Source: a virus. From it: a stretch of DNA of 42,837 nt. The stretch spans positions 1-42,837 of the IMG/VR virus record IMGVR_UViG_3300045988_062157, one strand, 5' to 3'. Below the pieces are notes generated by a model. It ran no database searches. It was given only the letters and a program-made list of their open reading frames with translations, and was not told the origin of the DNA. Numbering within the stretch: the first letter of the stretch is position 1; each line of letters begins with the position of its first letter. Shown here one piece after another: positions 1 through 42,837 of the stretch. The translations under genes were made by a program, and so were the position numbers.

Positions 1-126
1 CGACTGTAGCGCAGCGACAAACACCGGCGACTGTAGCGCAGCGACAAACACCGGCGACTGTAGCGCAGCGACAAACACCGGCAACTATAGCGCAGCGACA
101 AACACCGGCGACTGTAGCGCAGCGAC
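1..126 (+). repeat. 27-bp tandem repeat (about 4.6 units) within coding sequence, unit cgactgtagcgcagcgacaaacaccgg
   Basis: Direct reading. Units start at 1, 28, 55, 82 (caactatagc variant) and 109 (partial). Each unit encodes the 9-aa unit (D/N)(C/Y)SAATNTG. Confidence 0.95.
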
Positions 127-328
127 TGTCGAAGGGAAGGAAAGCATTGCTATCGTTACCGGAAACGGAAGCAAGGCGAGCGGCAAGCGTGGATGCTGGC
201 TTGTGCTTACAGAGCGAGACAAAGAAAATCATGTTCTGGGTGTGCAGGCTGTGAAGGTGGACGGCGAAACCATCAAGGAAGATACGTTCTACACGCTGTC
301 CGGCGGAAAGGTAACAGAAGTCAAATAA
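2..328 (+). CDS. C-terminal part of the nonapeptide-repeat protein; 5' end lies off the left edge and continues 42362..42837
   Basis: Open frame from position 2 (DCSAATNTG repeats, then VEGKESIAIVTGNGSKASGKRGCWLVLTERDKENHVLGVQAVKVDGETIKEDTFYTLSGGKVTEVK), stop TAA 326-328. Frame matches the right-edge gene if the shared terminal cgactg is overlapped. Confidence 0.8.
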   Translation, partial: DCSAATNTGDCSAATNTGDCSAATNTGNYSAATNTGDCSAATVEGKESIAIVTGNGSKASGKRGCWLVLTERDKENHVLGVQAVKVDGETIKEDTFYTLSGGKVTEVK

Positions 329-418
329 AGGGAAAACCGCCGAGCGGGAGCGCAATCCCGTTTCGGCGGCAAAGATAAATGTTCAAGGCAAGTATATCAC
401 GGATTGGAGGAAAAAGCA

Positions 419-682
419 ATGGACAGAAAGACGGCGCACAAGCTGCTTGATCTGGTGTTAAGTGCAAAGCACAAGGGCGTGACATTTGAGTTCACGCCGA
501 TGTGCAACAACGGCGGACAGGCGAGCTTTTTCATTCACGAGTGGGACGGAAACAGTATCGGCAAATGCCGCGGCTACACGATGGATATTGACGGCGCGTG
601 GCTTGTGCTCGGTGAGGGCAGACGCTGCACGACGCAGGAAATCATGGAGGTACTGGAGGAGATGCAGCGTGCTGAACATTGA
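419..682 (+). CDS. hypothetical early protein (87 aa)
   Basis: ORF track 404..682. GGAGG at 406-410 favours the ATG at 419. Confidence 0.6.
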   Translation: MDRKTAHKLLDLVLSAKHKGVTFEFTPMCNNGGQASFFIHEWDGNSIGKCRGYTMDIDGAWLVLGEGRRCTTQEIMEVLEEMQRAEH

Positions 683-872
683 GCCGCCGCTCGAGCCGCC
701 GGAGAGAGACGATCAGGAGCGCATTAACCGGCTGTACGACATGAGAGAGGCGGAAATCCGCATGGGGGCGTTCCTCGAGGAGTACGAGGGGCTGTTCCCG
801 GATGAGATCAAGAACTTTTTACGGGACGTGCGGGAGCGCGTCTGGGAATACGAGGAAGATTTGGAGGGCTAA
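669..872 (+). CDS. hypothetical small acidic protein (67 aa); start uncertain
   Basis: 3' part of track ORF 486..872. GTG 669 lies 7 nt after GGAGGAG (655-661) and overlaps the upstream stop. Confidence 0.45.
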   Translation: MLNIEPPLEPPERDDQERINRLYDMREAEIRMGAFLEEYEGLFPDEIKNFLRDVRERVWEYEEDLEG

Positions 873-875
873 GAA

Positions 876-1364
876 ATGAACTTATATCAGCTGACAAACG
901 AATTTGAGAAAGCAATGCAGGCAATCGCGGTAGACCCTGAGACCGGCGAGGTCAGCGGCTTCGAGGCAGTAGACAGTCTGGACGCGGCGTTCGAGGACAA
1001 GGCCGAGGCGTATGCAGTTACCATCAAGAACCTTGCAGCCGAGGCGGCGGCGCTCAAGAACGAGCGGGACAATCTCAAGGCACGCGAGGACAGTGTGAAG
1101 AAGTGCATGGAGCGCATGAAGCAGCACCTTGCGGACAGCATGCTTGCAGTCGGCAAGGACAAGATCAGCACGGCCAAGGCGGCGCTGTCGTTCCGCAAGA
1201 GCGTGCAGGTGAACATTGTCAACGATGTGGAAGTTCCGGACGATCTGTGCAAGGTGGTTATCGACCGCAAGCCGGACAAGACGGCAATCGGCAAGCTGCT
1301 GAAAAGCGGCGAAAGCGTCCCGGGCGCGGAACTTGTAGAAAACATGAATTTGCAGGTGAAGTAA
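876..1364 (+). CDS. Siphovirus Gp157-like protein
   Basis: MNLYQLTNEFEKAM... N-terminus, coiled-coil middle, about 160 aa, directly upstream of ERF. Family assignment is from memory. Confidence 0.55.
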   Translation: MNLYQLTNEFEKAMQAIAVDPETGEVSGFEAVDSLDAAFEDKAEAYAVTIKNLAAEAAALKNERDNLKAREDSVKKCMERMKQHLADSMLAVGKDKISTAKAALSFRKSVQVNIVNDVEVPDDLCKVVIDRKPDKTAIGKLLKSGESVPGAELVENMNLQVK

Positions 1365-1365
1365 C

Positions 1366-1998
1366 ATGGCAGAAATTTACGCAGCAATCAACGGCGTTAT
1401 GGCCGACGTTGGCGCAATCGGCAAGGACAAGACCAGCGTGCAGCAGAAATTCAAGTATCGCGGCGTTGACGATGTGATGAACGCATTGCAGCCCGCAATG
1501 GTGAAGCACGGCATTTTCGTCGTGCCGGAGATCATCGAGCAGCGCCGCGAGGAACGGCAGACCAAGACAGGCGGAAACCTGATTTACTCGGTGTGCACGG
1601 TGCGGTATACGTTTTACGCCAAGGACGGCAGCAGCGTACAGTGCGTTGTGATCGGCGAGGGCATGGACAGCGGCGACAAGGCGACGAACAAGGCAATGAG
1701 CATTGCATTCAAGTACGCCTGCTTTCAGGTGTTCTGCATTCCAACCGAGGAAATGGCAGACCCGGACGCGGAAACACATCCTGCATCGCAGAGGGTCGCG
1801 GAAGACCCCAAGGTTGCGGCGGCGAAGGCCAAGGCGAACGAGGTAAAGCGGATGCTTGTGAAAATCATGGGCAACAAGACCGCAGCGGCGCAGCTGTGGA
1901 ACGAGAAGTACAAGCAGGATGCAGGCGACATCGTGAAGATGAACGCGGCGCTGCTTGATCTCGAAGATCGGCTCAAGCAGATGGAGGCGCTTGCATGA
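1366..1998 (+). CDS. erf: ERF-family single-strand annealing recombinase
   Basis: KFKYRGVDDVMNALQPAMVKHGIFV and GDKATNKAMSIAFKYA motifs typical of ERF proteins. Sits between the Gp157-like gene and SSB. Confidence 0.8.
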   Translation: MAEIYAAINGVMADVGAIGKDKTSVQQKFKYRGVDDVMNALQPAMVKHGIFVVPEIIEQRREERQTKTGGNLIYSVCTVRYTFYAKDGSSVQCVVIGEGMDSGDKATNKAMSIAFKYACFQVFCIPTEEMADPDAETHPASQRVAEDPKVAAAKAKANEVKRMLVKIMGNKTAAAQLWNEKYKQDAGDIVKMNAALLDLEDRLKQMEALA

Positions 1999-2531
1999 CG
2001 CATGAGTTTGACAGGGCGCGCGTCGTGCGCGACGAGAGCGGCAACTGGCTGTGCCTGCACGTCAAGAACGCGCCTATGGCGCGCGTAGAGTGCGAGCAGA
2101 TGAAGGATGGAAAGTTATACTGCGCAGAGGTGAAGCGCAAGTATGACAAGCGCTCAGGGCGTTGTAACGCCTATCTCTGGCAGATGCTCGGAAAGCTGGC
2201 GGCGGTGCTCGGCATGAAGCGCGAAGAGGTGTACCGCTCGTACATTCCCGATGTAGGGGACAATTACCGACTTGTCCCCTACGCCAACGAGCAGCAGCGC
2301 GATTTGATCGCGAACCTGTGGGAAAAGCAGGGTCTCGGATGGGTGACGCAGGACTGCAACGGCGGTTTGCTGATGTGCTACTACGGCTCATCCACTTACA
2401 ACACGCTGCAAATGGGACGGCTTATCAACCTGGTCGTGCAGGACTGCAAGGAGCAGGGCATTGAGACAGAGCCGGAAAGCACGGTGCTCGGTTGGCTGGC
2501 GAAGTGGAAGCCGGAGGAAAAGCACGTATGA
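1995..2531 (+). CDS. NinB/Orf-like recombination mediator (tentative)
   Basis: RSGRCNAYLWQMLGKLA and GSSTYNTLQMGRLINLVVQDCKEQGIE resemble lambda Orf (RSLDQNRKLWA...; GQSTSRMRVGEFAELLE...). Start overlaps the erf stop. Confidence 0.45.
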   Translation: MTHEFDRARVVRDESGNWLCLHVKNAPMARVECEQMKDGKLYCAEVKRKYDKRSGRCNAYLWQMLGKLAAVLGMKREEVYRSYIPDVGDNYRLVPYANEQQRDLIANLWEKQGLGWVTQDCNGGLLMCYYGSSTYNTLQMGRLINLVVQDCKEQGIETEPESTVLGWLAKWKPEEKHV

Positions 2532-2842
2532 GGAGACAGACACGGTTTACCGGTATCTCACCGGCGGTATGGAAGGAATGCTTTGACCGGGACGGCGGTA
2601 CTTGCCGCCACTGCGGGAAGGGCGGTGTGTTGCAGGCGGCGCATTACGTCAGCAGAGCACGCGGCGGCATGGGCATTCCGACAAACCTTGTGATGCTGTG
2701 CCCGGAGTGCCATCGAGAGATGGACCAGGGAGACGGCAAGGAAATCAAGGAAGAAATGCGGGAGTACCTCGAAAGCATTTATCCGCTGTGGAACGAGGAA
2801 AAGCAGAAGTACACAAAGGAGACAGGACGAAATGCTGAATAA
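2528..2842 (+). CDS. HNH-type nuclease-like protein (104 aa)
   Basis: ATGA overlap with the upstream stop. CRHCG ... AHYVSRARGG ... NLVMLCPECH motif arrangement. Confidence 0.6.
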   Translation: MRRQTRFTGISPAVWKECFDRDGGTCRHCGKGGVLQAAHYVSRARGGMGIPTNLVMLCPECHREMDQGDGKEIKEEMREYLESIYPLWNEEKQKYTKETGRNAE

Positions 2843-3230
2843 GGGAATTTTAATGGGTCGGCTGACGCGAGACCCGGAGTTACGCCATACACAGAGCGGC
2901 ACAGCGGTTTGTTCGTTCACGATAGCGATTGACCGAGACCGCAAGGACGCAAACGGCGAGAAGCAGACCGATTTTATCGACTGTGTCGCATGGAACAAGC
3001 AGGCAGAATTCGTTGCACAGTGGTTCTCGAAGGGGATGATGGCAATCGTTGTTGGCCGTATCCAGTCCCGCAAGTGGCAAGACCAGAACGGCAACAACCG
3101 CACTGCGATTGAGATCAACTGCGAGGATGTTTCCTTCGGCGAGACGAAGAAGAACCGCGAGAACAGCGGCGGACAGACAAGCGACTTCATCGCGTCGGAC
3201 GAGAGTGACCCGGACGACTGCCCGTTTTGA
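2832..3230 (+). CDS. ssb: single-stranded DNA-binding protein
   Basis: OB-fold N-terminus MLNKGILMGRLTRDPELR, and an acidic C-terminal tail DESDPDDCPF. Confidence 0.9.
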   Translation: MLNKGILMGRLTRDPELRHTQSGTAVCSFTIAIDRDRKDANGEKQTDFIDCVAWNKQAEFVAQWFSKGMMAIVVGRIQSRKWQDQNGNNRTAIEINCEDVSFGETKKNRENSGGQTSDFIASDESDPDDCPF

Positions 3231-3243
3231 GGGGTGACAGGGG

Positions 3244-3981
3244 ATGCTGACGAACGGGCACATACAGATTTACCGACAGCTCACAGAATGGGGGTGGTAC
3301 AAGGATGTACCCACATGCAAGCTGTGGCTGCACATCCTGCTGAGGGCAAACTACAAGGAAAGCCAGTTCATGGGGAGAGAGATTCCCCGAGGCGCGTTTG
3401 TGACGAGTTTGCAGGGGATTGCAGACGAGAGCGGGCTAACGTTAAAGCAGGTGCGCACGGCACTCGGGAAGCTCAAGAAAACCGGAGAAATCACGGCGGA
3501 AAGCAACCGGCATTATACGGTAATCACGGTATGCCGGTATGACGAGTTCCAGGGCGGCGAGCGGGAGGAAGCGCCTGCAAAGCAGCCGCCGAAACCGGAG
3601 ATGCCGAAAAAGACGCAGAGTCCAAAGCCGAAAGAGCCTGACCTTGCAGAACGATTTTCTGAGCCTGTGCTTTCTGCGGTGCGCGACTGGATCACCTACA
3701 AGCAGGAGCGGCGCGAGGCGTACAAGGCAGTCGGCTTGAAGTCTCTGCTGACCGAGATAGAAAACCGAGTAAAGCGCCACGGAGCGGCGGCAGTAGCCGA
3801 GGTTATCCGGCTGAGCATGGCGAACAACTGGAAGGGCATTATCTGGGATCGCATCAAGGACGCGCCAAAGCAGGCGGAAGCAAAGACGGAACCGGAGGAA
3901 ACGCCGGACTGGGAGCAGGCATGGCTTGCGCAGAAGGAAGAAACCAGACGAAAAATGAGAGAGGACGGTTATGAGAGGTAG
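3244..3981 (+). CDS. replication initiation/replisome organiser-like protein with conserved phage C-terminal domain
   Basis: Winged-helix-like N-terminus (LQGIADESGLTLKQVRTALGKLKKTGEI). C-terminus VRDWITYKQERREAYK...NNWKGIIWD resembles the conserved phage C-terminus (Phg_2220_C type), from memory. Confidence 0.55.
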   Translation: MLTNGHIQIYRQLTEWGWYKDVPTCKLWLHILLRANYKESQFMGREIPRGAFVTSLQGIADESGLTLKQVRTALGKLKKTGEITAESNRHYTVITVCRYDEFQGGEREEAPAKQPPKPEMPKKTQSPKPKEPDLAERFSEPVLSAVRDWITYKQERREAYKAVGLKSLLTEIENRVKRHGAAAVAEVIRLSMANNWKGIIWDRIKDAPKQAEAKTEPEETPDWEQAWLAQKEETRRKMREDGYER

Positions 3982-4066
3982 AAAGCGTGAGCATGATCGC
4001 GTGGAGACTCGGCAGGAGTTTGACTGCTGTAACGTACAAGATCAGGAAAATGAGGCGAGCGGGTGA
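3971..4066 (+). CDS. possible 31-aa coupled mini-ORF
   Basis: ATG 3971 overlaps the end of the upstream gene. Its TGA overlaps the GTG start of the next gene (GTGA). Below the track threshold. Confidence 0.25.
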   Translation: MRGRKREHDRVETRQEFDCCNVQDQENEASG

Positions 4067-4440
4067 ATTATAAGTTTACGATACGGGGCACGCTGCCGGG
4101 ACTGAACGAACTGATCGAGGCGGAACGCAGAAACCGGTTTATCGGCGCGAAGCTGAAAAAGCAGTATGAAGCGGTCGTTATGCGGGCGGCGCGAAGCCTC
4201 GGGAACGTGGAGTTTGAAGAACCGGTGTACATGGTGTACCACTGGTACGAGAAGGACCGGCGGCGGGATAAGGATAACATTTGCGCGTTTGGTCGCAAGG
4301 TCATTCAGGATGCGCTTGTGAAGGCGCGGTTCCTGCGGAATGACGGATGGAAGAACATCGCGGGGTTTGAAGACAGGTTTTACGTCGATAAGGACAAGCC
4401 GCGCGTTGTGGTGGAGATTTTGGAGGTGACGGAGGAATGA
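4063..4440 (+). CDS. rusA: RusA-like Holliday junction resolvase
   Basis: 125 aa, LPGLNELI..., RRRDKDNICAFGRKVIQDALVKARFLRNDGW pattern typical of the RusA family. GTG start. Confidence 0.6.
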   Translation: MNYKFTIRGTLPGLNELIEAERRNRFIGAKLKKQYEAVVMRAARSLGNVEFEEPVYMVYHWYEKDRRRDKDNICAFGRKVIQDALVKARFLRNDGWKNIAGFEDRFYVDKDKPRVVVEILEVTEE

Positions 4441-5255
4441 AAGAACTGAAATGCGAGCTGTTCAACGACAATTTCCAGAATTACAAGCGGTACGGCATCC
4501 CGAAAGCGCAGCTTGTCATTGCGGATATTCCGTATAACATCGGCGCGGACGCTTACGGTAGCAATCCGATGTGGTATGTCGGCGGAGACAACAAGAACGG
4601 CGAGAGCAAGAAGGCAAAAAGCAGTTTCTTTCGGACAGACGGCTATTTCAAGATTGCGGAATACATGCACTTCTGCAATCGGCTTTTGAAGAAAGAACCG
4701 AAGGAAAAGAACGCTGCACCGGCGATGGTCGTATTTTGCGCGTTCGACCAGATGCAGACGGTGATGGAGTACGGTAAGCGATACGGGTTCAAGAACAGTT
4801 ATCCGCTGTTTTTCACGAAAAACTACTCGGCACAGGTACTTAAAGCCAACATGCGCATTGTAGGTGCAACAGAATTTGCGGTTGTACTGTATCGCGACAA
4901 GCTGCCGAAGTTTAACAACGGCAGGCAGTACGACAAGGACGGCAAGGTCATTCGCGGAAGCGGAAAGATGGTGTTTGACCATATCGACTGGGAGCGGGAC
5001 GGCAGAGAGATTCCCAAGCTGCACCCGACGCAGAAGCCGGTGAAGGTGCTGAAAAAGCTGATTGAGATTTTCACAGACCCGGGCGACACGGTAATTGACC
5101 CATGCGCCGGGAGCGGTTCGACGCTGAGAGCGGCGCGGGAACTGGGAAGAAACAGCTATGGGTTTGAACTGGATAAGCAGTTTTACCGGCTTGCCAAAGA
5201 TGAAATGCTGAAAGAACCGGAAACGGTGCAGATCAGGATGGAAGGTGTGGTGTGA
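4437..5255 (+). CDS. DNA methyltransferase, beta-class (N6-adenine or N4-cytosine)
   Basis: Motif IV variant ADIPYN near the N-terminus and SAM motif I DPCAGSGST near the C-terminus. This circular permutation is typical of N6_N4 methylases. Confidence 0.85.
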   Translation: MKELKCELFNDNFQNYKRYGIPKAQLVIADIPYNIGADAYGSNPMWYVGGDNKNGESKKAKSSFFRTDGYFKIAEYMHFCNRLLKKEPKEKNAAPAMVVFCAFDQMQTVMEYGKRYGFKNSYPLFFTKNYSAQVLKANMRIVGATEFAVVLYRDKLPKFNNGRQYDKDGKVIRGSGKMVFDHIDWERDGREIPKLHPTQKPVKVLKKLIEIFTDPGDTVIDPCAGSGSTLRAARELGRNSYGFELDKQFYRLAKDEMLKEPETVQIRMEGVV

Positions 5256-5403
5256 AACATGCAAAACCTGCAAGTGGTACGAGCCGTTTTGCGGAGTGTG
5301 CTGCAACGGCGACAGCGAACACCGGGCGGATTTCCGGTTGAAAGATGAGACGTGCGAGGAATGGGAGGAAAACGATGGCGGAGCGGCAAAAAAAAATACT
5401 TGA
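5245..5403 (+). CDS. possible Cys-rich mini-protein (52 aa)
   Basis: GTG 5245, translation VWCETCKTCKWYEPFCGVCCNGDSEHRADFRLKDETCEEWEEN.... Overlaps both neighbouring genes. Not in the track because it is under 60 aa. Confidence 0.35.
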   Translation: MWCETCKTCKWYEPFCGVCCNGDSEHRADFRLKDETCEEWEENDGGAAKKNT

Positions 5404-5881
5404 TGTTACTTGCGGATCTCGAACGATATGGTTTGACAAGCATCATCCTGCGGCGATTTATGCAGATAAGCGAGTTGAAGAATACTATGGCATTTGGAAG
5501 TCGGGAGAAGGGCAGTCTGTAAGATCTTGCATCATCGCCCCTGATATACAATGTGACTTTACGGATATCCCATTTGAGAACAACAGCTTTTCTCTCGTTG
5601 TTTGGGATCCGCCGCACTTGAAGAGCATTGGACGGAACTCATGGCTTGCTAAAAAGTATGGTCATCTTGATAACAACTGGCCGCAAATGTTACACGACGG
5701 ATACCGAGAATGTATGCGGGTGTTGAAACCGGATGGCGTATTGATCTTTAAGTGGTCAGAAACTCAGATCCCTGCCGATGAGGTTTGGAAAGCGATTGGC
5801 ACAAGACCGTTGTTCGGCCACCATAGCGGGAAAAAATCGCAGACCTTTTGGGGGTGCTTCATGAAATTGGAGGAGATGTAA
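5375..5881 (+). CDS. second SAM-dependent DNA methyltransferase (probable N6-adenine)
   Basis: GGGAGG then ATG 5375. Motif I ILDVTCGSR and motif IV VWDPPH. Visibly more AT-rich than its neighbours. Confidence 0.7.
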   Translation: MAERQKKILDVTCGSRTIWFDKHHPAAIYADKRVEEYYGIWKSGEGQSVRSCIIAPDIQCDFTDIPFENNSFSLVVWDPPHLKSIGRNSWLAKKYGHLDNNWPQMLHDGYRECMRVLKPDGVLIFKWSETQIPADEVWKAIGTRPLFGHHSGKKSQTFWGCFMKLEEM

Positions 5882-6484
5882 ATGGGTAAGTATAAGCCGG
5901 GTGATATTATCACCATCAAAGGGACGGAATTTGCGGTACTGGACATAGAGAAAGGCACGGCAAAGGACGGCAAAGACCAGTTGTTTGTGCTGCTGAAAGA
6001 GCCGTTTGGAAGCACGCCATTCAGCACGGACGGCAACGACTATACCGAAAGCAAGCTGCGTGAGAAGACAGATCAGTGGTTTGAAGAATTTTCGGGTGAT
6101 CTGAACAAGAAACTGGTTTTTTCGAGAGAAATCAGTCTGTTGACAATGGACGGGCGTGCAAATTACGGAATTATGCATCGCTTAGCAGCACCGTTGACAT
6201 TTGATGAGTGGCGTAAGTATTCACGCTATATTCCAGATTGCAAGAAAAGCTATTGGCTGGCAACTGGCGATGGCGCGCCGGGGCGCCCCGGCGTGACGTG
6301 TGCGATGTTCGTGTTCTACGATGGCGCTTGGGGCAACGGCAGCCGCTCGAACACGTATGCGGTGCGTCCGGCTTTGGTCGTGTCGGAAGAGCTGATTGAT
6401 ACGCCGAAGGACGATGGTTTGAGCAAGTACAGCACGATGGAGCTGATTCAGGAGCTCGCGGAAAGGGCGATGAGGGATGAGTGA
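5882..6484 (+). CDS. hypothetical protein, DUF6273-like (tentative)
   Basis: SYWLATG...NTYAVRPALVV pattern recalls the DUF6273 family. Tightly packed after the methylase. Confidence 0.45.
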   Translation: MGKYKPGDIITIKGTEFAVLDIEKGTAKDGKDQLFVLLKEPFGSTPFSTDGNDYTESKLREKTDQWFEEFSGDLNKKLVFSREISLLTMDGRANYGIMHRLAAPLTFDEWRKYSRYIPDCKKSYWLATGDGAPGRPGVTCAMFVFYDGAWGNGSRSNTYAVRPALVVSEELIDTPKDDGLSKYSTMELIQELAERAMRDE

Positions 6485-6734
6485 GTTTTGCAAGGATGAA
6501 AGGCATGGAGGCATATGTGTCAAAACGGGTACTTATTGTAATCTTGGCGCTTGTCCTTACGAACAGTTAGAACAATTTGTGCCGGTAGTGCATGGGCGGT
6601 GGGGCACGGGACGGTTCAATCCGGAAACGGGAAACTATGAGGAGCAGTGCACCCGCTGCCGGAATTTCTCGAAAGAGTACGGCAAGCCTTACTGCCCCAA
6701 CTGCGGGGCGAAGCTGGACGGAGGTGCAGAATAA
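6477..6734 (+). CDS. Cys-rich zinc-ribbon-like hypothetical protein
   Basis: CTRCRN...CPNCG pair at the C-terminus. Overlaps the upstream gene end. Confidence 0.55.
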   Translation: MSEFCKDERHGGICVKTGTYCNLGACPYEQLEQFVPVVHGRWGTGRFNPETGNYEEQCTRCRNFSKEYGKPYCPNCGAKLDGGAE

Positions 6735-6886
6735 TGTGGAATCCGTGCAAAGACTGCATTTATTACCACAAAACGAGTCAAACTTGCCAGTTGAAGAAAT
6801 ACGCTACTTATGGCGACGGAAAAGTATCTTGGATTGACAGGATATTTTGTTCTCCGCGAAAAGATGAATGGAGGCGCAGACAATGA
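6734..6886 (+). CDS. Cys-rich mini-protein (50 aa)
   Basis: TAATG overlap with the upstream stop. Translation MWNPCKDCIYYHKTSQTCQLKKY.... Confidence 0.45.
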   Translation: MWNPCKDCIYYHKTSQTCQLKKYATYGDGKVSWIDRIFCSPRKDEWRRRQ

Positions 6887-7131
6887 TTGAACTTAAATCT
6901 TGTCCTTTCTGTGGTGGAGAAGCGACTGTTCAAGGTAAGCACACCGAAACATACGACGTTTGGGCGAACCACCCCGTTTTGTGTGCTAAGTATCGTGTTG
7001 GCTGTGAAAAGTGTGGAATTTATTTCTGGCAGTTGCACGAAATCCAATTGACAGATGGCCAACCTGCTGTTATTAAAAACGGATATGACGAAGCTGCCGA
7101 AGCATGGAACAGGAGGGCGGACAATGCGTGA
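6883..7131 (+). CDS. lar: Lar-family restriction alleviation-like protein
   Basis: ATGA overlap. LKSCPFCGG near the N-terminus and AAEAWNRRA near the C-terminus, the hallmark pair of the Lar family (from memory). Confidence 0.55.
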   Translation: MIELKSCPFCGGEATVQGKHTETYDVWANHPVLCAKYRVGCEKCGIYFWQLHEIQLTDGQPAVIKNGYDEAAEAWNRRADNA

Positions 7132-7303
7132 AATCACCAAAGCCGACATGGACAAGCCGATTGAACCGAAAATGGCGCGTGACGCTGTTACAGCGGTGCG
7201 CGATATAGCTGCGTATTTAACGGTGGGTGAGTGGTGCTTGATTATGGCAGGCGTGAAGAAAGCCGTTGAGAGAATGACACAGGAGGAAAATAATGAGGTT
7301 TAA
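7124..7303 (+). CDS. hypothetical protein (59 aa)
   Basis: Internal ATG of track ORF 7055..7303, overlapping the lar-like stop by 8 nt. Confidence 0.45.
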   Translation: MREITKADMDKPIEPKMARDAVTAVRDIAAYLTVGEWCLIMAGVKKAVERMTQEENNEV

Positions 7304-7883
7304 GAAAGACGGGAAAGTTTACGAAAGCACGGAGGCAATGTTGAATGCAAACTGCAACAGTATTGCAACGTGCATGACAGAATGCGAAATTAGAAAGCGT
7401 TGCCGTGAAGGCCAAAGCTGCGAAGATTACGCCTATGTGAACCCTGCGGAGGTGGCACAGTATCTCGGATTTGAGGTGCTTGAAGATGATAGCCCTACAA
7501 TTGCCATGATTATCGCAAAGCACACCGAGAACGACACGCCCACCATTGCCGAGACAGTTGAGGAAAACGGCGAGGACGAAAAGCGCAGGCTGACCCGTGC
7601 GGACATCCTGCACGCGGCGGAGAAGTGCGTATGCGGACAGCGTGAGCAGGACTACGGCACACCGGAGGATAACTTCAAAGCGATTGCGGAGCTGTGGGAG
7701 TCGTATCTTAATAAAGCCTGCACAAGGGGCGTGAACGTGCGCGTAGAGGCAAAGGACGTTGCTGTAATGATGGCGCTGCTCAAGATTGCACGCATTGCAG
7801 CAGGCGGCGGAAAGGCTGACAGTTGGATTGATCTTGCAGGCTATGCGGCTTGCGGGGCGGAATGTGAGGGAGTAACGGAATGA
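7293..7883 (+). CDS. hypothetical protein with DUF6378-like C-terminal domain
   Basis: C-terminal QDYGTPEDNFKAIAELW...ALLKIARIAAGGGKADSWIDLAGYAA matches the remembered DUF6378 pattern. The N-terminus is Cys-rich. Confidence 0.5.
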   Translation: MRFKKDGKVYESTEAMLNANCNSIATCMTECEIRKRCREGQSCEDYAYVNPAEVAQYLGFEVLEDDSPTIAMIIAKHTENDTPTIAETVEENGEDEKRRLTRADILHAAEKCVCGQREQDYGTPEDNFKAIAELWESYLNKACTRGVNVRVEAKDVAVMMALLKIARIAAGGGKADSWIDLAGYAACGAECEGVTE

Positions 7884-8209
7884 CCATCGCTGAGATCGCC
7901 GCCCAGATGGGCGTTACGCCGGAAACACTGGTGCAGGAGGTTGTGGCACAGGAAACGACAAAAGAAACTGTGCTTGTCGTTATGGGCGCACTGGCAATCG
8001 TGTTGGCGGTCGCGGTTCTTGTAGTCGGTGCTATATGCAATGGCGTGGATTTATCAGTGTTTGGTTTGTACACTGCTTGCGGTTTGCTTTGGATTGGCGT
8101 GATACTGCTCACGAACGTGTCTGACTTAATCGCATGGAAAACTGCGCCGCAGACCACGGTGTACCAGTACATTGTAGAACATTATGGAGGAACAGAAAAT
8201 GACGATTGA
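7880..8209 (+). CDS. membrane protein (two hydrophobic helices)
   Basis: VLVVMGALAIVLAVAVLVVGAI and GLLWIGVILLTNV segments. Start overlaps the upstream stop. Confidence 0.6.
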   Translation: MTIAEIAAQMGVTPETLVQEVVAQETTKETVLVVMGALAIVLAVAVLVVGAICNGVDLSVFGLYTACGLLWIGVILLTNVSDLIAWKTAPQTTVYQYIVEHYGGTENDD

Positions 8210-8567
8210 TGAAGCTATCAAGGTAGCAGATGCCAACGTGGAACTCTATTCGAGCTTAGAAGGGTGGGGACAGGCGGTAAGTTTTTACGACACATGCGCT
8301 GCCATGCTGAAAGTAATGAAGAAGATGATCGAGGAAGGCAGACCGGAAGACGCGCCGGATGCGTGGCAGGAGCGCAGAAAACGCGAGTACCGCGAGACCA
8401 AGGACCGGTACGAGAGGCTGCACTGGATGGTTACCAAGTACGAGGCGGGCGTGCTTGAGTATACGCCGAAGTGCTCGATCGAGCTGTTAAAGCAGCAGAA
8501 AAAGCACATGGGCGAGTACCTGCACGATCTGGAAGTCGGCGCATTTGTGGAAGGAGTGGAACTGTGA
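8199..8567 (+). CDS. hypothetical protein (122 aa)
   Basis: GGAGG at 8186-8190 favours the ATG at 8199 within track ORF 8184..8567. Confidence 0.6.
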   Translation: MTIDEAIKVADANVELYSSLEGWGQAVSFYDTCAAMLKVMKKMIEEGRPEDAPDAWQERRKREYRETKDRYERLHWMVTKYEAGVLEYTPKCSIELLKQQKKHMGEYLHDLEVGAFVEGVEL

Positions 8568-8737
8568 CGATTAACCAGGCAATCCGCATCCTCGACCCGG
8601 AAACGACAGCCGAGGAGCTGGCAGCGATCGAATACTACGGCGGTCTGCACGGCCGCGAGAAGATGGTGGCTGCGTGTGACGAAGCCTGCCGCATTGCGGT
8701 CCGAATTATGAGAAAATATCTGGAGGAACAGAAATGA
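8564..8737 (+). CDS. hypothetical protein (57 aa)
   Basis: GTGA overlap with the upstream stop. 3' part of track ORF 8471..8737. Confidence 0.45.
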   Translation: MTINQAIRILDPETTAEELAAIEYYGGLHGREKMVAACDEACRIAVRIMRKYLEEQK

Positions 8738-9288
8738 AGAAAATTGCTTTAATCGTGCTGGCCATCGTGGCAGCGCTGGTACTTATGATTGCCGCTGCTT
8801 TCATATCGGCAAACAATCGTGCGGTGTCGGCAGAGGAACAGGTCAGTTCGGCGGCGGCCGACGTACAGGTAGCCGAGAAACGCCGTGTAGACCTCGTGTA
8901 CAATCTGGCGGACGCGGTGAAGTCCTACCAGAATTACGAGGGCGATACGCTGACCAGGATTACACAGGCTCGCGCTGCTGCCGCGTCCGGCAAGGTCGAA
9001 CAAGCGCAGGTTGCGTTGAACGCCGTTGCAGAGCAGTACCCGGAACTCAAGGCAAACGAAAATTACAAGCAGCTCATGACCGAGCTTGCGCTGACCGAGA
9101 ACCAGATCGCGCAGTACCGCAACAACTACAATCAGCAGGTACGGGCATACAACAAGCTGGTACGGTCTTTCCCAGCTGGTTTCCTGCTGCGCGTAATGAA
9201 CTATCAGGCAATCGACACGACCTATGCGGACTACGACGCACCGGAAGATGCTCCGCAGAACCTGTTCGGTGACAGCGATGGAAATTAA
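8734..9288 (+). CDS. lemA: LemA-family membrane protein
   Basis: N-terminal TM helix, then RAVSAEEQV...VAEKRRVDLVYNLADAVKSY...YPELKANENYKQLMTEL..TENQIAQYRNNYNQQVRAYN, which is the LemA pattern. Confidence 0.8.
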   Translation: MKKIALIVLAIVAALVLMIAAAFISANNRAVSAEEQVSSAAADVQVAEKRRVDLVYNLADAVKSYQNYEGDTLTRITQARAAAASGKVEQAQVALNAVAEQYPELKANENYKQLMTELALTENQIAQYRNNYNQQVRAYNKLVRSFPAGFLLRVMNYQAIDTTYADYDAPEDAPQNLFGDSDGN

Positions 9289-10003
9289 GCCTCGTGAGAT
9301 TGCGTTTAGCGTTGCAATCGTGTTTGTTATGGTGGCACTGGGATTTCTGCTCGGCAGCAAAATCAGTGACCATATCGCTGAGACAAACGAGAAATTTACC
9401 ACGGCAGCGCAGATCACAGACGATGAGCAGTTTCAGTACGCGCTGGCTACCGATTTCGGAAACGTCATCGCTTACGGCGATCTGATCGCGGAACAACCTG
9501 TTTCGGCAGATGATTTGGACGGCGAATACGCAATACTGACCAAAATCACGGAACGATACACCATGCACACGCGCGAAGTGACCTATACCGATAGCAAGGG
9601 ACATACGCACACCCGCACCGAGATATATTGGACGTGGGACAGGGTGAAACGAGAAGAAGACAGCACGAAAACTTTTTCGTTTATGGGGGTATCATTTCCC
9701 GCGGACAAGTTTTCTGTTTCCACCCATCGGCAGGGCAGTATGATTTATGACAATAGTGAGCTGCGGCATTATTACGTAGTCGCAGATGCCAGCATGGTTG
9801 GCAGCGTACATACCCGGATCAAGGATCATATGATCGCGGACGATAATGAGTTCTACGCCGACACAGAGCCGCAGACGGTCGTAGACAATGCTGTGAAGAA
9901 TGCAGGAGTGCTTGCCGTTGTGTTCTGGGTGTTCTGGATCGCGCTGACCTGCGGCGCGGTATATGGTTTCTGTGCACTGGAAAACAGGTGGCTGGACGGA
10001 TAA
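9278..10003 (+). CDS. membrane protein partner of LemA (N- and C-terminal TM helices, possibly GIDE-like)
   Basis: ATG 9278 overlaps the lemA end by 11 nt. TM helices at both termini flank a soluble domain of about 170 aa. The GIDE-like assignment is only a recollection of LemA gene pairs. Confidence 0.5.
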   Translation: MEIKPREIAFSVAIVFVMVALGFLLGSKISDHIAETNEKFTTAAQITDDEQFQYALATDFGNVIAYGDLIAEQPVSADDLDGEYAILTKITERYTMHTREVTYTDSKGHTHTRTEIYWTWDRVKREEDSTKTFSFMGVSFPADKFSVSTHRQGSMIYDNSELRHYYVVADASMVGSVHTRIKDHMIADDNEFYADTEPQTVVDNAVKNAGVLAVVFWVFWIALTCGAVYGFCALENRWLDG

Positions 10004-10095
10004 TGTATAGTCCTGAAATGAGAGAGTATCTGAAAGAAATCAAGCGCTACCTCGTGTGGCGCTACGGCATTACGGACAGGGAGGGGAAGCATTGA
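10003..10095 (+). CDS. 30-aa mini-ORF with EIKRYLVWRY motif
   Basis: TAATG overlap with the upstream stop. Paralogous at the amino-acid level to the 10153..10251 ORF, with many synonymous differences. Confidence 0.4.
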   Translation: MYSPEMREYLKEIKRYLVWRYGITDREGKH

Positions 10096-10152
10096 ACAAG
10101 TGGGAGGCGGCGGTAAGGGCAACCAGAAAAGATCTCGGAGAGGAGGAACAGG

Positions 10153-10251
10153 ATGAATGAGCAGCGATACAGCGAGGAAATCCGGCGTTACTTATTATGG
10201 AGATACGCCGTGCCGGAACTGCGCTTACTGGCGGACGCTCGGCAACTATAA
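10153..10251 (+). CDS. 32-aa mini-ORF with EIRRYLLWRY motif; overlaps the next ORF in another frame
   Basis: AGGAGG 6 nt upstream of the ATG. The motif is conserved with 10003..10095 despite synonymous codon changes. Confidence 0.4.
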   Translation: MNEQRYSEEIRRYLLWRYAVPELRLLADARQL

Positions 10252-10405
10252 AAATCTGAAGCTGTGGGCGTGCCACTACGCATTAGTTAACCGGCATTCA
10301 AGGGGATGCGAGCCGGGCGAAGGGTGCACAAAAAGAACAGAAAGCTACCGCAGACGGATAGCTTTCAAACACGACGGAAGCACCGAGGAGATTACAAGTC
10401 GATGA
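10157..10405 (+). CDS. Cys-rich putative zinc-binding protein
   Basis: CRNCAYWRTLGN...WACHYALVNRHSRGCEPGEGC. ATGA coupling to the downstream late-regulator gene. Confidence 0.5.
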   Translation: MSSDTARKSGVTYYGDTPCRNCAYWRTLGNYKNLKLWACHYALVNRHSRGCEPGEGCTKRTESYRRRIAFKHDGSTEEITSR

Positions 10406-10815
10406 CAGCGAAAGAATGGCTGATGCGCGGGCGCGCACTGGAAAAGACGATTACAGCCTTGCAGGAGGCACGGAAACGCGCCTATGCACGGGCAACGGGC
10501 GCAACCGCGCCGGTAAGGGATACGCCGGGCGGAAAAGGGAGCACGGGGAACAAGGCGGACCCCTACATCGAACTGGGCGAGAAGATTGCAGCGAAGGAAA
10601 ACGAGCTTGCGGAGATATACGGCGAGATCGTGCGCGTGCTGGGCGAAATGCGGGATAACGAACTGCAAACGCTCCTGCTTGAACGTTACGTGAACGGCGC
10701 AACATGGGCACAGGCGGCGCGGCGGCTGCATTACAGCGAGGCGCACGTGAAAGGCTACATGCATAGAATGGCACTGAATGCTGTGGATAAGTTAATACCC
10801 CACAATACGCGATAA
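10402..10815 (+). CDS. late-gene transcriptional activator, sigma-70 region-4-like (ArpU/RinA/DUF1492 type)
   Basis: 137 aa. C-terminal ELQTLLLERYVNGATWAQAARRLHYSEAHVKGYMHRMALNAV is a region-4-like HTH. Its position just upstream of the packaging genes is typical. Confidence 0.55.
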   Translation: MTAKEWLMRGRALEKTITALQEARKRAYARATGATAPVRDTPGGKGSTGNKADPYIELGEKIAAKENELAEIYGEIVRVLGEMRDNELQTLLLERYVNGATWAQAARRLHYSEAHVKGYMHRMALNAVDKLIPHNTR

Positions 10816-10817
10816 CG

Positions 10818-10826
10818 TGATATACT
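10818..10826 (+). promoter_or_regulatory. candidate extended -10 element (TGaTATACT) in front of the structured region
   Basis: Sequence tgatatact read directly. No convincing -35, so this is weak. Confidence 0.25.
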
Positions 10827-11583
10827 GATATCGTGGAAGAGCTCCAAGGGAGCAAAACCACGGCATTCACGGGTTGATAAATTCCGGTTATGTCCTCCTA
10901 ATTCTCTCCCCCGCTTCGGCGGGGGACACGCTCCAAAGGCTGCACGAGGCCGGAGGGGCTCACACTTCCTTTCGCCCAAGGCATTCCCTAATGAGACGGG
11001 AAACCGTCTCAGCCTGTCCGCCGCGTCTGCACGAGGGCGCGCGGGCTCTTTGACCCTCGGGAATACAGTTCAAGGAAACGCGGCAGAGATGCCGCACATG
11101 CTCCAAAGCCTGCATGAGGGCGGCGGGGCAAAAAAGACAGCCGAACGGCTGCCCATAATCTGACAGCCCGGAAAGACGGGCGCGGGCGCAGCTTACGGAA
11201 CGGCGCGCCGACACCTATTCTGACGGCTCGGAAAGACGAGTACTGTTTGCGAACTTCGCCGGACTGCCCGGCAGGCCTTGCGCAGGGCCAAAGCGTCAGT
11301 ACACAGCGCAGCAGCACGTGTATCAGGGAGTAATTCCCTGCAACGGGGTAGCGCCCTGCGGTGAAAGTCCGCCGGTTTGCAGGCCGATAACTGCGCGCGA
11401 GGGGTTCAAAATTCGAACTTCCTATTTTGTAGCAGCCCCTGAGCGCAAGCCGGGAAACCGTCCGTAAAGCCGGACGCAAGGCGCAGCGATACGCGCACAT
11501 ACCGCGAAAGCGGTATACATGCAGCCGAAAGTTGATACGCGGTGCAATTCCGTGTGGCTGCACCTCCAATTGTCATAAGTAAA

Positions 11584-11619
11584 AGCACCTCCCCGGGATG
11601 GCTTCGGGTAGGTGCTTTT
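11584..11619. terminator. bidirectional intrinsic terminator
   Basis: Stem gcacct(c)cccg / cggg(t)aggtgc, flanked by AAAA upstream and TTTT downstream. Lies between the convergent ncRNA candidate and the minus-strand operon. Confidence 0.7.
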
Positions 11620-11647
11620 GCTTAGATGTTGCTTAGATGTTGCTTAG
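11620..11647. repeat. 11-bp tandem repeat gcttagatgtt x2.5
   Basis: Read directly. Overlaps the stop codon of the minus-strand mini-gene. Confidence 0.8.
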
Positions 11648-11805
11648 CGGTTATCATAAGCGCATAGAGCCTCACACAGCTCGCGCGTCGGGCACTGGGA
11701 GCAATCGCACTCCGATATGATAACGTTTTCGCACAGTGCGCGAGGATCGGCCATAAAAACGGCCTCGGCTGCTCGGTAGTCCTCAGGGGTAATGATGTTA
11801 TACAT
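11644..11805 (-). CDS. Cys-rich mini-protein (53 aa)
   Basis: Translation MYNIITPEDYRAAEAVFMADPRALCENVIISECDCSQCPTRELCEALCAYDNR. GGAGG 8 nt upstream. Follows the 88-aa gene after 3 nt. Confidence 0.55.
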   Translation of the reverse strand: MYNIITPEDYRAAEAVFMADPRALCENVIISECDCSQCPTRELCEALCAYDNR

Positions 11806-11808
11806 GGG

Positions 11809-12075
11809 TTACGCCTCCAGCCGGTAGGTGATCGCGCTGTTAAGCAGTGCGAAAGTGATGCACTCGTAAAACTCGTCGCGGGCGATTCCCTCCGGCGTGC
11901 CGGTGCCCTGCTCGATCACATGGGCAACAGTGGCGACAGCCTCAGCGGTCGGCTCGTGGGAAGATACCCAGTCGAGCATATGTCCGTACTCGTCGCACGT
12001 CATGGACGTGCAGAAGTCGTTTTTGATACATACCTTGCGGACGCTGTACGCGCTCCAGTTTGCCTTGATGGTCAT
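11809..12075 (-). CDS. hypothetical protein (88 aa)
   Basis: Track ORF. Codon usage and spacing are consistent with a three-gene minus-strand operon. Confidence 0.6.
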   Translation of the reverse strand: MTIKANWSAYSVRKVCIKNDFCTSMTCDEYGHMLDWVSSHEPTAEAVATVAHVIEQGTGTPEGIARDEFYECITFALLNSAITYRLEA

Positions 12076-12126
12076 TTTATATCTTTCTTTCTGCGGGGTT
12101 ATACCGCCCCGCCCGGTGTAGGTGGC

Positions 12127-12672
12127 TCAGTCAATAGCGCAGTAGGTAAGGGCATCATAGCCCATATCAGCAAGCGCCTTGGTCATGGCCTCGGCTGCGG
12201 TCTCGCGCTTGTACGCCTGACCGGCGATGCGGAAGCGGATGACCCAGCGGCGGCCAAAGCTCTTCCACTCAAAGCAGCCGCATCCGGCCTCCTTGCAAGC
12301 CTGCTTGACCTTGGCGGACTGCCAGCGCGGGAGCGAGATTGATGGCGCGTCGAAATTACAGGTGCCGCCGTCATCAACCTGTGCAGCTGCGGCTTTGCCG
12401 ATCTCGTACACCTTGCGCAGATCGTCGCGGAGCTTGGCATACTTGCCGGTAAGCGGCTTCGGCGCTTCGGGCTTTTTGTCTGCGGGATAAGCTGCAAGGA
12501 TGACCTCAAAGTCGCGGAGTGCGTCCGCCTCGGTGCTTGCCGTGCGGTAGGTGATCTCCTGGCCGTCGGGATACATGAGCATAGTTTCGTAACGGTTCGC
12601 GGCAAGCTCGCAGGTGTCGAGGATGACGCGGCGGCCGTTGCGGGTGTACTCGGTGCGTTTGATGGTGCTCAT
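12127..12672 (-). CDS. hypothetical protein (181 aa)
   Basis: GGAGG precedes the ATG at 12672 (internal Met of track ORF 12127..12687). No family recognised. Confidence 0.6.
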   Translation of the reverse strand: MSTIKRTEYTRNGRRVILDTCELAANRYETMLMYPDGQEITYRTASTEADALRDFEVILAAYPADKKPEAPKPLTGKYAKLRDDLRKVYEIGKAAAAQVDDGGTCNFDAPSISLPRWQSAKVKQACKEAGCGCFEWKSFGRRWVIRFRIAGQAYKRETAAEAMTKALADMGYDALTYCAID

Positions 12673-12737
12673 GATTTGTACCTCCATTTTGTTTTCGGTG
12701 TTTGGTGTTTTCCTTTGTTGTGATTATAGTATATATC

Positions 12738-12818
12738 ATTGAGCAATGATAAACAATGGGCAAAGTAAACATAATTGAGTAATGATATTTGGCAGAATTG
12801 TATAATTGAGCAATGATA
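12738..12818. promoter_or_regulatory. three copies of operator-like 14-mer ATTGAG(C/T)AATGATA in a divergent promoter region
   Basis: Copies at 12738-12751, 12774-12787 and 12805-12818. The first is embedded in the palindrome TCATTGAGCAATGA. TGTATAAT (extended -10, + strand) at 12799-12806. TATAAT on the minus strand at 12723-12728. Confidence 0.6.
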
Positions 12819-12853
12819 GCGGCTGTGGTACACTATAACAGGGAGGTGATACC

Positions 12854-13036
12854 ATGGCAGTTGACCCAAACGCACGCACGCGGGCGAGTAATAAGTATAA
12901 CGCGAAAGCATACGATCGGCTTAACATCGTAGTACCCAAGGGAGAGCGCGAACGCATTAAGGAGTATGCAGCCAGCAAGGGCGAGAGCCTGAACAGCTAT
13001 GTATATAAGCTGATAACGGCAGACATGGACAAGTAA
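12854..13036 (+). CDS. ribbon-helix-helix (Arc/CopG-like) DNA-binding protein
   Basis: NKYNAKAYDRLNIVVPKGERERIKEYAASKGESLNSYVYKLI is the familiar RHH pattern. GGGAGG RBS. Confidence 0.7.
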   Translation: MAVDPNARTRASNKYNAKAYDRLNIVVPKGERERIKEYAASKGESLNSYVYKLITADMDK

Positions 13037-13053
13037 CATATTGTAGGCAGACA

Positions 13054-13087
13054 AAAGCCGCTCCAAGTAACCGGGGCGGCTTTTTTG
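13054..13087 (+). terminator. intrinsic terminator after the RHH gene
   Basis: Stem aaagccgc / gcggcttt followed by a T-run. Confidence 0.6.
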
Positions 13088-13115
13088 TGTCTATATAGTA
13101 AAAGGGGGCGAGAGT

Positions 13116-13499
13116 ATGGACAAGCTGACCGCAAAACAGCGGGCATGGATTGATTACTATAAGCAGGGCAAGACAGCAGCAGAGGCGGCACGGCTTGCCG
13201 GTTACAGGGGCAATAACTCCGACGCGATAGGTTCGCAGAACTTGGTTAAACTTGGTAAATACGTTGCAGACCGCGACGAGCTGTTAGATCGTGCCCGTGT
13301 GGCGGATATGGCGGAGATTAACGAGTTTTGGAGCGATATCATGAGGGATAACACGGCGGACATAAAGGACCGTCTGAAAGCCTCTGAGCTGCGCGCACGG
13401 AGTATCGGCGCGTTTATCGAGCGTCGGGAAATCGTAGGAGCGCAGACGATCACGGTTAAGCTGCTCGATGATGACGAGGAAATGAAAGATACAGAGTAA
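13116..13499 (+). CDS. terS: terminase small subunit-like protein (P27-type)
   Basis: MDKLTAKQRAWIDYYKQGKTAAEAARLAGY... HTH N-terminus and ...DRLKASELRARS, typical of P27-family small terminases. Confidence 0.6.
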   Translation: MDKLTAKQRAWIDYYKQGKTAAEAARLAGYRGNNSDAIGSQNLVKLGKYVADRDELLDRARVADMAEINEFWSDIMRDNTADIKDRLKASELRARSIGAFIERREIVGAQTITVKLLDDDEEMKDTE

Positions 13500-13501
13500 C
13501 G

Positions 13502-13540
13502 GCTTGCAGCCGCTTCCGGGCGGTGCAGGCTTATTTTTTT
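13502..13540 (+). terminator. strong intrinsic terminator
   Basis: About 11-bp GC-rich stem gcttgcagccgc / gcggtgcaggc followed by ttattttttt. Confidence 0.7.
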
Positions 13541-13714
13541 ACCCTGTTTTGCAAGTTGGTGTTGCGCGTCCTGCAAAAACAGGCGTTTTCGCGCGAGCGG
13601 TGAAAAGACCGGTTAAAACCGAGGATTTGCGGTTTGCGCGTATCGGCAAAGGCTCAAAAGAATACTTGGGCAGGCTCATAGATGAGCAAAAATGACGGAG
13701 AGGAGGTGTAAAGC

Positions 13715-13837
13715 GTGGGTGCTGGTTATGGTAGCGGCAGGCTTGCCAATTTCGGCAGAACCAGAAATCGCCGCCGCAGTGTTGCGGTAGGCCGTCGCGC
13801 TGCTGGCGCTCGTGGCGCTCGTTCGCCCTCGACCTAA
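13715..13837 (+). CDS. possible 40-aa Arg/Gly-rich mini-protein
   Basis: AGGAGG (13701-13706) 8 nt before the GTG. Translation VGAGYGSGRLANFGRTRNRRRSVAVGRRAAGARGARSPST. Followed by a terminator. Confidence 0.3.
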   Translation: MGAGYGSGRLANFGRTRNRRRSVAVGRRAAGARGARSPST

Positions 13838-13857
13838 ACACCAAAACTCAAAAGTCC

Positions 13858-13893
13858 ACCGGTTGGGAAATGATTCTCAGCCGGTTTTCTTTT
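13858..13893 (+). terminator. intrinsic terminator-like hairpin
   Basis: Stem accggttg / cagccggt followed by ttttctttt. Confidence 0.5.
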
Positions 13894-13915
13894 GGGGAAA
13901 GAAAGGAGGTAGCAC

Positions 13916-14227
13916 ATGGGACGGAAAAAGAAAGTGATTGACCTCAAAGCGGTGCAAGAGCTTGCAAGTGAGGGCAATACACAAGAAGAAATTGCAAAGG
14001 CTTTGGACTTTTCACGATCGACGTTCAGTAACCGCGACGATGTAACCGAAGCATACTATAAGGGCGTAGCAGAAATGAAGCTCAGCTTGCGCCATTGGCA
14101 GTTTAACGCTGCTCGTGGCGGTAACATCCAGATGCTTATCTGGTTGGGCAAGCAGTACCTCGGACAGCGTGACACAGTAGAGAAAAAAATCGAAAGCGAA
14201 GGCGTGAAGGTGATTATCGATGTCTGA
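13916..14227 (+). CDS. HTH DNA-packaging protein (second small-terminase-like gene)
   Basis: NTQEEIAKALDFSRSTF HTH and IQMLIWLGKQYLGQRD motif. Overlaps the terL start by 8 nt. Confidence 0.6.
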   Translation: MGRKKKVIDLKAVQELASEGNTQEEIAKALDFSRSTFSNRDDVTEAYYKGVAEMKLSLRHWQFNAARGGNIQMLIWLGKQYLGQRDTVEKKIESEGVKVIIDV

Positions 14228-15458
14228 GGTGAAGCTCTCGCAGATCATCGGACCGGCATTTTACGCCGTTGCGCACGATGTGTTTGCACATGGTCACACG
14301 CATTACGATGAGAGCGGCGGCCGTGGCTCGCTGAAATCGTCGTTTGTGTCGATTGTCGTTCCGCTGCTGCTTATCCACAACCCCGGAACGCATGCGCTTG
14401 TGTTACGCAAGGTTGGAAACACCATCCGCGATAGTGTATACGCACAGTATGTATGGGCACTTGGTGAGTTGGGCATGGTTGACTACTGGGACGCGAAGGT
14501 ATCGCCGATGGAGCTGATATATCGCCCGACCGGACAGAAAATCATGTTTCGCGGCGCTGATGACCCGATGAAGATCAAGTCAATCAAGGTTCCGTTTGGT
14601 TATATTGCTGTTACGCATTTCGAGGAGAAAGACCAGTTCTCAGGACGCGCGGAAATCCGAACGATCTTGCAGTCTACAATGCGCGGCGGTGATAAGTATT
14701 GGAACTTTGAGAGTTATAACCCTCCGATCAGCCGCGACAACTGGGCGAACAAGGATAGTTTAGAAGAACGCCCTGATCGTCTCTGCCACCGCAGCACGTA
14801 CCTTGAAGCGCCGCGCGAGTGGTTGGGCGATCAGTTTATTTATGAGGCGGAGCACCTAAAACTGACGAACGAGCGAGCGTATCAGCATGAATACCTCGGC
14901 ATTCCGGTCGGCACGGGCGGCAACGTCTTTGAAAACATTGAACTGCGAGAAATCACAGATGATGAGGTGGCAACGTTCGATCATATCTATCAAGGCGCTG
15001 ACTGGGGATGGTTCCCCGACCCGTTCGCTTTTATCCGCGTCCACTACGACAGGGCGCGGGAGACGGTGTATTTTATCGATGAGATATACAAAAACAAGCT
15101 GAGTAACGAGGAAAGCGCCGGTATTATCATGGAGCGCGGCTATAATGATACGTTTATCACCTGCGACAGTGCAGAGCCAAAAAGCGTTGCAGACTACCGC
15201 GCTATGCGACTGCCTGCCAAAGAGGCCGTGAAGGGTCCCGGCAGTGTCGAGTACGGCATGAAGTGGCTGCAGCGCAGGACACTTGTCATCGACCGCAAGC
15301 GAACGCCGCACGCCTATGATGAGTTTGTGAACTATGAGTATGAGCGCGACAAGGATGGCGAGATCATCAGCGGATATCCAGATGAAAAGAACCATCTGAT
15401 TGACGCCACGAGATACGCCCTTGAGCGCGTTTACAGAAGAATGGGAGTGATTGCTTGA
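14220..15458 (+). CDS. terL: terminase large subunit (PBSX-like)
   Basis: Walker A-like GGRGSLKS, 412 aa, immediately upstream of portal. Confidence 0.9.
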   Translation: MSEVKLSQIIGPAFYAVAHDVFAHGHTHYDESGGRGSLKSSFVSIVVPLLLIHNPGTHALVLRKVGNTIRDSVYAQYVWALGELGMVDYWDAKVSPMELIYRPTGQKIMFRGADDPMKIKSIKVPFGYIAVTHFEEKDQFSGRAEIRTILQSTMRGGDKYWNFESYNPPISRDNWANKDSLEERPDRLCHRSTYLEAPREWLGDQFIYEAEHLKLTNERAYQHEYLGIPVGTGGNVFENIELREITDDEVATFDHIYQGADWGWFPDPFAFIRVHYDRARETVYFIDEIYKNKLSNEESAGIIMERGYNDTFITCDSAEPKSVADYRAMRLPAKEAVKGPGSVEYGMKWLQRRTLVIDRKRTPHAYDEFVNYEYERDKDGEIISGYPDEKNHLIDATRYALERVYRRMGVIA

Positions 15459-16876
15459 CGATCATTGAAAAACTGAAAGAGCTCGGCTATAACACAATCG
15501 CCCCCGAGTTTTACGGTAAGGTTGCGGAGTGGCGCAGCTGGTATGTGGGTGATGTGAAGTCATTCCACCATTACAAGGTGCGGAACTGCGGCAGAACCGT
15601 GCATTGCAAGCGATATACGCTCGGTATGGCGAAGAAGTTAGCCGAGGACTGGGCGAACCTGCTCATGAACGAAAAGGTAAATATCACCTTGGAGGGCGAG
15701 AAAGAACAGGAGTTCGTCGACCGCATCTTTGAAGAGAACAACTTCGAGGTAAAGGCGAACGAGATGCAGGAAATGAAGTCTGCACTGGGTACGGTCGCAT
15801 ACATTCCGCGTGTTGTCGGTGCAGTGTCGGACGGCGGACAGCCTATTGTGGGCGCAGCAAACGGCATTCAGATTGATTATGTGACTGTAGAGCACATTTT
15901 CCCTCTGGCATGGCAGAACGGCGTTATCATGGAATGCGCGTTCGACAGCAGAACCACCGTGAAAGGCGAGGATTACTGCTATCTGCAAATCCACAAGCGA
16001 AATGAAAACGGCTTTTACGACATCGAAAACCGCATTTTCAAAATCACAAATGAAAGTTTGTCCGAAGAAAGCCTTGCAAGCGTGCCGGGGTTTGAAAAAA
16101 TTCCACCCGTTGTGCATACCGGTTCGAACAAGCGGCAGTTTGTGATTGATCGTTTGAACATCGCGAACAACTTTGATTATTACATTCCGCTCGGCATTCC
16201 GGTCTATGCAAACGCGATTGACGTTCTGAAAGGCGTTGATATCGCATACGACAGCTATGTAAACGAGTTTCTGCTCGGCAAAAAGCGCATTATGGTCAAG
16301 CCTGCTGCAACGCAGTATCTTGACGGTGAGCCGGTGTTTGACCCGGACGAGCTCGCATATTATGTGCTGCCGGAGGATACGCAGGACGGCAATGTAATTG
16401 AGCCTATCGACATGTCGCTGCGAACCAGTGAGCATAACCGGGGCATTCAAGATCAGCTGAACCTACTGTCAACCAAGACAGGTTTCGGCGAGAGCTATTA
16501 TCACTTCGACGGCGCAAGCGTTGCAACCGCCACGCAGGTAATCAGCGAAAACAGCACCATGTTCCGCACGATCAAGAAGCATGAAATCATCCTTGAGCAG
16601 GCACTTGTGGAGCTGTGTCGCATTATTCTGCGGCTCGGAAATGACGCGATGAACGCCGGGCTGAACGAGGATGTGGAAATCAGCATTGACTTTGATGACA
16701 GCATCATCGAGGATAAGGGCACGGACTTCACGCGAGACATGCAACTGCTTAACGCAGGCATAATGAACGACTGGGAATTCCGCGCTAAGTGGCTCAATGA
16801 AGATGATGAGACGGCGAAGAAAATGCTGCCTAAAGCGCAGGATATGACAGACGAGGGGGAAGATGAGATTGAATGA
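15455..16876 (+). CDS. portal protein (SPP1 gp6-like)
   Basis: 473 aa, acidic C-terminus, located between terL and the head-morphogenesis gene. Confidence 0.85.
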   Translation: MTIIEKLKELGYNTIAPEFYGKVAEWRSWYVGDVKSFHHYKVRNCGRTVHCKRYTLGMAKKLAEDWANLLMNEKVNITLEGEKEQEFVDRIFEENNFEVKANEMQEMKSALGTVAYIPRVVGAVSDGGQPIVGAANGIQIDYVTVEHIFPLAWQNGVIMECAFDSRTTVKGEDYCYLQIHKRNENGFYDIENRIFKITNESLSEESLASVPGFEKIPPVVHTGSNKRQFVIDRLNIANNFDYYIPLGIPVYANAIDVLKGVDIAYDSYVNEFLLGKKRIMVKPAATQYLDGEPVFDPDELAYYVLPEDTQDGNVIEPIDMSLRTSEHNRGIQDQLNLLSTKTGFGESYYHFDGASVATATQVISENSTMFRTIKKHEIILEQALVELCRIILRLGNDAMNAGLNEDVEISIDFDDSIIEDKGTDFTRDMQLLNAGIMNDWEFRAKWLNEDDETAKKMLPKAQDMTDEGEDEIE

Positions 16877-18042
16877 AGTATCCAATCACACCGGAATACC
16901 TCGACGCAGCGCCCGAACCGATTGCGATTGCAATGCGAGAGCTCGAAAAGGACATCTTGCGCGAGATATGTTCACGCTTTAAGCTGACCGGCGAACTGAA
17001 CGAGGTTGCCATGAACGATATCCGCGCGCTGCGTGCGCAAGGCCTCGACATGGAGACCATCGAGAAAATGATAGCGAAGCACAGCAAGGAAACACTGCCT
17101 CAGGTGCAGGAAGCACTTGACCGTGTTGTTGAATACAACCAGAAGTATTACAACGAGCTTGCAAGCAAGGCGAGCATTGCTGAACCGCTTTTCTGGGTGA
17201 CGGCTGCGGATATTGCGCAGATACAGTCACAGACGCTTGACGGATACCGCAACATTACACGCTCTCTCGGTTTTGCACTGCAAACAAACGGAAAGGTTAC
17301 ATTTCAGCCGATTGCAAAGGCGTATCAAACCGCCCTTGACAAAGCAGAAGTGAAAATGCAGTCCGGCGCGTTTACGTTGCAGCAGTCACTTGAGGATGCA
17401 GTTAGAGAGCTTGCAGACAGCGGCATATACACGATTGACTATGCGACAGGGCATAGGGACCGTGCAGACGTTGCAGCGCGCAGAGCTATTTTCACGGGGC
17501 TAAATCAGCTCACCTCGAAATACACGGAAACAGCTACGGAAACACTGGAAACTGACCTGTACGAAATCACCGCCCATCGCGGCGCGCGTGATAAAGGCGC
17601 AGGATGGAAGAACCACAAGGCATGGCAAGGCAAGGTTTACAGCACGAAAGACGGCAGCAAATACCCGAATATTTACAAGGTTTGTGGATTGGGTGCTGTT
17701 GACGGTCTGGAGGGCGCTAACTGTAGGCATCATCGGCATGCGTTTTTAGAGGGCGTTTCTGAGCGCGTCTACACAGACGACGAGCTTGCGAACATCGACC
17801 CGCCGCCTGTGGAGTTCGAGGGGCGCACGTACAGCGCCTATGAAGCAACGCAAATGCAGCGCAAGATAGAACGCACAGTGCGCAAACTGGAGCGCCGCAG
17901 AGCCGCGTACAACGCCGCAGGAATGACGGGCAAGGAAGAGCAAACAGGCATCCGCATTCGCCGATTGAAGAAAGAATATCGCGAATTCAGCCGGGCGGCG
18001 AGCCTGCCGACGCAGACCAACCGCATGAAAGTAATTGAATAA
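16873..18042 (+). CDS. minor capsid/head morphogenesis protein (SPP1 gp7 / Mu F-like)
   Basis: ITAHRGARDKGAGWKNHKAWQGKVYS...GLEGANCRHHRHAF motif region typical of this family. Confidence 0.75.
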   Translation: MKYPITPEYLDAAPEPIAIAMRELEKDILREICSRFKLTGELNEVAMNDIRALRAQGLDMETIEKMIAKHSKETLPQVQEALDRVVEYNQKYYNELASKASIAEPLFWVTAADIAQIQSQTLDGYRNITRSLGFALQTNGKVTFQPIAKAYQTALDKAEVKMQSGAFTLQQSLEDAVRELADSGIYTIDYATGHRDRADVAARRAIFTGLNQLTSKYTETATETLETDLYEITAHRGARDKGAGWKNHKAWQGKVYSTKDGSKYPNIYKVCGLGAVDGLEGANCRHHRHAFLEGVSERVYTDDELANIDPPPVEFEGRTYSAYEATQMQRKIERTVRKLERRRAAYNAAGMTGKEEQTGIRIRRLKKEYREFSRAASLPTQTNRMKVIE

Positions 18043-18113
18043 TTGGCATCGTGGAAACACGGTGCTTTTTTATTGCCAAATTGTCCGACAGGACGTTAAA
18101 CAAGGAGACCACA

Positions 18114-18626
18114 ATGGAAAACAACGCTACCAACACCAACGCGCCGGGCGCGGAAAACAACACTGCTGCACAGCAGGAAAAGACGTTTACGCAGGCAGAT
18201 GTAGACAAGATGATCCAGTCTCGCCTTGACCGTGAACGGAAGAAGATGCCCAGCGAGGAAGAGCTGACCGCATTCCGCACGTGGAAAGACAGCCAGCAGA
18301 CCGAGCAGGACAGAATGAACAACATCACCAAGGAGCGCGACGCCGCAGTAAGCAACCTTTCGACGGCGAACGCGAAGATCGAACAGCTTGAGCATGAAAA
18401 ATACGTTTCGTCCAAGGGTTTTACCGGTGACGAAGCGGAGTTTATCGCGTTCAAGGCCGCGAAGATGGTAGATGACAAGACCACCTTTGAACAGGCTGTG
18501 GATGCAATCGCGCAGGAACGTCGGCCGCGAACCTCGTTTGATTGGACTGCGCCTGTTGGCGATGGCAACCAGAAAAACGCCCCCAATGCAGCGATGAACG
18601 CGCTTATTCGTGGGGCAATCAAGTAA
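18114..18626 (+). CDS. scaffolding protein
   Basis: ATG 18114 after GGAGA. Coiled-coil, charged, 170 aa, directly upstream of the major capsid gene. Confidence 0.6.
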   Translation: MENNATNTNAPGAENNTAAQQEKTFTQADVDKMIQSRLDRERKKMPSEEELTAFRTWKDSQQTEQDRMNNITKERDAAVSNLSTANAKIEQLEHEKYVSSKGFTGDEAEFIAFKAAKMVDDKTTFEQAVDAIAQERRPRTSFDWTAPVGDGNQKNAPNAAMNALIRGAIK

Positions 18627-18644
18627 GAAAAGGAGCTTTCAACA

Positions 18645-19877
18645 ATGGCAAATAATGTAATTGACCGCAATTCCCTTTCCGGCCTCATCCCGGAGCCGGT
18701 AACTCGTGAAATCCTTCAGGGCGCTGTTGCAGAGTCGGCAGTGCTGCGTATGGCTCGCCGCCTGCCGAACATGACCAGCAAGACCCAGACCATGAACGTT
18801 CTGGATATGCTGCCGACCGCTTACTGGGTAAACGGCGAGGTTTCCGGCACTGGCGCGGCTGACTCCGCAGCGTACAAGCAGACCACCAAGATGGCATGGG
18901 ACAAGAAGAAGATTTACGCCGAGGAAATCGCGGTAATCGTCCCCATCCCGGAGGCAGTTCTGGATGATGCGGATTACGACATCTGGGGTGAAGTTCGTCC
19001 GCGTCTGGTCGAGGCGTTCGGCAAGAAGATTGACGCCGCAATCCTGTTCGGCGCTGACAAGCCGACCACGTGGCGTGATGGCGTTGTCCCGTCTGCGATT
19101 GCAGCAGGCAACGGCGTTCCGACCTCTACCGACACTTTCGGCGACATCATGGGCGAGAACGGCCTGATTGCAAAGGTTGAACTGGACGGCTACAGCCCGA
19201 ACGGCGTTGTATCCGCCGTACAGATGCGCGGCAAACTGCGCGGTCTGGTAGATACCACCGGTCAGCCGATCTTTAAGACTGACATGCAGGGCGCGTCTCG
19301 CTACGCTCTGGACGGCATGGATATGTATTTCCCGAACAACGGCGCGTTTGACCCGACGCTCGCAAAGATGATTGTCGGCGACTGGTCGCAGCTCGTTTAC
19401 GCCATCCGTCAGGACATCACGTTCAAGATCTTCACCGAGGGCGTTATTCAGGATCCGTCTACCAAGGCAATCCAGTACAACCTCATGCAGAACGACATGG
19501 TTGCGCTGCGCGCGGTTATGCGCCTCGGCTGGGAGATCGCAAACCCGGTAACTGCATTTAATGCGGACATGGAAAACCCGTTCCCGTTCTCCGTTTACGG
19601 CAACGGCGGCACTGTTTCCACTGTAAAGGTAACTCCGGCGACTGCAAGCCTTGCAGCGGGCGGTTCCAAGCTGTTTACTGCGGCTGTAACCGGCAACGGC
19701 ATTGTTTCCGACAGCGTATCGTGGAGTGTTTCCGGCGGCGCAAAGGCTAACACCAAGATCACCAAAGACGGCCTGCTGACCGTTGACAAGGCGGAGACTG
19801 CATCGAGCCTCACGGTAACTGCTGAGTCGAAGCAGGACGCAAGCAAGAGCGGCACCGCATCCGTAACCCTTTCGTAA
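18645..19877 (+). CDS. major capsid protein (HK97 fold) with C-terminal Ig-like (Big_2-type) domain
   Basis: Size and position fit. The C-terminal roughly 85 aa, VKVTPATASLAAGGSKLFTAAVTGNG...SWSVSGG...LTVTAESKQD, is Big_2-like. Confidence 0.8.
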   Translation: MANNVIDRNSLSGLIPEPVTREILQGAVAESAVLRMARRLPNMTSKTQTMNVLDMLPTAYWVNGEVSGTGAADSAAYKQTTKMAWDKKKIYAEEIAVIVPIPEAVLDDADYDIWGEVRPRLVEAFGKKIDAAILFGADKPTTWRDGVVPSAIAAGNGVPTSTDTFGDIMGENGLIAKVELDGYSPNGVVSAVQMRGKLRGLVDTTGQPIFKTDMQGASRYALDGMDMYFPNNGAFDPTLAKMIVGDWSQLVYAIRQDITFKIFTEGVIQDPSTKAIQYNLMQNDMVALRAVMRLGWEIANPVTAFNADMENPFPFSVYGNGGTVSTVKVTPATASLAAGGSKLFTAAVTGNGIVSDSVSWSVSGGAKANTKITKDGLLTVDKAETASSLTVTAESKQDASKSGTASVTLS

Positions 19878-19890
19878 GGAGCAAACGCAA

Positions 19891-20277
19891 ATGGTAGATT
19901 ATGCATATTACAAGGATACGTACCTCGGCAACCAGATTGCCGAGGATGAGTTTCCGCGCCTTGAAAGCCGCGCAGTAGCATATCTTACCTATCTTACGCG
20001 CGGAAGAATTGACGATAGCGAGCCTGCAAAGATGGCGTGCTGTGCGGTCGCGGAGCAGTATCAAGTGATTGATACGCTCCAAACTCGCGCGGCATCTGCC
20101 GAGCAGGAGAAACAGAGCGAGAGCGTTGGCTCTTGGTCTGTAAGCTATCGCAGCGGCACGGAGGCAATGCAGGAGGCAAAGGCACAGCTCAAAGCTACTG
20201 CGGAAATGTATCTTGCAAATACCGGAATGCTGTACCGAGGTGGGAGGTGCTGCGGATGCGACTGCCCCACACTGTAA
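19891..20277 (+). CDS. head-tail connector/adaptor protein
   Basis: MVDYAYYKDTYLGN..EDEFPRLESRA pattern and synteny. Confidence 0.5.
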   Translation: MVDYAYYKDTYLGNQIAEDEFPRLESRAVAYLTYLTRGRIDDSEPAKMACCAVAEQYQVIDTLQTRAASAEQEKQSESVGSWSVSYRSGTEAMQEAKAQLKATAEMYLANTGMLYRGGRCCGCDCPTL

Positions 20278-20567
20278 CGTTGTTTCAGCCGTCTGGCCGA
20301 ACTGTTCTGACGGGCGTTTTGCTTGAAAGCACCAGAGGCACGAGCGTAACGAAAACCGCACAGAACAGCGCAGACAGTGTAACGCTGCATATCCCTTTAC
20401 CGTTTACGCAGATCATCAGCCCTGAAAAGGACTATTTTGCGCGCGGCGATGTGCCGGATGCAGGCAGCTACCAGAAATGCCGTGAGAAGTACGAGACATA
20501 CCGCGTTACAAGCGTCTCTCTGTATGATTACGGCGGATTGCAGCATTTGGAGGTGGGCGGCCGATGA
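20256..20567 (+). CDS. head-closure/head-tail joining protein (tentative)
   Basis: GGGAGG precedes the ATG at 20256. Call is by synteny only. Confidence 0.4.
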   Translation: MRLPHTVTLFQPSGRTVLTGVLLESTRGTSVTKTAQNSADSVTLHIPLPFTQIISPEKDYFARGDVPDAGSYQKCREKYETYRVTSVSLYDYGGLQHLEVGGR

Positions 20568-20962
20568 TACGCTACTCTATGAAGCTGCACCTGCCCAACA
20601 ACGTGCTTGATAGGCGCGTGGAAAAGGCGAACACGTGGCTTGTTGAGGAGATCATCAAGGATACCGACCCGTTTGTTCCGGCGCGAACCAAAGTGCTGGC
20701 AATGAACGTGCAGCGGCACGGGCGTACCATCGTGTATGCCTCGCCGTATGCACGTTTTCAGTATTACAGAAAGGTTATGATCGACCCGGCAACAGGAAGC
20801 ACATTTGCGCCTAAGGGCGTGCGCAAGGTGTTGACCGAGCGCGACCTTAAATACAGTAAGGCGGTGCACAGACACGCGCAATCGCACTGGTTTGAGGCAA
20901 GCCGCGCGGTGAACGAGGAACACTGGAGGGAAGGAGTGCGAAAGATACTGAGCGATGGCTGA
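20564..20962 (+). CDS. minor capsid/neck protein
   Basis: Synteny, plus DPFVPARTKVL...YASPYARFQYY pattern reminiscent of Minor_capsid_1-type proteins. Confidence 0.45.
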   Translation: MIRYSMKLHLPNNVLDRRVEKANTWLVEEIIKDTDPFVPARTKVLAMNVQRHGRTIVYASPYARFQYYRKVMIDPATGSTFAPKGVRKVLTERDLKYSKAVHRHAQSHWFEASRAVNEEHWREGVRKILSDG

Positions 20963-21386
20963 AAAGGTAAATGTATTAACGGTGCGTGAGCAGGATACAG
21001 TCTCACGCGCCGTTCTTTTATGGCTGCGAGGGCATGTTCCTGACATCGAGTTTGAATATCTTCCCCCTGAACGCTCTGGAATGATGCTCACATCTGTTTC
21101 AGGCGCTTTCAAAACGGCTCAGTACGTGGATGGAAGTTATTCCGCGCAATACCAATTCGGCATTATGTACCGTGCTCTGCCGACAAGCAGCGGCGAACGT
21201 CTCGATGTGGAAACGCTGCTGAATGAAGTGGGCGCATGGGCAGAAGAACACCCCCCAAAACTGGGGGAGGGCATGACAGTAACGGATGTCGAGCGTATTA
21301 CTCCGGCGGCTCTTGTAGCACGCTATGAAGATTTAACTGAGGATTATCAAATTCTCATGACCATGAAATATGAAGTAGAGGTGTAA
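20955..21386 (+). CDS. tail-completion/neck protein (tentative)
   Basis: Synteny between the neck and tube genes. Confidence 0.4.
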   Translation: MAEKVNVLTVREQDTVSRAVLLWLRGHVPDIEFEYLPPERSGMMLTSVSGAFKTAQYVDGSYSAQYQFGIMYRALPTSSGERLDVETLLNEVGAWAEEHPPKLGEGMTVTDVERITPAALVARYEDLTEDYQILMTMKYEVEV

Positions 21387-21389
21387 CAA

Positions 21390-21914
21390 ATGGCAACTAC
21401 TGAAAAGGTAAAACGTTCCCTTATCGCACACTTCCTGGATACTTCCGACAAGATGGGCGAGTATTCCGGCGCAAAGTGGGCGCGCGTAGGCAAGAACGTA
21501 ACGAGTGCTGCTATTGATTTCGGCGCACAGACCGAGACTGAGCAGGATATTATTTCGTCCTCTGCGACTACGGAGCTGACCGGCTATCAGCCGAATATGT
21601 CCGTATCGCAGCAGTGCACAAAGGGCGACCCGGTATACACGTTCATCACCAAGAAGCGCCGCGCACGCGCAATTCTGGCCGATGCGCACGCATGGATGCT
21701 GAATGTCGACCTGTGGGACGTTACCGGAGATGGCGCTAGCGCAACTTACGTTGCAGAGGTGCAGGAGGTCGCTATTCAACTCGACAGCTACGGCGGCGAT
21801 GGCGACGCAACCCCGACGCAGGAATTCACGATCAACTATGTCGGCGACCCCATCCCCGGTACCGTAAAGATCACCGATGGCGCGCCGGTATTCACTGCTG
21901 ACGTAGCAGTTTAA
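21390..21914 (+). CDS. major tail (tube) protein
   Basis: 174 aa, immediately upstream of the chaperone and tape measure genes. Confidence 0.55.
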   Translation: MATTEKVKRSLIAHFLDTSDKMGEYSGAKWARVGKNVTSAAIDFGAQTETEQDIISSSATTELTGYQPNMSVSQQCTKGDPVYTFITKKRRARAILADAHAWMLNVDLWDVTGDGASATYVAEVQEVAIQLDSYGGDGDATPTQEFTINYVGDPIPGTVKITDGAPVFTADVAV

Positions 21915-21928
21915 GGAGGAAATAAGAA

Positions 21929-22321
21929 ATGGAAAGTATCCGCGTAAACAGTGGCGTTAAGATCATCGAGGTAAACGATGCAGGGGAAACAATTTCGCTT
22001 CCCCTCTCGGACGACAGCTTTATTCAGGGCTTTTTCAAACTGCTGAACGAGCTCAAGGATAAGGCAGATGCCATTTCCGCAAAGGACGACGACGTTATGG
22101 GCGCGATTGACGCCGTTGTTGAATTTGACAAGGAAATTCGCGACAAAACGGACGCGCTCATCGGTGAGAATACCTGCAAGAAGGTTTTCGGCGCGGTGCT
22201 TCCGTCCTCTGACCAGTTCTTAGACTTTTTCTCTCAGCTCGTCCCGATCGTAGACGCGCACGCACAGAAGCGCGTAGCGAACATGAACAAGTACAGTTCG
22301 GAGCGTGTCGGCAGTGTTTAA
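21929..22321 (+). CDS. tail assembly chaperone
   Basis: Acidic 130-aa protein in the canonical position. Confidence 0.45.
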   Translation: MESIRVNSGVKIIEVNDAGETISLPLSDDSFIQGFFKLLNELKDKADAISAKDDDVMGAIDAVVEFDKEIRDKTDALIGENTCKKVFGAVLPSSDQFLDFFSQLVPIVDAHAQKRVANMNKYSSERVGSV

Positions 22322-22856
22322 CATGCTGCTCGACCGCCTGCCGAGCGATTACAAGGGCTATCTCATCCGCACGGATTACCGCATCGGCATTCAGATTTCC
22401 CTTGCGCTCGATGACCCGGAGCTGAACGAGAATGACCGCGTAATGGTGGCACTGTCCCTGCTTTTCGGAGCAGGGATGCCGCCCCTTGACGTGGCTATAG
22501 AAGGCCTACAGTGGTTCATTCAATGCGGTGACGACAAAGAAATCGAACCAGGCGGCAAACGGCTGCTGTGGTTCGACTATGACGCCGCACGGCTGTATGC
22601 GTCGTTCCGGCAAACGTTCGGGATTGAACTGCACAAGATCAATTTGCACTGGTTTGAATTTATGGCGATGATGGAAAGCCTTGACGAGGACTCTGCTATC
22701 TCTCATGCAATCCAGATCAGAGGCACGGACACAAGCAAGATGAAGGGCAAGCAGCGGCAGGACTACGAACGACTCAAACGTAATCTTACGCCCACGCCTG
22801 CACTTTCTGAGGAAGAGAAGGAAGTAGTAGACGCATTCTGGGCGCAGATCAAATAG
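22305..22856 (+). CDS. Gp15-family tail-associated protein
   Basis: LLDRLPSDYKGYLIRTDYRIGIQISLALDD... resembles the bacteriophage Gp15 family. Start is GTG 22305 or ATG 22323. Confidence 0.5.
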   Translation: MSAVFNMLLDRLPSDYKGYLIRTDYRIGIQISLALDDPELNENDRVMVALSLLFGAGMPPLDVAIEGLQWFIQCGDDKEIEPGGKRLLWFDYDAARLYASFRQTFGIELHKINLHWFEFMAMMESLDEDSAISHAIQIRGTDTSKMKGKQRQDYERLKRNLTPTPALSEEEKEVVDAFWAQIK

Positions 22857-22871
22857 AAAGGCGGTGAATAA

Positions 22872-25520
22872 ATGGCGGACGGCTCTATCCGAATTGAAGC
22901 AACAATCAGTGACGAGCAGGCAAAGAAACAGCTTGAACAGATGTCGAAAGACATTGAAAAGCAGTCAGCCGCCATCGACAAGCAGACCGCGAAGGTGAAC
23001 AAGCTCGCCGCGCAGTGGGAAAAGGTCGCCGCTGGCGGTACGAAAGGCTTGAAGATGAAAGCCGACCTTGCCGCTACATCCAAAGAGGCAGAACGGTTAT
23101 CCGGGCGACTTGAGGAAGTCAACGCGGAAATCGTCAAGGCACAGGCTGACTATAATACAAAACTCAAGCAGGCGGCAACGGGCGAAATTCCGCAGGAGGA
23201 ATTCTCGGAGTCGGCGCAAAAACTGAACAACCTTGTAGCTGAGTCCGACAAGCTCGCCGAAGCGCTGCGAAACGCAGACGACAAGGCGGCAATGCTCAAG
23301 CAGCAACTTGCAGAGGCTTCCGAAGCGTCGCGTATGAGCCCCGAAGGGCAGAACATCGCATCCAGTCTCAGCAATGAGCAGGCGAAACTTGAGACCATGC
23401 AGGCAGGGTTTGCGCAGGCCAAAGCTGCAATGGGCGATTTCGCAAATCAGACAACCTCGAAATTTGCGAAGGTTAAGCGCGTGCTTTCTGAACTGGGGAG
23501 CGGCGTTAAAACAACGTTCGGCATGCTCAAAGACTCCATCGGAAACGCCCTCGGCAAGGCTGTAGACAAGCTCAAAGCAAAGTTTTCGAGTTTCGGCAAG
23601 TCCTCGGCGAATTCGATGAAAAAGGCAGGTAACGTCGTTCATTCTTTCGGTACTCGTCTGAAATCCATTGTTGCCGGTGCGCTCTTTTTCAATTTGATTT
23701 CCAAAGCACTGACGGCATTGACAAACCGTCTGGGGAGCGCACTTCTTGCCAACAAGACGTTTGCAAAGTCTTTCGGTCAAGTAAAAAGCAATCTGTTAAC
23801 GGCTTTTCAGCCGATCTACGAGGCGATTTTGCCATGGCTGAACAAACTGATGCAGGCGCTTGCACAGGTAACGGCGCAGATGGCACAGTTTACCGCCTCG
23901 GTGTTCGGAACGACGGCGCAGAAAGCGCAGGACAACGCTAAAGCGCTTGAGGAACAGGTAGACGCAACAAACGACACCACAAAGGCGACAAAGAAAGCTG
24001 AAAAGGCTCTTGCGTCGTTTGATACAGTGCAGAAGCTCACGAACAAGACCGAGGACTCGAACAAGACCGATGACCCGAGCAAGCCGAAGTTTGATACTGA
24101 CTTTTCTGCGGCGGAAAACCAGATGCCGCAGTGGCTCACGGATTTCTGGAAAACGTTTCAGGAGTCGTGGGCGCAGTACGGACAGCAGACCATTGACAGC
24201 GCAAAGAAAGCTCTTTCTGTGCTGAAAGACATGGTTTCCGCTATCGGTCAGTCGTTTATGAACGTCTGGAACAACGGGACGGGCGTTGAAACACTGAACA
24301 ATCTGCAATTCCTGCTGCAAATGATACTCGAGCTGATTGCCTCGATTGCAACCGCGTTTACGAACGCATGGAATACCGGCAACGTAGGAGAGCAAATGCT
24401 GCAAAGCATTATGAACCTCATCAACACCGTTGTTCAAGCTGTTACGGCAATCGGACAGGCTTTTATCGCTGCGTGGAACGACGGCAATGCAGGCGAGCGA
24501 CTGTTAAGCGCGCTGATGCAGATGATTACGGCGGTCGTAAACCTTGTTAACTCCATCGGACAAGCGTTTATCACGGCGTGGACGCAGGGTGGACTGGGAC
24601 AAAGTATCTTTGCGCACATCCTCTCGATCATCACGAACATTATCACCGCGATTAAGTCCATTGCCGAAAACCTGCAATCCGCATGGGAGTACAACGGTAA
24701 CGGCGTCGCGATTTGGACAAGCATCCTTAAAATCATTGACGATGTGCTTGCAGGCATTGACAGAATGTCGCAGGCCACGGCGAACTGGGCAAGCGGACTC
24801 AACTTTGAACCGCTAATGACGGCGTTCCGCAACCTGTGGGCGGCAATTGAACCGCTTGTAGATATTATCATGAACGGCCTGTCGTGGGCGTATGAGAACG
24901 TCCTCCTGCCGCTCGGCAAGTGGACTATCGAAAAGGCTGCCCCGGCGGTGCTCGACCTGCTCACGGCGGCATTGCAGGCCATTGCAAAGGTATGCGAAGC
25001 GCTCGCCCCCGTATTACAGCAGATTTGGGCGGTTGTAAAGCCGATCATCAGCTTTATCGGCTCTGCGGTAATCGGTGCAATCGAGCTCGCAACGCAGGCG
25101 ATTACCGCGCTTGGCGACGCGCTCGCATATGTTATTGGCCTCATTGGAAAGGTCGGCAACGGTATCGGCAGCGGCATTTCCTCGCTTATCGGCGCGTTCT
25201 CTGGAACAAGCACCTTTGCGCTTAACGCCTCTATGCCGACGCTGAACGTTCCGGCACTGGCAAACGGCGCGGTAATCTCGCCGAACAATCAGTTTCTTGC
25301 GCTGCTGGGCGACCAGAAGAGCGGCGTGAACGTCGAAACTCCGTTGTCTACCATGATCGACGCTTTCAATAAAGCTCTGGACGCGCGCGGCGGTACGGGC
25401 AATAACAACGCGCCGATCAATCTGTATATTGACGGTACGAAGTTCGCGCGCATTACCAATGCGTATAACAGCAGCGAAACACGCCGCCGCGGCGTAAACC
25501 TTGTGACAGGTGGTGCATAA
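22872..25520 (+). CDS. tape measure protein
   Basis: 882 aa, N-terminal coiled coil, central repeated hydrophobic AW(N/T)xG segments. Confidence 0.85.
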   Translation: MADGSIRIEATISDEQAKKQLEQMSKDIEKQSAAIDKQTAKVNKLAAQWEKVAAGGTKGLKMKADLAATSKEAERLSGRLEEVNAEIVKAQADYNTKLKQAATGEIPQEEFSESAQKLNNLVAESDKLAEALRNADDKAAMLKQQLAEASEASRMSPEGQNIASSLSNEQAKLETMQAGFAQAKAAMGDFANQTTSKFAKVKRVLSELGSGVKTTFGMLKDSIGNALGKAVDKLKAKFSSFGKSSANSMKKAGNVVHSFGTRLKSIVAGALFFNLISKALTALTNRLGSALLANKTFAKSFGQVKSNLLTAFQPIYEAILPWLNKLMQALAQVTAQMAQFTASVFGTTAQKAQDNAKALEEQVDATNDTTKATKKAEKALASFDTVQKLTNKTEDSNKTDDPSKPKFDTDFSAAENQMPQWLTDFWKTFQESWAQYGQQTIDSAKKALSVLKDMVSAIGQSFMNVWNNGTGVETLNNLQFLLQMILELIASIATAFTNAWNTGNVGEQMLQSIMNLINTVVQAVTAIGQAFIAAWNDGNAGERLLSALMQMITAVVNLVNSIGQAFITAWTQGGLGQSIFAHILSIITNIITAIKSIAENLQSAWEYNGNGVAIWTSILKIIDDVLAGIDRMSQATANWASGLNFEPLMTAFRNLWAAIEPLVDIIMNGLSWAYENVLLPLGKWTIEKAAPAVLDLLTAALQAIAKVCEALAPVLQQIWAVVKPIISFIGSAVIGAIELATQAITALGDALAYVIGLIGKVGNGIGSGISSLIGAFSGTSTFALNASMPTLNVPALANGAVISPNNQFLALLGDQKSGVNVETPLSTMIDAFNKALDARGGTGNNNAPINLYIDGTKFARITNAYNSSETRRRGVNLVTGGA

Positions 25521-25898
25521 ATGTTACTTTCTGTAGACGGAAAAAACTATAACGTTTTTGTCACCGGCTTGAAGCGCAGCTTTCAAGTACTCGATGGCGA
25601 GAACGCGGAACGTGCTTTAAGTGGCCGCATGATACGCGATATTATCGGCACGTTTTATAACTATGAGATGACAATTCGGCCCGTAGTCGGTAAATATTCC
25701 GACTACGACGCGCTGTATGAAGTCCTGAGCGCACCGGAGGACAGCCACAAGGTAGTTTTACCTTACGGGCAGAAAACGCTCACGTTTAACGCCTACGTAA
25801 CCTCTGGACAGGACAATCTTATCGTAAAGACAGACAAAGAGTCGTACTGGAACGGTCTGACCTTCCAGTTTATCGCGATGGCACCGCAGAGGACGTGA
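25521..25898 (+). CDS. small tail protein in the distal-tail-protein position
   Basis: Starts directly after the tape measure stop. Call is by synteny only. Confidence 0.4.
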   Translation: MLLSVDGKNYNVFVTGLKRSFQVLDGENAERALSGRMIRDIIGTFYNYEMTIRPVVGKYSDYDALYEVLSAPEDSHKVVLPYGQKTLTFNAYVTSGQDNLIVKTDKESYWNGLTFQFIAMAPQRT

Positions 25899-25901
25899 CA
25901 C

Positions 25902-28040
25902 ATGGGAACAAACAAAATCATTTACCTGGACAAAGAATTTTCGGCGACAGACGTTACATCGGGGAACTTGTATCAAGCGCGTTCCCCGATTGCTGCGTCG
26001 CAGGAAATTGATACTTTTAGTTTCGATGTAGACAGTGAAGACACCACATTAACCGAATTTATCCGCAACACACCATTGACGTATTTCCATAATGATGAAC
26101 AAATGGGAATCTACTATGTGCAGAAGGTCAGTCGAACGGCTATCAACACCTATCATTTCGCCTGCACTTCGACCGTCGGTCTGCTTGACGAGACCTACCA
26201 TGACGGCGGCATTTACACAGGTGAAACCGTAAAAGAGGTTTGCGAGGACATTTGCAGTCCGCTGACGGTTTACGTCAAAACGAACTTGCAGAACATCAAG
26301 CTCTACGGTTGGCTTCCTATCGCAACACGGCGCGAAAACCTCACGCAGGTGCTTTTTGCGATTGGTGCAACGTTCAAGGTTGACTTTGACGGTGCAATTC
26401 GCATTGAAGGTCTGTGGAGCGGCGAGGCAAGCGCAATCGACGCAGGCGAAATCTACGCAAGCGGTACGGTTGATTACGCAACTCCTGTTACCGAGGTAAT
26501 CGTAACCGAACACGCCTATTCGCAGAGCGCAACGGAAACGACAGAGCTTTTCAAGGGAACAACGTCGGCAGGCGACAAAATCACCTTCGACGAACCGTGC
26601 TATGACCTCGCGGCATCTGGCTTTTCCATTCTTGCAAGCGGCGCAAACTGGGCAACGGTTTCGGCAGGTTCGGGCGTGCTGACGGGCAAGAAGTATACGC
26701 ACGTCACCCGACAGGTAATGCAGCAGATTAAACCGAAAACACGCGAACTCGTTACGCAGTCCGACAATACGGTTAAGGTAGAGAACGCAACGCTCGTATC
26801 TCTCGTAAATGCAACGGCAGTCGCAGAACGCCTTGCCGAGTATTACAGCCACAACGAACGTATCAATTACAAAATCGCAACCAAACGCGAAATTCCCGGC
26901 GATGTAGTGAAAATTGCGCATCCTTACGGCGGTACAGTCTCCGGCTGCATTGAAAGCGCGGATATTACGGTATCCGGCAAACTTGCGGCAGAGGAAAGCG
27001 TACTGATTGATTATTTCCCGCCGGACATTGGCGAGCAGGAATATTACGATACGGTCGAAGTTCTGACCAAAGACGGAACATGGACTGTGCCGGAGAATGT
27101 GACCTCGGTGCGAATTGTGCTGATTGGGGGAGGGTCTGGCGGTTCAAGTGGATGCGAGGGCGAAGATGGCAAGAGCGTGTACAGCGGCGGCGCAGGCGGC
27201 AAAGGCGGCATAGCGGGCGTAGGTGGCGCGGGCGGAAAGGTTTACAGCGTTGAAATGGATGTTACGCCCGGAACGAATTACGCAGTGCAAATTGGTGCAG
27301 GCGGCAAAGGTGGCGTATATTCCGCAGACGGCAGCGTAGCCGGTACGTCTGGCGTGCAAACAAAGTTCGGCTCGCTATCCTCTGAAAACGGCTCATCTTC
27401 CGATATTGGTTTTGCAGACCCAGTCAATAACCAGTTTTACGCCCAAGCCGGAGACGATGGCATTAAGGGCGGAGATGGAGGCAACGGCGGCGAAGCAAAC
27501 TATACAAGCGATGATAGCAAGGTTCGCGCAGGCAAAGACGGAGGAAACGCCCTCGGCTACGCAGGCGGCAAGGGTGCAAGCGGTAGCGCGGCTAAATACG
27601 ACGGTCAGATTGGCGTTTCTGGCGGTGGCGGTGGCGGCGGCGCCGCTATGGGCAATGCGGGAGGAGATGGCAATACCGGACGCTTGGAATGGACGAATTT
27701 CTCCCTTCCCGAGCATACCGGTCAAGGATGGCTCGCAAAAGGCGGCGCAGGCGGCTCTGGCGGTAACGCAACTATCATTCCGAACACGCCTACCATGCTC
27801 GGCAGTGGCGGCGGTGGCGGTCACGGAGGCGGCGGCGGTGGAGGCGGCGGATTGACGCAAGCTGTGTCCACGTGGAGCCATTCCGGCGGCAGCGGTGGTT
27901 CCGGCTCTTCCGGCGGCGACGGTGCACCCGGCTGCGTGCTCATCTATTACCGTGTATACCGTGCAAGCTCTTCCGGACGGTTTGTCACTCGTGACGGCAA
28001 AGGCTTTAATGAGAAATTCACAAGAAAGGTTGTGGTTTAA
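25902..28040 (+). CDS. tail/baseplate protein with C-terminal glycine-rich domain
   Basis: 712 aa. The C-terminal roughly 300 aa are dominated by GG(A/S/N)GG runs (GGGSGGSSG, GGDGGNGG, GGGGGGG). Confidence 0.6.
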   Translation: MGTNKIIYLDKEFSATDVTSGNLYQARSPIAASQEIDTFSFDVDSEDTTLTEFIRNTPLTYFHNDEQMGIYYVQKVSRTAINTYHFACTSTVGLLDETYHDGGIYTGETVKEVCEDICSPLTVYVKTNLQNIKLYGWLPIATRRENLTQVLFAIGATFKVDFDGAIRIEGLWSGEASAIDAGEIYASGTVDYATPVTEVIVTEHAYSQSATETTELFKGTTSAGDKITFDEPCYDLAASGFSILASGANWATVSAGSGVLTGKKYTHVTRQVMQQIKPKTRELVTQSDNTVKVENATLVSLVNATAVAERLAEYYSHNERINYKIATKREIPGDVVKIAHPYGGTVSGCIESADITVSGKLAAEESVLIDYFPPDIGEQEYYDTVEVLTKDGTWTVPENVTSVRIVLIGGGSGGSSGCEGEDGKSVYSGGAGGKGGIAGVGGAGGKVYSVEMDVTPGTNYAVQIGAGGKGGVYSADGSVAGTSGVQTKFGSLSSENGSSSDIGFADPVNNQFYAQAGDDGIKGGDGGNGGEANYTSDDSKVRAGKDGGNALGYAGGKGASGSAAKYDGQIGVSGGGGGGGAAMGNAGGDGNTGRLEWTNFSLPEHTGQGWLAKGGAGGSGGNATIIPNTPTMLGSGGGGGHGGGGGGGGGLTQAVSTWSHSGGSGGSGSSGGDGAPGCVLIYYRVYRASSSGRFVTRDGKGFNEKFTRKVVV

Positions 28041-29065
28041 TGCCTGATACTTATATATCACAGTTTAGCGGCGAAGAAATTGACTCTGCGCTGAGAGCTG
28101 CACAGATTATCTCCGGTGCAGATACGCCTGCTGAACTGCGAGAAAAGCTCGAAATTCGAGGCGATACCATTCCGGTTAGCGCGACAGACCCCACACCTGT
28201 TTCCGAAGCACTGACAGCATCCGGTGGCGGCGTCAACCCCAATTTGTTGGATAACTGGTACTTCGGTAACCCGGTGAACCAGAGGGGGAAGACGGAGTAT
28301 TCGGTTAACGGATATACGATTGATAGGTGGAAATTTAATAATAACAGCGGCGATATAGTTATAGATGATACCGGAATTATGTTTATCGGAAAACAAAACT
28401 ATGCCGAGTTTGAACAACGATATGAATTTCCTAAAGATATCAGTGGAAAGCAAATTACGATAAGTATCCTTGCCGACAGTTTTAGTGGCGAAGGAGATTT
28501 TTCTCTTGTTATTCAAAATCAAACAAATTATCGAACTTTTCTTCTTTCTGCTGGCTTAAATTCATTCACATTAAATTTTTTTGATGAGTCGTCTGTGTTT
28601 CGTTATTTTATCCAAAGTCAAAACGTCAACGAAACAAATCCCCCAAAAATGCACCTCCTCGCCGCCAAGCTCGAACTCGGCTCCACCCAGACCCTTGCAC
28701 ACAAAGAGGGTGACAAGTGGGTGCTGAATGAAATCCCTGATTTCGGGGAGCAGCTGAGGAGATGTCAAATGTATTATCTCGGCGATACTCAGAGGGACGG
28801 ATATGGAAAATCTACAAGTAACAACGAAATATACGTTGTTGTTCCGTTGCCTGCAACGATGCGTGCTAAACCTGTAATCGCATCATCTTCAAAATGGGGA
28901 AACCTTATTTCTGGCGATGGAGAAATAACTGGCATTTCTTCGATTGAGGTTGCTGCGTTAATGGACAATTTAGTGATTCTGAGGGTTGTAACCAACTCAA
29001 CTATTAGCACAAACAAGGCGTTTATAATGACTGATACCCGATTCGCCCTTTCCGCCGACCTATAA
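28040..29065 (+). CDS. tail fibre/receptor-binding protein (mosaic composition)
   Basis: LLDNWYFGNPVNQRG and LAAKLELGSTQTLAHKEGDKWVLNEIPDFGEQLRRCQ motifs are common in Firmicutes prophage fibre proteins (from memory). AT-rich internal blocks. Confidence 0.55.
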   Translation: MPDTYISQFSGEEIDSALRAAQIISGADTPAELREKLEIRGDTIPVSATDPTPVSEALTASGGGVNPNLLDNWYFGNPVNQRGKTEYSVNGYTIDRWKFNNNSGDIVIDDTGIMFIGKQNYAEFEQRYEFPKDISGKQITISILADSFSGEGDFSLVIQNQTNYRTFLLSAGLNSFTLNFFDESSVFRYFIQSQNVNETNPPKMHLLAAKLELGSTQTLAHKEGDKWVLNEIPDFGEQLRRCQMYYLGDTQRDGYGKSTSNNEIYVVVPLPATMRAKPVIASSSKWGNLISGDGEITGISSIEVAALMDNLVILRVVTNSTISTNKAFIMTDTRFALSADL

Positions 29066-29079
29066 GGAGGTGACACACC

Positions 29080-29436
29080 ATGCAAACCCCAAAATCCCGT
29101 GTATACGTCCAGACAGACAGTGAAAGCCGTGTTTTGCGGCTCGAAGGAGAGTATTCCCTCCCGGCTGATCTTACCGGATGGACGAAAATTGATGAAGGCA
29201 GCGGCGATAGATTTTCGCTCGCGCAGAGTCATTATCTCGATAAGCCGCTCTACGACGGCGCGGTTCTGCGCTACAAACTCGTAGACGGCAAGGTGGTAGA
29301 GCGCACTGCCGAGGAAATCGAGGCGGACAAGGCGGCGTTACCTAAACCTGAGCCAACCGCAGAGGACGACACAAACGCTATGATGGTAGACCATGAATAC
29401 AGACTGACCCTGCTTGAACTGGGTCTCAACGAATGA
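29080..29436 (+). CDS. hypothetical tail-fibre-associated protein
   Basis: Track ORF. Position is equivalent to XkdW-like genes. Confidence 0.4.
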   Translation: MQTPKSRVYVQTDSESRVLRLEGEYSLPADLTGWTKIDEGSGDRFSLAQSHYLDKPLYDGAVLRYKLVDGKVVERTAEEIEADKAALPKPEPTAEDDTNAMMVDHEYRLTLLELGLNE

Positions 29437-29450
29437 AAGGAGCAAACACA

Positions 29451-29594
29451 ATGTTATTTCGTACTTTGAAGCGCATGATCGAGAAGAACCATACCGACGG
29501 CCTTGCAGACAAGATCGACATCTTTTTTGCAGCAGGCAAGCTCACCGAAAGCGAGTACAACACGCTGACCGAAATGCTCAAGCAGGAGGCGTAA
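29451..29594 (+). CDS. XkdX-like small protein (47 aa)
   Basis: Translation MLFRTLKRMIEKNHTDGLADKIDIFFAAGKLTESEYNTLTEML, RBS AAAGGAG. Confidence 0.5.
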   Translation: MLFRTLKRMIEKNHTDGLADKIDIFFAAGKLTESEYNTLTEMLKQEA

Positions 29595-29595
29595 C

Positions 29596-29769
29596 ATGAA
29601 GGGCGCAGAAAACACCGCTGCACCGAACATGATCGTCGATGAGTTTTTTCCGAAGCATATCAGACAGCGTGAAGACTTTGCAGAAATCCGCGAGGCGGTG
29701 CGCAAATACAGGATTACGGAGCTGTATCTCACGCAGAAGTACAACAGAAAGAGAGAAAAGCATGGATAA
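29596..29769 (+). CDS. hypothetical protein (57 aa)
   Basis: AGGAGG at 29584-29589. Overlaps the holin start. Confidence 0.4.
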   Translation: MKGAENTAAPNMIVDEFFPKHIRQREDFAEIREAVRKYRITELYLTQKYNRKREKHG

Positions 29770-30220
29770 TGTAAACAATTTTAAGGCGGCTGTTACCGCT
29801 TGCGTTGCCGTCCTTACCGCCCTGTGGGGGTGGTTCGGCTGGCTGGTGGTACTGTTTGTTGTCGCGATGGCGGCGGACTACCTGACGGGCACGGCGGCGG
29901 CAATGCAGGCGGGTGCATGGAACAAAAAGATTGCATGGAAGGGCATTACGCGCAAGGTTGCACAGATTGCTATTGTAGCGGTTGCAGGCGGTGCAGATTT
30001 GCTTGTCGGAATGATTATGGGGCATCTGCCCATGGTCACACTGCCGTTTGAATACACTGTGCTGTTCTGCCCCCTCGTTGTAGTCTGGTACACGCTGACG
30101 GAACTCGGCAGCATCGTTGAAAACGCGGTTTCCCTCGGTGCACCCGTCCCGGCGTGGCTGCAAAAGGCACTTTCCGCCGCAAAGGACGCAGTGGACAAAA
30201 TCGGAGATGAGGAAAAATGA
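29762..30220 (+). CDS. holin (multi-TM, phage_holin_4-like)
   Basis: 152 aa with three to four hydrophobic helices and a charged C-terminus. Directly upstream of the amidase. Confidence 0.7.
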   Translation: MDNVNNFKAAVTACVAVLTALWGWFGWLVVLFVVAMAADYLTGTAAAMQAGAWNKKIAWKGITRKVAQIAIVAVAGGADLLVGMIMGHLPMVTLPFEYTVLFCPLVVVWYTLTELGSIVENAVSLGAPVPAWLQKALSAAKDAVDKIGDEEK

Positions 30221-30945
30221 AAATCACTTTTAAGGGCTGTAACCCGAGTAACTATCGCAAGGGCAGAGAGTTCCCGATCAACTGGATTTGCCTGCACTTT
30301 ACCGCGAACAACGGCGATACCGCACAGAATAACGCGGATTATTTCGCACGCGAAGTAGTGAAAGCGTCGGCTCACTACTTTGTAGACCCGAACGAGATTT
30401 ACCAGAGCGTAAAGGACAGCGACACGGCATGGCATTGCGGCAGGGAACGCGGCGGCAGTTACTACAACGACTGCCGCAACGCGAATTCCATCGGCATTGA
30501 AATGTGCAGCGTTATCCGAAACGGCGTGTACGTTATCCCGGAGGAAACCATGAAGCGTGCCGCAAAGCTGACCCGTGAGCTGATGGCAAAGTACCATGTG
30601 CCGGTATCGCGTGTGTGCCGTCACTACGATGTGACGCACAAGAAATGCCCCGAACCGTGGGTGCGCAATCCGCAGTTGTGGCAGAAATTCAAAACCATGC
30701 TGACAGGGAAAGAGGTTGAAGATATGACAGAAGCACAGACGCGCAAAATCGCGCAGGAAGAAATTAAGAAGGCAAACGCAAAGGTTTATGACCGCGTGCA
30801 GGACTGCCCGGCGTGGGCGCAGAACACGGTGCAGCGGCTTGTGAACAAGGGCTTTTTGCAGGGTGACGAAAACGGCAAGCTGGGTCTTACTGAAGATCTG
30901 ATGCGCGTGCTCGTTATCAATGACAGAGCGCACCTGTACGGTTAA
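30217..30945 (+). CDS. N-acetylmuramoyl-L-alanine amidase endolysin (Amidase_2/PGRP) with C-terminal wall-binding-like module
   Basis: LHFTANNGD...SAHYFVD...AWHCG...IGIEMC...CRHYDVTHKKCPEPW. The C-terminus WAQNTVQRLVNKGFLQGDENGKLGL is SLH-like. Confidence 0.85.
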   Translation: MKITFKGCNPSNYRKGREFPINWICLHFTANNGDTAQNNADYFAREVVKASAHYFVDPNEIYQSVKDSDTAWHCGRERGGSYYNDCRNANSIGIEMCSVIRNGVYVIPEETMKRAAKLTRELMAKYHVPVSRVCRHYDVTHKKCPEPWVRNPQLWQKFKTMLTGKEVEDMTEAQTRKIAQEEIKKANAKVYDRVQDCPAWAQNTVQRLVNKGFLQGDENGKLGLTEDLMRVLVINDRAHLYG

Positions 30946-30983
30946 AAACAAGACGGTATAACATACCCAAGAGGGAGGATACC

Positions 30984-31244
30984 ATGAACGAGAAAAACGA
31001 AATTCTGGCAAGTGATGTACTGTCGCTGCTGAAAAGTCAGCTGAAATTTATGAAAGCGCTTGTACTGGTGCTTATTCTGCTGCTTGCTGCGACGAACATT
31101 TATCACGTATGGCAGTGGAGCCAGTTTGACACGGTAGTCGTGGAGAACGGGGATAACGGTGGTTATGCAAATTATGTCGCCGGAGATAACACGGGAGGTG
31201 TGTATAATGGCGAGCGTAGCGGTACGGAAGAAGAAAAACGGTAA
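30984..31244 (+). CDS. single-pass membrane protein
   Basis: Central helix ALVLVLILLLAATNIY, located after the endolysin. Confidence 0.5.
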   Translation: MNEKNEILASDVLSLLKSQLKFMKALVLVLILLLAATNIYHVWQWSQFDTVVVENGDNGGYANYVAGDNTGGVYNGERSGTEEEKR

Positions 31245-31283
31245 GACCAAGGGAGTTAAGATCAAGCGGAAGGGGTAAACCGC

Positions 31284-31487
31284 ATGAACCTCAAAAAAGA
31301 GTTCACCAAGCCGGAATGCGACTATTTCCGGCGCGAGTGCAATTTTACAGACGAGGAACGCGCTGTTTTTGACCTGCGGGTCGCGGCGCGTTCTGTCGTT
31401 GAAATCTCAATGAGCCTGCACCTGAGTGAAGCAACGGTTTACAGGCGACTCAAGAACATCAAGCGCAAAATCGTGAAAGTTTTATGA
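31284..31487 (+). CDS. 67-aa sigma-70 region-4-only / LuxR-like HTH regulator
   Basis: FTDEERAVFDLRVAARSVVEISMSLHLSEATVYRRLKNIKRKI. Confidence 0.6.
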   Translation: MNLKKEFTKPECDYFRRECNFTDEERAVFDLRVAARSVVEISMSLHLSEATVYRRLKNIKRKIVKVL

Positions 31488-31497
31488 CAGGTTTATA

Positions 31498-31533
31498 CCC
31501 TCTCTGCGACGTATAATATATGTACAGGGAGGG
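31498..31533 (+). promoter_or_regulatory. hairpin occluding the Shine-Dalgarno sequence of the 31541 gene
   Basis: ccctctctg (31498-31506) pairs with cagggaggg (31525-31533) over 9 bp including one G-U. The 3' arm contains the SD. The loop contains TATAAT. Confidence 0.4.
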
Positions 31534-31540
31534 ATAGACT

Positions 31541-31891
31541 ATGGCATATCAGCAGTTTTATCCACAGTATCAACAGCAATATCCACAACAAGTAGCGCAG
31601 CGGCCACAGTACCCACAACATATAGTGCGTCCCGTGGCGAGTATCGAGGAGGCGCGGGCGGTGCAGACGGATTTTTCCGGTGCGCTGACCATCATGCCGG
31701 ACTTATCGCACGGCTACATTTATACCAAGCAGCTTAATCTGCAAACCGGATGTGCGGATTTCTCGGCGTACAGCCGCGTACAGGACGCGCCGAAGGTGCA
31801 GACGGATTATGTAGCACGGGGCGAATTTGACGAGCTTGCGCGGCGATTTAACGCGCTTTGTGACCAGTTGGGAGGCGGCAAGAATGAATAA
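31541..31891 (+). CDS. cargo protein 1: Q/Y/P-rich N-terminus, unknown function
   Basis: Translation MAYQQFYPQYQQQYPQQVAQRPQYPQH... followed by a globular part of about 85 aa. Confidence 0.6.
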   Translation: MAYQQFYPQYQQQYPQQVAQRPQYPQHIVRPVASIEEARAVQTDFSGALTIMPDLSHGYIYTKQLNLQTGCADFSAYSRVQDAPKVQTDYVARGEFDELARRFNALCDQLGGGKNE

Positions 31892-32105
31892 TCAGATGAT
31901 GCAGATAATGAATCTGATGCGGAACGGCGGCAACCCGATGACGCTGCTGAACCAGATGACCGGCAACAATCCGATGGTTTCGAGCCTCATGCAGAGTATG
32001 CAGGGCAAGAGCCCGGAGGCGCTCAGACAGATGGCAATGAACATTGCGAAAGAGCGCGGCGTGGATTTGAACCAGTTTGCGCAGCAGTTCGGTATGAAGC
32101 TGTAA
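31884..32105 (+). CDS. cargo protein 2: M/N/Q-rich 73-aa protein
   Basis: GGAGG precedes ATG 31884. Translation MNNQMMQIMNLMRNGGNPMTLLNQMTGNNPMVSSLMQSMQGK.... Confidence 0.55.
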   Translation: MNNQMMQIMNLMRNGGNPMTLLNQMTGNNPMVSSLMQSMQGKSPEALRQMAMNIAKERGVDLNQFAQQFGMKL

Positions 32106-32279
32106 CAAGCGAATTTTTTTCAGTTGTTACCCTCAAACTACTCTCAACTGTAAAAAACACGCGATTTTTTATAGTTACCTTTTCAGTTACGGAGTCTTGA
32201 TGCAAAATCCGGCGTAATTTTGTTGCGTCCGGAATGCGTACGGTTCCGACGAATATAAACTGAAAAGGAGACTAACAAT

Positions 32280-33113
32280 ATGAGTGACGATTCGATGGCT
32301 CTGGGTTATGCACTGGGGCAGGACAACAACAACTCCGGCAACGGTATGTGGGGCGGCGATGGCTCCTGGATTTTCGCTTTTCTGATTATCGCGCTGATTT
32401 TCGGCGGCGGCAACGGCTGGGGCTTCGGCGGTAACAACGGCGCGGGCTATCAGGGCGCGGTAACGCGCAGTGACCTGTGCAGCGAGTTCAACTTCAACGA
32501 CCTGTCGCGCTCGGTTCTCGGCATTCAGAGCGGCCTGTGCGACGGCTTTTACGCCATGAACAACGGTATGCTTACCGGCTTCAACACGCTTGGCAGCGCG
32601 GTTTCTAACGGCTTCCACGGCGTAGACAACGCGATTTGCCAGCTCGGCTACCAGAACGCACAGCTCATCAACGGCGTAAACCAGAACATGAACACCGGCT
32701 TTAATGGCGTGACCGCCGGTCTGACGGCACTCGGCACGCAGATGTCCGGCTGCTGCTGCGACACCCAGAGACAGATGGAACGCGGTTTCTGCGACATCAA
32801 CTACAATGCCGCTACCAACGCACGCGACATTATCCAGACGGCGCACAACGACACCGACCGCATTATTGCGCGCCTTGACCAGATGGAGAACACCCGTCAG
32901 CAGGAGAAGATCGCGGCGCTTCAGGCCGAAAACCAGGGCCTGAAATTTGCCGCATCCCAGGCCGCACAGAACACTTACCTGGTGGCGTCCCAGGCGGACC
33001 AGACGGCGAAAATCATCAACGCTATCAACCCGCCCCCTATCCCGGCCTACCAGGTGCCTAACCCCTATACCGGGAACGCCGCCTGCGGCTGCAATAGCGG
33101 CTGCGGTCTGTGA
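32280..33113 (+). CDS. cargo protein 3: Gly/Asn/Cys-rich membrane-anchored protein with coiled coil
   Basis: GGDGSWIFAFLIIALIFGGGNGWGFGGNNG hydrophobic core, CCC triplet, coiled coil (IAALQAENQGL), C-terminus PYTGNAACGCNSGCGL. RBS AAAGGAG. Confidence 0.65.
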   Translation: MSDDSMALGYALGQDNNNSGNGMWGGDGSWIFAFLIIALIFGGGNGWGFGGNNGAGYQGAVTRSDLCSEFNFNDLSRSVLGIQSGLCDGFYAMNNGMLTGFNTLGSAVSNGFHGVDNAICQLGYQNAQLINGVNQNMNTGFNGVTAGLTALGTQMSGCCCDTQRQMERGFCDINYNAATNARDIIQTAHNDTDRIIARLDQMENTRQQEKIAALQAENQGLKFAASQAAQNTYLVASQADQTAKIINAINPPPIPAYQVPNPYTGNAACGCNSGCGL

Positions 33114-33157
33114 GATACGATATTCAGGCAATGAGCCTTTGAGGAGGGCAATAAACA

Positions 33158-33541
33158 ATGTGCAATACAGTACAGAAGCTGTGCCCCAATCTGCGTATCT
33201 CTCAGGCGGTGACTTACGCGAGCGGCGTACTGACAGTAAACATTCCGGCGGGCGACTACCGGAACGGCTGCGTGTACGGAATCGTCATCGCGCAGAACAT
33301 TCCGAGTGATACGATTATCGGCGCGCCGGTGGTCATCACCATCGGCAACGGCACGGTAAACTATCCGCTGCTGAAATGCAACGGCGCTCAGGCGACAGTG
33401 TTTAATCTGGATACCCGTCACAAGTACCTTTGCCGGGTGGTCACTTCGGCAACCGGCGGCAGCTTCCGAATGCTCGGAAATTCCTGCTGCTCGCACTCGG
33501 ACGCGCTGCGCTCGATTAACGGAACGGCGGTGACAGTATGA
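33158..33541 (+). CDS. cargo protein 4: beta-rich 127-aa protein with terminal cysteines
   Basis: Cys at residues 2, 9, 38, 74, 92, 110 and 111. Alternating hydrophobic beta-like segments. Confidence 0.6.
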   Translation: MCNTVQKLCPNLRISQAVTYASGVLTVNIPAGDYRNGCVYGIVIAQNIPSDTIIGAPVVITIGNGTVNYPLLKCNGAQATVFNLDTRHKYLCRVVTSATGGSFRMLGNSCCSHSDALRSINGTAVTV

Positions 33542-34239
33542 GAAGGGGAACAATGATGCTGCTGATGCAGCGAGGCCGCAAAGAGAACGCATCCCCGGAA
33601 GAGTGGAGAATTCGCAAGATGTATCCCGAAGATCGTCACCATTACGGCGTGCGGTATCATTACGGCAACATGGAGCCGTATGATTACTATGACGAGCGCA
33701 TTCACGGCGGCGAACCGGAAATGCGTAGTTACCGCCGCTATTCTGACGGACGCTTTGCGCCCAAGAACAGTGTCGCATGGCCGAGGTATGACGAGTACCC
33801 CGATTACGAGGATGAGATGCGCCCTATTGGCTTTCGCGATGATGACGCTTATATGGGTGATACCTCGTTCGTAGGGGACAAGACGCGCGGCTCTGAGCGC
33901 TCTATGGGGTATGCAGCAAGCGCCAACGCAGGCCGCATGACTAAGAGCATGGCAGAAGAGTGGCTGCACAGCATGCAGAACGCTGATGGCACGACCGGTC
34001 CGCATTGGACTTTCGAACAGTGCAAGCAGGTAATGCAGCAGCGCGGCCTTGACTGTGACCCAGTTGAATTCTGGGTTGCAATGAATGCCGAATACTCTGA
34101 TCGTTGCGCCGTAAACGAAAAGCACGGTATGCGCAGCATTGATTTTTATGCAGACTCAGCCTGCGCTTTTTGGCTGAACGATAAGGACGCAGTAAAGGAT
34201 AAGGAAGCGGCATATTACAAATATGTCGTGAAGCATTGA
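33538..34239 (+). CDS. cargo protein 5: Tyr/Arg/Asp/Glu/Pro-rich N-terminal half, conserved-looking C-terminal domain
   Basis: ATGA coupling to the upstream gene. YPEDRHHYGVRYHYGNMEPYDYYDE..., then AEEWLHSMQNADGTTGPHWTFEQCKQVM...NAEYSDRC. Confidence 0.6.
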   Translation: MRRGTMMLLMQRGRKENASPEEWRIRKMYPEDRHHYGVRYHYGNMEPYDYYDERIHGGEPEMRSYRRYSDGRFAPKNSVAWPRYDEYPDYEDEMRPIGFRDDDAYMGDTSFVGDKTRGSERSMGYAASANAGRMTKSMAEEWLHSMQNADGTTGPHWTFEQCKQVMQQRGLDCDPVEFWVAMNAEYSDRCAVNEKHGMRSIDFYADSACAFWLNDKDAVKDKEAAYYKYVVKH

Positions 34240-34244
34240 CGAAA

Positions 34245-34271
34245 AGAGGGGGCTTCTGCCCTCTCTTTTTT
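34245..34271 (+). terminator. intrinsic terminator ending the cargo operon
   Basis: agaggg / ccctct stem followed by a run of six T. Confidence 0.7.
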
Positions 34272-34282
34272 GCTTGTGTTGG

Positions 34283-34334
34283 GTGTGGGAGTGTGTTACA
34301 ATAAACAAAGCAGCGTGGGAGTGGATGTGGGAGT
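34283..34334 (+). repeat. three direct copies of (G/A)(T/C)GTGGGAGT: putative integrase arm-type sites (P arm)
   Basis: gtgtgggagt 34283-34292, gcgtgggagt 34313-34322, atgtgggagt 34325-34334. Confidence 0.55.
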
Positions 34335-34390
34335 CTCTAAAACACGATAGCGAAATCGTCAGATATAGCGTTATATTTTACGCTTAGTCC

Positions 34391-34440
34391 TCTGCCTTAC
34401 AAGCAGAGGGTCAGCGGTTCGAGCCCGTTAACTTCCACCA
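34391..34440 (+). other. 3' portion of a tRNA-Val(TAC)-like gene (anticodon arm to CCA) = putative attP core
   Basis: tctgc-cttacaa-gcaga anticodon arm, gggtc variable loop, agcgg-ttcgagc-ccgtt T arm, aacttcc-a-cca acceptor 3' strand. No matching 5' acceptor strand or D arm upstream. Confidence 0.6.
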
Positions 34441-34445
34441 AACGA

Positions 34446-34480
34446 AAAAGTTCCTAACAGTTGTGGTTTAGGAGCTTTTT
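34446..34480. terminator. bidirectional terminator-like hairpin after the tRNA fragment
   Basis: aaaagttcctaa / ttaggagctttt. Confidence 0.55.
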
Positions 34481-34503
34481 CTCTGTTTATTTGAACTTTT
34501 TAC

Positions 34504-34532
34504 AGCGTCGCAAGGGAAGCGGCGCTTTTTTT
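34504..34532 (+). terminator. intrinsic terminator
   Basis: agcgtcgc / gcggcgct stem followed by a run of seven T. Confidence 0.6.
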
Positions 34533-34577
34533 GTTTTTGTGTGAATGCGGTTTTTTGGGGGTTTTTACGGGTGCAGG

Positions 34578-34599
34578 ATGTGGGACTAAGTGTGGGAGT
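34578..34599 (+). repeat. two further copies of the GTGGGA(G/C)T arm-type motif (P' arm)
   Basis: atgtgggact 34578-34587 and gtgtgggagt 34590-34599, in the same orientation as the P-arm copies. Confidence 0.5.
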
Positions 34600-34604
34600 G
34601 AAAA

Positions 34605-35702
34605 TCAACGAATAGAGACGACTTTTTTCTGCGCTTTCTTCCTGCTCTCGCTCGCAAAACTGAGCACCTTTAACGAGGCGTTCGTGAACGCTTCATCGGA
34701 GAGGTGCGTATAAATATGCGACGTCATGGTAATTGACTTGTGTCCCAGAAAATCCTTTGCAACGTTGATCGGCACGTCGGCGGACTGCAAATCAGTCGCG
34801 TATGTATGCCGCAGGCAGTACGGCGTGAGATCGTCAGCCACGACGGATGTCGCCGGGTCGATCGCGCCGCGTACCATCTGCGCGCCCATGTCGAGGTCAA
34901 GCGCCTGTTTAAACGAGCGCCACATCTGTTTCATGGACGTTTCGGTGTGCGGCAGGCCGGTGGTCGGCTGCGTGAAGAGATAGCCGCTGTCCTGCTTCGC
35001 CCATTTCAGACGCTTGTACAGCGGATACGGGCAAGGAACGCGACGATCACCATAGTCTGTCTTGGCGCTGTGCAGCACGATAACGTGCCCCTTGAAGTCG
35101 ATATCCTCCCATCGCGCTTTCCTGGTTTCCTCTGGACGCGCTCCTGTATAGAGCATGAACACAACCCAGAGACCGGCGCGGTGCGTGCGCGCTACGTTGA
35201 AAATATGCTTGCGTTCATCCTCTGTAATCGCGCGATGTGTGCCGTTTGTGGTCTTTGGCATAACAATACCCTCTGCCGGGTCGAAAGCCACTACGCGCGA
35301 GATACGCGCCTGCTTGAAGCCCTGCCGGATAAGGTCGCGCAGCTTGCGAGCCTGTGACTGCGATTTCCCGGCGCACTCGTTCATTATCATCTGCAAGTGG
35401 ATTGTCTGCACGTCCTTTAAGCGACGATTTCCGATTGCAGGAGAGATATAGTTCTTGACGTAGGCCTCGAGCTGATGGTAGGTCTTGTCGGAGACGTTGC
35501 CTTTTTTGTACGCTTCAAGGTATTTGAAAAACCACTTATCAACGCTCGTGTTCTCGTTCACCGCGTCTACACCTTCTTCAAGGCGGCGCTTTTTCTCGTC
35601 GACTTTCCGCCAGAGTTCGCGCTCTGTCTTTGCGGTTACGTCGTACCGTTTGCCCTTGAACGTGAAGGTCTCACGGTAATAACCGTCGGCATTCTTTTTC
35701 AT
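34605..35702 (-). CDS. int: tyrosine integrase
   Basis: GGAGG precedes the ATG at 35702 (MKKNADGYYRETF...). SAM-like N-domain. Catalytic signature TGARPEE, CLRHTYAT, GHKSITMTSHIYTH. Confidence 0.9.
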   Translation of the reverse strand: MKKNADGYYRETFTFKGKRYDVTAKTERELWRKVDEKKRRLEEGVDAVNENTSVDKWFFKYLEAYKKGNVSDKTYHQLEAYVKNYISPAIGNRRLKDVQTIHLQMIMNECAGKSQSQARKLRDLIRQGFKQARISRVVAFDPAEGIVMPKTTNGTHRAITEDERKHIFNVARTHRAGLWVVFMLYTGARPEETRKARWEDIDFKGHVIVLHSAKTDYGDRRVPCPYPLYKRLKWAKQDSGYLFTQPTTGLPHTETSMKQMWRSFKQALDLDMGAQMVRGAIDPATSVVADDLTPYCLRHTYATDLQSADVPINVAKDFLGHKSITMTSHIYTHLSDEAFTNASLKVLSFASESRKKAQKKVVSIR

Positions 35703-35809
35703 TGTTGAATTTCCTCCTATTTTGTCGTATAATAAGAGGGTAGTAACGTTCCTCAAATGTACTACCCTCGAACCGCCTGCCGGATTGCCCTCCGGTGGGC
35801 GGTTTTTGC

Positions 35810-36373
35810 TTATTGCGCGCACTTTGCGCAAGGGGTATAACCCTTGTTGGAAGCGTCTGCTATTGTGGTCTGGATCGCGTTTTCGCCTGCACAGGACTGC
35901 GACAGGTGGTAACGCTTGCCGGATGGTGTGATGTAGGCGGTAGGACTTTCAGGGTCCTCTCCATCGTCCAGATGGGCGGTATAGTCATATCCGCCGATGT
36001 CGTCCTCATCGGGTTCGAGGCCATACTCCCAACAAGCGTCTTTCCAGCCTTCTTCGTATGCTTGCTGCGTCAGATCCTCAACGGAACTTTTCTCGTTCGA
36101 CAGCTCGTTATATGCGGCTTTTTCGGCGTCAAGCTGTGACTGCAAGTCTGAAATCTGCGTTTTTAGATCGCCTATCTGCGACTGCTGCTCACTTATGGTC
36201 TCAGTTGCTTCTGCGTATTTCTGCTTTGCAGGTGCGTTTTCGTCGTTCGCGATATACAACAGTATCGCAAGCACAATTACCAACATTACCAGAAATAATA
36301 TGCTGAATGATATAGCGTATTCTTTACGGTAATACTTCGCTCGCTCTTTGTCGAGCAGATCGGTTGCTTTCAC
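35810..36373 (-). CDS. membrane-anchored coiled-coil protein with C-terminal YHxxxxC...CxxC motif (lysogeny-side moron)
   Basis: TM helix ISFSILFLVMLVIVLAILLYI, heptad-like region (QIGDLKTQISDLQSQLD), C-terminus GKRYHLSQSCAG...GYTPCAKCAQ. Confidence 0.6.
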   Translation of the reverse strand: MKATDLLDKERAKYYRKEYAISFSILFLVMLVIVLAILLYIANDENAPAKQKYAEATETISEQQSQIGDLKTQISDLQSQLDAEKAAYNELSNEKSSVEDLTQQAYEEGWKDACWEYGLEPDEDDIGGYDYTAHLDDGEDPESPTAYITPSGKRYHLSQSCAGENAIQTTIADASNKGYTPCAKCAQ

Positions 36374-36426
36374 CTTGCACCCTTCCTTTACTTATGGTAA
36401 AATGTGTGTGCAAGGTCTCGCCTTGT

Positions 36427-36467
36427 AAAAATGCCTGTTTGGTGGTAGCGCACCGGCAGGCATTTTT
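36427..36467. terminator. bidirectional terminator
   Basis: aaaaatgcctg ... caggcattttt with inner ggtg/cacc pairing. Confidence 0.6.
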
Positions 36468-36776
36468 TAAATTTTTTTGTGCACTTTTTGAGATTGTATA
36501 CTTACTTTGTCAATTATGGTTTTTTGCGGGTTTTTGCTGTTTTTTACCGGTGCAGGCTTCAACAAAACATCAACAATTCTCTAAAACGTTCCGAAATCCT
36601 GCTTTTCCTGTTTCGTCCCCGTCGTTCTGTCAATTTACATTTTGCACAGTGTCAATTAGACTATACTCGTAGCTACAGCAGAGCATGCTCACCCCGAAAC
36701 GGGGCAGGCATTGGAGTTATGCATGGCGGGGTATGCTCCCGCCGCTCCTTTCCACCTAACGGAAAGCGAGGTTATC

Positions 36777-37481
36777 ATGAACGAACTCATTACTGTAAAT
36801 TACGACAACGAACAGCCGACTTTATCGGCACGTGAACTGCACGACTTTCTGGAAGTCGGCGCGAATTTCCGCCACTGGTTCCCGCGCATGTGCGAATACG
36901 GCTTTGAAGAAGGAAAAGACTTTCGGACATTTTTGACCGAAAGTTCCGGTGGCCGTCCGGCGCAGGATGCCGAAATCACCATCGACATGGCGAAGGAGCT
37001 TTGTATGCTTCAGCGCAACGACAAGGGCAAGCAGGCGCGTCAGTATTTCTTGCAGCTGGAACGCGACTGGAACAGCCCGGAAAAAGTCATGGCTCGCGCC
37101 TTGCAGATCGCACACAAGCGCATTCACACACTCTCGGAGAAGATCGAGCAGGACGCTCCCAAGGTGCTTTTCGCGGACAGCGTCGCGGCGTCGCACACGT
37201 CCATTCTGATTTTCGACCTCGCGAAGATCGTCAAGCAGAACGGCGTTGACATGGGCGGCAAGCGGCTGTTTGCATGGATGCGCGATAACGGCTATCTGGT
37301 GCGCAGACAGGGCACGGATTACAACATGCCCACACAGCGCAGCATGGAGCTCGGTTTGTTCGAGGTCAAGGAAACCAGCGTCACGCACTCCGACGGCCAT
37401 ATCAGCGTAAACAAAACGCCGAAAGTGACCGGCAAGGGTCAACAGTATTTCATTTCAAAACTGCTGGGCGAAAGGAGCTAA
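36777..37481 (+). CDS. antirepressor (AntA-like N-domain, KilAC-like C-domain)
   Basis: LSARELHDFLEVGANFRHWFPRMCEYGFEEGKDF, and LFADSVAASHTSILIFDLAKIVKQNGVDMGGKRLFAWMRDNGYL. Confidence 0.8.
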   Translation: MNELITVNYDNEQPTLSARELHDFLEVGANFRHWFPRMCEYGFEEGKDFRTFLTESSGGRPAQDAEITIDMAKELCMLQRNDKGKQARQYFLQLERDWNSPEKVMARALQIAHKRIHTLSEKIEQDAPKVLFADSVAASHTSILIFDLAKIVKQNGVDMGGKRLFAWMRDNGYLVRRQGTDYNMPTQRSMELGLFEVKETSVTHSDGHISVNKTPKVTGKGQQYFISKLLGERS

Positions 37482-37487
37482 TCACCG

Positions 37488-37754
37488 ATGGAATACGGAA
37501 ACGGACTTTACGTCAAACGCGATAAAACGACGATCAAGAGCGTTGAAGCCCTATATCACTATATCAACACGTTGCCGCTTACCAAGCACCAGCGAGGCAA
37601 GGCTATCCGCCTTGCTGAAACAGCTTTGACCAATGCCGAAAACAACGGATATCTTGTCGGCTTTGATGTAGCCGGTATGAGTGATCTTGTGTCAGCCACC
37701 GCATATTTTCTGCAAGGAGAACTGAAAGAATCCGGTATCAACACTCAACAGTAA
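37488..37754 (+). CDS. hypothetical protein (88 aa)
   Basis: Track ORF, 6 nt after the antirepressor stop. Confidence 0.55.
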   Translation: MEYGNGLYVKRDKTTIKSVEALYHYINTLPLTKHQRGKAIRLAETALTNAENNGYLVGFDVAGMSDLVSATAYFLQGELKESGINTQQ

Positions 37755-37773
37755 GTCCTGTTTATTGGACTTT
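37752..37773. repeat. 22-bp direct repeat copy 1 (taagtcctgtttattggacttt), a hairpin that also serves as a + strand terminator
   Basis: aagtcc/ggactt stem, 8-nt loop, followed by TTTT. Identical to 38980-39001. Confidence 0.9.
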
Positions 37774-37871
37774 TCAGCAAGGCTGTTTGCGTCCTCTTGA
37801 AAATCGAACAAACGTTATTTAGTACCACTTTAAGGCCGTAACAAAACGTTACACCCTTTTTATTTCGCGTA

Positions 37872-38957
37872 TCACTTCCACGGCAGAATAAACGGTTTTA
37901 TAATCCGTCCTCCGTGGTAGTTTGGTTCCGGGTCTATTGGTTCTTCAATCGCTATTGTAGTATCTGGAATCGTAAAACCGAGACCGCTTAGTTCCTCTAC
38001 CAGCTTTTGATATTTGGCGGAGTTCTGATTTTTTATACGAGTGAATCCGCTGAGAGATTTAGGACATAGGTCAGGAAGAAGATACCTTACACGGTAATAT
38101 ATACTGTGGTTTAACCTACGCTCTTTGTCGTGACGAATCCTGCGCTGCAATTCGTTGTATACTTCGATCTCGTCTTCGTCTCGATCATCAACAAACGGCC
38201 TCCAGCTTGTGTGAAGCATAGGCTGTTCTTCGCCTTTATAATAAATCCTATCTTGGTTTCTGTCGTCGAAAAAGACTATAGGGAATCGAACGAACGCGCC
38301 GTCTGGCTCTACATATCCGGTCTTTAGAATGAATTTCGGGAGTTTAGGAAAACGCCTATCATTTCCGTGCATGGTATACACACGCCCTTGATATTTGGCA
38401 GACACTGCACTTCTTCCGTTTTCCCATGGAATCAAAACAAGATCTGTGCCCATGGCCAGACAGTTGATTTTTACCTCATTGTAGATGCGGGTTCTGAGTG
38501 CAGCGCCAACCGAGATTTTATTTGAGTTTTCCTCGATTTTATGCTGCCACTCTAAGGCTTTGGAAAATCTTCCGATTTCCTCGTACCATTGCACGACGCG
38601 GTAGAAATCGTTTTCACTCCAACCGATGGGCGATTCAAACATGATTTCGGTTGCTTTCTCTATACATGCAAGTGCTAAGTCATACTTTTCAATTTTCCAC
38701 AGTCTGCTTGCATGCATCCTTAGAACATATTCCAACGAACCGGTGACACCTAAACCATCGTGCACCGATATTGAATTGTCAAAAGCAGGAACCGGAATAG
38801 ATTCAATGGACGAAACAGATGTTAAATCATGCGCTTCACCATCTACGGATATTCTTTCTGCATCGTAGATAATATCTCGATTGTCATAAAGAGCACCAGC
38901 AGGTTTTGGAAAGATGGATGATATACGTCCATTGTAAAAGTAAACCTCGTAACTCAT
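37872..38957 (-). CDS. orphan 361-aa protein (AT-rich moron, same strand as the repressor)
   Basis: Long clean ORF in a segment clearly more AT-rich than the rest of the genome. No family recognised. Confidence 0.75.
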   Translation of the reverse strand: MSYEVYFYNGRISSIFPKPAGALYDNRDIIYDAERISVDGEAHDLTSVSSIESIPVPAFDNSISVHDGLGVTGSLEYVLRMHASRLWKIEKYDLALACIEKATEIMFESPIGWSENDFYRVVQWYEEIGRFSKALEWQHKIEENSNKISVGAALRTRIYNEVKINCLAMGTDLVLIPWENGRSAVSAKYQGRVYTMHGNDRRFPKLPKFILKTGYVEPDGAFVRFPIVFFDDRNQDRIYYKGEEQPMLHTSWRPFVDDRDEDEIEVYNELQRRIRHDKERRLNHSIYYRVRYLLPDLCPKSLSGFTRIKNQNSAKYQKLVEELSGLGFTIPDTTIAIEEPIDPEPNYHGGRIIKPFILPWK

Positions 38958-38979
38958 TTTGACACTCTCCCGTGTTGCA

Positions 38980-39001
38980 TAAGTCCTGTTTATTGGACTT
39001 T
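38980..39001. repeat. 22-bp direct repeat copy 2
   Basis: Identical 22-mer taagtcctgtttattggacttt. Confidence 0.9.
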
Positions 39002-39028
39002 ACTTGTGATTAGAAAACTCGCACTTGT

Positions 39029-39046
39029 ATCGAACAATTGTTCGAT
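39029..39046. promoter_or_regulatory. perfect 18-bp palindrome atcgaacaattgttcgat upstream of the orphan gene
   Basis: Read directly. Operator-like. Confidence 0.5.
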
Positions 39047-39212
39047 ATATAATATTGTCATAACTTGACGGACGGTTTTGCTTGATATTGCCTTATATTG
39101 GTAATACCATAGTATCAAGAAAGGCAGGGAACAAAACATGGAAAATAATAAATATCCAAACTATGAGGCATTCGCCGCCTATCTCAATACATTTGAAGAA
39201 CCGGAAAAGATT

Positions 39213-39611
39213 TTATCCGGTCTGGTGGCGCTCTTGAAACCAAGTGGAAACTGCGTTGGCGATCGATCGGAGAAAGATTAAGTCCTCGTTAGACAAATCT
39301 TCGCCAGCAGGCATAATTCCTGCTGACACAAACACATCCATAATATGTTTTGCATTTATCTCTCTCGCTTTGGCTTCGGCCGGAGCGGGAGATTTTTTTA
39401 TTTCTGGATTTTCGAACTTCTCCAGATCGTCAACAGTGAATCCGAGTGCATGAACAATGGTTTTCAAAGTCCCGTATTGTGGGTCTTTGGTTTGTCCAGC
39501 GAAGATTTTATTGAGCGTTCCTTTAGGTATTCCGCACTCATCGCTGATCTGTTGCAGTGTTTTACCACTTTTTTGCTTCATTATATCCAGTGCGTCTACC
39601 AGCATTTTCAT
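39213..39611 (-). CDS. CI-like repressor (XRE-family HTH)
   Basis: KSGKTLQQISDECGIPKGTLNKIFAGQTKDP HTH. Divergent from the Cro-like gene. True start may be the second ATG, at 39605. Confidence 0.8.
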   Translation of the reverse strand: MKMLVDALDIMKQKSGKTLQQISDECGIPKGTLNKIFAGQTKDPQYGTLKTIVHALGFTVDDLEKFENPEIKKSPAPAEAKAREINAKHIMDVFVSAGIMPAGEDLSNEDLIFLRSIANAVSTWFQERHQTG

Positions 39612-39630
39612 TCCTCCTTTCTATGACTTC

Positions 39631-39659
39631 ATTATATAACTATACGCATGCAGTGTCAA
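39631..39659 (-). promoter_or_regulatory. repressor promoter: TTGACA-17 nt-TATAAT on the minus strand
   Basis: Plus-strand attata at 39631-39636 and tgtcaa at 39654-39659. Confidence 0.7.
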
Positions 39660-39667
39660 TAAAGAAA

Positions 39668-39758
39668 TTACCGAATTAGGTAAAAATATTTCCGATGCAC
39701 CATTGACAATTACCGTATTCGGTGATATTATAATAACATAGATTACCGAATATGGTAA
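39668..39758. promoter_or_regulatory. three 16-bp operators, consensus TTACCGAATATGGTAA
   Basis: ttaccgaattaggtaa 39668-39683, ttaccgtattcggtga 39710-39725, ttaccgaatatggtaa 39743-39758. Each has inverted TTACC/GGTAA half-sites. Confidence 0.75.
39703..39731 (+). promoter_or_regulatory. early rightward promoter: TTGACA-17 nt-TATTAT
   Basis: ttgaca 39703-39708, tattat 39726-39731. The middle operator fills the spacer. Confidence 0.7.
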
Positions 39759-39772
39759 CAGGAGGTGATTGT

Positions 39773-39982
39773 ATGAGATTCATTGAAAAAGAAATGCCGC
39801 GATTCAACGTGACCTACTATGATATTCAGCAGGTTATGAATTGCAGCGAAAAGACGGTACGAAACAAGATGCAAGGCATCACGGATTTTACTTACAGCGA
39901 AGCCCGTGTTATCCGAGACAAACTGTTCCCCGGTATGAATATCGAGTATCTGTTTGACCGCCATGACAACGAAAGCGCATAA
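39773..39982 (+). CDS. Cro-like early regulator (69 aa)
   Basis: GGAGGTG precedes ATG 39773. YDIQQVMNCSEKTVRNKMQG is HTH-like. First gene of the rightward operon. Confidence 0.6.
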   Translation: MRFIEKEMPRFNVTYYDIQQVMNCSEKTVRNKMQGITDFTYSEARVIRDKLFPGMNIEYLFDRHDNESA

Positions 39983-39997
39983 GCGGAGGTGAGAGCA

Positions 39998-40090
39998 ATG
40001 GATCCGGTACTGATGACGCTTAACATCGCAACAATGGTTATTCTGGCTGTGCTGGTTGTGCTGATGCGCAAGTGGTACAAGCGGAGGTGA
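39998..40090 (+). CDS. 30-aa single-TM peptide
   Basis: GGAGGTG RBS. Translation MDPVLMTLNIATMVILAVLVVLMRKWYKRR. Confidence 0.45.
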   Translation: MDPVLMTLNIATMVILAVLVVLMRKWYKRR

Positions 40091-40096
40091 ACGGCA

Positions 40097-40213
40097 ATGA
40101 AGAAAGTCAAAGAGATTTTCATGTCAGGCAGCTTTGGTATAGCGCTGTCCGGCTTCTCACTGGGGTTCTCTACTTGCGTATTGATTTGCAAGGTTTTCGA
40201 TTTACTTAAATAA
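40097..40213 (+). CDS. 38-aa hydrophobic peptide
   Basis: GGAGGTGA RBS. Translation MKKVKEIFMSGSFGIALSGFSLGFSTCVLICKVFDLLK. Confidence 0.45.
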   Translation: MKKVKEIFMSGSFGIALSGFSLGFSTCVLICKVFDLLK

Positions 40214-40420
40214 GGCGATAACCGAGACAATCAGCGAAGCAATAGCAAGTGCACGAGCAATCATAGCTTCACGCGAAGCCGCTTTGGCTTCTGTACGAGC
40301 ATCGTCGATTTGAGTTTGCGGTTTTCGGTTGGTTTCCTCCAACTGGTTCTGCATAGAATCACGGAATTCTAATTCGGCTTCCTGATTGACACGGCGAAGT
40401 TCTGAACCTAAGTGCATCAT
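40202..40420 (-). CDS. 72-aa tail-anchored coiled-coil protein, antisense to the early operon
   Basis: Minus-strand AAAGGAGG then ATGATG. Own extended -10 (TGTTATAAT; plus-strand 40443-40451). C-terminal TM helix ALAIASLIVSVIALFK. Confidence 0.55.
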   Translation of the reverse strand: MMHLGSELRRVNQEAELEFRDSMQNQLEETNRKPQTQIDDARTEAKAASREAMIARALAIASLIVSVIALFK

Positions 40421-40486
40421 ATCAACACCTCCTTTCTCAGCCATTATAACACGCTGAGAGAGGACACACAACGGAGGTGAACACCG

Positions 40487-40585
40487 ATGTATATTAACCC
40501 GTTTGTGGCGGGCGTGCTTGCCACACTGGGCGCAGAAATCGTGCTCCTTGTGCTCTACGCCGTTACGCATATGGAGCAGCACTAG
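40487..40585 (+). CDS. 32-aa TM peptide (MYINP... family, copy 1)
   Basis: GGAGGTGA RBS. Translation MYINPFVAGVLATLGAEIVLLVLYAVTHMEQH. Paralog of the N-terminus of 41189..41344. Confidence 0.5.
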   Translation: MYINPFVAGVLATLGAEIVLLVLYAVTHMEQH

Positions 40586-40725
40586 CAAAGCAAGGCGAGG
40601 CGTGGCAAAGGCAACGCGAAGCAGGACACTGCAAGGGCATAGCTGGGCAGGGCATCGCAATGGCAAAGCACAGCGTAGATACGCAACGGAATTGCAAAGC
40701 GTAGACAGGCGTTGAAATGCCGCGC
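40586..40725 (+). repeat. T-poor degenerate GGCA(A/T)AG / GCAAGG array (block 1)
   Basis: Read directly. Shares gggcatagctKgg and tagaYacgcaacgg strings with block 3. Confidence 0.6.
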
Positions 40726-40769
40726 AAGGGCAAACAAATGGCAAACAAATGGCAGTCCAAGGGCAAACC
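40726..40769 (+). repeat. four phased 11-bp iterons AA(G/T)GGCA(A/G)(A/T)C(A/C)
   Basis: aagggcaaaca, aatggcaaaca, aatggcagtcc, aagggcaaacc in exact tandem. Confidence 0.85.
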
Positions 40770-40785
40770 AAGAGGAGGGAAGAAC

Positions 40786-41022
40786 ATGGAGGAACGGAGC
40801 TACAAGGAACTGCGGCAGGAAGTGAAAAACGACCTGATACGGATGTACGGCGGCGCGGTGCTTTTAACGCTCGAACAGTGCATGAAAGTGTACGGTTTGA
40901 CGGACAGAGACGCTGCAAAGAAGGTTATTCGTGCACCGAGGGTTCTCGGTGAAAGACGGGTGGTTTACTACATCGGCGACGTTGCAAGCGACATCGCAAA
41001 GCGGCGCGTCGGGAACGTCTGA
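40786..41022 (+). CDS. 78-aa putative DNA-binding protein (excisionase/HTH_17-like, tentative)
   Basis: AGGAGGG RBS. LLTLEQCMKVYGLTDRDAAKKVIRAP...RRVVYYIGDVASDIAKRR. Flanked on both sides by the 11-bp iterons. Confidence 0.45.
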   Translation: MEERSYKELRQEVKNDLIRMYGGAVLLTLEQCMKVYGLTDRDAAKKVIRAPRVLGERRVVYYIGDVASDIAKRRVGNV

Positions 41023-41097
41023 GGGCAAACCGAGGGCAGTCCAAGGGCAAACAAAGGGCAGACCGAGGGCAGTCCGAGGGCAGACAAAGGGCAACAG
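41021..41097 (+). repeat. seven phased 11-bp iterons (G/A)AGGGCA(A/G)(A/T/C)(C/A)(C/A/G)
   Basis: gagggcaaacc gagggcagtcc aagggcaaaca aagggcagacc gagggcagtcc gagggcagaca aagggcaacag. Only 2 T in 77 nt. Confidence 0.9.
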
Positions 41098-41188
41098 AAG
41101 AAGAAGGCAATAAAGCAATACAGCAATAACTACTCTCTCTCACTAACGTTCGAGAGAGTAGGACGCACACACGACAGGAGGAAAAATC

Positions 41189-41344
41189 ATGGTTATCAAC
41201 CCCGTTTTATTCGGCGTACTCGCCTGCATCTTCGCGCAGCTCGTGCTGCTGTTCGGGTGGGGCTTTTACCACCGCGTTCTCAAGGACGAGCTGCACAAGC
41301 GCATTCAGCGCATGGCTCGACTGCCGATGAACACGCGCCGATGA
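41189..41344 (+). CDS. 51-aa TM peptide (MVINP... family, copy 2)
   Basis: AGGAGG RBS. Translation MVINPVLFGVLACIFAQLVLLFGWGFYHRVLKDELHKRIQRMARLPMNTRR. Confidence 0.5.
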   Translation: MVINPVLFGVLACIFAQLVLLFGWGFYHRVLKDELHKRIQRMARLPMNTRR

Positions 41345-41496
41345 CCGACGGCATCAGGCGGCGGAACGTAATCCGCGAGATGCAGAAACGCACGATCGGC
41401 GAGGCGCTTTACTCGAAGAAGATCGGCAGGAAGCCGAACGCAAGCGCTAAGAAAATCGGCGTACTGCCTGCACGGCAAGGGCAAAGCAGGGCATAG
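41341..41496 (+). CDS. 51-aa basic protein, translationally coupled (ATGA)
   Basis: Translation MTDGIRRRNVIREMQKRTIGEALYSKKIGRKPNASAKKIGVLPARQGQSRA. Confidence 0.4.
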   Translation: MTDGIRRRNVIREMQKRTIGEALYSKKIGRKPNASAKKIGVLPARQGQSRA

Positions 41497-41700
41497 CTTG
41501 GATGTGCAGAGGCAAAGCGCTGCAAGGCGAGGGCGTAGCGTTGCAAGGCAATGCAGGGCATAGACACGCAACGGCAGAGCAAGACAGTGAACAGCCGAGC
41601 GATGGCAAGGCATAGCATTACACAGCTCAGCGAGGGCATAGCATTGCAAAGCTCAGCGCCGCGACGGCAAGGCATGGCGATGACGAGCAACGGCAAAGTT
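41465..41700 (+). repeat. T-poor degenerate GGCA-phased array (block 3), including a 26-nt tandem pair
   Basis: GGCA/GGGCA recurs at 10-11 nt spacing (for example 41479, 41489, 41511, 41531, 41547, 41557). ggcatagcattacacagctcagcgag is followed by ggcatagcattgcaaagctcagcgcc (41609-41660). Confidence 0.6.
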
Positions 41701-41732
41701 TGAGGAACGAAACAACAGGAGGACAAAAAATC

Positions 41733-42362
41733 ATGAAAAAGCTGAAAATTCACGTGACATTCACCGAGGGCATTCTCGGCACGGCAACCGCAGATCCGGA
41801 AATCTACAGCCGGTTCATCGGCTCGAAGAGCCCGGACGCGGCAACACTGCCGGAGGAAGTCGCGGCACTCGGTGAGGACGCAATCATCGAGCGCGGCACG
41901 ACCGTGTTCCCCAAGGACGAGGACGGCACGCCTTTTCTCTGGGATTACCAGATCAAGGGGTTTTTCAAGGACGCCTGCGGTATGCTGGCACGTCTCAGCG
42001 GCAAAGACCCGGCTACCGGCAAGAAGCGCAAGGCGGTAAACGAGTCCGGAAAGCTGACGGCGTACAAGAAGGTCATCGACGGCCTGATCTTCGTCGAGCC
42101 GCGCCGCATTCGCCTCGATACCCCGGGCGCAATCACGATCTGCCAGCGTTCGCTGAGAGCGCAGACCGCGCAGGGCGAACGGACGGCACTCAGCAGCAGC
42201 GAGGAATGCCCGGCGGGCACGACGTGCGAAATGACGATCCTCTGCTTGGATGACGCGCACGAAAAAGCGGTGCGCGAGTGGCTGGACTACGGCGCGCTGC
42301 GCGGTATCGGACAGTGGAGGAACAGCTCGAAGGGGCGGTTCAAGTGGGAGGAAGTCAAGTGA
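41733..42362 (+). CDS. hypothetical early protein (209 aa)
   Basis: AGGAGG RBS. LWDYQIKGFFKDAC...RSLRAQTAQGERTAL...GIGQWRNSSKGRFKWEE. No family assigned with confidence. Confidence 0.6.
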   Translation: MKKLKIHVTFTEGILGTATADPEIYSRFIGSKSPDAATLPEEVAALGEDAIIERGTTVFPKDEDGTPFLWDYQIKGFFKDACGMLARLSGKDPATGKKRKAVNESGKLTAYKKVIDGLIFVEPRRIRLDTPGAITICQRSLRAQTAQGERTALSSSEECPAGTTCEMTILCLDDAHEKAVREWLDYGALRGIGQWRNSSKGRFKWEEVK

Positions 42363-42837
42363 TGAAATGCTTCAAGGGATTCGACAAGGACTTGCGCTGC
42401 AAGGGCTTTCAGTACGAAGTCGGCAAGGAGTACGAAACCGAGCGAGCGGAAATTTGCGATGAGGGGTTTCACGCCTGTGAGTTTCCGCTCGATGTGCTGG
42501 GATATTACAATCCAGCGGATAGCCGGTTCTGCGAGGTCGAGCTTGACGCAAACGAGCAGACGCACAACGACAGCATGCGCGTCGGAAAGAAAATCAAAAT
42601 CGGCGCGGAGATCGGGCTTTCCGGACTGGTTAAGGCTGGCGTGAAGTTTATCCTCGAAAAAGCTGATTTCGAGCATGCGAAAGCGACAAACACCGGCAAC
42701 TATAGCGCAGCGACAAACACCGGCAACTATAGCGCAGCGACAAACACCGGCAACTGTAGCGCAGCGACAAACACCGGCGACCGTAGCGCAGCGACAAACA
42801 CCGGCGACTGTAGCGCAGCGACAAACACCGGCGACTG
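42362..42837 (+). CDS. N-terminal part of the nonapeptide-repeat protein (DUF7666-like N-domain, tentative); runs off the right edge
   Basis: The ATG shares its A with the upstream TGA. MKCFKGFDKDLRCKGFQYEVGKEYETERAEICDEGFHACEFPLDVLGYYNP..., then ATNTG(N/D)(Y/C/R)SA repeats. No stop before the window end. Confidence 0.75.
   Translation, partial: MKCFKGFDKDLRCKGFQYEVGKEYETERAEICDEGFHACEFPLDVLGYYNPADSRFCEVELDANEQTHNDSMRVGKKIKIGAEIGLSGLVKAGVKFILEKADFEHAKATNTGNYSAATNTGNYSAATNTGNCSAATNTGDRSAATNTGDCSAATNTGD
42683..42837 (+). repeat. 27-bp tandem repeat (about 5.7 units), same unit as at 1..126
   Basis: gcgacaaacaccggc(a/g)ac(t/c)(a/g)tagcgca units read directly. Confidence 0.95.

Follow-up and report, generated by a model that had tools for sequence, protein, structure and literature searches.

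What does a stretch of about 0.8 kb, dense in hairpins and without a plausible gene, encode in a phage genome? This question is raised by positions 10816-11624 of the window, that is, the whole 42,837-nt stretch of viral DNA that was analysed (IMG/VR record IMGVR_UViG_3300045988_062157). The genome is that of a siphovirus-like phage from the human gut, with a small terminase gene at 13116 and the large terminase gene at 14220, followed by portal and capsid genes; the nearest terL records come from uncultured faecal phages (81% identity) and the nearest isolate is Blautia phage Montmirail (56%). An initial annotation of the DNA letters had proposed that the stretch specifies a large structured RNA, related to GOLLD or ROOL or representing a new class. 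RNAs of this broad kind are already known, since GOLLD and ROOL are large non-coding RNAs of phages and prophages, of unknown function, that assemble into homo-oligomeric nanocages (PMC12286853). The analysis presented here indicates that the region 10816-11624 is very probably an independent structured non-coding RNA gene transcribed from the + strand.

Boundaries of the RNA gene

The region follows directly on the stop codon (10815) of a 137-aa + strand gene (10402..10815, beginning MTAKEW) that encodes a sigma-70 region-4-like transcriptional regulator, according to PHROG 36 ('transcriptional regulator', 3e-15) and to Pfam Sigma70_r4_2 (E = 0.002, below the family cut-off). An extended -10 promoter is predicted on the + strand at 10818..10826 (TG at 10818-19, one base, and TATACT at 10821-26) with no -35 match, and a simple promoter scan missed it because such a scan demands a -35 hexamer. 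In the homologous loci described below, the consensus TGnTAnnnT was located exactly 5 nt 5′ of the base of the first helix in 105 out of 105 cases; with this spacing fixed, the RNA would begin at the foot of the 5′ hairpin. The element presumably functions as a promoter, and the transcript predicted from it, which we expect to be stable, is ∼790 nt long, starting at about 10832 and ending at a terminator.

This bidirectional intrinsic terminator, which the initial annotation had already recognised, proved to be real. It occupies 11576..11624 on both strands and consists of a 20-nt inverted repeat whose arms (11576-11595 and 11605-11624) are 90% complementary. Three TTGCTTAGATG repeats are found at 11618-11650. 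The terminator is common to the RNA and to three convergent minus-strand ORFs (11644-12687), synteny among the homologous loci ends at it, and in a distant subfamily the similarity between phages ends directly after the equivalent terminator. Comparison of homologues thus fixes the boundaries of the RNA, and the conservation of both the promoter consensus and the intrinsic terminator is what would be expected of an independent transcription unit. The placement of the locus at the head of the late region has to be amended accordingly: it would form a separate unit that carries its own promoter and ends at a terminator shared with the three convergent ORFs.

Coding potential

A protein-coding reading of the region would invoke either a 186-aa ORF that does exist on the minus strand (11009-11569) or short + strand ORFs. 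Among 23 close relatives of the window RNA in IMG/VR (92-98% identical), the longest stop-free stretch shifts in strand, frame and length. Insertions and deletions among these sequences comprise 111 whose length is not a multiple of three vs 14 whose length is, and the variable columns are spread as 57/63/66 over the three codon positions of the minus-strand ORF, that is, without codon periodicity. Moreover, an independent gene caller left an uncalled gap of 930 nt at the locus. Conserved frame, indels in multiples of three and codon-position bias, the marks of a protein-coding sequence, were all missing and no conserved ORF was found in 10816-11624, which leaves a negligible probability for the coding reading and agrees with the initial annotation, where plausible coding had been denied. 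The comparison demonstrates that the region is non-coding.

Modular anatomy and covariation

All twelve hairpins listed in the initial annotation were recovered within 1 nt of the positions given there. Its description of an ornate architecture stands as far as a large structured RNA is concerned and needs revision in its form, since comparative analysis of the sequences resolves the molecule into a modular array of hairpin units of variable copy number; among the local helices analysed, nothing pointed to a single pseudoknotted fold. The order from 5′ to 3′ is a 5′ clamp hairpin, the sequence CCUCC, one to five Hx-Hc units, zero to three U-hairpins and a 3′ domain, all on the + strand.

The 5′-terminal hairpin (10832..10862, CGUGG-AAGA-GCUCC-AAG-GGAGC-AAAA-CCACG), with the predicted transcript start at its base, has two tiers. 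When each sequence was folded separately for minimum free energy (MFE), seven sequence variants from four subfamilies gave an identical architecture built from five sets of helix sequences, the outer helices of relatives being CGUGAU/AUCACG, UGUGAU/AUCACG or UUGAG/CUCAA and the inner ones GCCCC/GGGGC, GCCC/GGGC or GCUC/GAGC. Then comes a single-stranded, anti-Shine-Dalgarno-like CCUCC (10894..10898), located 10-14 nt 5′ of the first Hx hairpin, unpaired in the MFE fold and kept in 96 of the 97 scored loci, in all four subfamilies. The corresponding region reads CCUCCUUUCUA in the most reduced homologue (L024, see below), a sequence equal to the 3′ end of Firmicute 16S rRNA. No extended complementary target for the CCUCC region was found within the window, phage mRNAs included.

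Each of the repeated units (83-108 nt) contains a variable GC-rich hairpin (Hx), whose loop is often GNRA or UUCG, and a more uniform hairpin (Hc) consisting of a P1 helix of 5-6 bp, an A-rich internal loop, a 4-bp P2 helix with an invariant U·G as its closing pair, and a GCAYGA loop. In unit 1, Hx (10908-10925, CCCCCGC-UUCG-GCGGGGG) is joined by the linker ACAC to Hc (10930-10959; P1 GCUCC/GGGGC, internal loop AAA/GGA, P2 GGCU/GGCC, loop GCACGA). Unit 2 (10993..11046) comprises Hx GAGACGG-GAAA-CCGUCUC (10993-11010), whose stem changes in relatives from A-U to G·U to G-C, and an Hc with the loop GCACGA (11016-11046). Unit 3 (11080..11129) comprises Hx GCGGCA-GAGA-UGCCGC (11080-11095) and an Hc with the loop GCAUGA (11100-11129), and many close relatives carry an extra unit inserted directly after it. 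Direct repeats in the window share 77-87% identity across 22-34 nt, and their spacings range from 60 to 170 nt, including 83-87 and 60 nt. These are not the features of a CRISPR array, given that the repeats are diverged, their stems covary and their spacing is irregular.

Two U-hairpins follow, at 11160..11182 (CUGAC-A-GCCC-GGAAAGAC-GGGC-G) and 11220..11242 (CUGAC-G-GCUC-GGAAAGAC-GAGU-A). Ahead of them is a further hairpin, CAGCC-GAAC-GGCUG preceded by GA (11138..11151), which by eye resembles a degenerate GGAAAGAC hairpin. The 3′ domain (11245..11575) is colinear with that of distant subfamilies and includes a GNRA hairpin CGG-GAAA-CCG (11451-11460) and the hairpins GUCCG-UAAAGC-CGGAC (11462-11477), GCGC-AGCGAUAC-GCGC (11484-11499) and AUACCGC-GAAA-GCGGUAU (11499-11516).

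Evidence for these helices was obtained from the pattern of substitutions. In an alignment of 38 distinct Hc units, 95% of the cells were paired vs 33-59% with slid partners, and the covariation score was 0.446 vs at most 0.10; the observed value was reached by 0 out of 500 shuffles; pair 17-28 alone occurs as six pair types. An alternative pairing between an ACAYGC flank and the GCRYG loop was 87% paired, mostly via invariant bases. For the 3′ segment, RNAalifold unaided gave four hairpins in which 7 of the 14 pairs showed compensatory double changes, and the 3-bp stem of one GNRA hairpin occurs in five different forms. The U-hairpin stem covaries within the window-RNA family as well. Compensatory changes are therefore found in four separate parts of the molecule (5′ hairpin, repeated Hc unit, U-hairpin and 3′ domain), as expected of a structured RNA, and these counts refer to sequences and not to independent events, because each subfamily is rather uniform, the units are paralogous and much of the covariation comes from few lineages. 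Covariation across homologous intergenic regions, which the initial annotation had listed among its checks, thus shows that the helices exist and, together with the conserved promoter and terminator and with 70 homologues, upholds its main proposal of a large structured RNA read from the + strand.

Strand and the possibility of a DNA element

Thermodynamics does not choose the strand: the + strand has an MFE of -354 kcal/mol (z = -4.9 vs dinucleotide shuffles) and the minus strand reaches z = -5.5 vs shuffles of the same kind, so both fold about five standard deviations better than shuffled sequences. The strand can be read from the wobble pairs. Three pairs of the Hc unit are G·U or U·G in 15/38, 8/38 and 38/38 rows, and the U-hairpin stem shows 7 U·G vs 0 A·C (unique viral copies among the matches listed, n = 106). 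Since G·U and U·G are frequent while the A·C that would be expected on the opposite strand is absent, this asymmetry in covarying helices points to the + strand as the functional one, the strand initially proposed on the basis of loop sequences.

The same observations bear on the idea that the locus acts as DNA, whether as a replication origin, a set of iterons, a packaging site or a site that forms hairpins in single-stranded DNA. Direct repeats with spacings of 83-87 and 60 nt, the three TTGCTTAGATG repeats and the location of the small terminase gene ∼1.5 kb downstream would suit such an element. Against this, the stems covary around fixed loops and accept G·U but not A·C, unlike double-stranded DNA sites, GNRA and UUCG loops are found on one strand only, and promoter and terminator bracket the element exactly; we regard a DNA-level role as highly improbable.

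Homologues and the linked regulator

A BLAST search with 810 nt of the locus against 50,697 phage records returned no match. The collection of gut-phage contigs in IMG/VR yielded, after removal of duplicates, 70 distinct homologous RNAs with lengths of 270-1157 nt, each containing one to five Hc units and zero to three U-hairpins. A second subfamily was located through the repeat pattern. The third (L406) has a regulator 59% identical to that of the window, and L024, with a regulator of 41% identity, carries a 270-nt miniature version of the RNA. A regulator homologue (41-99% identity) is encoded immediately upstream of every RNA found; at a further locus (L025), the regulator is 34% identical and the RNA is absent. 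Phages with 96-98% identity elsewhere differ by the gain or loss of whole units, and in some the central part has been swapped. In addition, single Hx-Hc units are present in intergenic spacers, between cistrons, of unrelated gut phages; where single modules occur, they have no sigma-like gene nearby.

The U-hairpin beyond the window RNA

The U-hairpin is a 24-nt element, CUGAC-A-stem-GGAAAGAC-stem-A, with the hexaloop GAAAGA. Its pattern, CTGACNGCNNGGAAAGACNNGC, occurs at no fewer than 119 loci in viral contigs and at least 120 loci in bacterial contigs sampled at one genome per species, and more than 200 unrelated loci carry the hairpin. Genome matches listed come from Alpha-, Beta- and Gammaproteobacteria, Bacteroidota, Clostridia, Actinomycetota, Planctomycetes, Spirochaetes, Myxococcota and Oligoflexia. 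Both stem positions left unconstrained by the pattern were paired in 105 of 106 unique viral copies among the matches listed, vs ∼14% expected by chance, and the pair types found there, again among the matches listed, are GC, CG, UA, AU and U·G, never A·C. Outside the 24 nt, conservation is limited to one A on either side of the stem. A 26-nt stretch at copy 1 of the window RNA is identical to one in an enterobacterial phage locus (L085), and the hairpin is present, unannotated, in isolates such as mEp390, Medea1, Pokken and ESP2949-1.

The position of these single hairpins is informative. A tRNA on the same strand within 130 nt accompanies 20 of 200 copies among the matches listed, and all 20 tRNAs start 1-8 nt, often 4-8 nt, after the U-hairpin, none of the 200 copies having a tRNA that starts 9-130 nt after it. 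Other U-hairpins lie 19-44 nt before start codons, directly 5′ of an RprA-like small-RNA segment or, at enterobacterial loci, 15-20 nt before terminators; some are in tandem. Some enterobacterial phages have a PL-like promoter followed by 900 nt free of ORFs, in which three to nine GGAAAGAC motifs occur. No protein family was common within 3.5 kb of the U-hairpin at 215 listed loci except over-represented enterobacterial lambdoid genes.

Several known elements were considered as models for the U-hairpin and set aside. The theta (HDV-like) ribozyme lies downstream of tRNAs and cleaves at the tRNA 3′ end, whereas the U-hairpin precedes the tRNA, and the base following its stem is A where the catalytic C would be expected. 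Judged by eye, spacing or core bases do not fit hammerhead, twister or pistol ribozymes, nor sigma-70, sigma-54 or ECF promoters, and if the element were read as -35/-10 hexamers the start site would fall inside the tRNA. Resemblances to the cobalamin B12 box, to RNase P CR-I and to the 915 region of 16S rRNA are presumably no more than leads. Limited text searches of the literature for GGAAAGAC and for phage hairpins upstream of tRNAs returned primers and unrelated papers only.

Lambda nut (boxB) and HK022 put are also short hairpins of phages; their purine-rich loops resemble GNRA and they target the transcription machinery. They raise the question whether the window RNA could serve the flanking operons in cis, as a leader, a 3′-UTR or an antitermination element. 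The window RNA does follow the regulator gene, the U-hairpins of enterobacterial relatives are found ∼45 nt downstream of the PL-like promoter, at the position that nutL or putL would occupy, and the form GCCCG-GAAAGA-CGGGC resembles lambda boxB, GCCCU-GAAAA-AGGGC. The differences are that the U-hairpin occurs in multiple copies and in many phyla, abuts tRNAs, lies inside a terminated RNA in the window, and has a hexaloop and a conserved CUGAC flank with no boxA; for HK022 put, no words were shared with the text of the put paper. The window locus has its own predicted promoter and a strong terminator, the content downstream differs between relatives, and the genes past the terminator are on the opposite strand, so that there is nothing downstream to antiterminate. 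A cis-acting role is therefore very unlikely.

Comparison with known RNA families

A cmscan search of the whole window with all 4227 families of Rfam 15 had no hits at gathering score, and lowering the threshold to E <= 10 with permissive filters over 10600-11800 gave nothing relevant. The best sub-threshold match was a 25-bit hit to Plastid-ycf2 on the minus strand, taken as chance. Nothing relevant was obtained either for the 101-nt hairpin region, seven other loci, the modules of distant homologues or the U-hairpin. The Rfam check that had been suggested for this locus thus returned no match to tmRNA, nor to GOLLD, ROOL, HEARO, OLE, raiA, group I/II introns, RNase P or riboswitches, and the window RNA is not any of the latter as catalogued; the Rfam 15 models of drum and STAXI found no match in the window. 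Of the two affiliations initially offered, membership in GOLLD or ROOL found no covariance-model match at gathering score or at E <= 10, and the alternative of a new class accords with the lack of a match among all 4227 families. Limited text searches found no new GOLLD/ROOL-like class that matches the window RNA.

The window RNA nevertheless shares with GOLLD (RF01998) and ROOL (RF03087) a phage or prophage origin, a length of 0.6-0.8 kb or more, a highly structured nature and the lack of a known protein partner or function (PMC12286853). GOLLD and ROOL loci are also often near tRNA islands, and at other loci the U-hairpin is associated with phage tRNA genes. What sets the window RNA apart is its composition of tandem, copy-number-variable hairpin units and its link to a regulator rather than to tRNAs, no tRNA match having been found anywhere in the 42.8-kb window. 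Its repeat-unit architecture also differs from that of GOLLD and ROOL. That the locus might be a divergent GOLLD, ROOL or other catalogued large RNA below detection draws on the common size, phage origin and GC-rich hairpins, and is made extremely improbable by the lack of any match at E <= 10 on 1.2 kb or in the modules of distant homologues and by the missing tRNAs.

Two systems with repeated RNA elements offer functional parallels. CsrB/CsrC and RsmX/Y/Z present many copies of a short conserved hairpin loop on one untranslated RNA that has a promoter and a terminator of its own; their copy number differs between relatives, as in the window RNA. The loops are ANGGAN in CsrB/Rsm and GCAYGA and GAAAGA in the window RNA, which has no Rfam match and lacks the sponge loop; Bacteroidota and Actinomycetota, two phyla in which the U-hairpin occurs, are not known to have CsrA. 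ToxI type III antitoxin RNAs and the phage 'pseudo-ToxI' mimics are likewise tandem RNA repeats whose number changes fast, phage PhiTE escaping ToxIN by expanding a ToxI-type repeat. ToxI has near-identical repeats of 34-45 nt and a toxin gene on the same strand, whereas the units of the window RNA measure 83-108 nt and are diverged, no + strand ORF follows them and the next genes are convergent.

Discussion

How might such a molecule work? The occurrence of two hexaloop hairpins in many copies, hairpin-capped ends and a fast change of copy number suggest a molecule designed as a multivalent scaffold or decoy, and we place about half of our confidence in the reading of the window RNA as a hairpin array of this kind acting in trans. 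Host RNA polymerase would transcribe it from the extended -10 promoter overlapping the 3′ end of the regulator gene, beginning at the base of the stable 5′ hairpin and stopping at the strong terminator. The tandem Hx-Hc units would display the GCAYGA hexaloop above the A-rich internal loop and the U-hairpins the GAAAGA hexaloop, ahead of a 3′ domain of GNRA-capped helices. Multiple copies of the two conserved hairpins would bind, and thereby titrate or assemble, a factor that recognises the same hairpins singly elsewhere in phage transcripts, ahead of tRNAs, small RNAs and ribosome-binding sites, and the repeat number would set the capacity of the array. We infer both the action in trans and the identity of a partner from this arrangement; because the single hairpins sit where phage RNAs begin, the partner would likely act 5′ of phage tRNAs, small RNAs and mRNAs.

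The main rival to the scaffold or decoy is a precursor of several small RNAs, an 'operon' devoid of genes that would be cut at the Hc and U-hairpins, its punctuation or processing signals, into Hx-capped fragments of ∼85-105 nt and a separate 3′-domain RNA, some of which would base-pair with targets, for instance via CCUCC. The units of 83-108 nt have the size of small RNAs, single Hx-Hc units lie between cistrons, and elsewhere the U-hairpin marks the 5′ edge of functional RNAs (tRNAs at 1-8 nt, the RprA-like segment) besides preceding terminators by 15-20 nt and start codons by 19-44 nt. However, neither hairpin has a known nuclease or cleavage site, the 5′ clamp and the terminator form a conserved set whose order is fixed, and the colinear 3′ domain favours a function of the whole molecule. 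Precursor and intact RNA look alike at the level of sequence, and we judge processing into small RNAs to be rather unlikely.

Returning to the scaffold or decoy, its wider form concerns the U-hairpin itself. Conservation over so wide a range implies either an activity of the hairpin itself or a partner that all bacteria possess; going by its distribution, the U-hairpin must, it appears, either have a partner common to most bacteria or act alone. We tentatively suggest, with well under half of our confidence, that the window RNA is the first representative of a class of phage RNAs not described before, arrays of two autonomous, horizontally spread hairpin modules. The U-hairpin would then be a host-independent element, self-acting or docking on universally conserved machinery such as RNase P, RNA polymerase or the ribosome, with which phages of most bacterial phyla mark the 5′ boundary of their tRNAs, small RNAs and mRNAs, and the array would be a decoy or platform for the same partner.

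The family, its repeat-unit architecture and the pan-bacterial U-hairpin are absent from Rfam 15 and were not found in limited text searches. They would add to GOLLD and ROOL a third, unrelated kind of large phage RNA, from phages of human-gut Clostridia, whose simple architecture can be dissected and whose natural copy-number variants would serve as ready-made dosage mutants. Beyond this family, a 24-nt hairpin is conserved at the nucleotide level in phages and prophages of Proteobacteria, Bacteroidota, Clostridia, Actinomycetota and Planctomycetes. Whether it works through a common partner or through an activity of its own, either option would bear on how phages process and protect untranslated transcripts, and the U-hairpin would open to experiment the puzzling association of large phage RNAs with tRNA islands.

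A short hairpin shared by phages and in some copies placed next to tRNA genes

The U-hairpin is a 24-nt element in which CUGAC and an A precede a stem closed over GGAAAGAC and followed by a further A. It is present twice in the window RNA (11160-11182 and 11220-11242) and recurs at loci L026-L144 and L262-L381, from viral and bacterial contigs. Among the matches listed, its nucleotide sequence is conserved across phages and prophages from most bacterial phyla; it carries no annotation and has no Rfam entry. In 20 of the 200 listed copies, a tRNA on the same strand starts 1-8 nt 3′ of the hairpin, and wherever a same-strand tRNA was found within 130 nt of a listed copy, the offset was always in this range. 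Pseudomonas phage Medea1 (L383) has 770 nt devoid of ORFs (1690-2459) that hold a U-hairpin variant beginning with GUGAC together with a tRNA-Met, the sole Rfam match in this region; the 17-mer ACAUACCGCGAAAGCGG found there is identical to window positions 11497-11513.

In lambdoid-type enterobacterial phages, about 900 nt without ORFs follow a gene resembling cI and a PL-like promoter (L085, 7115-8035; mEp390, L382, 2040-2780; also L058, L100, L094, L082 and L083). This region contains three to nine GGAAAGAC motifs, a 165-nt block conserved across 123 phage records and an RprA-like segment whose 49.7 bits fall short of the gathering score (70). In these phages, GAGGAAAGACCAAUG is the ribosome-binding site of several genes.

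Sequences flanking the RNA and its conserved segments

Directly 3′ of the last U-hairpin, all subfamilies carry (C)A(U)CUGUUU (window 11243-11252, with equivalents in relatives L160, L147 and L175). It resembles ATCTGTT, the class II pause/termination signal of T7, a likeness that is probably coincidental. At the 3′ boundary, TTGCTTAGATG is repeated three times in tandem at 11618-11650, the last copy reading TTGCTTAGCGG. These repeats overlap the terminator's 3′ arm and extend toward the stop of the minus-strand ORF at 11644. Beyond lie three small convergent minus-strand ORFs of 53, 88 and 186 aa (11644-12687), none with a Pfam match; the 186-aa ORF matches PHROG 23592, a family of unknown function. 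Among relatives, the cargo downstream of the terminator varies.

A conserved, exposed CCUCC is located at 10894-10898 and, in locus L024, at ~2507-2517, where the segment reads CCUCCUUUCUA, the same sequence as the 3′ terminus of 16S rRNA in Firmicutes. The segment may base-pair with Shine-Dalgarno motifs; a search of the phage for extended complementary targets found none.

In the distant subfamily, none of the start codons ATG, GTG and TTG occurs close to the conserved N-terminus of the upstream regulator ORF (…RR*WHTTTKEWL), and directly upstream the frame contains a TGA (L253, ~2040-2060; also L233, L175 and L160). An unusual start, read-through or recoding could account for this arrangement.

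Possible alternative pairing and solitary copies of the Hx-Hc unit

At each Hc hairpin, the ACAYGC flank on the 5′ side is able to base-pair with the GCRYG loop; the alternative helix so formed is mutually exclusive with P1 and P2 (columns 4-8 and 20-24 of alignment A1; in the window, for instance, 11096-11101 and 11112-11116). This helix is 87% paired in the alignment, but invariant bases supply most of the pairs, and it may represent either a switch or a chance complementarity. Single Hx-Hc units, each combining a GC-rich hairpin with one whose loop is GCAUGA, occupy short spacers between genes of larger, unrelated gut phages (L206, ~7470-7540; L159, ~4280-4350). The Hx-Hc unit is therefore an autonomous element.

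Follow-up and report, generated by a model that had tools for sequence, protein, structure and literature searches.

What are the five small hairpins that sit in an ORF-poor gap of ~810 nt upstream of the late genes of this phage, and what could they do there? The window analyzed here comprises positions 1–42,837 of record IMGVR_UViG_3300045988_062157, which according to its gene content is a temperate siphovirus-like genome, encoding an integrase, a DnaD-like loader, a methyltransferase, a portal, a major head protein, a tape measure, and the small and large terminase subunits (terS and terL). The initial annotation listed three hairpins with the loop UGCAYGAG, namely GGC-TGCACGAG-GCC (10938–10951), GTC-TGCACGAG-GGC (11025–11038), and GCC-TGCATGAG-GGC (11108–11121), and two hairpins with the loop GAAAGA, TCTGACAG-GCCCG-GAAAGA-CGGGC (11159–11181) and TCTGACGG-GCTCG-GAAAGA-CGAGT (11219–11241), and all five are found as described. 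A repeat search reports the three-copy family at 10940–61, 11027–48, and 11110–31; the string aYgctccaaag, said to be common to copies 1 and 3, lies within a 34-nt repeat (10926–10959/11096–11129, 85% identity), and the GAAAGA hairpins fall into a 23-nt repeat (11156–78/11216–38), whose start-to-start spacing equals the 60 nt originally claimed.

The gap starts at a gene for a late-regulator-like protein of 169 amino acids (10306–10815, plus strand), located directly 5′ of the RNA. The protein has a match to PHROG 36 “transcriptional regulator” at E 3.9e-15 and weak matches to sigma-70 region 4, and nothing useful was found among solved structures. Right after its stop codon, an extended −10-like element TGaTATACT (10818–10826, plus strand), recognized by its sequence resemblance, marks the putative RNA start; it was not called in a scan with the sigma-70 consensus, as there is no −35 match. 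The same position is occupied by TGcTATTAT in the relatives L024, L227, and L233, and by TACAAT in L241, L243, and L006. The gap is closed by an inverted repeat (11576–11624; arms of 20 nt, 90% complementarity), which according to folding forms a strong hairpin with a U-tract after it on either strand, i.e., a predicted bidirectional terminator and RNA 3′ end. Between it and an intrinsic terminator identified by the terminator scan just 5′ of terS (13053–13084, plus strand) lie ~1.3 kb of small minus-strand ORFs, and a hairpin equivalent to the latter terminator precedes terS in L045, L052, and L241. The terS gene (13116–13499, plus strand; Pfam Terminase_2, E 1.6e-10) is the first late gene downstream. 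Neither tRNA nor tmRNA genes were found in the window. Judging by this layout, the region 10927–11241 is the repeat-bearing part of a predicted ~790-nt non-coding RNA, encoded on the plus strand from ~10827 to the 11576–11624 terminator.

Chance similarity or protein coding, e.g., by a 186-aa ORF on the minus strand (11009–11569), is an extremely unlikely source of the repeats. Long stop-free frames do exist on both strands of this GC-rich stretch, but they switch strand, frame, and length among 23 relatives that are 92–98% identical, the RNA region of the relatives contains 1- and 2-nt indels, and the ORFs in the gap have no match in Pfam or PHROG. Given these missing matches and the lack of frame conservation in near-identical relatives, the coding reading was rejected. 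A small minus-strand ORF behind the CCUCC stretch was rejected as well: in the window it lacks a start codon, and in L227, a Shine–Dalgarno sequence. The RNA and its hairpin are absent from all libraries searched: Rfam 15 gives no match over the whole window at the gathering score and none in 10600–11900 at E ≤ 10, and the INPHARED phage genomes contain no blastn match.

The 3-bp stem and 8-nt loop of the initial annotation are present, but the real unit is larger, and consists of a capping hairpin, a RAYAY linker, and a two-tier hairpin, where an outer stem of 4–5 bp encloses the 3-bp inner stem. In copies 1 and 3, the outer stem GCUCC/GGGGC and the inner stem GGC/GCC or GCC/GGC are separated by a 3 × 3 internal loop AAA/GGN, and the architecture of copy 2 differs from both. 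A capping hairpin with a UUCG, GAAA, or GAGA loop and a 4–5-nt linker lie 5′ of each copy in the window. The linker, single-stranded between two stable hairpins, is conserved as RAYAY, mostly GAUAU; in copies 1 and 2 of the window it reads ACAC and AGCCU, respectively. The 3′ flanks of the modules are A-rich or of mixed sequence.

Along the plus strand, the RNA starts with GAUAU and the 5′ hairpin P1, CGUGG-AAGA-GCUCC-AAG-GGAGC-AAAA-CCACG (10827–10862), whose outer stem is changed to UUGAG/CUCAA in L024, L241, and L243. It is followed by a pyrimidine-rich, anti-Shine–Dalgarno-like stretch CCUCCUAAUUCUC (10894–10906), conserved in position and represented by CCUCCUUUCUA in L024 and L045/L241. 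The first unit is formed by the capping hairpin A1 (10907–10926; predicted fold, UUCG loop), which has C–G or U–G at one pair in relatives, and copy 1, GCUCC-AAA-GGC-UGCACGAG-GCC-GGA-GGGGC (10930–10959, loop at 10941–10948). The second one comprises A2 (10992–11011; GAAA loop), supported both by the fold and by a compensatory A–U to G–C change in relatives, and the variant copy 2, GUCC-GC-CGCGUC-UGCACGAG-GGCGCG-C-GGGC (11016–11046, loop at 11028–11035), and the third one, A3 (11080–11095; predicted fold, GAGA loop) and copy 3, GCUCC-AAA-GCC-UGCAUGAG-GGC-GGC-GGGGC (11100–11129, loop at 11111–11118). Folding, as proposed earlier, reproduces all three units as drawn on the plus strand, at −32.7, −34.4, and −27.4 kcal/mol, respectively, with z from −3.3 to −4.4, compared with −0.7 to −2.2 on the minus strand; the whole gap folds well below shuffles on both strands (z = −5.7 and −5.4).

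According to the repeats and the fold, the GAAAGA hairpins (module 2) read UCUGACA followed by GCCCG-GAAAGA-CGGGC in copy 1, and UCUGACG followed by GCUCG-GAAAGA-CGAGU in copy 2. The 3′ domain of the RNA (11242–11575, plus strand) contains more hairpins, including AUACCGCGAAAGCGGUAU; its blocks are conserved in L001, L005, L019, and L271, with mosaic replacements, and a G–C to C–G swap is seen in its GAAA hairpin. It also includes one CAUGCA, complementary to the loop, at 11517–11522. A long-range helix between 10969–10989 and 11348–11370, suggested by RNAalifold, was rejected, as it is not kept in the diverged L005-type 3′ domain.

On its own, the 8-mer TGCAYGAG shows no enrichment in the window (seven matches vs. 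4.0 expected); the striking feature is that three copies, each closed by a stem and 77–85% identical to each other, lie 83–87 nt apart on the same strand, all within 180 nt. A covariance model built partly from the window copies (R1) finds, on both strands of the 42.8 kb, only copies 3, 1, and 2 (54.8, 47.8, and 36.6 bits, respectively), with the next best match at 12.6 bits; with this model, true modules score at least about 30 bits, and chance carriers of the exact 15-mer, at most 25 bits. The model R2, for which 14 copies were taken exclusively from lineages other than that of the window, yields 47.9 bits for copy 3 (E 5e-12), 37.9 bits for copy 1 (E 5e-9), and 13.1 bits for copy 2, and its best match outside the RNA region has 12 bits; E-values of 5e-9 to 5e-12 from an independent model argue against chance. 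Hairpin P1 matches R2 weakly, at 14.3 bits, and its outline is thus that of the module.

The initial annotation took the conserved loop on a covarying stem as a sign that RNA structure, and not coding, is under selection, and the homologues bear this out. In alignment A1 of 26 distinct copies of module 1, 89.9% of cells are paired, compared with 42–53% when the 3′ partners are slid, and 24 cells are double-changed vs. 6.4 in shuffles; in alignment A8 of 56 distinct copies, which is model-fitted and leans towards structure, these values are 90.8% vs. 36–53%, and 61 vs. 18.4. For module 2, 96% are paired vs. 23–40% slid, with six double changes vs. 1.0 in shuffles. The 56 copies of module 1 contain, on the plus strand, 44 G·U and six A·C pairs, and so the plus strand is the one that is read; a minus-strand RNA was rejected on this asymmetry and on the fold energies. 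The loop in the same 56 copies is U, G, C, A (54) or G (2), U (44) or C (12), G, A, G, so that six of its eight positions are invariant, and the closing pair is always C–G. Taking all this into account, the hairpin family is real and above chance, and selection on the RNA structure is supported beyond the paralogous copies of one sequence.

The 23 near-identical phages were obtained by scanning viral contigs with the regulator protein, and more distant relatives came from pattern scans and from a scan with the regulator alignment. When viral contigs were scanned with the 15-mer, most matches were chance ones in coding DNA, at most 25 bits; a scan with CTGGGAGGGATATGCC mostly returned an unrelated conserved gene. 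The RNA of the close relatives is conserved yet modular. In many of them, a fourth module directly follows copy 3, with the outer stem GCUCG/UGAGC, GCUCG/CGGGC, or GCUCG/CGAGC, and in L005, L013, and L020, the central part is replaced and a third GAAAGA hairpin is present; the stems of the GAAAGA hairpins vary between GCCCG/CGGGC, GCUCG/CGAGC, GCGUG/CACGC, and GCCUG/CGGGC.

In more distant phages, too, the modules are conserved, the loop being kept and the stems replaced. The outer stems may be wholly different (CACCC/GGGUG, GGUGC/GCACC, GUCCC/GGGGC, GCCCG/CGGGU, GCCU/AGGU), and the inner stem in L233 is GUC/GAC. The shortest homologues (~230 nt) contain one module and directly adjoin terS, and the longest ones (~1150 nt) contain five. 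The minimal form, seen in L227 and L233, consists of the regulator stop, TGcTATTAT-GATATTG, P1, the pyrimidine-rich stretch, hairpin A, AUAU, and one module, and then ACCUCCAUU, a terminator-like hairpin ~30 nt 5′ of the terS start codon, a ribosome-binding site, and terS (PHROG 606 confirmed); the hairpin in L227 was not called in the terminator scan. One module is present within ~290 nt in L024, and one with the loop UGCGUGAG, followed by a tRNA, in L243; two modules are present in L045, L241, L292, and L052; and five, 92–112 nt apart, in the ~1150-nt RNA of L271 and L326, where P1, the pyrimidine-rich stretch, the GAAAGA hairpin, the 3′ blocks, and the terminator are the same as in the window. 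A tRNA is located inside or just after the RNA in L052, L241, and L243. Homologues of the regulator, 26–42% identical to it, are encoded directly upstream of the homologous RNA in L024, L045/L241, L243, L227, and L233. In all leader-type homologues (the window, L024, L227/L233, L241/L045, L243, and L271), the promoter-like element precedes the module by ~100 nt, and a terminator-like hairpin follows the module.

Single modules are found at other places of late operons: in a spacer after a structural gene in group B, which includes the Clostridia MAG L168; before the scaffold gene in L084; and, in the L087 type, before a small gene with terminase after it. The distance from these modules to the start codons of the late genes (the scaffold gene of L084, the group B gene, and L087) is 27–45 nt. 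The L084 and L087-type modules are located after a terminator-like hairpin, near the ribosome-binding site of the next gene, and no terminator follows. A genome scan gave one true match, the Clostridia MAG. The module is a family-wide element of gut phages, whose hosts are probably Clostridia; the host assignment is suggested by this one match, in which the element belongs to another lineage than that of the window, and by the gut origin of most contigs.

In several relatives, hairpin A is replaced by an RNA of an already described motif: DUF3800-VIII (RF03075) in L045 (48.6 bits) and L292 (56.4 bits), and skipping-rope (RF02924, 52.7 bits) together with its terminator in L084. The two motifs share with our RNA the Firmicute phage-like niche and stand immediately 5′ of the module in these three contigs, but their structures are different, and the module is a part of neither model; they have no match in the window, and in the relatives they lie beside the module, not over it. 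Both were described in Firmicute phage-like DNA, with terminators following them, and their function was unknown at that time (PMC5737381); no later functional work on either was found in the literature. DUF3800 proteins have been described as RNase H-like and tied to mobile elements and defense (PMC13594972), and no DUF3800 gene adjoining the RNA was found.

Several other identities of the module were considered and rejected. The hammerhead-like string CUG(C)AUGAG is here a closed terminal loop with covarying flanks, and the internal loop is 3 × 3, with no tandem G·A beside a 3-nt bulge as in a kink-turn. A pseudoknot between the linker and the loop would require their Y positions to covary, and no consistent covariation is seen (L004 combines ACAC with UGCAUGAG). 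The modules are not intrinsic terminators, as none was called on the plus strand and the 3′ flanks are A-rich or mixed. A CRISPR array would have near-identical repeats of 28–37 nt and unique spacers of 30–40 nt, and here the “spacers” are conserved among relatives. In place of the ~34–36-nt head-to-tail repeats of ToxI-like type III antitoxin RNAs, Tandem Repeats Finder detects only an array of the 11-nt TTGCTTAGATG at 11618–11647.

How could such an RNA work? The best overall explanation, to which we assign a probability of roughly one in three, is a late-leader RNA with docking hairpins that would mediate processive antitermination of the nut/put kind. One loop-specific factor, either a protein of the phage or the host or possibly RNA polymerase itself, would dock on each hairpin; the factor would load on the nascent late transcript and promote passage through the intrinsic terminators between the RNA and terS, and more copies would raise the chance of loading. 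That the loop binds some factor is probable, given its sequence conservation; that the outcome is terminator read-through is a tentative suggestion. The loop is kept while the stems are replaced wholesale across lineages, and an invariant loop on drifting stems points to a partner that recognizes it. A conserved loop on a replaceable stem is the pattern of recognition loops such as lambda boxB. The linkage between the regulator gene and the RNA is kept across 26–42% protein identity. The earlier suggestion that the repeated loops are multivalent binding sites, still a prediction, gains weight, with one to five module copies in the homologues and six invariant loop positions. A phage-like late cluster with a comparable plan has been described, where the leader carries GC-rich direct repeats containing inverted repeats, which dedicated antitermination bypasses (PMC11150451).

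Lambda nut (boxB and the N protein) and HK022 put likewise present small hairpins or hairpin pairs on a nascent phage transcript, in more than one copy per phage, with a conserved loop and a free stem; they lie after a promoter and before intrinsic terminators gating the downstream genes, as the leader-type modules would. However, there is no sequence similarity between them and our RNA, which has an 8-nt UGCRYGAG loop on a two-tier stem instead of a GNRA-like pentaloop, up to five tandem copies, and neither boxA nor an N-like gene that we could find, and the probable host is a Gram-positive anaerobe, not an enterobacterium. That no boxA-like linear element was seen and no N-like protein identified also weighs against read-through. 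One hairpin should suffice in cis, so arrays of three to five and the conserved ~500-nt 3′ domain stay unexplained. The promoter-to-terminator placement, seen in the leader-type homologues with the promoter as a sequence resemblance only, is absent for the L084 and group B modules, and modules of the L084 and L087 type have no following terminator. The terS gene may have its own promoter in L227, where the sigma-70-like match CAGACA-18-TAAAAT is located between the module and this gene. Finally, the module is present at only four out of 44 distant regulator loci, and the group B, L084, and L087 contigs contain no regulator homologue in their available parts.

In another reading, the module would be a processing and stability unit, in which hairpin A, G|AUAU, and hairpin B form a site for an endonuclease of the RNase Y type; A would protect the upstream 3′ end, B would guide the cut and shield the new 5′ end downstream, and the long array would be cut into pieces of ~85–110 nt. 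The preferred cleavage position of RNase Y is after G in A/U-rich single strands, and its sae site in S. aureus needs a hairpin a few nucleotides downstream. The conserved RAYAY linker, mostly GAUAU, between stable hairpins is consistent with this, as are the similar layout of the primary 5′ end (GAUAU, then P1 with its weak match to the module model) and the single modules 27–45 nt before late-gene start codons. Moreover, hairpin A may be replaced by whole RNAs (DUF3800-VIII in L045 and L292, skipping-rope with its terminator in L084), and tRNAs are found on the same transcripts as the modules, which fits a transcript that needs cutting into parts. Still, an invariant 8-nt loop would not be required in a generic 5′ stabilizer or guide hairpin, the hairpins A of the window are trivial tetraloop hairpins for which no use after release is obvious, the linkers of copies 1 and 2 (ACAC and AGCCU) are not AU-rich, and no nuclease gene is consistently nearby. 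Compared with known processing hairpins (T7 RNase III, RNase Y), ours are similarly repeated in late-operon spacers beside a single-stranded linker; RNase III sites differ in that they need a duplex of ~20 bp and no specific loop, whereas here the stems have 8–9 bp and the loop is invariant. On balance, processing is a possible but doubtful main role. It is unlikely that the RNA is a stand-alone, trans-acting large ncRNA, either a sponge for a loop-binding protein, similar to CsrB/CsrA, with the protein also binding single hairpins on late mRNAs, or a self-associating scaffold similar to ROOL and GOLLD, held by loop–loop contacts (UGCA and UGCG are self-complementary). What speaks for it is a discrete unit from a promoter-like element to a strong terminator, separated from terS by 1.4 kb of opposite-strand genes, the one to five copies with a large conserved 3′ domain, folding of the whole region at z = −5.7, a loop complement CAUGCA at 11517–11522, and the location in a prophage late region with tRNAs (L052, L241, L243), as reported for ROOL/GOLLD (PMC12286853). 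Against it, the minimal homologues (~230 nt, one module) resemble ordinary leaders abutting terS, the window shows no enrichment of sites complementary to the loop, and there is no known partner.

The similarity to the candidate classes of such RNAs is also limited. ROOL and GOLLD are large (0.6–0.8 kb and more) structured ncRNAs of phages and prophages, often beside tRNAs, and GOLLD has one variable and one conserved half; the present RNA, on the contrary, consists of tandem copies of one hairpin and is ~230 nt long in some phages. Neither GOLLD (RF01998) nor ROOL (RF03087) matches the whole window at the gathering score or 10600–11900 even at E ≤ 10, and neither is found at E ≤ 1 in L024, L045, L052, L271, L282, and L292. 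CsrB/RsmZ also carry many short conserved loops on variable stems in a copy number that varies among relatives, but their loop is ANGGA, and here it is UGCRYGAG in a phage-encoded late leader; membership among Csr/Rsm sponges was rejected, with UGC[A/G][U/C]GAG in 56 out of 56 copies and GGA only in module 2 (GAAAGA after G). Improbable, too, is the broadest form of the trans-acting reading: a modular class of phage ncRNAs (~230 to ~1150 nt) that would have grown by tandem copying of the docking hairpin and would act in trans late in infection, as a multivalent scaffold or sponge or as a self-assembling particle, with the hairpin as a shared “handle” tying skipping-rope, DUF3800-VIII, and phage tRNAs into one RNA-based system. 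Far less probable is an element acting at the DNA level, where TGCAYGAG would be a binding site, such as a −35-like box for the sigma-region-4-like regulator or a site of the terminase small subunit near cos/pac, or a recombination hotspot, and the inverted repeats on its flanks would be either incidental or cruciform-forming. The repeats do adjoin a gene for a DNA-binding-type regulator upstream of terS, mosaic junctions and unit gains and losses coincide with the modules, and a promoter-like match in L227 overlaps the module 3′ strand. However, recognition of double-stranded DNA does not select for complementarity between freely changing flanks, the ratio of 44 G·U to six A·C is strand-specific, and no −10-like element is found at a fixed distance 3′ of the loop across lineages.

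RNAs of the ROOL/GOLLD type are among the least understood, and another family, common in contigs of human-gut phages and built from an unusually simple repeated block, would be a useful addition to them. The occurrence of the hairpin beside skipping-rope and DUF3800-VIII is a first contextual clue for both motifs. The invariant-loop hairpin is a ready bait for finding its partner, and natural versions with one to five copies, together with the minimal form abutting terS, would make its possible role in late gene expression directly testable.

The 5′ end of the putative non-coding RNA resembles the two-tier hairpin module that the transcript carries in three copies. In outline, the 5′ hairpin P1 (window 10827–10867) is like the module: GAUAU is followed by an outer stem of 5 bp, an internal loop rich in A, and an inner hairpin. 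The independent module model, built from other phage lineages only, gives P1 a score of 14.3 bits. A pyrimidine-rich stretch lies 5′ of hairpin A, which caps the first module, at window 10894–10906, and at about 2480–2495 and 705–720 in the module-bearing viral contigs L024 and L241, respectively. Its sequence is CCUCCUUUCUA in L024 and in L045/L241, which resembles the 3′ terminus of 16S rRNA. For another such contig, L227, the minimum-energy fold pairs this stretch with the ribosome-binding region of terS, which is purine-rich; this predicted pairing suggests possible translational masking of terS.

Within the 3′ domain of the RNA, CAUGCA (window 11517–11522) directly follows a conserved GAAA-capped hairpin and is complementary to positions 1–6 of the module loop, UGCAUGAG. 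Judging from the sequence, it could base-pair with a module loop; the match may also be due to chance, as the motif is nearly self-complementary.

Immediately after the terminator of the RNA, three head-to-tail repeats occupy window 11618–11652, the third copy being TTGCTTAGCGG and the others TTGCTTAGATG. This site varies among relatives, some having the repeats and others, unrelated sequence 3′ of GCTTAG. Between the RNA and terS lies a block of small minus-strand ORFs (window 11644–12911), convergent onto the bidirectional terminator; these ORFs have no match in Pfam, and one matches PHROG 23592, a family of unknown function. On the minus strand, a sigma-70-like promoter match occurs at window 12860–12832. 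Elsewhere in the window, the G+C content is about 0.53, falling to 0.43 at 28001–29000 and to 0.40–0.43 at 38001–40000, which suggests that these segments have been acquired.

In two contigs of group B, which carry a single module in the late-operon spacer following a structural gene, AT-rich promoter-like DNA stands in place of the capping hairpin (L308, about 5243–5290, minus strand; L291, about 5040–5082) and stops exactly at UAUAUG, 5′ of the module; a mosaic junction thus coincides with the edge of the element. The two modules of L045 and of L241 are adjacent, and those of L052 (105–144 and 854–893) are separated by a 79-aa ORF (597–833), and thus flank an inserted gene, resembling cassette boundaries. 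The same phage has a GP20-b RNA (RF03003, 60.5 bits) at 5711–5771, in the structural-gene region. tRNA genes are embedded in the homologous RNAs of L052 (1247–1317), L243 (2062–2135), and L241 (about 1295–1370), at their 3′ end and 5′ of the terminator preceding terS.

Finally, two Rfam orphan motifs are found in other phages immediately 5′ of the module, namely, skipping-rope in L084 (3198–3297) and DUF3800-VIII in L045 (11744–11809, minus strand) and L292 (334–398), suggesting that several unexplained phage RNAs share the module as a common 3′ neighbor.

Follow-up and report, generated by a model that had tools for sequence, protein, structure and literature searches.

A conserved, mobile accessory gene cassette in tailed phages of gut Clostridia, with a putative leader RNA and a possible stalk-and-knob product

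What do six small genes contribute to a phage when they lie between its lysis genes and its integrase and resemble neither? The question arises from the window analyzed here, a stretch of 42,837 nucleotides of viral DNA (IMGVR_UViG_3300045988_062157:1-42837). An earlier note had described the genes as a cargo operon whose products might modify the surface of the host cell or of its spore. All six plus-strand open reading frames on which that description was built exist, each with a Shine-Dalgarno (SD) sequence 6-12 nt upstream (Table 1), and they are regarded as real genes because each has many homologues. Together they are a single copy of an accessory cassette, conserved and mobile, that thousands of tailed phages of gut Clostridia carry. 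In function, the cassette looks more like a stalk-and-knob assembly of the lytic cycle than a spore-surface conversion factor.

Table 1. Features of the cassette and its surroundings in the window.
Feature	Position	Strand	Description
Holin (Phage_holin_4_1) and Amidase_2 endolysin	29639..30945	+	Pfam/PHROG matches; immediately 5' of the cassette
tm86	30984..31244	+	86 aa, single central hydrophobic helix (FMKALVLVLILLLAA); optional first cassette gene
g1	31284..31487	+	67 aa, stand-alone GerE/LuxR-type (sigma region-4-like) HTH
RNA hairpin before g2	31490..31540	+	g2 SD in the 3' arm, TATAAT box (31512-31517) in the loop
g2	31541..31891	+	116 aa, core gene
g3	31884..32105	+	73 aa, Met/Asn/Gln-rich
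Structured leader RNA of g4	32178..32282	+	covariance model R1
g4	32280..33113	+	277 aa, core gene
g5	33158..33541	+	127 aa, eight-strand beta-sandwich (predicted)
g6	33553..34239	+	228 aa from M6; the ORF itself starts at 33538 and overlaps the g5 stop
Intrinsic terminator closing the cassette	34241..34270	+	13-pair stem, then T run
Tyrosine integrase	34605..35831	-	convergent with the cassette

The order and strand of g2-g6 are kept, at 30-55% identity, across 80 genome loci of gut Clostridia; the same arrangement recurs in 80 IMG/VR relatives, and at least 552 IMG/VR contigs carry g2-g6. Across distant phages the cassette comprises 5-9 genes that are kept as a block. Its constant core, g2 and g4, is followed nearly always by a beta-sandwich protein of ~130 aa (g5 here, a BclA_C-like protein elsewhere) and then by a Tyr/Arg/Gly-rich protein (g6 here, with DUF7841 at its end). 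Optional upstream genes encode the small HTH regulator g1 and the membrane protein tm86, also small; other lineages add a Cys-His-Asp peptidase-like protein. Among close relatives, cassette identity is 68-91% while the integrases diverge (median 33%). The hosts named in the 80 genome records are Oscillospiraceae, Acutalibacteraceae, Lachnospiraceae, Ruminococcus and Christensenellales. All cassette carriers are uncultured.

No characterized homologue was found for any component of the cassette. The view that the products have no recognizable virion or lysis function holds, as searches linked none of the six genes to a known virion, lysis or defense family, and the PADLOC models for defense and counter-defense returned only weak HTH and coiled-coil noise. 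The unusual compositions claimed for the products are likewise present, with figures now computed for each protein, and low-complexity regions of Q/Y/P, M/N/Q and Y/R/D/G types occur in four of the six. Low complexity, the lack of a known structural family, and the accessory and mobile character of the cassette would all suit an intracellular, non-structural function such as host takeover, anti-defense, or a membrane-bound condensate of low-complexity proteins. We consider this improbable given the PADLOC result, the late rather than early position of the cassette, and an ordered, conserved beta-sandwich and long helix that suggest a defined assembly.

At the upstream end, homologues of tm86 lie directly 5' of g1 in 14 of the 80 genome loci and 10 of the 80 IMG/VR relatives. 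The small HTH protein g1, which precedes g2 in 43 of the 80 loci, had been described as a sigma-region-4-only regulator. The HTH stands, and its family assignment shifts: residues 21-63 match Pfam GerE (PF00196) with 25.6 bits against a gathering score of 23.5, whereas the match to sigma-70 region 4 (Sigma70_r4_2) falls below the Pfam threshold. Its PHROG matches include both a transcriptional regulator and a sigma factor. It is presumed to regulate the cassette.

The core protein g2 (Q 15%, Y 8%) combines a Q/Y/P-rich N-terminus, a conserved domain of ~55 aa (RPVxSxEEAxA..DFxG....PD..HGxIYTK) and a C-terminal helix. Its homologues form 813 representative clusters at E <= 0.001, and it was found in 69 of 80 loci, upstream of g4 every time; searches against Pfam, PHROG and PDB gave no match. 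The next protein, g3 (M 18%, N 14%, Q 12%), was detected in 40 of 80 loci, and a family similar to it in size and composition (F7, PHROG 22984) occupies its position in another 22. The ATG of g3 lies inside the end of g2, with an 8-nt overlap; this and the g5/g6 overlap suggest translational coupling. A 9-bp hairpin occluding the SD of g2 had been proposed as a sign of regulated translation. The hairpin is real and larger than described (-27.1 kcal/mol, z = -4.78, with 0 of 200 shuffles equally stable), but it is conserved in the closest relatives only (4 of 79 IMG/VR loci), and the conserved translational control sits instead at g4.

There, an anti-SD (CCUUUUCAGU) and the SD region (ACUGAAAAGG) base-pair to form the outer helix of a structured leader. 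Inside it lie two hairpins, one with a conserved loop CUUGA..AAAA, the other GC-rich and followed by AAUAUAAA; the predicted fold has -31.5 kcal/mol and z = -2.7. The covariance model matches in 20 genome or contig loci, of which six were not part of the seed, as well as in 63 of 80 IMG/VR relatives; the end of the match always coincides with the g4 start. In the alignment, 82% of cells pair as against 69% in shuffles, and compensatory changes occur in 17 of 23 pairs. Rfam gave no match in the region 30000-36000 except a chance hit to GcvB (E = 0.92). We infer a new leader RNA, its structure backed by covariation, that would sequester the ribosome-binding site of g4. Palindromes centered ~35-45 nt 5' of g4 were present in 25% of loci compared with 2.6% of shuffles; since they differ in sequence between loci and make up helix P3 of the leader, their role may lie in the RNA and not in an operator.

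The protein behind this leader is rich in Gly (14%) and Asn (12%) and contains 10 Cys. A conserved acidic stretch (GYALGQD) precedes a Gly-flanked hydrophobic segment, WIFAFLIIALIF, at residues 30-41; the rest is a long Asn/Gly/Gln-rich helix with an invariant CCC-TQR-ERGF motif, a coiled coil, and a Pro/Cys-rich tail. None of its 7120 homologues at E <= 0.001 carries a functional name, and PHROG 16490, which it matches at E = 1e-50, has no known function. The AF2 model consists of helix 30-41 and a single helix of ~175 residues (74-249), at a low overall confidence (pLDDT 56) that exceeds 80 for residues 180-250 only.

For g5, the corresponding model is a confident beta-sandwich (pLDDT 81). 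The protein contains seven Cys, including C2, C9, C110 and C111, and C9, C110 and C111 are retained in at least 90% of 206 homologues. At a median identity of 91% among relatives, g5 exceeds every other cassette protein in conservation. No match was found in Pfam. Foldseek retrieved nothing from the PDB below E = 0.01, and neither Ena nor BclA figures in the 50 best hits; in BFVD, homologues came first, followed by C-terminal knobs of tail fibers at E 1e-5 to 1e-3 and TM ~0.45-0.55. The structural comparison that the earlier note had suggested, as run here, thus yielded a fiber-knob-like sandwich of modest TM for g5 and a low-confidence long helix for g4. One BFVD match is a DUF7841 protein, which hints at a g5-g6 fusion. 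In 27 loci of other lineages the g5 position is taken by the BclA_C-like protein, which scores 32.7 bits against Pfam BclA_C (threshold 38), reaches E <= 0.01 in five of the 27 members, and also weakly matches a collagen-like minor tail PHROG. By hhalign, g5 and this family show no relation.

The start of g6 was placed at M6 (33553), where a 100% identical database protein begins. Its N-terminal half is Tyr/Arg/Asp/Glu-rich (19 Tyr in the protein; D, R and E 8-9% each) with the motif YSDGRFAPK. The C-terminal half is DUF7841 (PF25223; E = 3.5e-29, 101.8 bits vs a gathering score of 25.2), a domain detected in 120 of the 120 homologues listed, from 157 in total. In other lineages g6 is replaced by family F4, which shares its FAPK motif. 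A match to phiX174 protein H, at E = 0.5 only, belongs to g6 and not to g4.

Where the cassette sits bears directly on its role. Its place is always among the late genes, those of virion and lysis, whose direction it shares, but the exact site varies. The window copy fills the slot between endolysin and integrase, in agreement with the moron or lysogenic-conversion slot claimed for it, and in many loci endolysin or holin domains are among the upstream neighbors, the commonest neighbor class. In relatives, however, the cassette is also found elsewhere: with the minor capsid gene on one side and the scaffold/major capsid genes on the other in Dulem virus 35 and in bajarodcaudo virus 2 (Phage_min_cap2 neighbors also occur in two genome loci), or 10 nt 3' of the receptor-binding protein gene of Dulem virus 36. 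In bajarodcaudo virus 5 it follows the lysis genes. Dulem virus 36 encodes a polymerase, a RecA and a ligase of its own, bajarodcaudo virus 5 its own replication genes, and neither has an annotated integrase or repressor, the absence of an integrase resting on the depositors' annotation, so that an unrecognized one is possible. A restriction of the cassette to temperate phages was considered and is contradicted by these two phages as annotated. Because the position varies and two carriers have no annotated integrase, the reading as lysogenic conversion of the spore surface is weakened.

The expression signals are mixed. The terminator claimed for the end of the operon was found. Scans of the window from the amidase gene to g1, before g2 and before g4 detected neither a sigma-70-like promoter nor a terminator, which leaves the proposed separate transcription unit with its 3' boundary and otherwise undemonstrated in the window. 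From the amidase gene to g4, an isolated TATAAT at 31512-31517 is all that the window offers. Relatives have strong sigma-A-like promoters 5' of tm86 (60% vs 2.5% of controls), and terminators flank sub-units of the cassette. What is supported is an accessory unit that brings along a small HTH regulator and a terminator.

Some of these signals favor lysogenic conversion, in which the prophage, perhaps in the sporulating mother cell, would express a Cys/Tyr/Gly-rich layer resembling a coat, exosporium or appendage on the host or its spore. The endolysin-to-integrase/att position, terminator-closed in the window and most relatives, is consistent with it, and assembly in the mother cell would require no signal peptides. 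The likeness to spore surface proteins drawn earlier survives in the coat-protein-like compositions and, as weak spore-flavored hints, in the GerE-type HTH and the BclA_C-like protein at the g5 position; the terminal Cys of g5 may also recall Ena subunits, which are disulfide-linked. It fails at the level of families, since searches of Pfam and NCBIfam tied none of the window proteins to the coat, exosporium or Ena families, and the fold search and hhalign results for g5 agree. The promoters seen appear, on informal inspection, sigma-A-like and not sigma-E/sigma-K-like. The constant co-orientation with late genes and the presence of the cassette inside the head-gene cluster, or in phages lacking an annotated integrase or repressor, also speak against it. 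Among the records with homologues are MAGs that binning assigns to Subdoligranulum, Agathobacter and Pseudobutyrivibrio. These genera and Christensenellales are not known to sporulate, which on account of the binning is weak evidence against a spore link. Overall, lysogenic conversion appears unlikely.

The neighborhood of lysis genes points to a different role, in which tm86 and g4 would act on the membrane after holin and endolysin, with the soluble proteins as cofactors or as cargo released through the lesion. Endolysin or holin being the commonest upstream neighbor favors such an accessory function in lysis or egress, as do cargo proteins without signal peptides. In Dulem virus 35, tm86 was relocated together with the cassette into the head region, accompanied by an XhlA-like small membrane protein (PHROG 937 'hemolysin'). 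The hydrophobic helix and ~175-residue helix predicted for g4 would resemble those of spanins or of the phiX174 H protein. Yet the cassette is apart from the lysis genes in three phages, g4 has no lipoprotein partner, and its hosts are monoderm, so that a spanin is not needed. We know of no role in lysis for a beta-sandwich knob or for low-complexity proteins. This reading, too, is rather doubtful. A spanin of the Rz/Rz1 type was rejected on the missing spanin PHROG match, the missing lipobox, and the same three phages.

Our best guess, offered tentatively, is a stalk-and-knob assembly made late in the lytic cycle. No cassette protein has a signal peptide-like N-terminus or a lipobox, for which reason synthesis and assembly would take place in the cytoplasm, late in infection. 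There, g4 would oligomerize via its long helix into a stalk anchored by the Gly-flanked hydrophobic N-terminal segment, and the g5 sandwich would attach through its Cys-bearing ends to the Pro/Cys-rich tail of g4 to form the knob, with g6, g2 and the Met/Gln-rich g3 as partners or chaperones. Lysis would release the assembly together with the progeny, in the form of an accessory fiber or of a pilot-type protein attached to the virion or inside it, and its expression would be gated by g1, where present, and by the conserved leader RNA at g4. That g4 and g5 touch, that g4 oligomerizes and that other proteins serve as chaperones is pure conjecture. The kept synteny of g2-g6, four late-gene arrangements, the helices modeled for g4, the fiber knobs as best non-homologous matches of g5, the weak collagen-like tail match of the alternative protein at the g5 position, the overlapping genes and the leader RNA argue for the stalk-and-knob assembly. 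Against it, virion genes do not usually come with an own HTH, sigma-A-like promoters (here 5' of tm86), internal terminators and a leader that sequesters an SD, features that better suit an autonomously expressed moron, and the N-terminus of g4 fits a membrane protein. Receptor-binding tips usually diversify, the opposite of the strongly conserved g5. In addition, the g4 model is of low confidence, and the similarity of g5 to knobs is modest and lacks a match among solved structures.

It is conceivable that the cassette represents an unrecognized phage system that builds a self-assembling, Cys-linked stalk-and-knob or coat-like structure outside the known virion, lysis, defense and conversion modules. 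If so, the system spread through thousands of phages of gut Clostridia would have a small HTH regulator of its own, and its SD-sequestering leader RNA would belong to a new class. The structure could possibly coat progeny particles, lysis debris or spores, and thereby aid persistence or transmission in the gut.

Several known systems share traits with the cassette. Phage morons (lambda bor and lom; HK97-type) are likewise accessory genes at module boundaries of the late region, variable in position, with their own terminator (as in the window copy) and sigma-A-like promoters (as in relatives); the cassette differs as a 5-9-gene block across very distant phages, including those without an annotated integrase. 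The i-spanin Rz, PBSX XhlA and the phiX174 pilot protein H have in common with g4 a short Gly-rich hydrophobic N-terminus and a long Gln/Asn-rich helix, and g4 also usually adjoins lysis genes. It shows no sequence relation to them, however, and no spanin or XhlA match in Pfam or PHROG, and is set apart by its invariant CCC motif and Cys/Pro tail and by the missing lipoprotein partner. Knobs of tail and head fibers (T7 gp17-type tips, collagen-like ends) resemble g5 in that its model superposes on the C-terminal knobs of predicted phage fibers, whereas g5 is free-standing at 127 aa, has no recognized shaft or virion-attachment domain, and is conserved instead of hypervariable. SD-sequestering leaders such as riboswitch platforms, RNA thermometers and ribosomal-protein leaders share the anti-SD/SD outer helix of the g4 leader, which differs in lying between cistrons of a phage operon and in belonging to no Rfam family. 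Finally, the spore fibers of Bacillus and Clostridioides (BclA C-terminal domain, Ena/DUF3992, ExsY/CotY/CdeC) resemble the cassette in their small beta-sandwich, Cys near the termini, Gly/Tyr/Cys-rich partners and cytoplasmic assembly without signal peptides. In contrast to them, the proteins of the window have no sequence match to BclA_C, DUF3992 or CotY/ExsY, and the cassette is borne by phages and tied to their late genes.

The six genes form a conserved, mobile, accessory cassette of the phage late region, and phages of gut Clostridia carry it very widely. All six plus-strand open reading frames (ORFs) proposed in the earlier note, here g1 to g6, were found, each preceded by a Shine-Dalgarno (SD) sequence and each with many homologues. 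The g3 start codon is the ATG at 31884, inside the end of g2, and the start at 33553 gives g6 a length of 228 aa, in accordance with a database protein 100% identical to it. The flanks are as described earlier: holin (Phage_holin_4_1) and endolysin (Amidase_2) genes precede the cassette, and a tyrosine integrase gene follows it on the opposite strand; the terminator closing the cassette was located, and the compositional features attributed to the proteins hold on recount. g1 had been read as a region-4-only helix-turn-helix (HTH) regulator: the HTH is retained through a Pfam GerE (LuxR-type) match just above threshold, while the sigma-70 region 4 match falls below it. The remaining window is a siphovirus-type late region encoding terminase, portal, minor head protein, major head protein, tape measure, and tail fibre.

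Two further features lie on the integrase side. Between the cassette terminator and the integrase, a stretch that by eye resembles the 3' portion of a tRNA, with a TAC (Val) anticodon arm, a T arm, an acceptor end, and CCA, occupies a position fitting an att site; ARAGORN found no complete tRNA in the window. Adjoining the integrase is an ORF of 187 aa whose product has a hydrophobic helix at the N-terminus, a coiled coil, and a Cys pair motif (SCAGE...TPCAKC) at the C-terminus. Its weak match to the PHROG 'Rz-like spanin' (1.5e-7) is probably caused by the coiled coil, and it may encode a lysogeny-side membrane protein, e.g., an exclusion factor.

Coordinates of the cassette genes, RNA elements, and associated features (window positions unless preceded by an L number, which denotes a fetched cassette locus)
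Feature	Position	Strand	Remark
tm86	30984-31244	+	86-aa small membrane protein, optional first gene
g1	31284-31487	+
g2 hairpin	31490-31540	+	5' of g2
g2	31541-31891	+
g3	31884-32105	+
g4 leader, candidate new cis-regulatory RNA	32178-32282	+	anti-SD:SD outer helix enclosing two hairpins; covariation
g4	32280-33113	+
g5	33158-33541	+
g6	33553-34239	+
Terminator	34241-34270
tRNA-like stretch	~34389-34441	+
187-aa ORF	35810-36373	-
F6	L018:1447-1830, L043:4715-5104, L086:6382-6780, and 24 other loci		usually between g1 and g2
~108-aa HExxH protein (Peptidase_M78/IrrE-like, PHROG 1233)	L032:7940-8266 and 13 other loci		often 3' of the F4 gene
F12, another ~108-aa family	11 loci		in the place of the HExxH protein, downstream of the cassette
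Annotated endonuclease, Dulem virus 33	L088:6073-6624	-	between g3 and g4 homologues
51-aa ORF in close relatives	L082:7861-8016		between g1 and g2

The conservation of the cassette was followed in 80 fetched loci from bacterial genomes encoding a g4 relative, all from gut Clostridia or MAGs, with host names as in the MAG records. Among the genome hits are the isolates Anaerotruncus colihominis JM4-15, Acutalibacter sp. 1XD8-33, and Pseudoflavonifractor sp. 524-17. Across these loci the order and strand of the window's genes are kept at 30-55% identity. Iterative searches recovered g2 in 69 of the 80, g1 in 43, g3 in 40, g5 in 39, g6 in 26, and tm86 in 14, and at the apparent gaps another family of similar size sits in the same position. 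Other lineages carry F7 in place of g3, F5 in place of g5, and F4 in place of g6. F4 is Tyr/Arg/Gly-rich, and its motif DGRFAPK recurs in the N-terminal half of g6. F5 resembles the C-terminal domain of BclA in 5 of 27 members (best E = 8e-8, under the Pfam cut-off); profile comparison showed no relation between F5 and g5 (hhalign probability 0.1%). Some lineages, to which the window does not belong, have an additional protein of ~128 aa, F6 (PHROG 3754, function unknown), in which Cys18, His99, and Asp110 are invariant. F6 resembles a small papain-type hydrolase or transglutaminase, and database searches including a PDB profile gave no match of known function.

Eighty relatives of the window phage from IMG/VR share the arrangement holin, amidase, (tm86), g1, g2-g6, and integrase, with g5 as the most conserved protein (median identity 91%). 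In these relatives (L094-L173), cassette identity stays within 68-91%, whereas the integrases beside it show no relation to one another (median 33%). It follows that linkage is to the lysis side of this junction and that integration modules have been exchanged repeatedly. A g4 relative is encoded on at least 552 IMG/VR contigs.

The components of the cassette are uncharacterised. For g4, which belongs to PHROG 16490, a family of unknown function, 7120 of 8000 candidates scored are homologues at E ≤ 0.001, none with a functional name, and clusters at 90% identity number more than 7000 for g4 alone; the only Pfam matches fall on P0025, a chimeric-looking protein from a short contig. No annotation accompanies g2 (813 representative clusters) or g5 (206 homologues), and all 157 homologues of g6 carry DUF7841. 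Searches of the six proteins and variant families against Pfam, NCBIfam, PHROGs, and PADLOC returned only GerE, DUF7841, and function-less PHROGs, with no defence match from PADLOC. Profiles of g2, g4, g5, g6, the BclA_C-like family, and the peptidase-like family found no PDB sequence below E = 0.2. A DNA search of GenBank phages with the cassette gave only short patches in unannotated faecal phage contigs, and searches of the literature on DUF7841, on BclA/exosporium or endospore appendages in connection with prophages, and on gut phages and sporulation brought up no account of it.

Expression of g4 is under conserved translational control. In the outer helix of its leader, CCUUUUCAGU is paired with ACUGAAAAGG, which overlaps the g4 SD; inside lie two hairpins, one with the loop CUUGA..AAAA and one GC-rich, the latter leading into an A-rich stretch. 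The analysis required a structure supplied by hand and a covariance model whose seed was 14 leaders; on the raw MAFFT alignment, RNAalifold predicted no pairs. The model detected 6 further copies in the genome and contig loci (20 loci in all) and copies in 63 of the 80 IMG/VR relatives, every one ending at the g4 start codon. In the model-fitted alignment, where fitting somewhat favours structure, 82% of cells pair compared with 69% in shuffles and at most 49% with partners slid, and 17 of 23 pairs show compensatory change. Shorter leaders of other lineages retain only the GC-rich palindrome, and perfect palindromes of ≥12 nt are present in 25% of loci versus 2.6% of shuffles. No Rfam family matches the leader. 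In Dulem virus 33, the endonuclease gene stands at the place of the leader and may be a homing endonuclease insertion.

The separate transcription unit proposed earlier is not demonstrated in the window, because a scan from the amidase gene to g4 revealed neither a promoter-like site nor a terminator. Enrichment of sigma-A-like promoters in relatives is confined to the region upstream of tm86, and 28% of loci have a terminator ahead of g2. Between the g4 and g5 homologues, 24% of related loci carry a hairpin that resembles a terminator, with a T run, and is absent from the window; it suggests attenuation, by which g4 would be produced in excess over g5 and g6. The hairpin reported 5' of g2 is real and stronger than claimed (-27.1 kcal/mol, z = -4.8), with a TATAAT box (31512-31517) in its loop and the g2 SD in its 3' arm. 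Without the 5' arm, a transcript initiated at this box would be translatable, and a read-through transcript would be silent. Hairpins with a -10-like box in the loop also precede g2 in a few distant loci (L022, L017, L011, L054). Since the window's hairpin is kept in only 4 of 79 close IMG/VR relatives, it is given little weight, and a role as conserved regulator was rejected, the element being confined to the nearest relatives. The extra 51-aa ORF of close relatives lies at the hairpin's place, TAATG-coupled to g2.

The structural models differ in quality. g5 is confidently predicted as an eight-strand beta-sandwich (pLDDT 81). No solved structure matches it below E = 0.01 and neither Ena nor BclA is among the 50 best PDB matches, so that an Ena/BclA fold is rejected for now. 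Among predicted viral structures, g5 retrieves its own family first and then tail-fibre C-terminal knobs (E 1e-5 to 1e-3, TM about 0.45-0.55). It also matches one predicted viral protein annotated with DUF7841, a hint that fusion of g5-like and g6-like parts can occur. The g4 model is poor (pLDDT 56) and comprises a 12-residue hydrophobic helix, a helix at 74-249 (confident only at 180-250), and a disordered Pro/Cys tail. The invariant residues in the alignment of its homologues include CCC-TQR-ERGF. In some homologues (P0047, P0079, P0093, P0117) the unit LGYQ..Q...CCC(D/E)TQR..GVN occurs in two copies, so that a duplicable repeat underlies the helical region. No cassette protein has a signal-peptide-like N-terminus or lipobox. 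The low-complexity proteins and the lack of matches to structural families would suit a purely intracellular role, which the ordered, conserved sandwich and helix and the late position of the cassette make very unlikely.

The commonest upstream neighbour of the cassette is an endolysin or holin. Together with the g4 architecture, this neighbourhood would agree with a membrane-active accessory of lysis or egress, an unlikely reading given the detached copies. In Dulem virus 35, the whole set (F6, XhlA-like protein, tm86, g1, terminator, g2, g3, g4, F5, F4) sits between the minor capsid gene on one side and the scaffold/major capsid genes on the other, 15 kb from the phage's own lysis genes and integrase. 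The cassette of bajarodcaudo virus 2 is likewise in the head region, and Phage_min_cap2 is a neighbour in 2 genome loci. In Dulem virus 36, the receptor-binding protein gene is followed after 10 nt by the start of g2. With the cassette apart from the lysis genes in three phages, a lysis-accessory role is weakened as the main explanation.

The same placements bear on the conversion of the spore or cell surface by a lysogen, as put forward in the earlier note. The regulator, promoters, and terminators, the composition of the proteins, and the BclA_C hint speak for it; the head-region placement, the failed Ena/BclA tests, and the carriers without annotated integrase speak against it. Dulem virus 36 has nearly all genes on one strand and its own polymerase/primase, RecA, exonuclease, and ligase; its depositors' annotation contains no integrase or repressor, and that of bajarodcaudo virus 5 no integrase. 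Above all, the cassette has the orientation of the late genes in every case and never lies in an early or lysogeny region, which is the main reason for moving away from lysogenic conversion. The genomic evidence so far leans away from the spore-surface hypothesis, which appears improbable.

As the preferred though tentative explanation, we infer a structure that would be assembled in the cytoplasm and exit with the phage. g4 would form a stalk, g5 or the BclA_C-like protein would be the knob on it, and the low-complexity proteins would be partners; production would be late, and the assembly would come out together with the progeny.

Gut Clostridia have abundant phages, most of them uncultured and rich in unannotated genes. 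Here, a multi-gene block is kept as a unit across very distant phages, and no component has a characterised relative. Once its product is understood, thousands of genes would gain an annotation together, and light could be shed on the persistence, attachment, or spread of these phages in the gut. The cassette also brings a testable candidate for a new cis-regulatory RNA, and the spore-surface hypothesis can now be put to a direct test. The content of the cassette is like that of no known system, and a categorically new kind of system is a possible, though less than likely, reading. In its placement and flanking signals the cassette fits the moron-type accessory cassettes of the phage late region.

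Follow-up and report, generated by a model that had tools for sequence, protein, structure and literature searches.

The immunity regions of prophages are the classic home of lysogen-protecting genes, and in gut Clostridia they have seen hardly any experimental work. Temperate phages also possess LexA-controlled antirepressor units, of which Tum of coliphage 186 provides a parallel for part of the locus described here. For the Firmicutes-type LexA box, those of the Bacillus phage GIL01 serve as a comparison. Among the proteins that act against other phages, Ltp, from Streptococcus thermophilus phage TP-J34, is a lipoprotein of the cell surface that confers superinfection exclusion and blocks DNA injection (PMC3952083), and TerI of the Listeria prophage phi10403S is a non-enzymatic protein that blocks packaging, for which protection of the lysogen has been proposed (bioRxiv 10.1101/2025.02.27.640495). 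The MuF superfamily of head proteins, with SPP1 gp7 and Mu gpF as members, was compared through two Pfam models, PF04233 ('MuF1') and PF06152 ('MuF2'): the latter corresponds to the MuF2 branch, most phage muf genes (~85%) have a portal or terminase gene nearby, and SPP1 gp7 binds the portal and has been described as a DNA-binding protein (PMC5576092). In work on fusions of MuF with ADP-ribosyltransferases (ARTs), MuF is regarded as a head-targeting structural domain, and not as an ART itself (PMC5512222, PMC9503650).

The window, that is, the whole stretch of 42,837 nt analysed, comes from an uncultivated temperate siphovirus of the human gut (~42.8 kb), for which DNA searches with the immunity region or the head genes returned no cultured close relative. 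The gene p361 (37872–38957, minus strand), encoding 361 amino acids, is placed between the repressor and the Ant/integrase genes. The gene of the CI-like HTH_3 repressor (39213–39611, minus strand) has the same orientation and precedes p361, as the preliminary description had it, at a distance of 255 nt, and its surroundings contain three operator repeats and divergent consensus promoters. To the left are the antirepressor Ant (AntA + KilAC; 36711–37481, plus strand) and p88 (37488–37754, plus strand), which together form a variably present module. No tRNA genes were found in the window, and Rfam gave only two sub-threshold chance matches over 36300–40300. The preliminary description had seen in p361 an AT-rich segment within a backbone of 55–60% GC; the mean for the window is 52.7%, and the values for p361 (43.0%), the repressor (43.9%), the cro-like gene (43.3%) and p88 (46.4%) are all close to the 45.0% of the immunity region (36150–40300). 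Low GC is thus common to the whole region and is not cassette-specific; the deviant base composition of a moron is not seen in p361. The 26 full-length copies of the gene represent 17 DNA alleles, with a pN/pS of 0.21 and, respectively, 8, 7 and 27 segregating sites at the three codon positions, which indicates that it is under purifying selection. It is a functional accessory gene of the immunity region.

Far from being an orphan without recognizable family, as first supposed, p361 has numerous relatives. Of the 1341 representatives found by a profile search at E ≤ 1e-3, 295 also satisfy E ≤ 1e-30; the best 150 matches are mostly near-full-length, with few short proteins or partial matches. 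At the 90% identity level, 19 clusters were found, and the hosts of the family include Oscillospiraceae, Butyricicoccus, Blautia, Ruminococcus and Gemmiger. The remote-homology search that the preliminary description had suggested gave a match to PHROG 4611, 'minor head protein', over residues 170–322 (2.8e-8). PF06152 matches 25 of 69 family members (best 2.2e-13), and the window protein itself scores 18.5 bits, below the Pfam gathering cut-off of 26.3. With hhalign, the family profile aligns to a minor head protein of a Terrisporobacter phage, whose gene directly follows that of the portal, with a probability of 98.5% and an E-value of 3.9e-15 (residues 161–312 to 190–339). Only about one-third of the MuF2 profile is covered, from positions ~207–270 (window protein) and as far as ~334 (relatives) of 366, such that the N-terminal ~200 profile residues have no counterpart in p361. 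The Cys-x2-Cys...His-x2-Cys ligands are kept by 59 of the 69 family members and have been lost in the p361 subfamily. As judged from these alignments, the core of p361 is homologous to the MuF core, yet the protein is not a full member of the MuF superfamily.

Residues 1–165 of p361 form an N-terminal beta/TPR-like module, residues ~165–320 the MuF (minor-capsid-protein-2) core, and the C-terminus is a disordered but conserved tail with the motif EPxDPEPxYxGG. On sequence evidence, p361 is a member of a large unnamed family in prophages of gut Clostridia, in which a beta/TPR-like module is fused to a MuF core and the gene has the repressor and integrase, not the portal, for neighbours. The AlphaFold2 model (pLDDT 87) describes a soluble multi-domain protein, and reading of the sequence revealed neither a signal peptide nor a lipobox or membrane segment; we infer that p361 is soluble and cytoplasmic. 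An N-terminal TM2 domain does occur in the family, in a few of its distant members. For the TPR-like part (residues ~70–170), the Foldseek matches reach probabilities of up to 0.99, but with E-values of at least 0.18 over ~70–110 columns, and Pfam TPR_8 matches 3 of 69 family members. The best structural matches in BFVD are annotated 'Minor capsid protein' (2e-14). No solved structure was found by sequence-profile search of the PDB, and the full model, compared with the PDB by Foldseek, gave weak TPR matches only; for the C-terminal half modelled alone (pLDDT 79), the best PDB match has an E-value of 1.9. The MuF core thus has no solved relative and is not known to have any biochemical activity, and no enzymatic fold is assignable. 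An ART fold for the core was considered and dropped, as MuF is treated as a structural domain in the literature on MuF–ART fusions (PMC5512222, PMC9503650).

The window phage encodes a canonical MuF2 (minor capsid protein 2; 16873–18042, plus strand) directly after its SPP1-type portal (phrog_533 type; 15455–16876, plus strand); p361 is therefore a second, partial and divergent MuF-core protein. Among 13 full- or near-full-length relatives (L053–L065), an integrase gene is nearby in seven, being just downstream and on the same strand in five, and a portal or terminase gene in none. By contrast, the relatives in Paenibacillus and Bacillus, where the match is confined to the C-terminal part, mostly lie directly after the terminase and portal genes, or after the portal gene alone. 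Distant homologues occupy the same place as p361 in unrelated prophages: in L031 and L034, which are independent prophages, and in Blautia phage Montmirail, the relative is within the lysogeny module, although the Montmirail protein (WAK79202.1) shares only the N-terminal module of p361 and has a different C-terminus. There is no conserved partner gene at these loci, the neighbours encoding a 144-aa protein (L031), a 186-aa protein (L034) and a bPH/SHOCT protein (Montmirail). We found no description in the literature of MuF-like proteins in lysogeny modules, nor of the p361 family.

The presence of the MuF core, together with an SPP1-type portal in the resident phage and the capacity of MuF domains to load cargo into heads (PMC5512222, PMC5576092), would accord with p361 serving its own phage, as an auxiliary MuF-like protein of the head or portal vertex that may deliver the TPR-like module to the next host, in the manner proposed for MuF-fused effectors. 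We consider this unlikely: p361 shares its strand with the repressor and integrase genes and is remote from the late genes; a complete MuF2 is already encoded by the phage, and p361, which lacks the N-terminal two-thirds or so of MuF2, bears only a faint likeness to it (hhalign probability 8.7%); and 11 contigs of the same phage group have no p361 at the site, from which we conclude that it is probably dispensable.

The preliminary description drew attention to perfect 22-bp direct repeats, each itself a hairpin, bracketing a single gene, and all of this holds. The sequence TAAGTCCTGTTTATTGGACTTT occurs at 37752–37773 and 38980–39001, with p361 as the sole substantial open reading frame between the two copies, and either strand of each copy folds into a 6-bp stem (AAGUCC/GGACUU) with an 8-nt loop. 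No third copy is present in the window, even when three mismatches are allowed, and none was found in 100 shuffles. The promoter-side copy is separated by 22 nt from the ATG of p361, which it precedes, and by 23 nt from the −35 element of a LexA-box promoter that follows it on the other side (see below); it is kept in every p361-bearing relative with sequence there. The left copy contains the TAA stop codon of p88.

Comparison with related gut-phage contigs bears directly on the nature of these repeats. The preliminary description had proposed a search for empty sites with a single 22-mer, and had allowed that the hairpins might instead occur without any cassette polymorphism. Such polymorphism is evident: 11 contigs have no p361 and a single hairpin, that of the left copy (in the order p88, hairpin, repressor side), 10 have p361 with the promoter-side hairpin only, and 14, the window counted, have p361 with both. 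The gene thus varies at one site as a moron would, being present in 24 contigs (the window included) and missing in 11. The gene-less contigs belong to the same phage group by their p88/Ant module and their stem-loop/LexA-box promoter region, but they are mosaic relatives and not isogenic strains, such that insertion is indistinguishable from deletion. One of the 11 has the same repressor type (96% identical), and L013 also aligns with the tail-to-integrase region of the window at 65–92% identity.

It might be argued from the identity, direct orientation and hairpin-forming potential of the two copies, which exactly flank one gene, that they are the ends of a mobile cassette, representing either a target-site duplication or attC-like sites for a site-specific recombinase. 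The empty sites with exactly one copy are in keeping with this, as are two contigs (L012 and L022) that have p361 between two hairpins even though the upstream gene is not p88. Nevertheless, we regard the idea as very improbable. The 10 p361-bearing contigs with one copy all lack p88, and every p88 gene terminates within a hairpin, irrespective of the presence of p361. The copies differ at three positions in L037, L040 and L046, which would not result from an insertion duplication; their identity, perfect in the window, is thus not general among relatives. The left junction takes at least three positions (37838, about 37806 and about 37739), where a site-specific cassette would have fixed boundaries, and there is no recombinase within the segment. 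Moreover, homology runs on past the 22-mer, as two diverged alleles of an entire promoter region. The left copy and the following 43 nt align with the intact promoter of L016/L035-type loci and end inside the LexA box: this relic of a second ('spacer A') LexA-box promoter (37774–37816, plus strand) comprises the spacer, a −35 element (TTGAAA) and the half box CGAACAAACGTT, and breaks off at exactly the point from which CGCTATACT follows in the intact relatives. For the right copy, the alignment is with the promoter of the L013 type. From these alignments, both 22-mers appear to be copies of one conserved stem-loop, which marks the upstream edge of a LexA-box promoter, and not cassette ends. 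As a terminator the stem-loop would be weak at best; it may be an RNA 3' end, an insulator or a DNA operator ~70 bp upstream of the start site. Neither the 22-mer nor the LexA box is found beside the distant homologues L031–L034, which suggests that the stem-loop is a trait of the phage group and not of the gene family.

The unit that is shared is a different one. A block of ~1.3 kb (37838–39134), consisting of p361, one stem-loop and the LexA-box promoter with its 5' untranslated region, is ~98% identical between phages whose backbones are only 67–82% identical and whose repressors and integrases differ, and this disparity indicates horizontal and recent exchange of the block. The notion of a horizontally inserted cassette thus survives in so far as recent exchange and presence/absence are concerned, but, on the alignments, the mobile unit is not bounded by the 22-mers. 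In outline, p361 moves as this block; the left stem-loop probably came with the Ant–p88 module and the truncated second promoter, through a recombination that joined two phage lineages, and an exchange at the stem-loop would give the gene-less, 'empty' arrangement. We consider this anatomy, and the origin of the repeat that goes with it, to be highly probable.

The preliminary description also noted a perfect 18-bp palindrome just upstream of the gene. It is present, but extends to 20 bp (39028–39047), and is a predicted LexA box in a promoter that faces away from p361. The box itself, CGAACAATTGTTCG (39031–39044), has the form CGAAC-N4-GTTCG, the Firmicutes-type consensus being taken from PMC4551915, and is the only exact match in the window (0.07 expected). 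It is inside the 17-nt spacer of a promoter-like site (39025–39053, plus strand), between a −35 element that is TTGTAT in the window and TTGAAT in most relatives, and the −10 element TATAAT. In every relative having the region, the arms of the box are invariant, with five forms of the central N4. Downstream of this promoter, the small open reading frame p47 (39138–39281, plus strand) runs antisense to the repressor gene, with whose 3' end it overlaps; five sequence types of 47–60 aa occupy this position, varying with the repressor-side sequence. Within the repressor gene, a hairpin resembling a strong intrinsic terminator (39361–39392, plus strand), with a 14-bp stem followed by TTTTTTT, would terminate the p47 transcript. 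We propose p47 as a candidate SOS-induced antirepressor, and the promoter and small reading frame, convergent with the repressor gene, may be the induction route of these gut phages.

Given that p361 always adjoins the repressor and the LexA-box promoter, moves with this promoter, and has TPR-like repeats with one weak Foldseek match to a Rap regulator, it could be a lysis–lysogeny regulator or sensor, either as a Rap/AimR-like TPR receptor or as a modulator of the LexA-controlled antirepressor unit. This seems quite unlikely, as the protein has no DNA-binding domain and is missing from L013 and L039 despite the same repressor, small reading frame and promoter. Furthermore, one p361 allele (97–98% identical) occurs in phages with repressors that are only ~30% identical, which argues against a cognate regulator.

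With regard to the transcription of p361 itself, a scan of the shared block upstream of the gene found no p361-specific minus-strand promoter matching at least 9 of 12 positions; the candidates found by eye and by scan were poor, overlapped the LexA box and were not conserved among alleles. The repressor has a perfect consensus promoter (TTGACA-17-TATAAT; 39659–39631, minus strand), and the scan detected no terminator-like site on the minus strand between repressor and p361. The simplest reading of the sequence would be that p361 is co-transcribed with the repressor, its production in the lysogen then depending on read-through from the repressor promoter, and we consider expression in the lysogen to be somewhat probable. 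No minus-strand terminator follows p361. Just past its 3' end, a stem-loop followed by TTTTTATTT (37832–37867, plus strand), without a T-run on the minus strand, looks like a terminator for plus-strand transcription from Ant–p88, although it was not among the hits of the simple terminator scan.

p361 matches no known defence family. The window protein has no match in PADLOC-DB 2.0 at E ≤ 1, the same search over 69 family members gave four isolated matches only (E-values of at least 0.0012), and no NCBIfam model matched; nor is any effector, membrane anchor or known defence domain recognizable in p361. This outcome, together with the moron-like position and the horizontal spread, would suit a lysogenic-conversion gene that alters host physiology or gut fitness and has no part in phage–phage conflict. 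We think this fairly unlikely, because half of the protein stems from a phage head protein and the family is apparently restricted to prophage lysogeny modules, which points to a phage-directed partner and not to a host pathway.

Our preferred account is that p361 is an accessory gene with a MuF core, transferred as part of a block, whose product is an interference protein made in the lysogen; we give this account as a whole about even chances. An anti-phage role of any kind is possible, and falls a little short of an even prospect. The clear MuF-core origin and the genomic signature suggest a structural decoy instead of an enzyme. As MuF proteins normally do, the MuF core would make contact with the portal vertex or with the DNA in a phage head, and for other phages this contact would disturb the assembly of heads, packaging or the delivery of DNA, such that p361 would provide superinfection interference by a single protein and not an enzymatic defence. 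The specific mechanism, in which the MuF core has been co-opted as a decoy that docks, with the TPR-like module, on the portal vertex or the packaged-DNA end of competitors, is put forward tentatively and is on balance doubtful. Portal binding is here carried over from full-length SPP1 gp7, whereas p361 is without the N-terminal ~200 residues of MuF2. On induction, a head-protein mimic made in the lysogen might damage the resident phage as well, and there is no evident self-immunity gene.

Several aspects of the locus are of wider interest. A supposed orphan now belongs to a large, defined family of at least 295 clusters at E ≤ 1e-30, the members of which are candidates for testing, and Blautia phage Montmirail, which is cultured and inducible and carries a relative of the N-terminal module, offers a model phage. 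The relocation of a head-protein core into a lysogeny operon is an unusual origin for such a gene. The block of 1.3 kb, 98% identical in backbones that differ by 20–30%, is a clean example of module exchange, and the direct repeat finds an explanation as two copies of a conserved regulatory stem-loop. Were the decoy reading true, the widespread family of p361 would represent a class of superinfection immunity that is new, works without an enzyme and has been made from a component of the virion, the gene being exchanged between phages as a unit with an SOS-controlled induction promoter.

Set against the known systems, the p361 locus resembles each of them in part. In sequence, it shares with the LexA-controlled antirepressor units a perfect, predicted Firmicutes-type LexA box between the −35 and −10 elements and a small downstream reading frame, the type of which varies with that of the repressor. 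Like the Ltp-type morons, p361 is a single extra gene that lies within the lysogeny module, is read from the lysogeny strand and varies in its presence among related phages (PMC3952083). We found no promoter specific to p361, and, in contrast to Ltp, it has no signal peptide, lipobox or membrane segment, nor any sequence similarity to that protein; p361 therefore falls outside the membrane-bound superinfection exclusion proteins, which are marked by a signal peptide, lipobox or transmembrane anchor. With TerI it would have in common the proposed logic of striking at the packaging or assembly machinery of invaders, although we saw no sign that the two are homologous. Going by its description, TerI is otherwise set apart, as a small protein that targets the terminase and is accompanied by two self-immunity proteins, whereas p361 has no conserved partner gene. 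The MuF proteins are related to p361 through the core, in which the motifs Y-x-G-R-V-Y-S, S-x-R-P-F and P-K-S-L are shared, and differ from it in two respects: the N-terminal half of p361 is an unrelated beta/TPR-like module, and its gene is beside those of the repressor and integrase, where that of a canonical MuF protein would directly follow the portal.

The window covers all or nearly all of the genome of a temperate siphovirus. Encoded among its head and packaging functions are the terminase (13116-15458), a portal of the SPP1 type (15455-16876), a full MuF2-type 'minor capsid protein 2' (16873-18042; PF06152 2.2e-76, phrog_581) and the capsid protein, and the integrase is encoded at 34605..35831. 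At 39213..39611 (minus strand), a gene for an HTH_3 repressor-like protein carries a perfect TTGACA-17-TATAAT promoter; a divergent promoter serves a cro-like gene, and the operators near the repressor are three ATTACCGAAT..GGTAA repeats. The window and a metagenomic contig of 42,923 bp share 100% identity across the 9.3 kb compared, and a DNA search with the immunity region and head genes found no closely related cultured phage. Between the integrase and the gene of interest, p361, and on the strand opposite to the latter, the AntA/KilAC antirepressor gene (Ant, 36711..37481) and the 88-aa gene p88 (37488..37754) make up a variably present plus-strand module (36711-37754). A further variable lysogeny-module gene (35810-36373, minus strand), swapped for other genes in related contigs, separates the integrase from Ant; its 187-aa product has an N-terminal hydrophobic segment, a coiled coil, weak matches to Rz-like spanins and a Cys-rich C-terminal end. 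Elsewhere, at least five tandem 27-nt repeats (42655-42837) reach the window end, and the early region contains two clusters of 11-nt GGGCA-type repeats (40714-40783 and 41009-41111) that resemble iterons or an origin; the copy numbers of both kinds vary between related contigs.

The window contains exactly two copies of the 22-mer TAAGTCCTGTTTATTGGACTTT (37752-37773 and 38980-39001), and no third at up to three mismatches (0 in 100 shuffles). Each copy can fold, on either strand, into a hairpin with a 6-bp stem and an 8-nt loop, and the pair brackets one substantial ORF, that of the 361-aa protein p361 (37872..38957, minus strand); the repressor-like gene is co-oriented with this ORF, 255 nt upstream of it. 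To this extent, the preliminary description was accurate. The palindrome that it gave as 18 bp is also present, but is 20 bp long (39028-39047), and its backbone of 55-60% GC has to be corrected to a window mean of 52.7%. The gene is indeed AT-rich relative to this mean (43.0% GC), although not in a manner specific to a cassette: comparably low values are seen in the repressor (43.9%), in the cro-like gene (43.3%) and across 36150-40300 (45.0%), so that low GC is a trait of the immunity region rather than the mark of an insertion.

Relatives were gathered by three routes: contigs encoding the identical p361 protein (which is recorded in 85 blocks of a public assembly collection), viral contigs containing the 22-mer, and viral contigs found via p88, the last being selected independently of the 22-mer. 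They fall into three arrangements. In 10 contigs, the repressor is followed by a hairpin, p361 and other genes, the second hairpin being absent; in 14, including the window, the order is repressor, hairpin, p361, hairpin and p88-Ant (another gene in two contigs); and in 11, a single hairpin separates the repressor from p88-Ant and there is no p361. The latter is the empty site with one 22-mer that had been predicted. The empty-site phage L013/L039 shares its repressor (96%) and its small ORF (98%) with the window, and its alignment passes from the left flank of the window to the right flank with the switch inside the 22-mer. Together, the empty-site loci and this switch show a genuine presence/absence polymorphism for which the 22-mer is a crossover point.

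The 22-mers had been taken for the ends of a cassette, and a site-specific cassette is a rival explanation for the polymorphism; the moving unit, however, has other limits. The segment common to all p361 carriers runs from 37838 (or 37810) to 39134, and comprises p361, the hairpin on the promoter side and the promoter region itself, stopping 4 nt short of the next start codon. Its left boundary lies at no fewer than three different positions among the carriers, and in three contigs the two 22-mer copies differ from each other at three positions, both of which argue against site-specific movement. Moreover, the left hairpin goes with p88, as it contains the TAA at which that gene stops, and a hairpin is found at the stop in 16/16 of the p88 loci identified independently of the 22-mer, with or without p361. 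Across all copies, three of the variable sites are in the loop, one is outside the stem and one is within it, where the variant preserves a G.U pair on the plus strand. The ~1.3-kb block (37838-39134) is ~98% identical in L018, L022, L027 and L030, as against 67-82% for the tail, lysis and replication genes, and the repressors and integrases of the block-sharing phages have 30-60% protein identity to those of the window; the block has swept horizontally, and very recently, through a diverse phage group.

The origin of the direct repeat is illustrated by its surroundings, as the similarity of the window copies to the empty-site relatives extends ~45 nt past the 22-mer in two diverged forms. The right copy is followed by a spacer and then by a plus-strand promoter (39025-39053) directed away from p361, which is made up of a -35 element (TTGTAT in the window and TTGAAT for the majority of relatives), the CGAACAATTGTTCG box (39031-39044) and TATAAT (39048-39053). 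CGAAC-N4-GTTCG is the Bacillus-type LexA site (PMC4551915), and the window has one exact match to it where 0.07 are expected; across every relative having the region, the arms are invariant and the N4 takes five forms. After the left copy come the alternative spacer, TTGAAA and CGAACAAACGTT; the sequence then diverges exactly where intact relatives continue with CGCTATACT, and this is a dead, truncated version of the same kind of promoter. Given two diverged promoter forms, the left one truncated, the direct repeat is best interpreted as left behind when two phage lineages were joined: Ant and p88, with one hairpin and half of a promoter, would have come from the first, and p361, a hairpin, the promoter, p47 and the repressor from the second. 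We regard this account of the anatomy and origin of the repeat as highly probable. The stem-loop itself might act on the p88 transcript, as a weak RNA 3' end or an insulator, or equally be a DNA operator, centred ~70 bp upstream from where transcription from the LexA-box promoter starts.

The small ORF p47 (39138..39281, plus strand), which the LexA-box promoter would drive, begins ~90-100 nt downstream of it and is replaced by four other, unrelated sequence types (47-60 aa) where the repressor-side sequence differs. A strong plus-strand terminator with a 14-bp stem (39361-39392), inside the repressor gene and antisense to it, would end the p47 transcript. As a whole, 39025-39392 looks like an SOS-induced, repressor-type-specific unit converging on the repressor gene, and it is a candidate cognate antirepressor or antisense induction switch. 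With the Ant-p88 module, this phage group may thus carry two distinct antirepressor-type units.

p361 is a conserved, soluble, multi-domain protein under purifying selection (pN/pS 0.21 over 17 DNA alleles, with 8, 7 and 27 segregating sites by codon position). Far from being an orphan, as first thought, it belongs to a large family: 19 clusters were found at 90% identity, and a profile built from them matched 1341 representatives at E<=1e-3, with 295 reaching E<=1e-30; of these matches, the top 150 are mostly near-full-length, with a few short proteins or partial matches. The named genomes are those of gut Clostridia (Oscillospiraceae, Butyricicoccus, Blautia, Ruminococcus and Gemmiger). No match was obtained in NCBIfam or among PDB sequences, nor in PADLOC apart from four isolated hits among 69 family members (E of 0.0012 or weaker). 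The AlphaFold model is confident (pLDDT 87) and has four regions: a small beta domain (residues 1-60), helical TPR-like repeats (~70-170; Foldseek probability up to 0.99, E of at least 0.18), an alpha/beta domain (170-260) extended to ~325 by a long helix and two short ones, and a disordered but conserved C-terminal tail.

The C-terminal half shares homology with the core of minor head proteins of the MuF type. p361 matches PHROG 4611 (E 2.8e-8), 25/69 family members match PF06152, the MuF2 branch of the MuF superfamily (PMC5576092), and the family matches a Terrisporobacter phage minor head protein (probability 98.5%, E 3.9e-15), the gene for which is directly 3' of the portal gene. The top BFVD structural match of p361 is a 'Minor capsid protein'; the C-terminal domain modelled alone found no fold match in the PDB. 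SPP1 gp7, the best-studied member of the superfamily, is a portal-binding protein for which DNA binding is also described (PMC5576092). A CxxC...HxxC set is retained, as in canonical MuF proteins, by the majority of the p361 family (Cys-x2-Cys in 59/69, His-x2-Cys in 47-59/69), but is lost in the subfamily of the window: at the alignment columns of p361 residues 183, 186, 217 and 220, this has Ser, Ser, Glu and Gly. With all four ligands replaced, the zinc site has probably been lost and the fold kept. R192, R253, D257 and R259 are invariant, or nearly so, in the family.

The N-terminal half is a separate module combined with different C-terminal domains, since a protein of Blautia phage Montmirail (WAK79202.1) shares residues 3-167 of p361 (probability 99.6%) and has a different C-terminus; some relatives have extra N-terminal domains (FtsK-gamma, TM2 or zinc ribbon). 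Montmirail (ON453898.1) is a cultured, inducible phage of Blautia coccoides; the gene for this 343-aa protein (3986-5017) adjoins the integrase, and its unrelated C-terminal half is unannotated.

Among 13 full-length or near-full-length relatives in genomes (L053-L065), an integrase is detectable nearby in seven, in five of these just downstream on the same strand, and a portal or terminase in none. The position is likewise lysogeny-side in Montmirail and in two unrelated prophages (with a tyrosine and a serine recombinase, respectively). Relatives matching only residues ~170-320 (from Paenibacillus, Bacillus and Cohnella) mostly come directly after terminase and portal, or portal alone, and are ordinary MuF genes. 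The full MuF2 protein of the window phage itself resembles p361 only faintly. The MuF-core homology, coupled with an integrase-side rather than portal-side position, indicates that a lysogeny-module protein has co-opted part of a head protein. Rival readings of this protein are a packaged auxiliary head protein, a lysis-lysogeny regulator or a host-directed conversion factor.

Comparison of the phages shows the p361 gene to spread horizontally between them, and it is probably dispensable, as 11 related contigs are without it at this site. No terminator-like site was found in the repressor-to-p361 interval in the orientation of the repressor, nor a convincing promoter for p361 itself. We propose that read-through from the promoter of the repressor would produce p361 in the lysogen, and we lean towards lysogenic expression. 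The MuF core would then engage the partners of MuF proteins and thereby hinder assembly, packaging or DNA delivery of other phages. Of the MuF types, foreign ones (phrog_4611) are nearer to the core of p361 than the resident MuF2 is (phrog_581), a weak indication that fits a decoy against other phages. An anti-phage role of any kind is plausible, if somewhat short of an even chance, whereas interference through the MuF core specifically is rather unlikely.

In relation to known systems, p361 has a homologue of the MuF core, but neither the portal-adjacent position nor the complete domain; as both are defining features, we do not class it as a MuF protein. It resembles a moron in its presence/absence distribution, as had been proposed, but not in base composition, which is not distinct, and it is in none of the catalogued defence families. 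A search of open-access texts found no description of the p361 family or of MuF-like proteins in lysogeny modules. Overall, we conclude that p361 is a prophage accessory gene of unusual domain origin, beside a repeat structure that is well explained; it would be of greater interest if the decoy idea were true. Ltp, a lysogeny-module gene, is a precedent for its position (PMC3952083), and TerI, which blocks packaging, for its logic (bioRxiv 10.1101/2025.02.27.640495).
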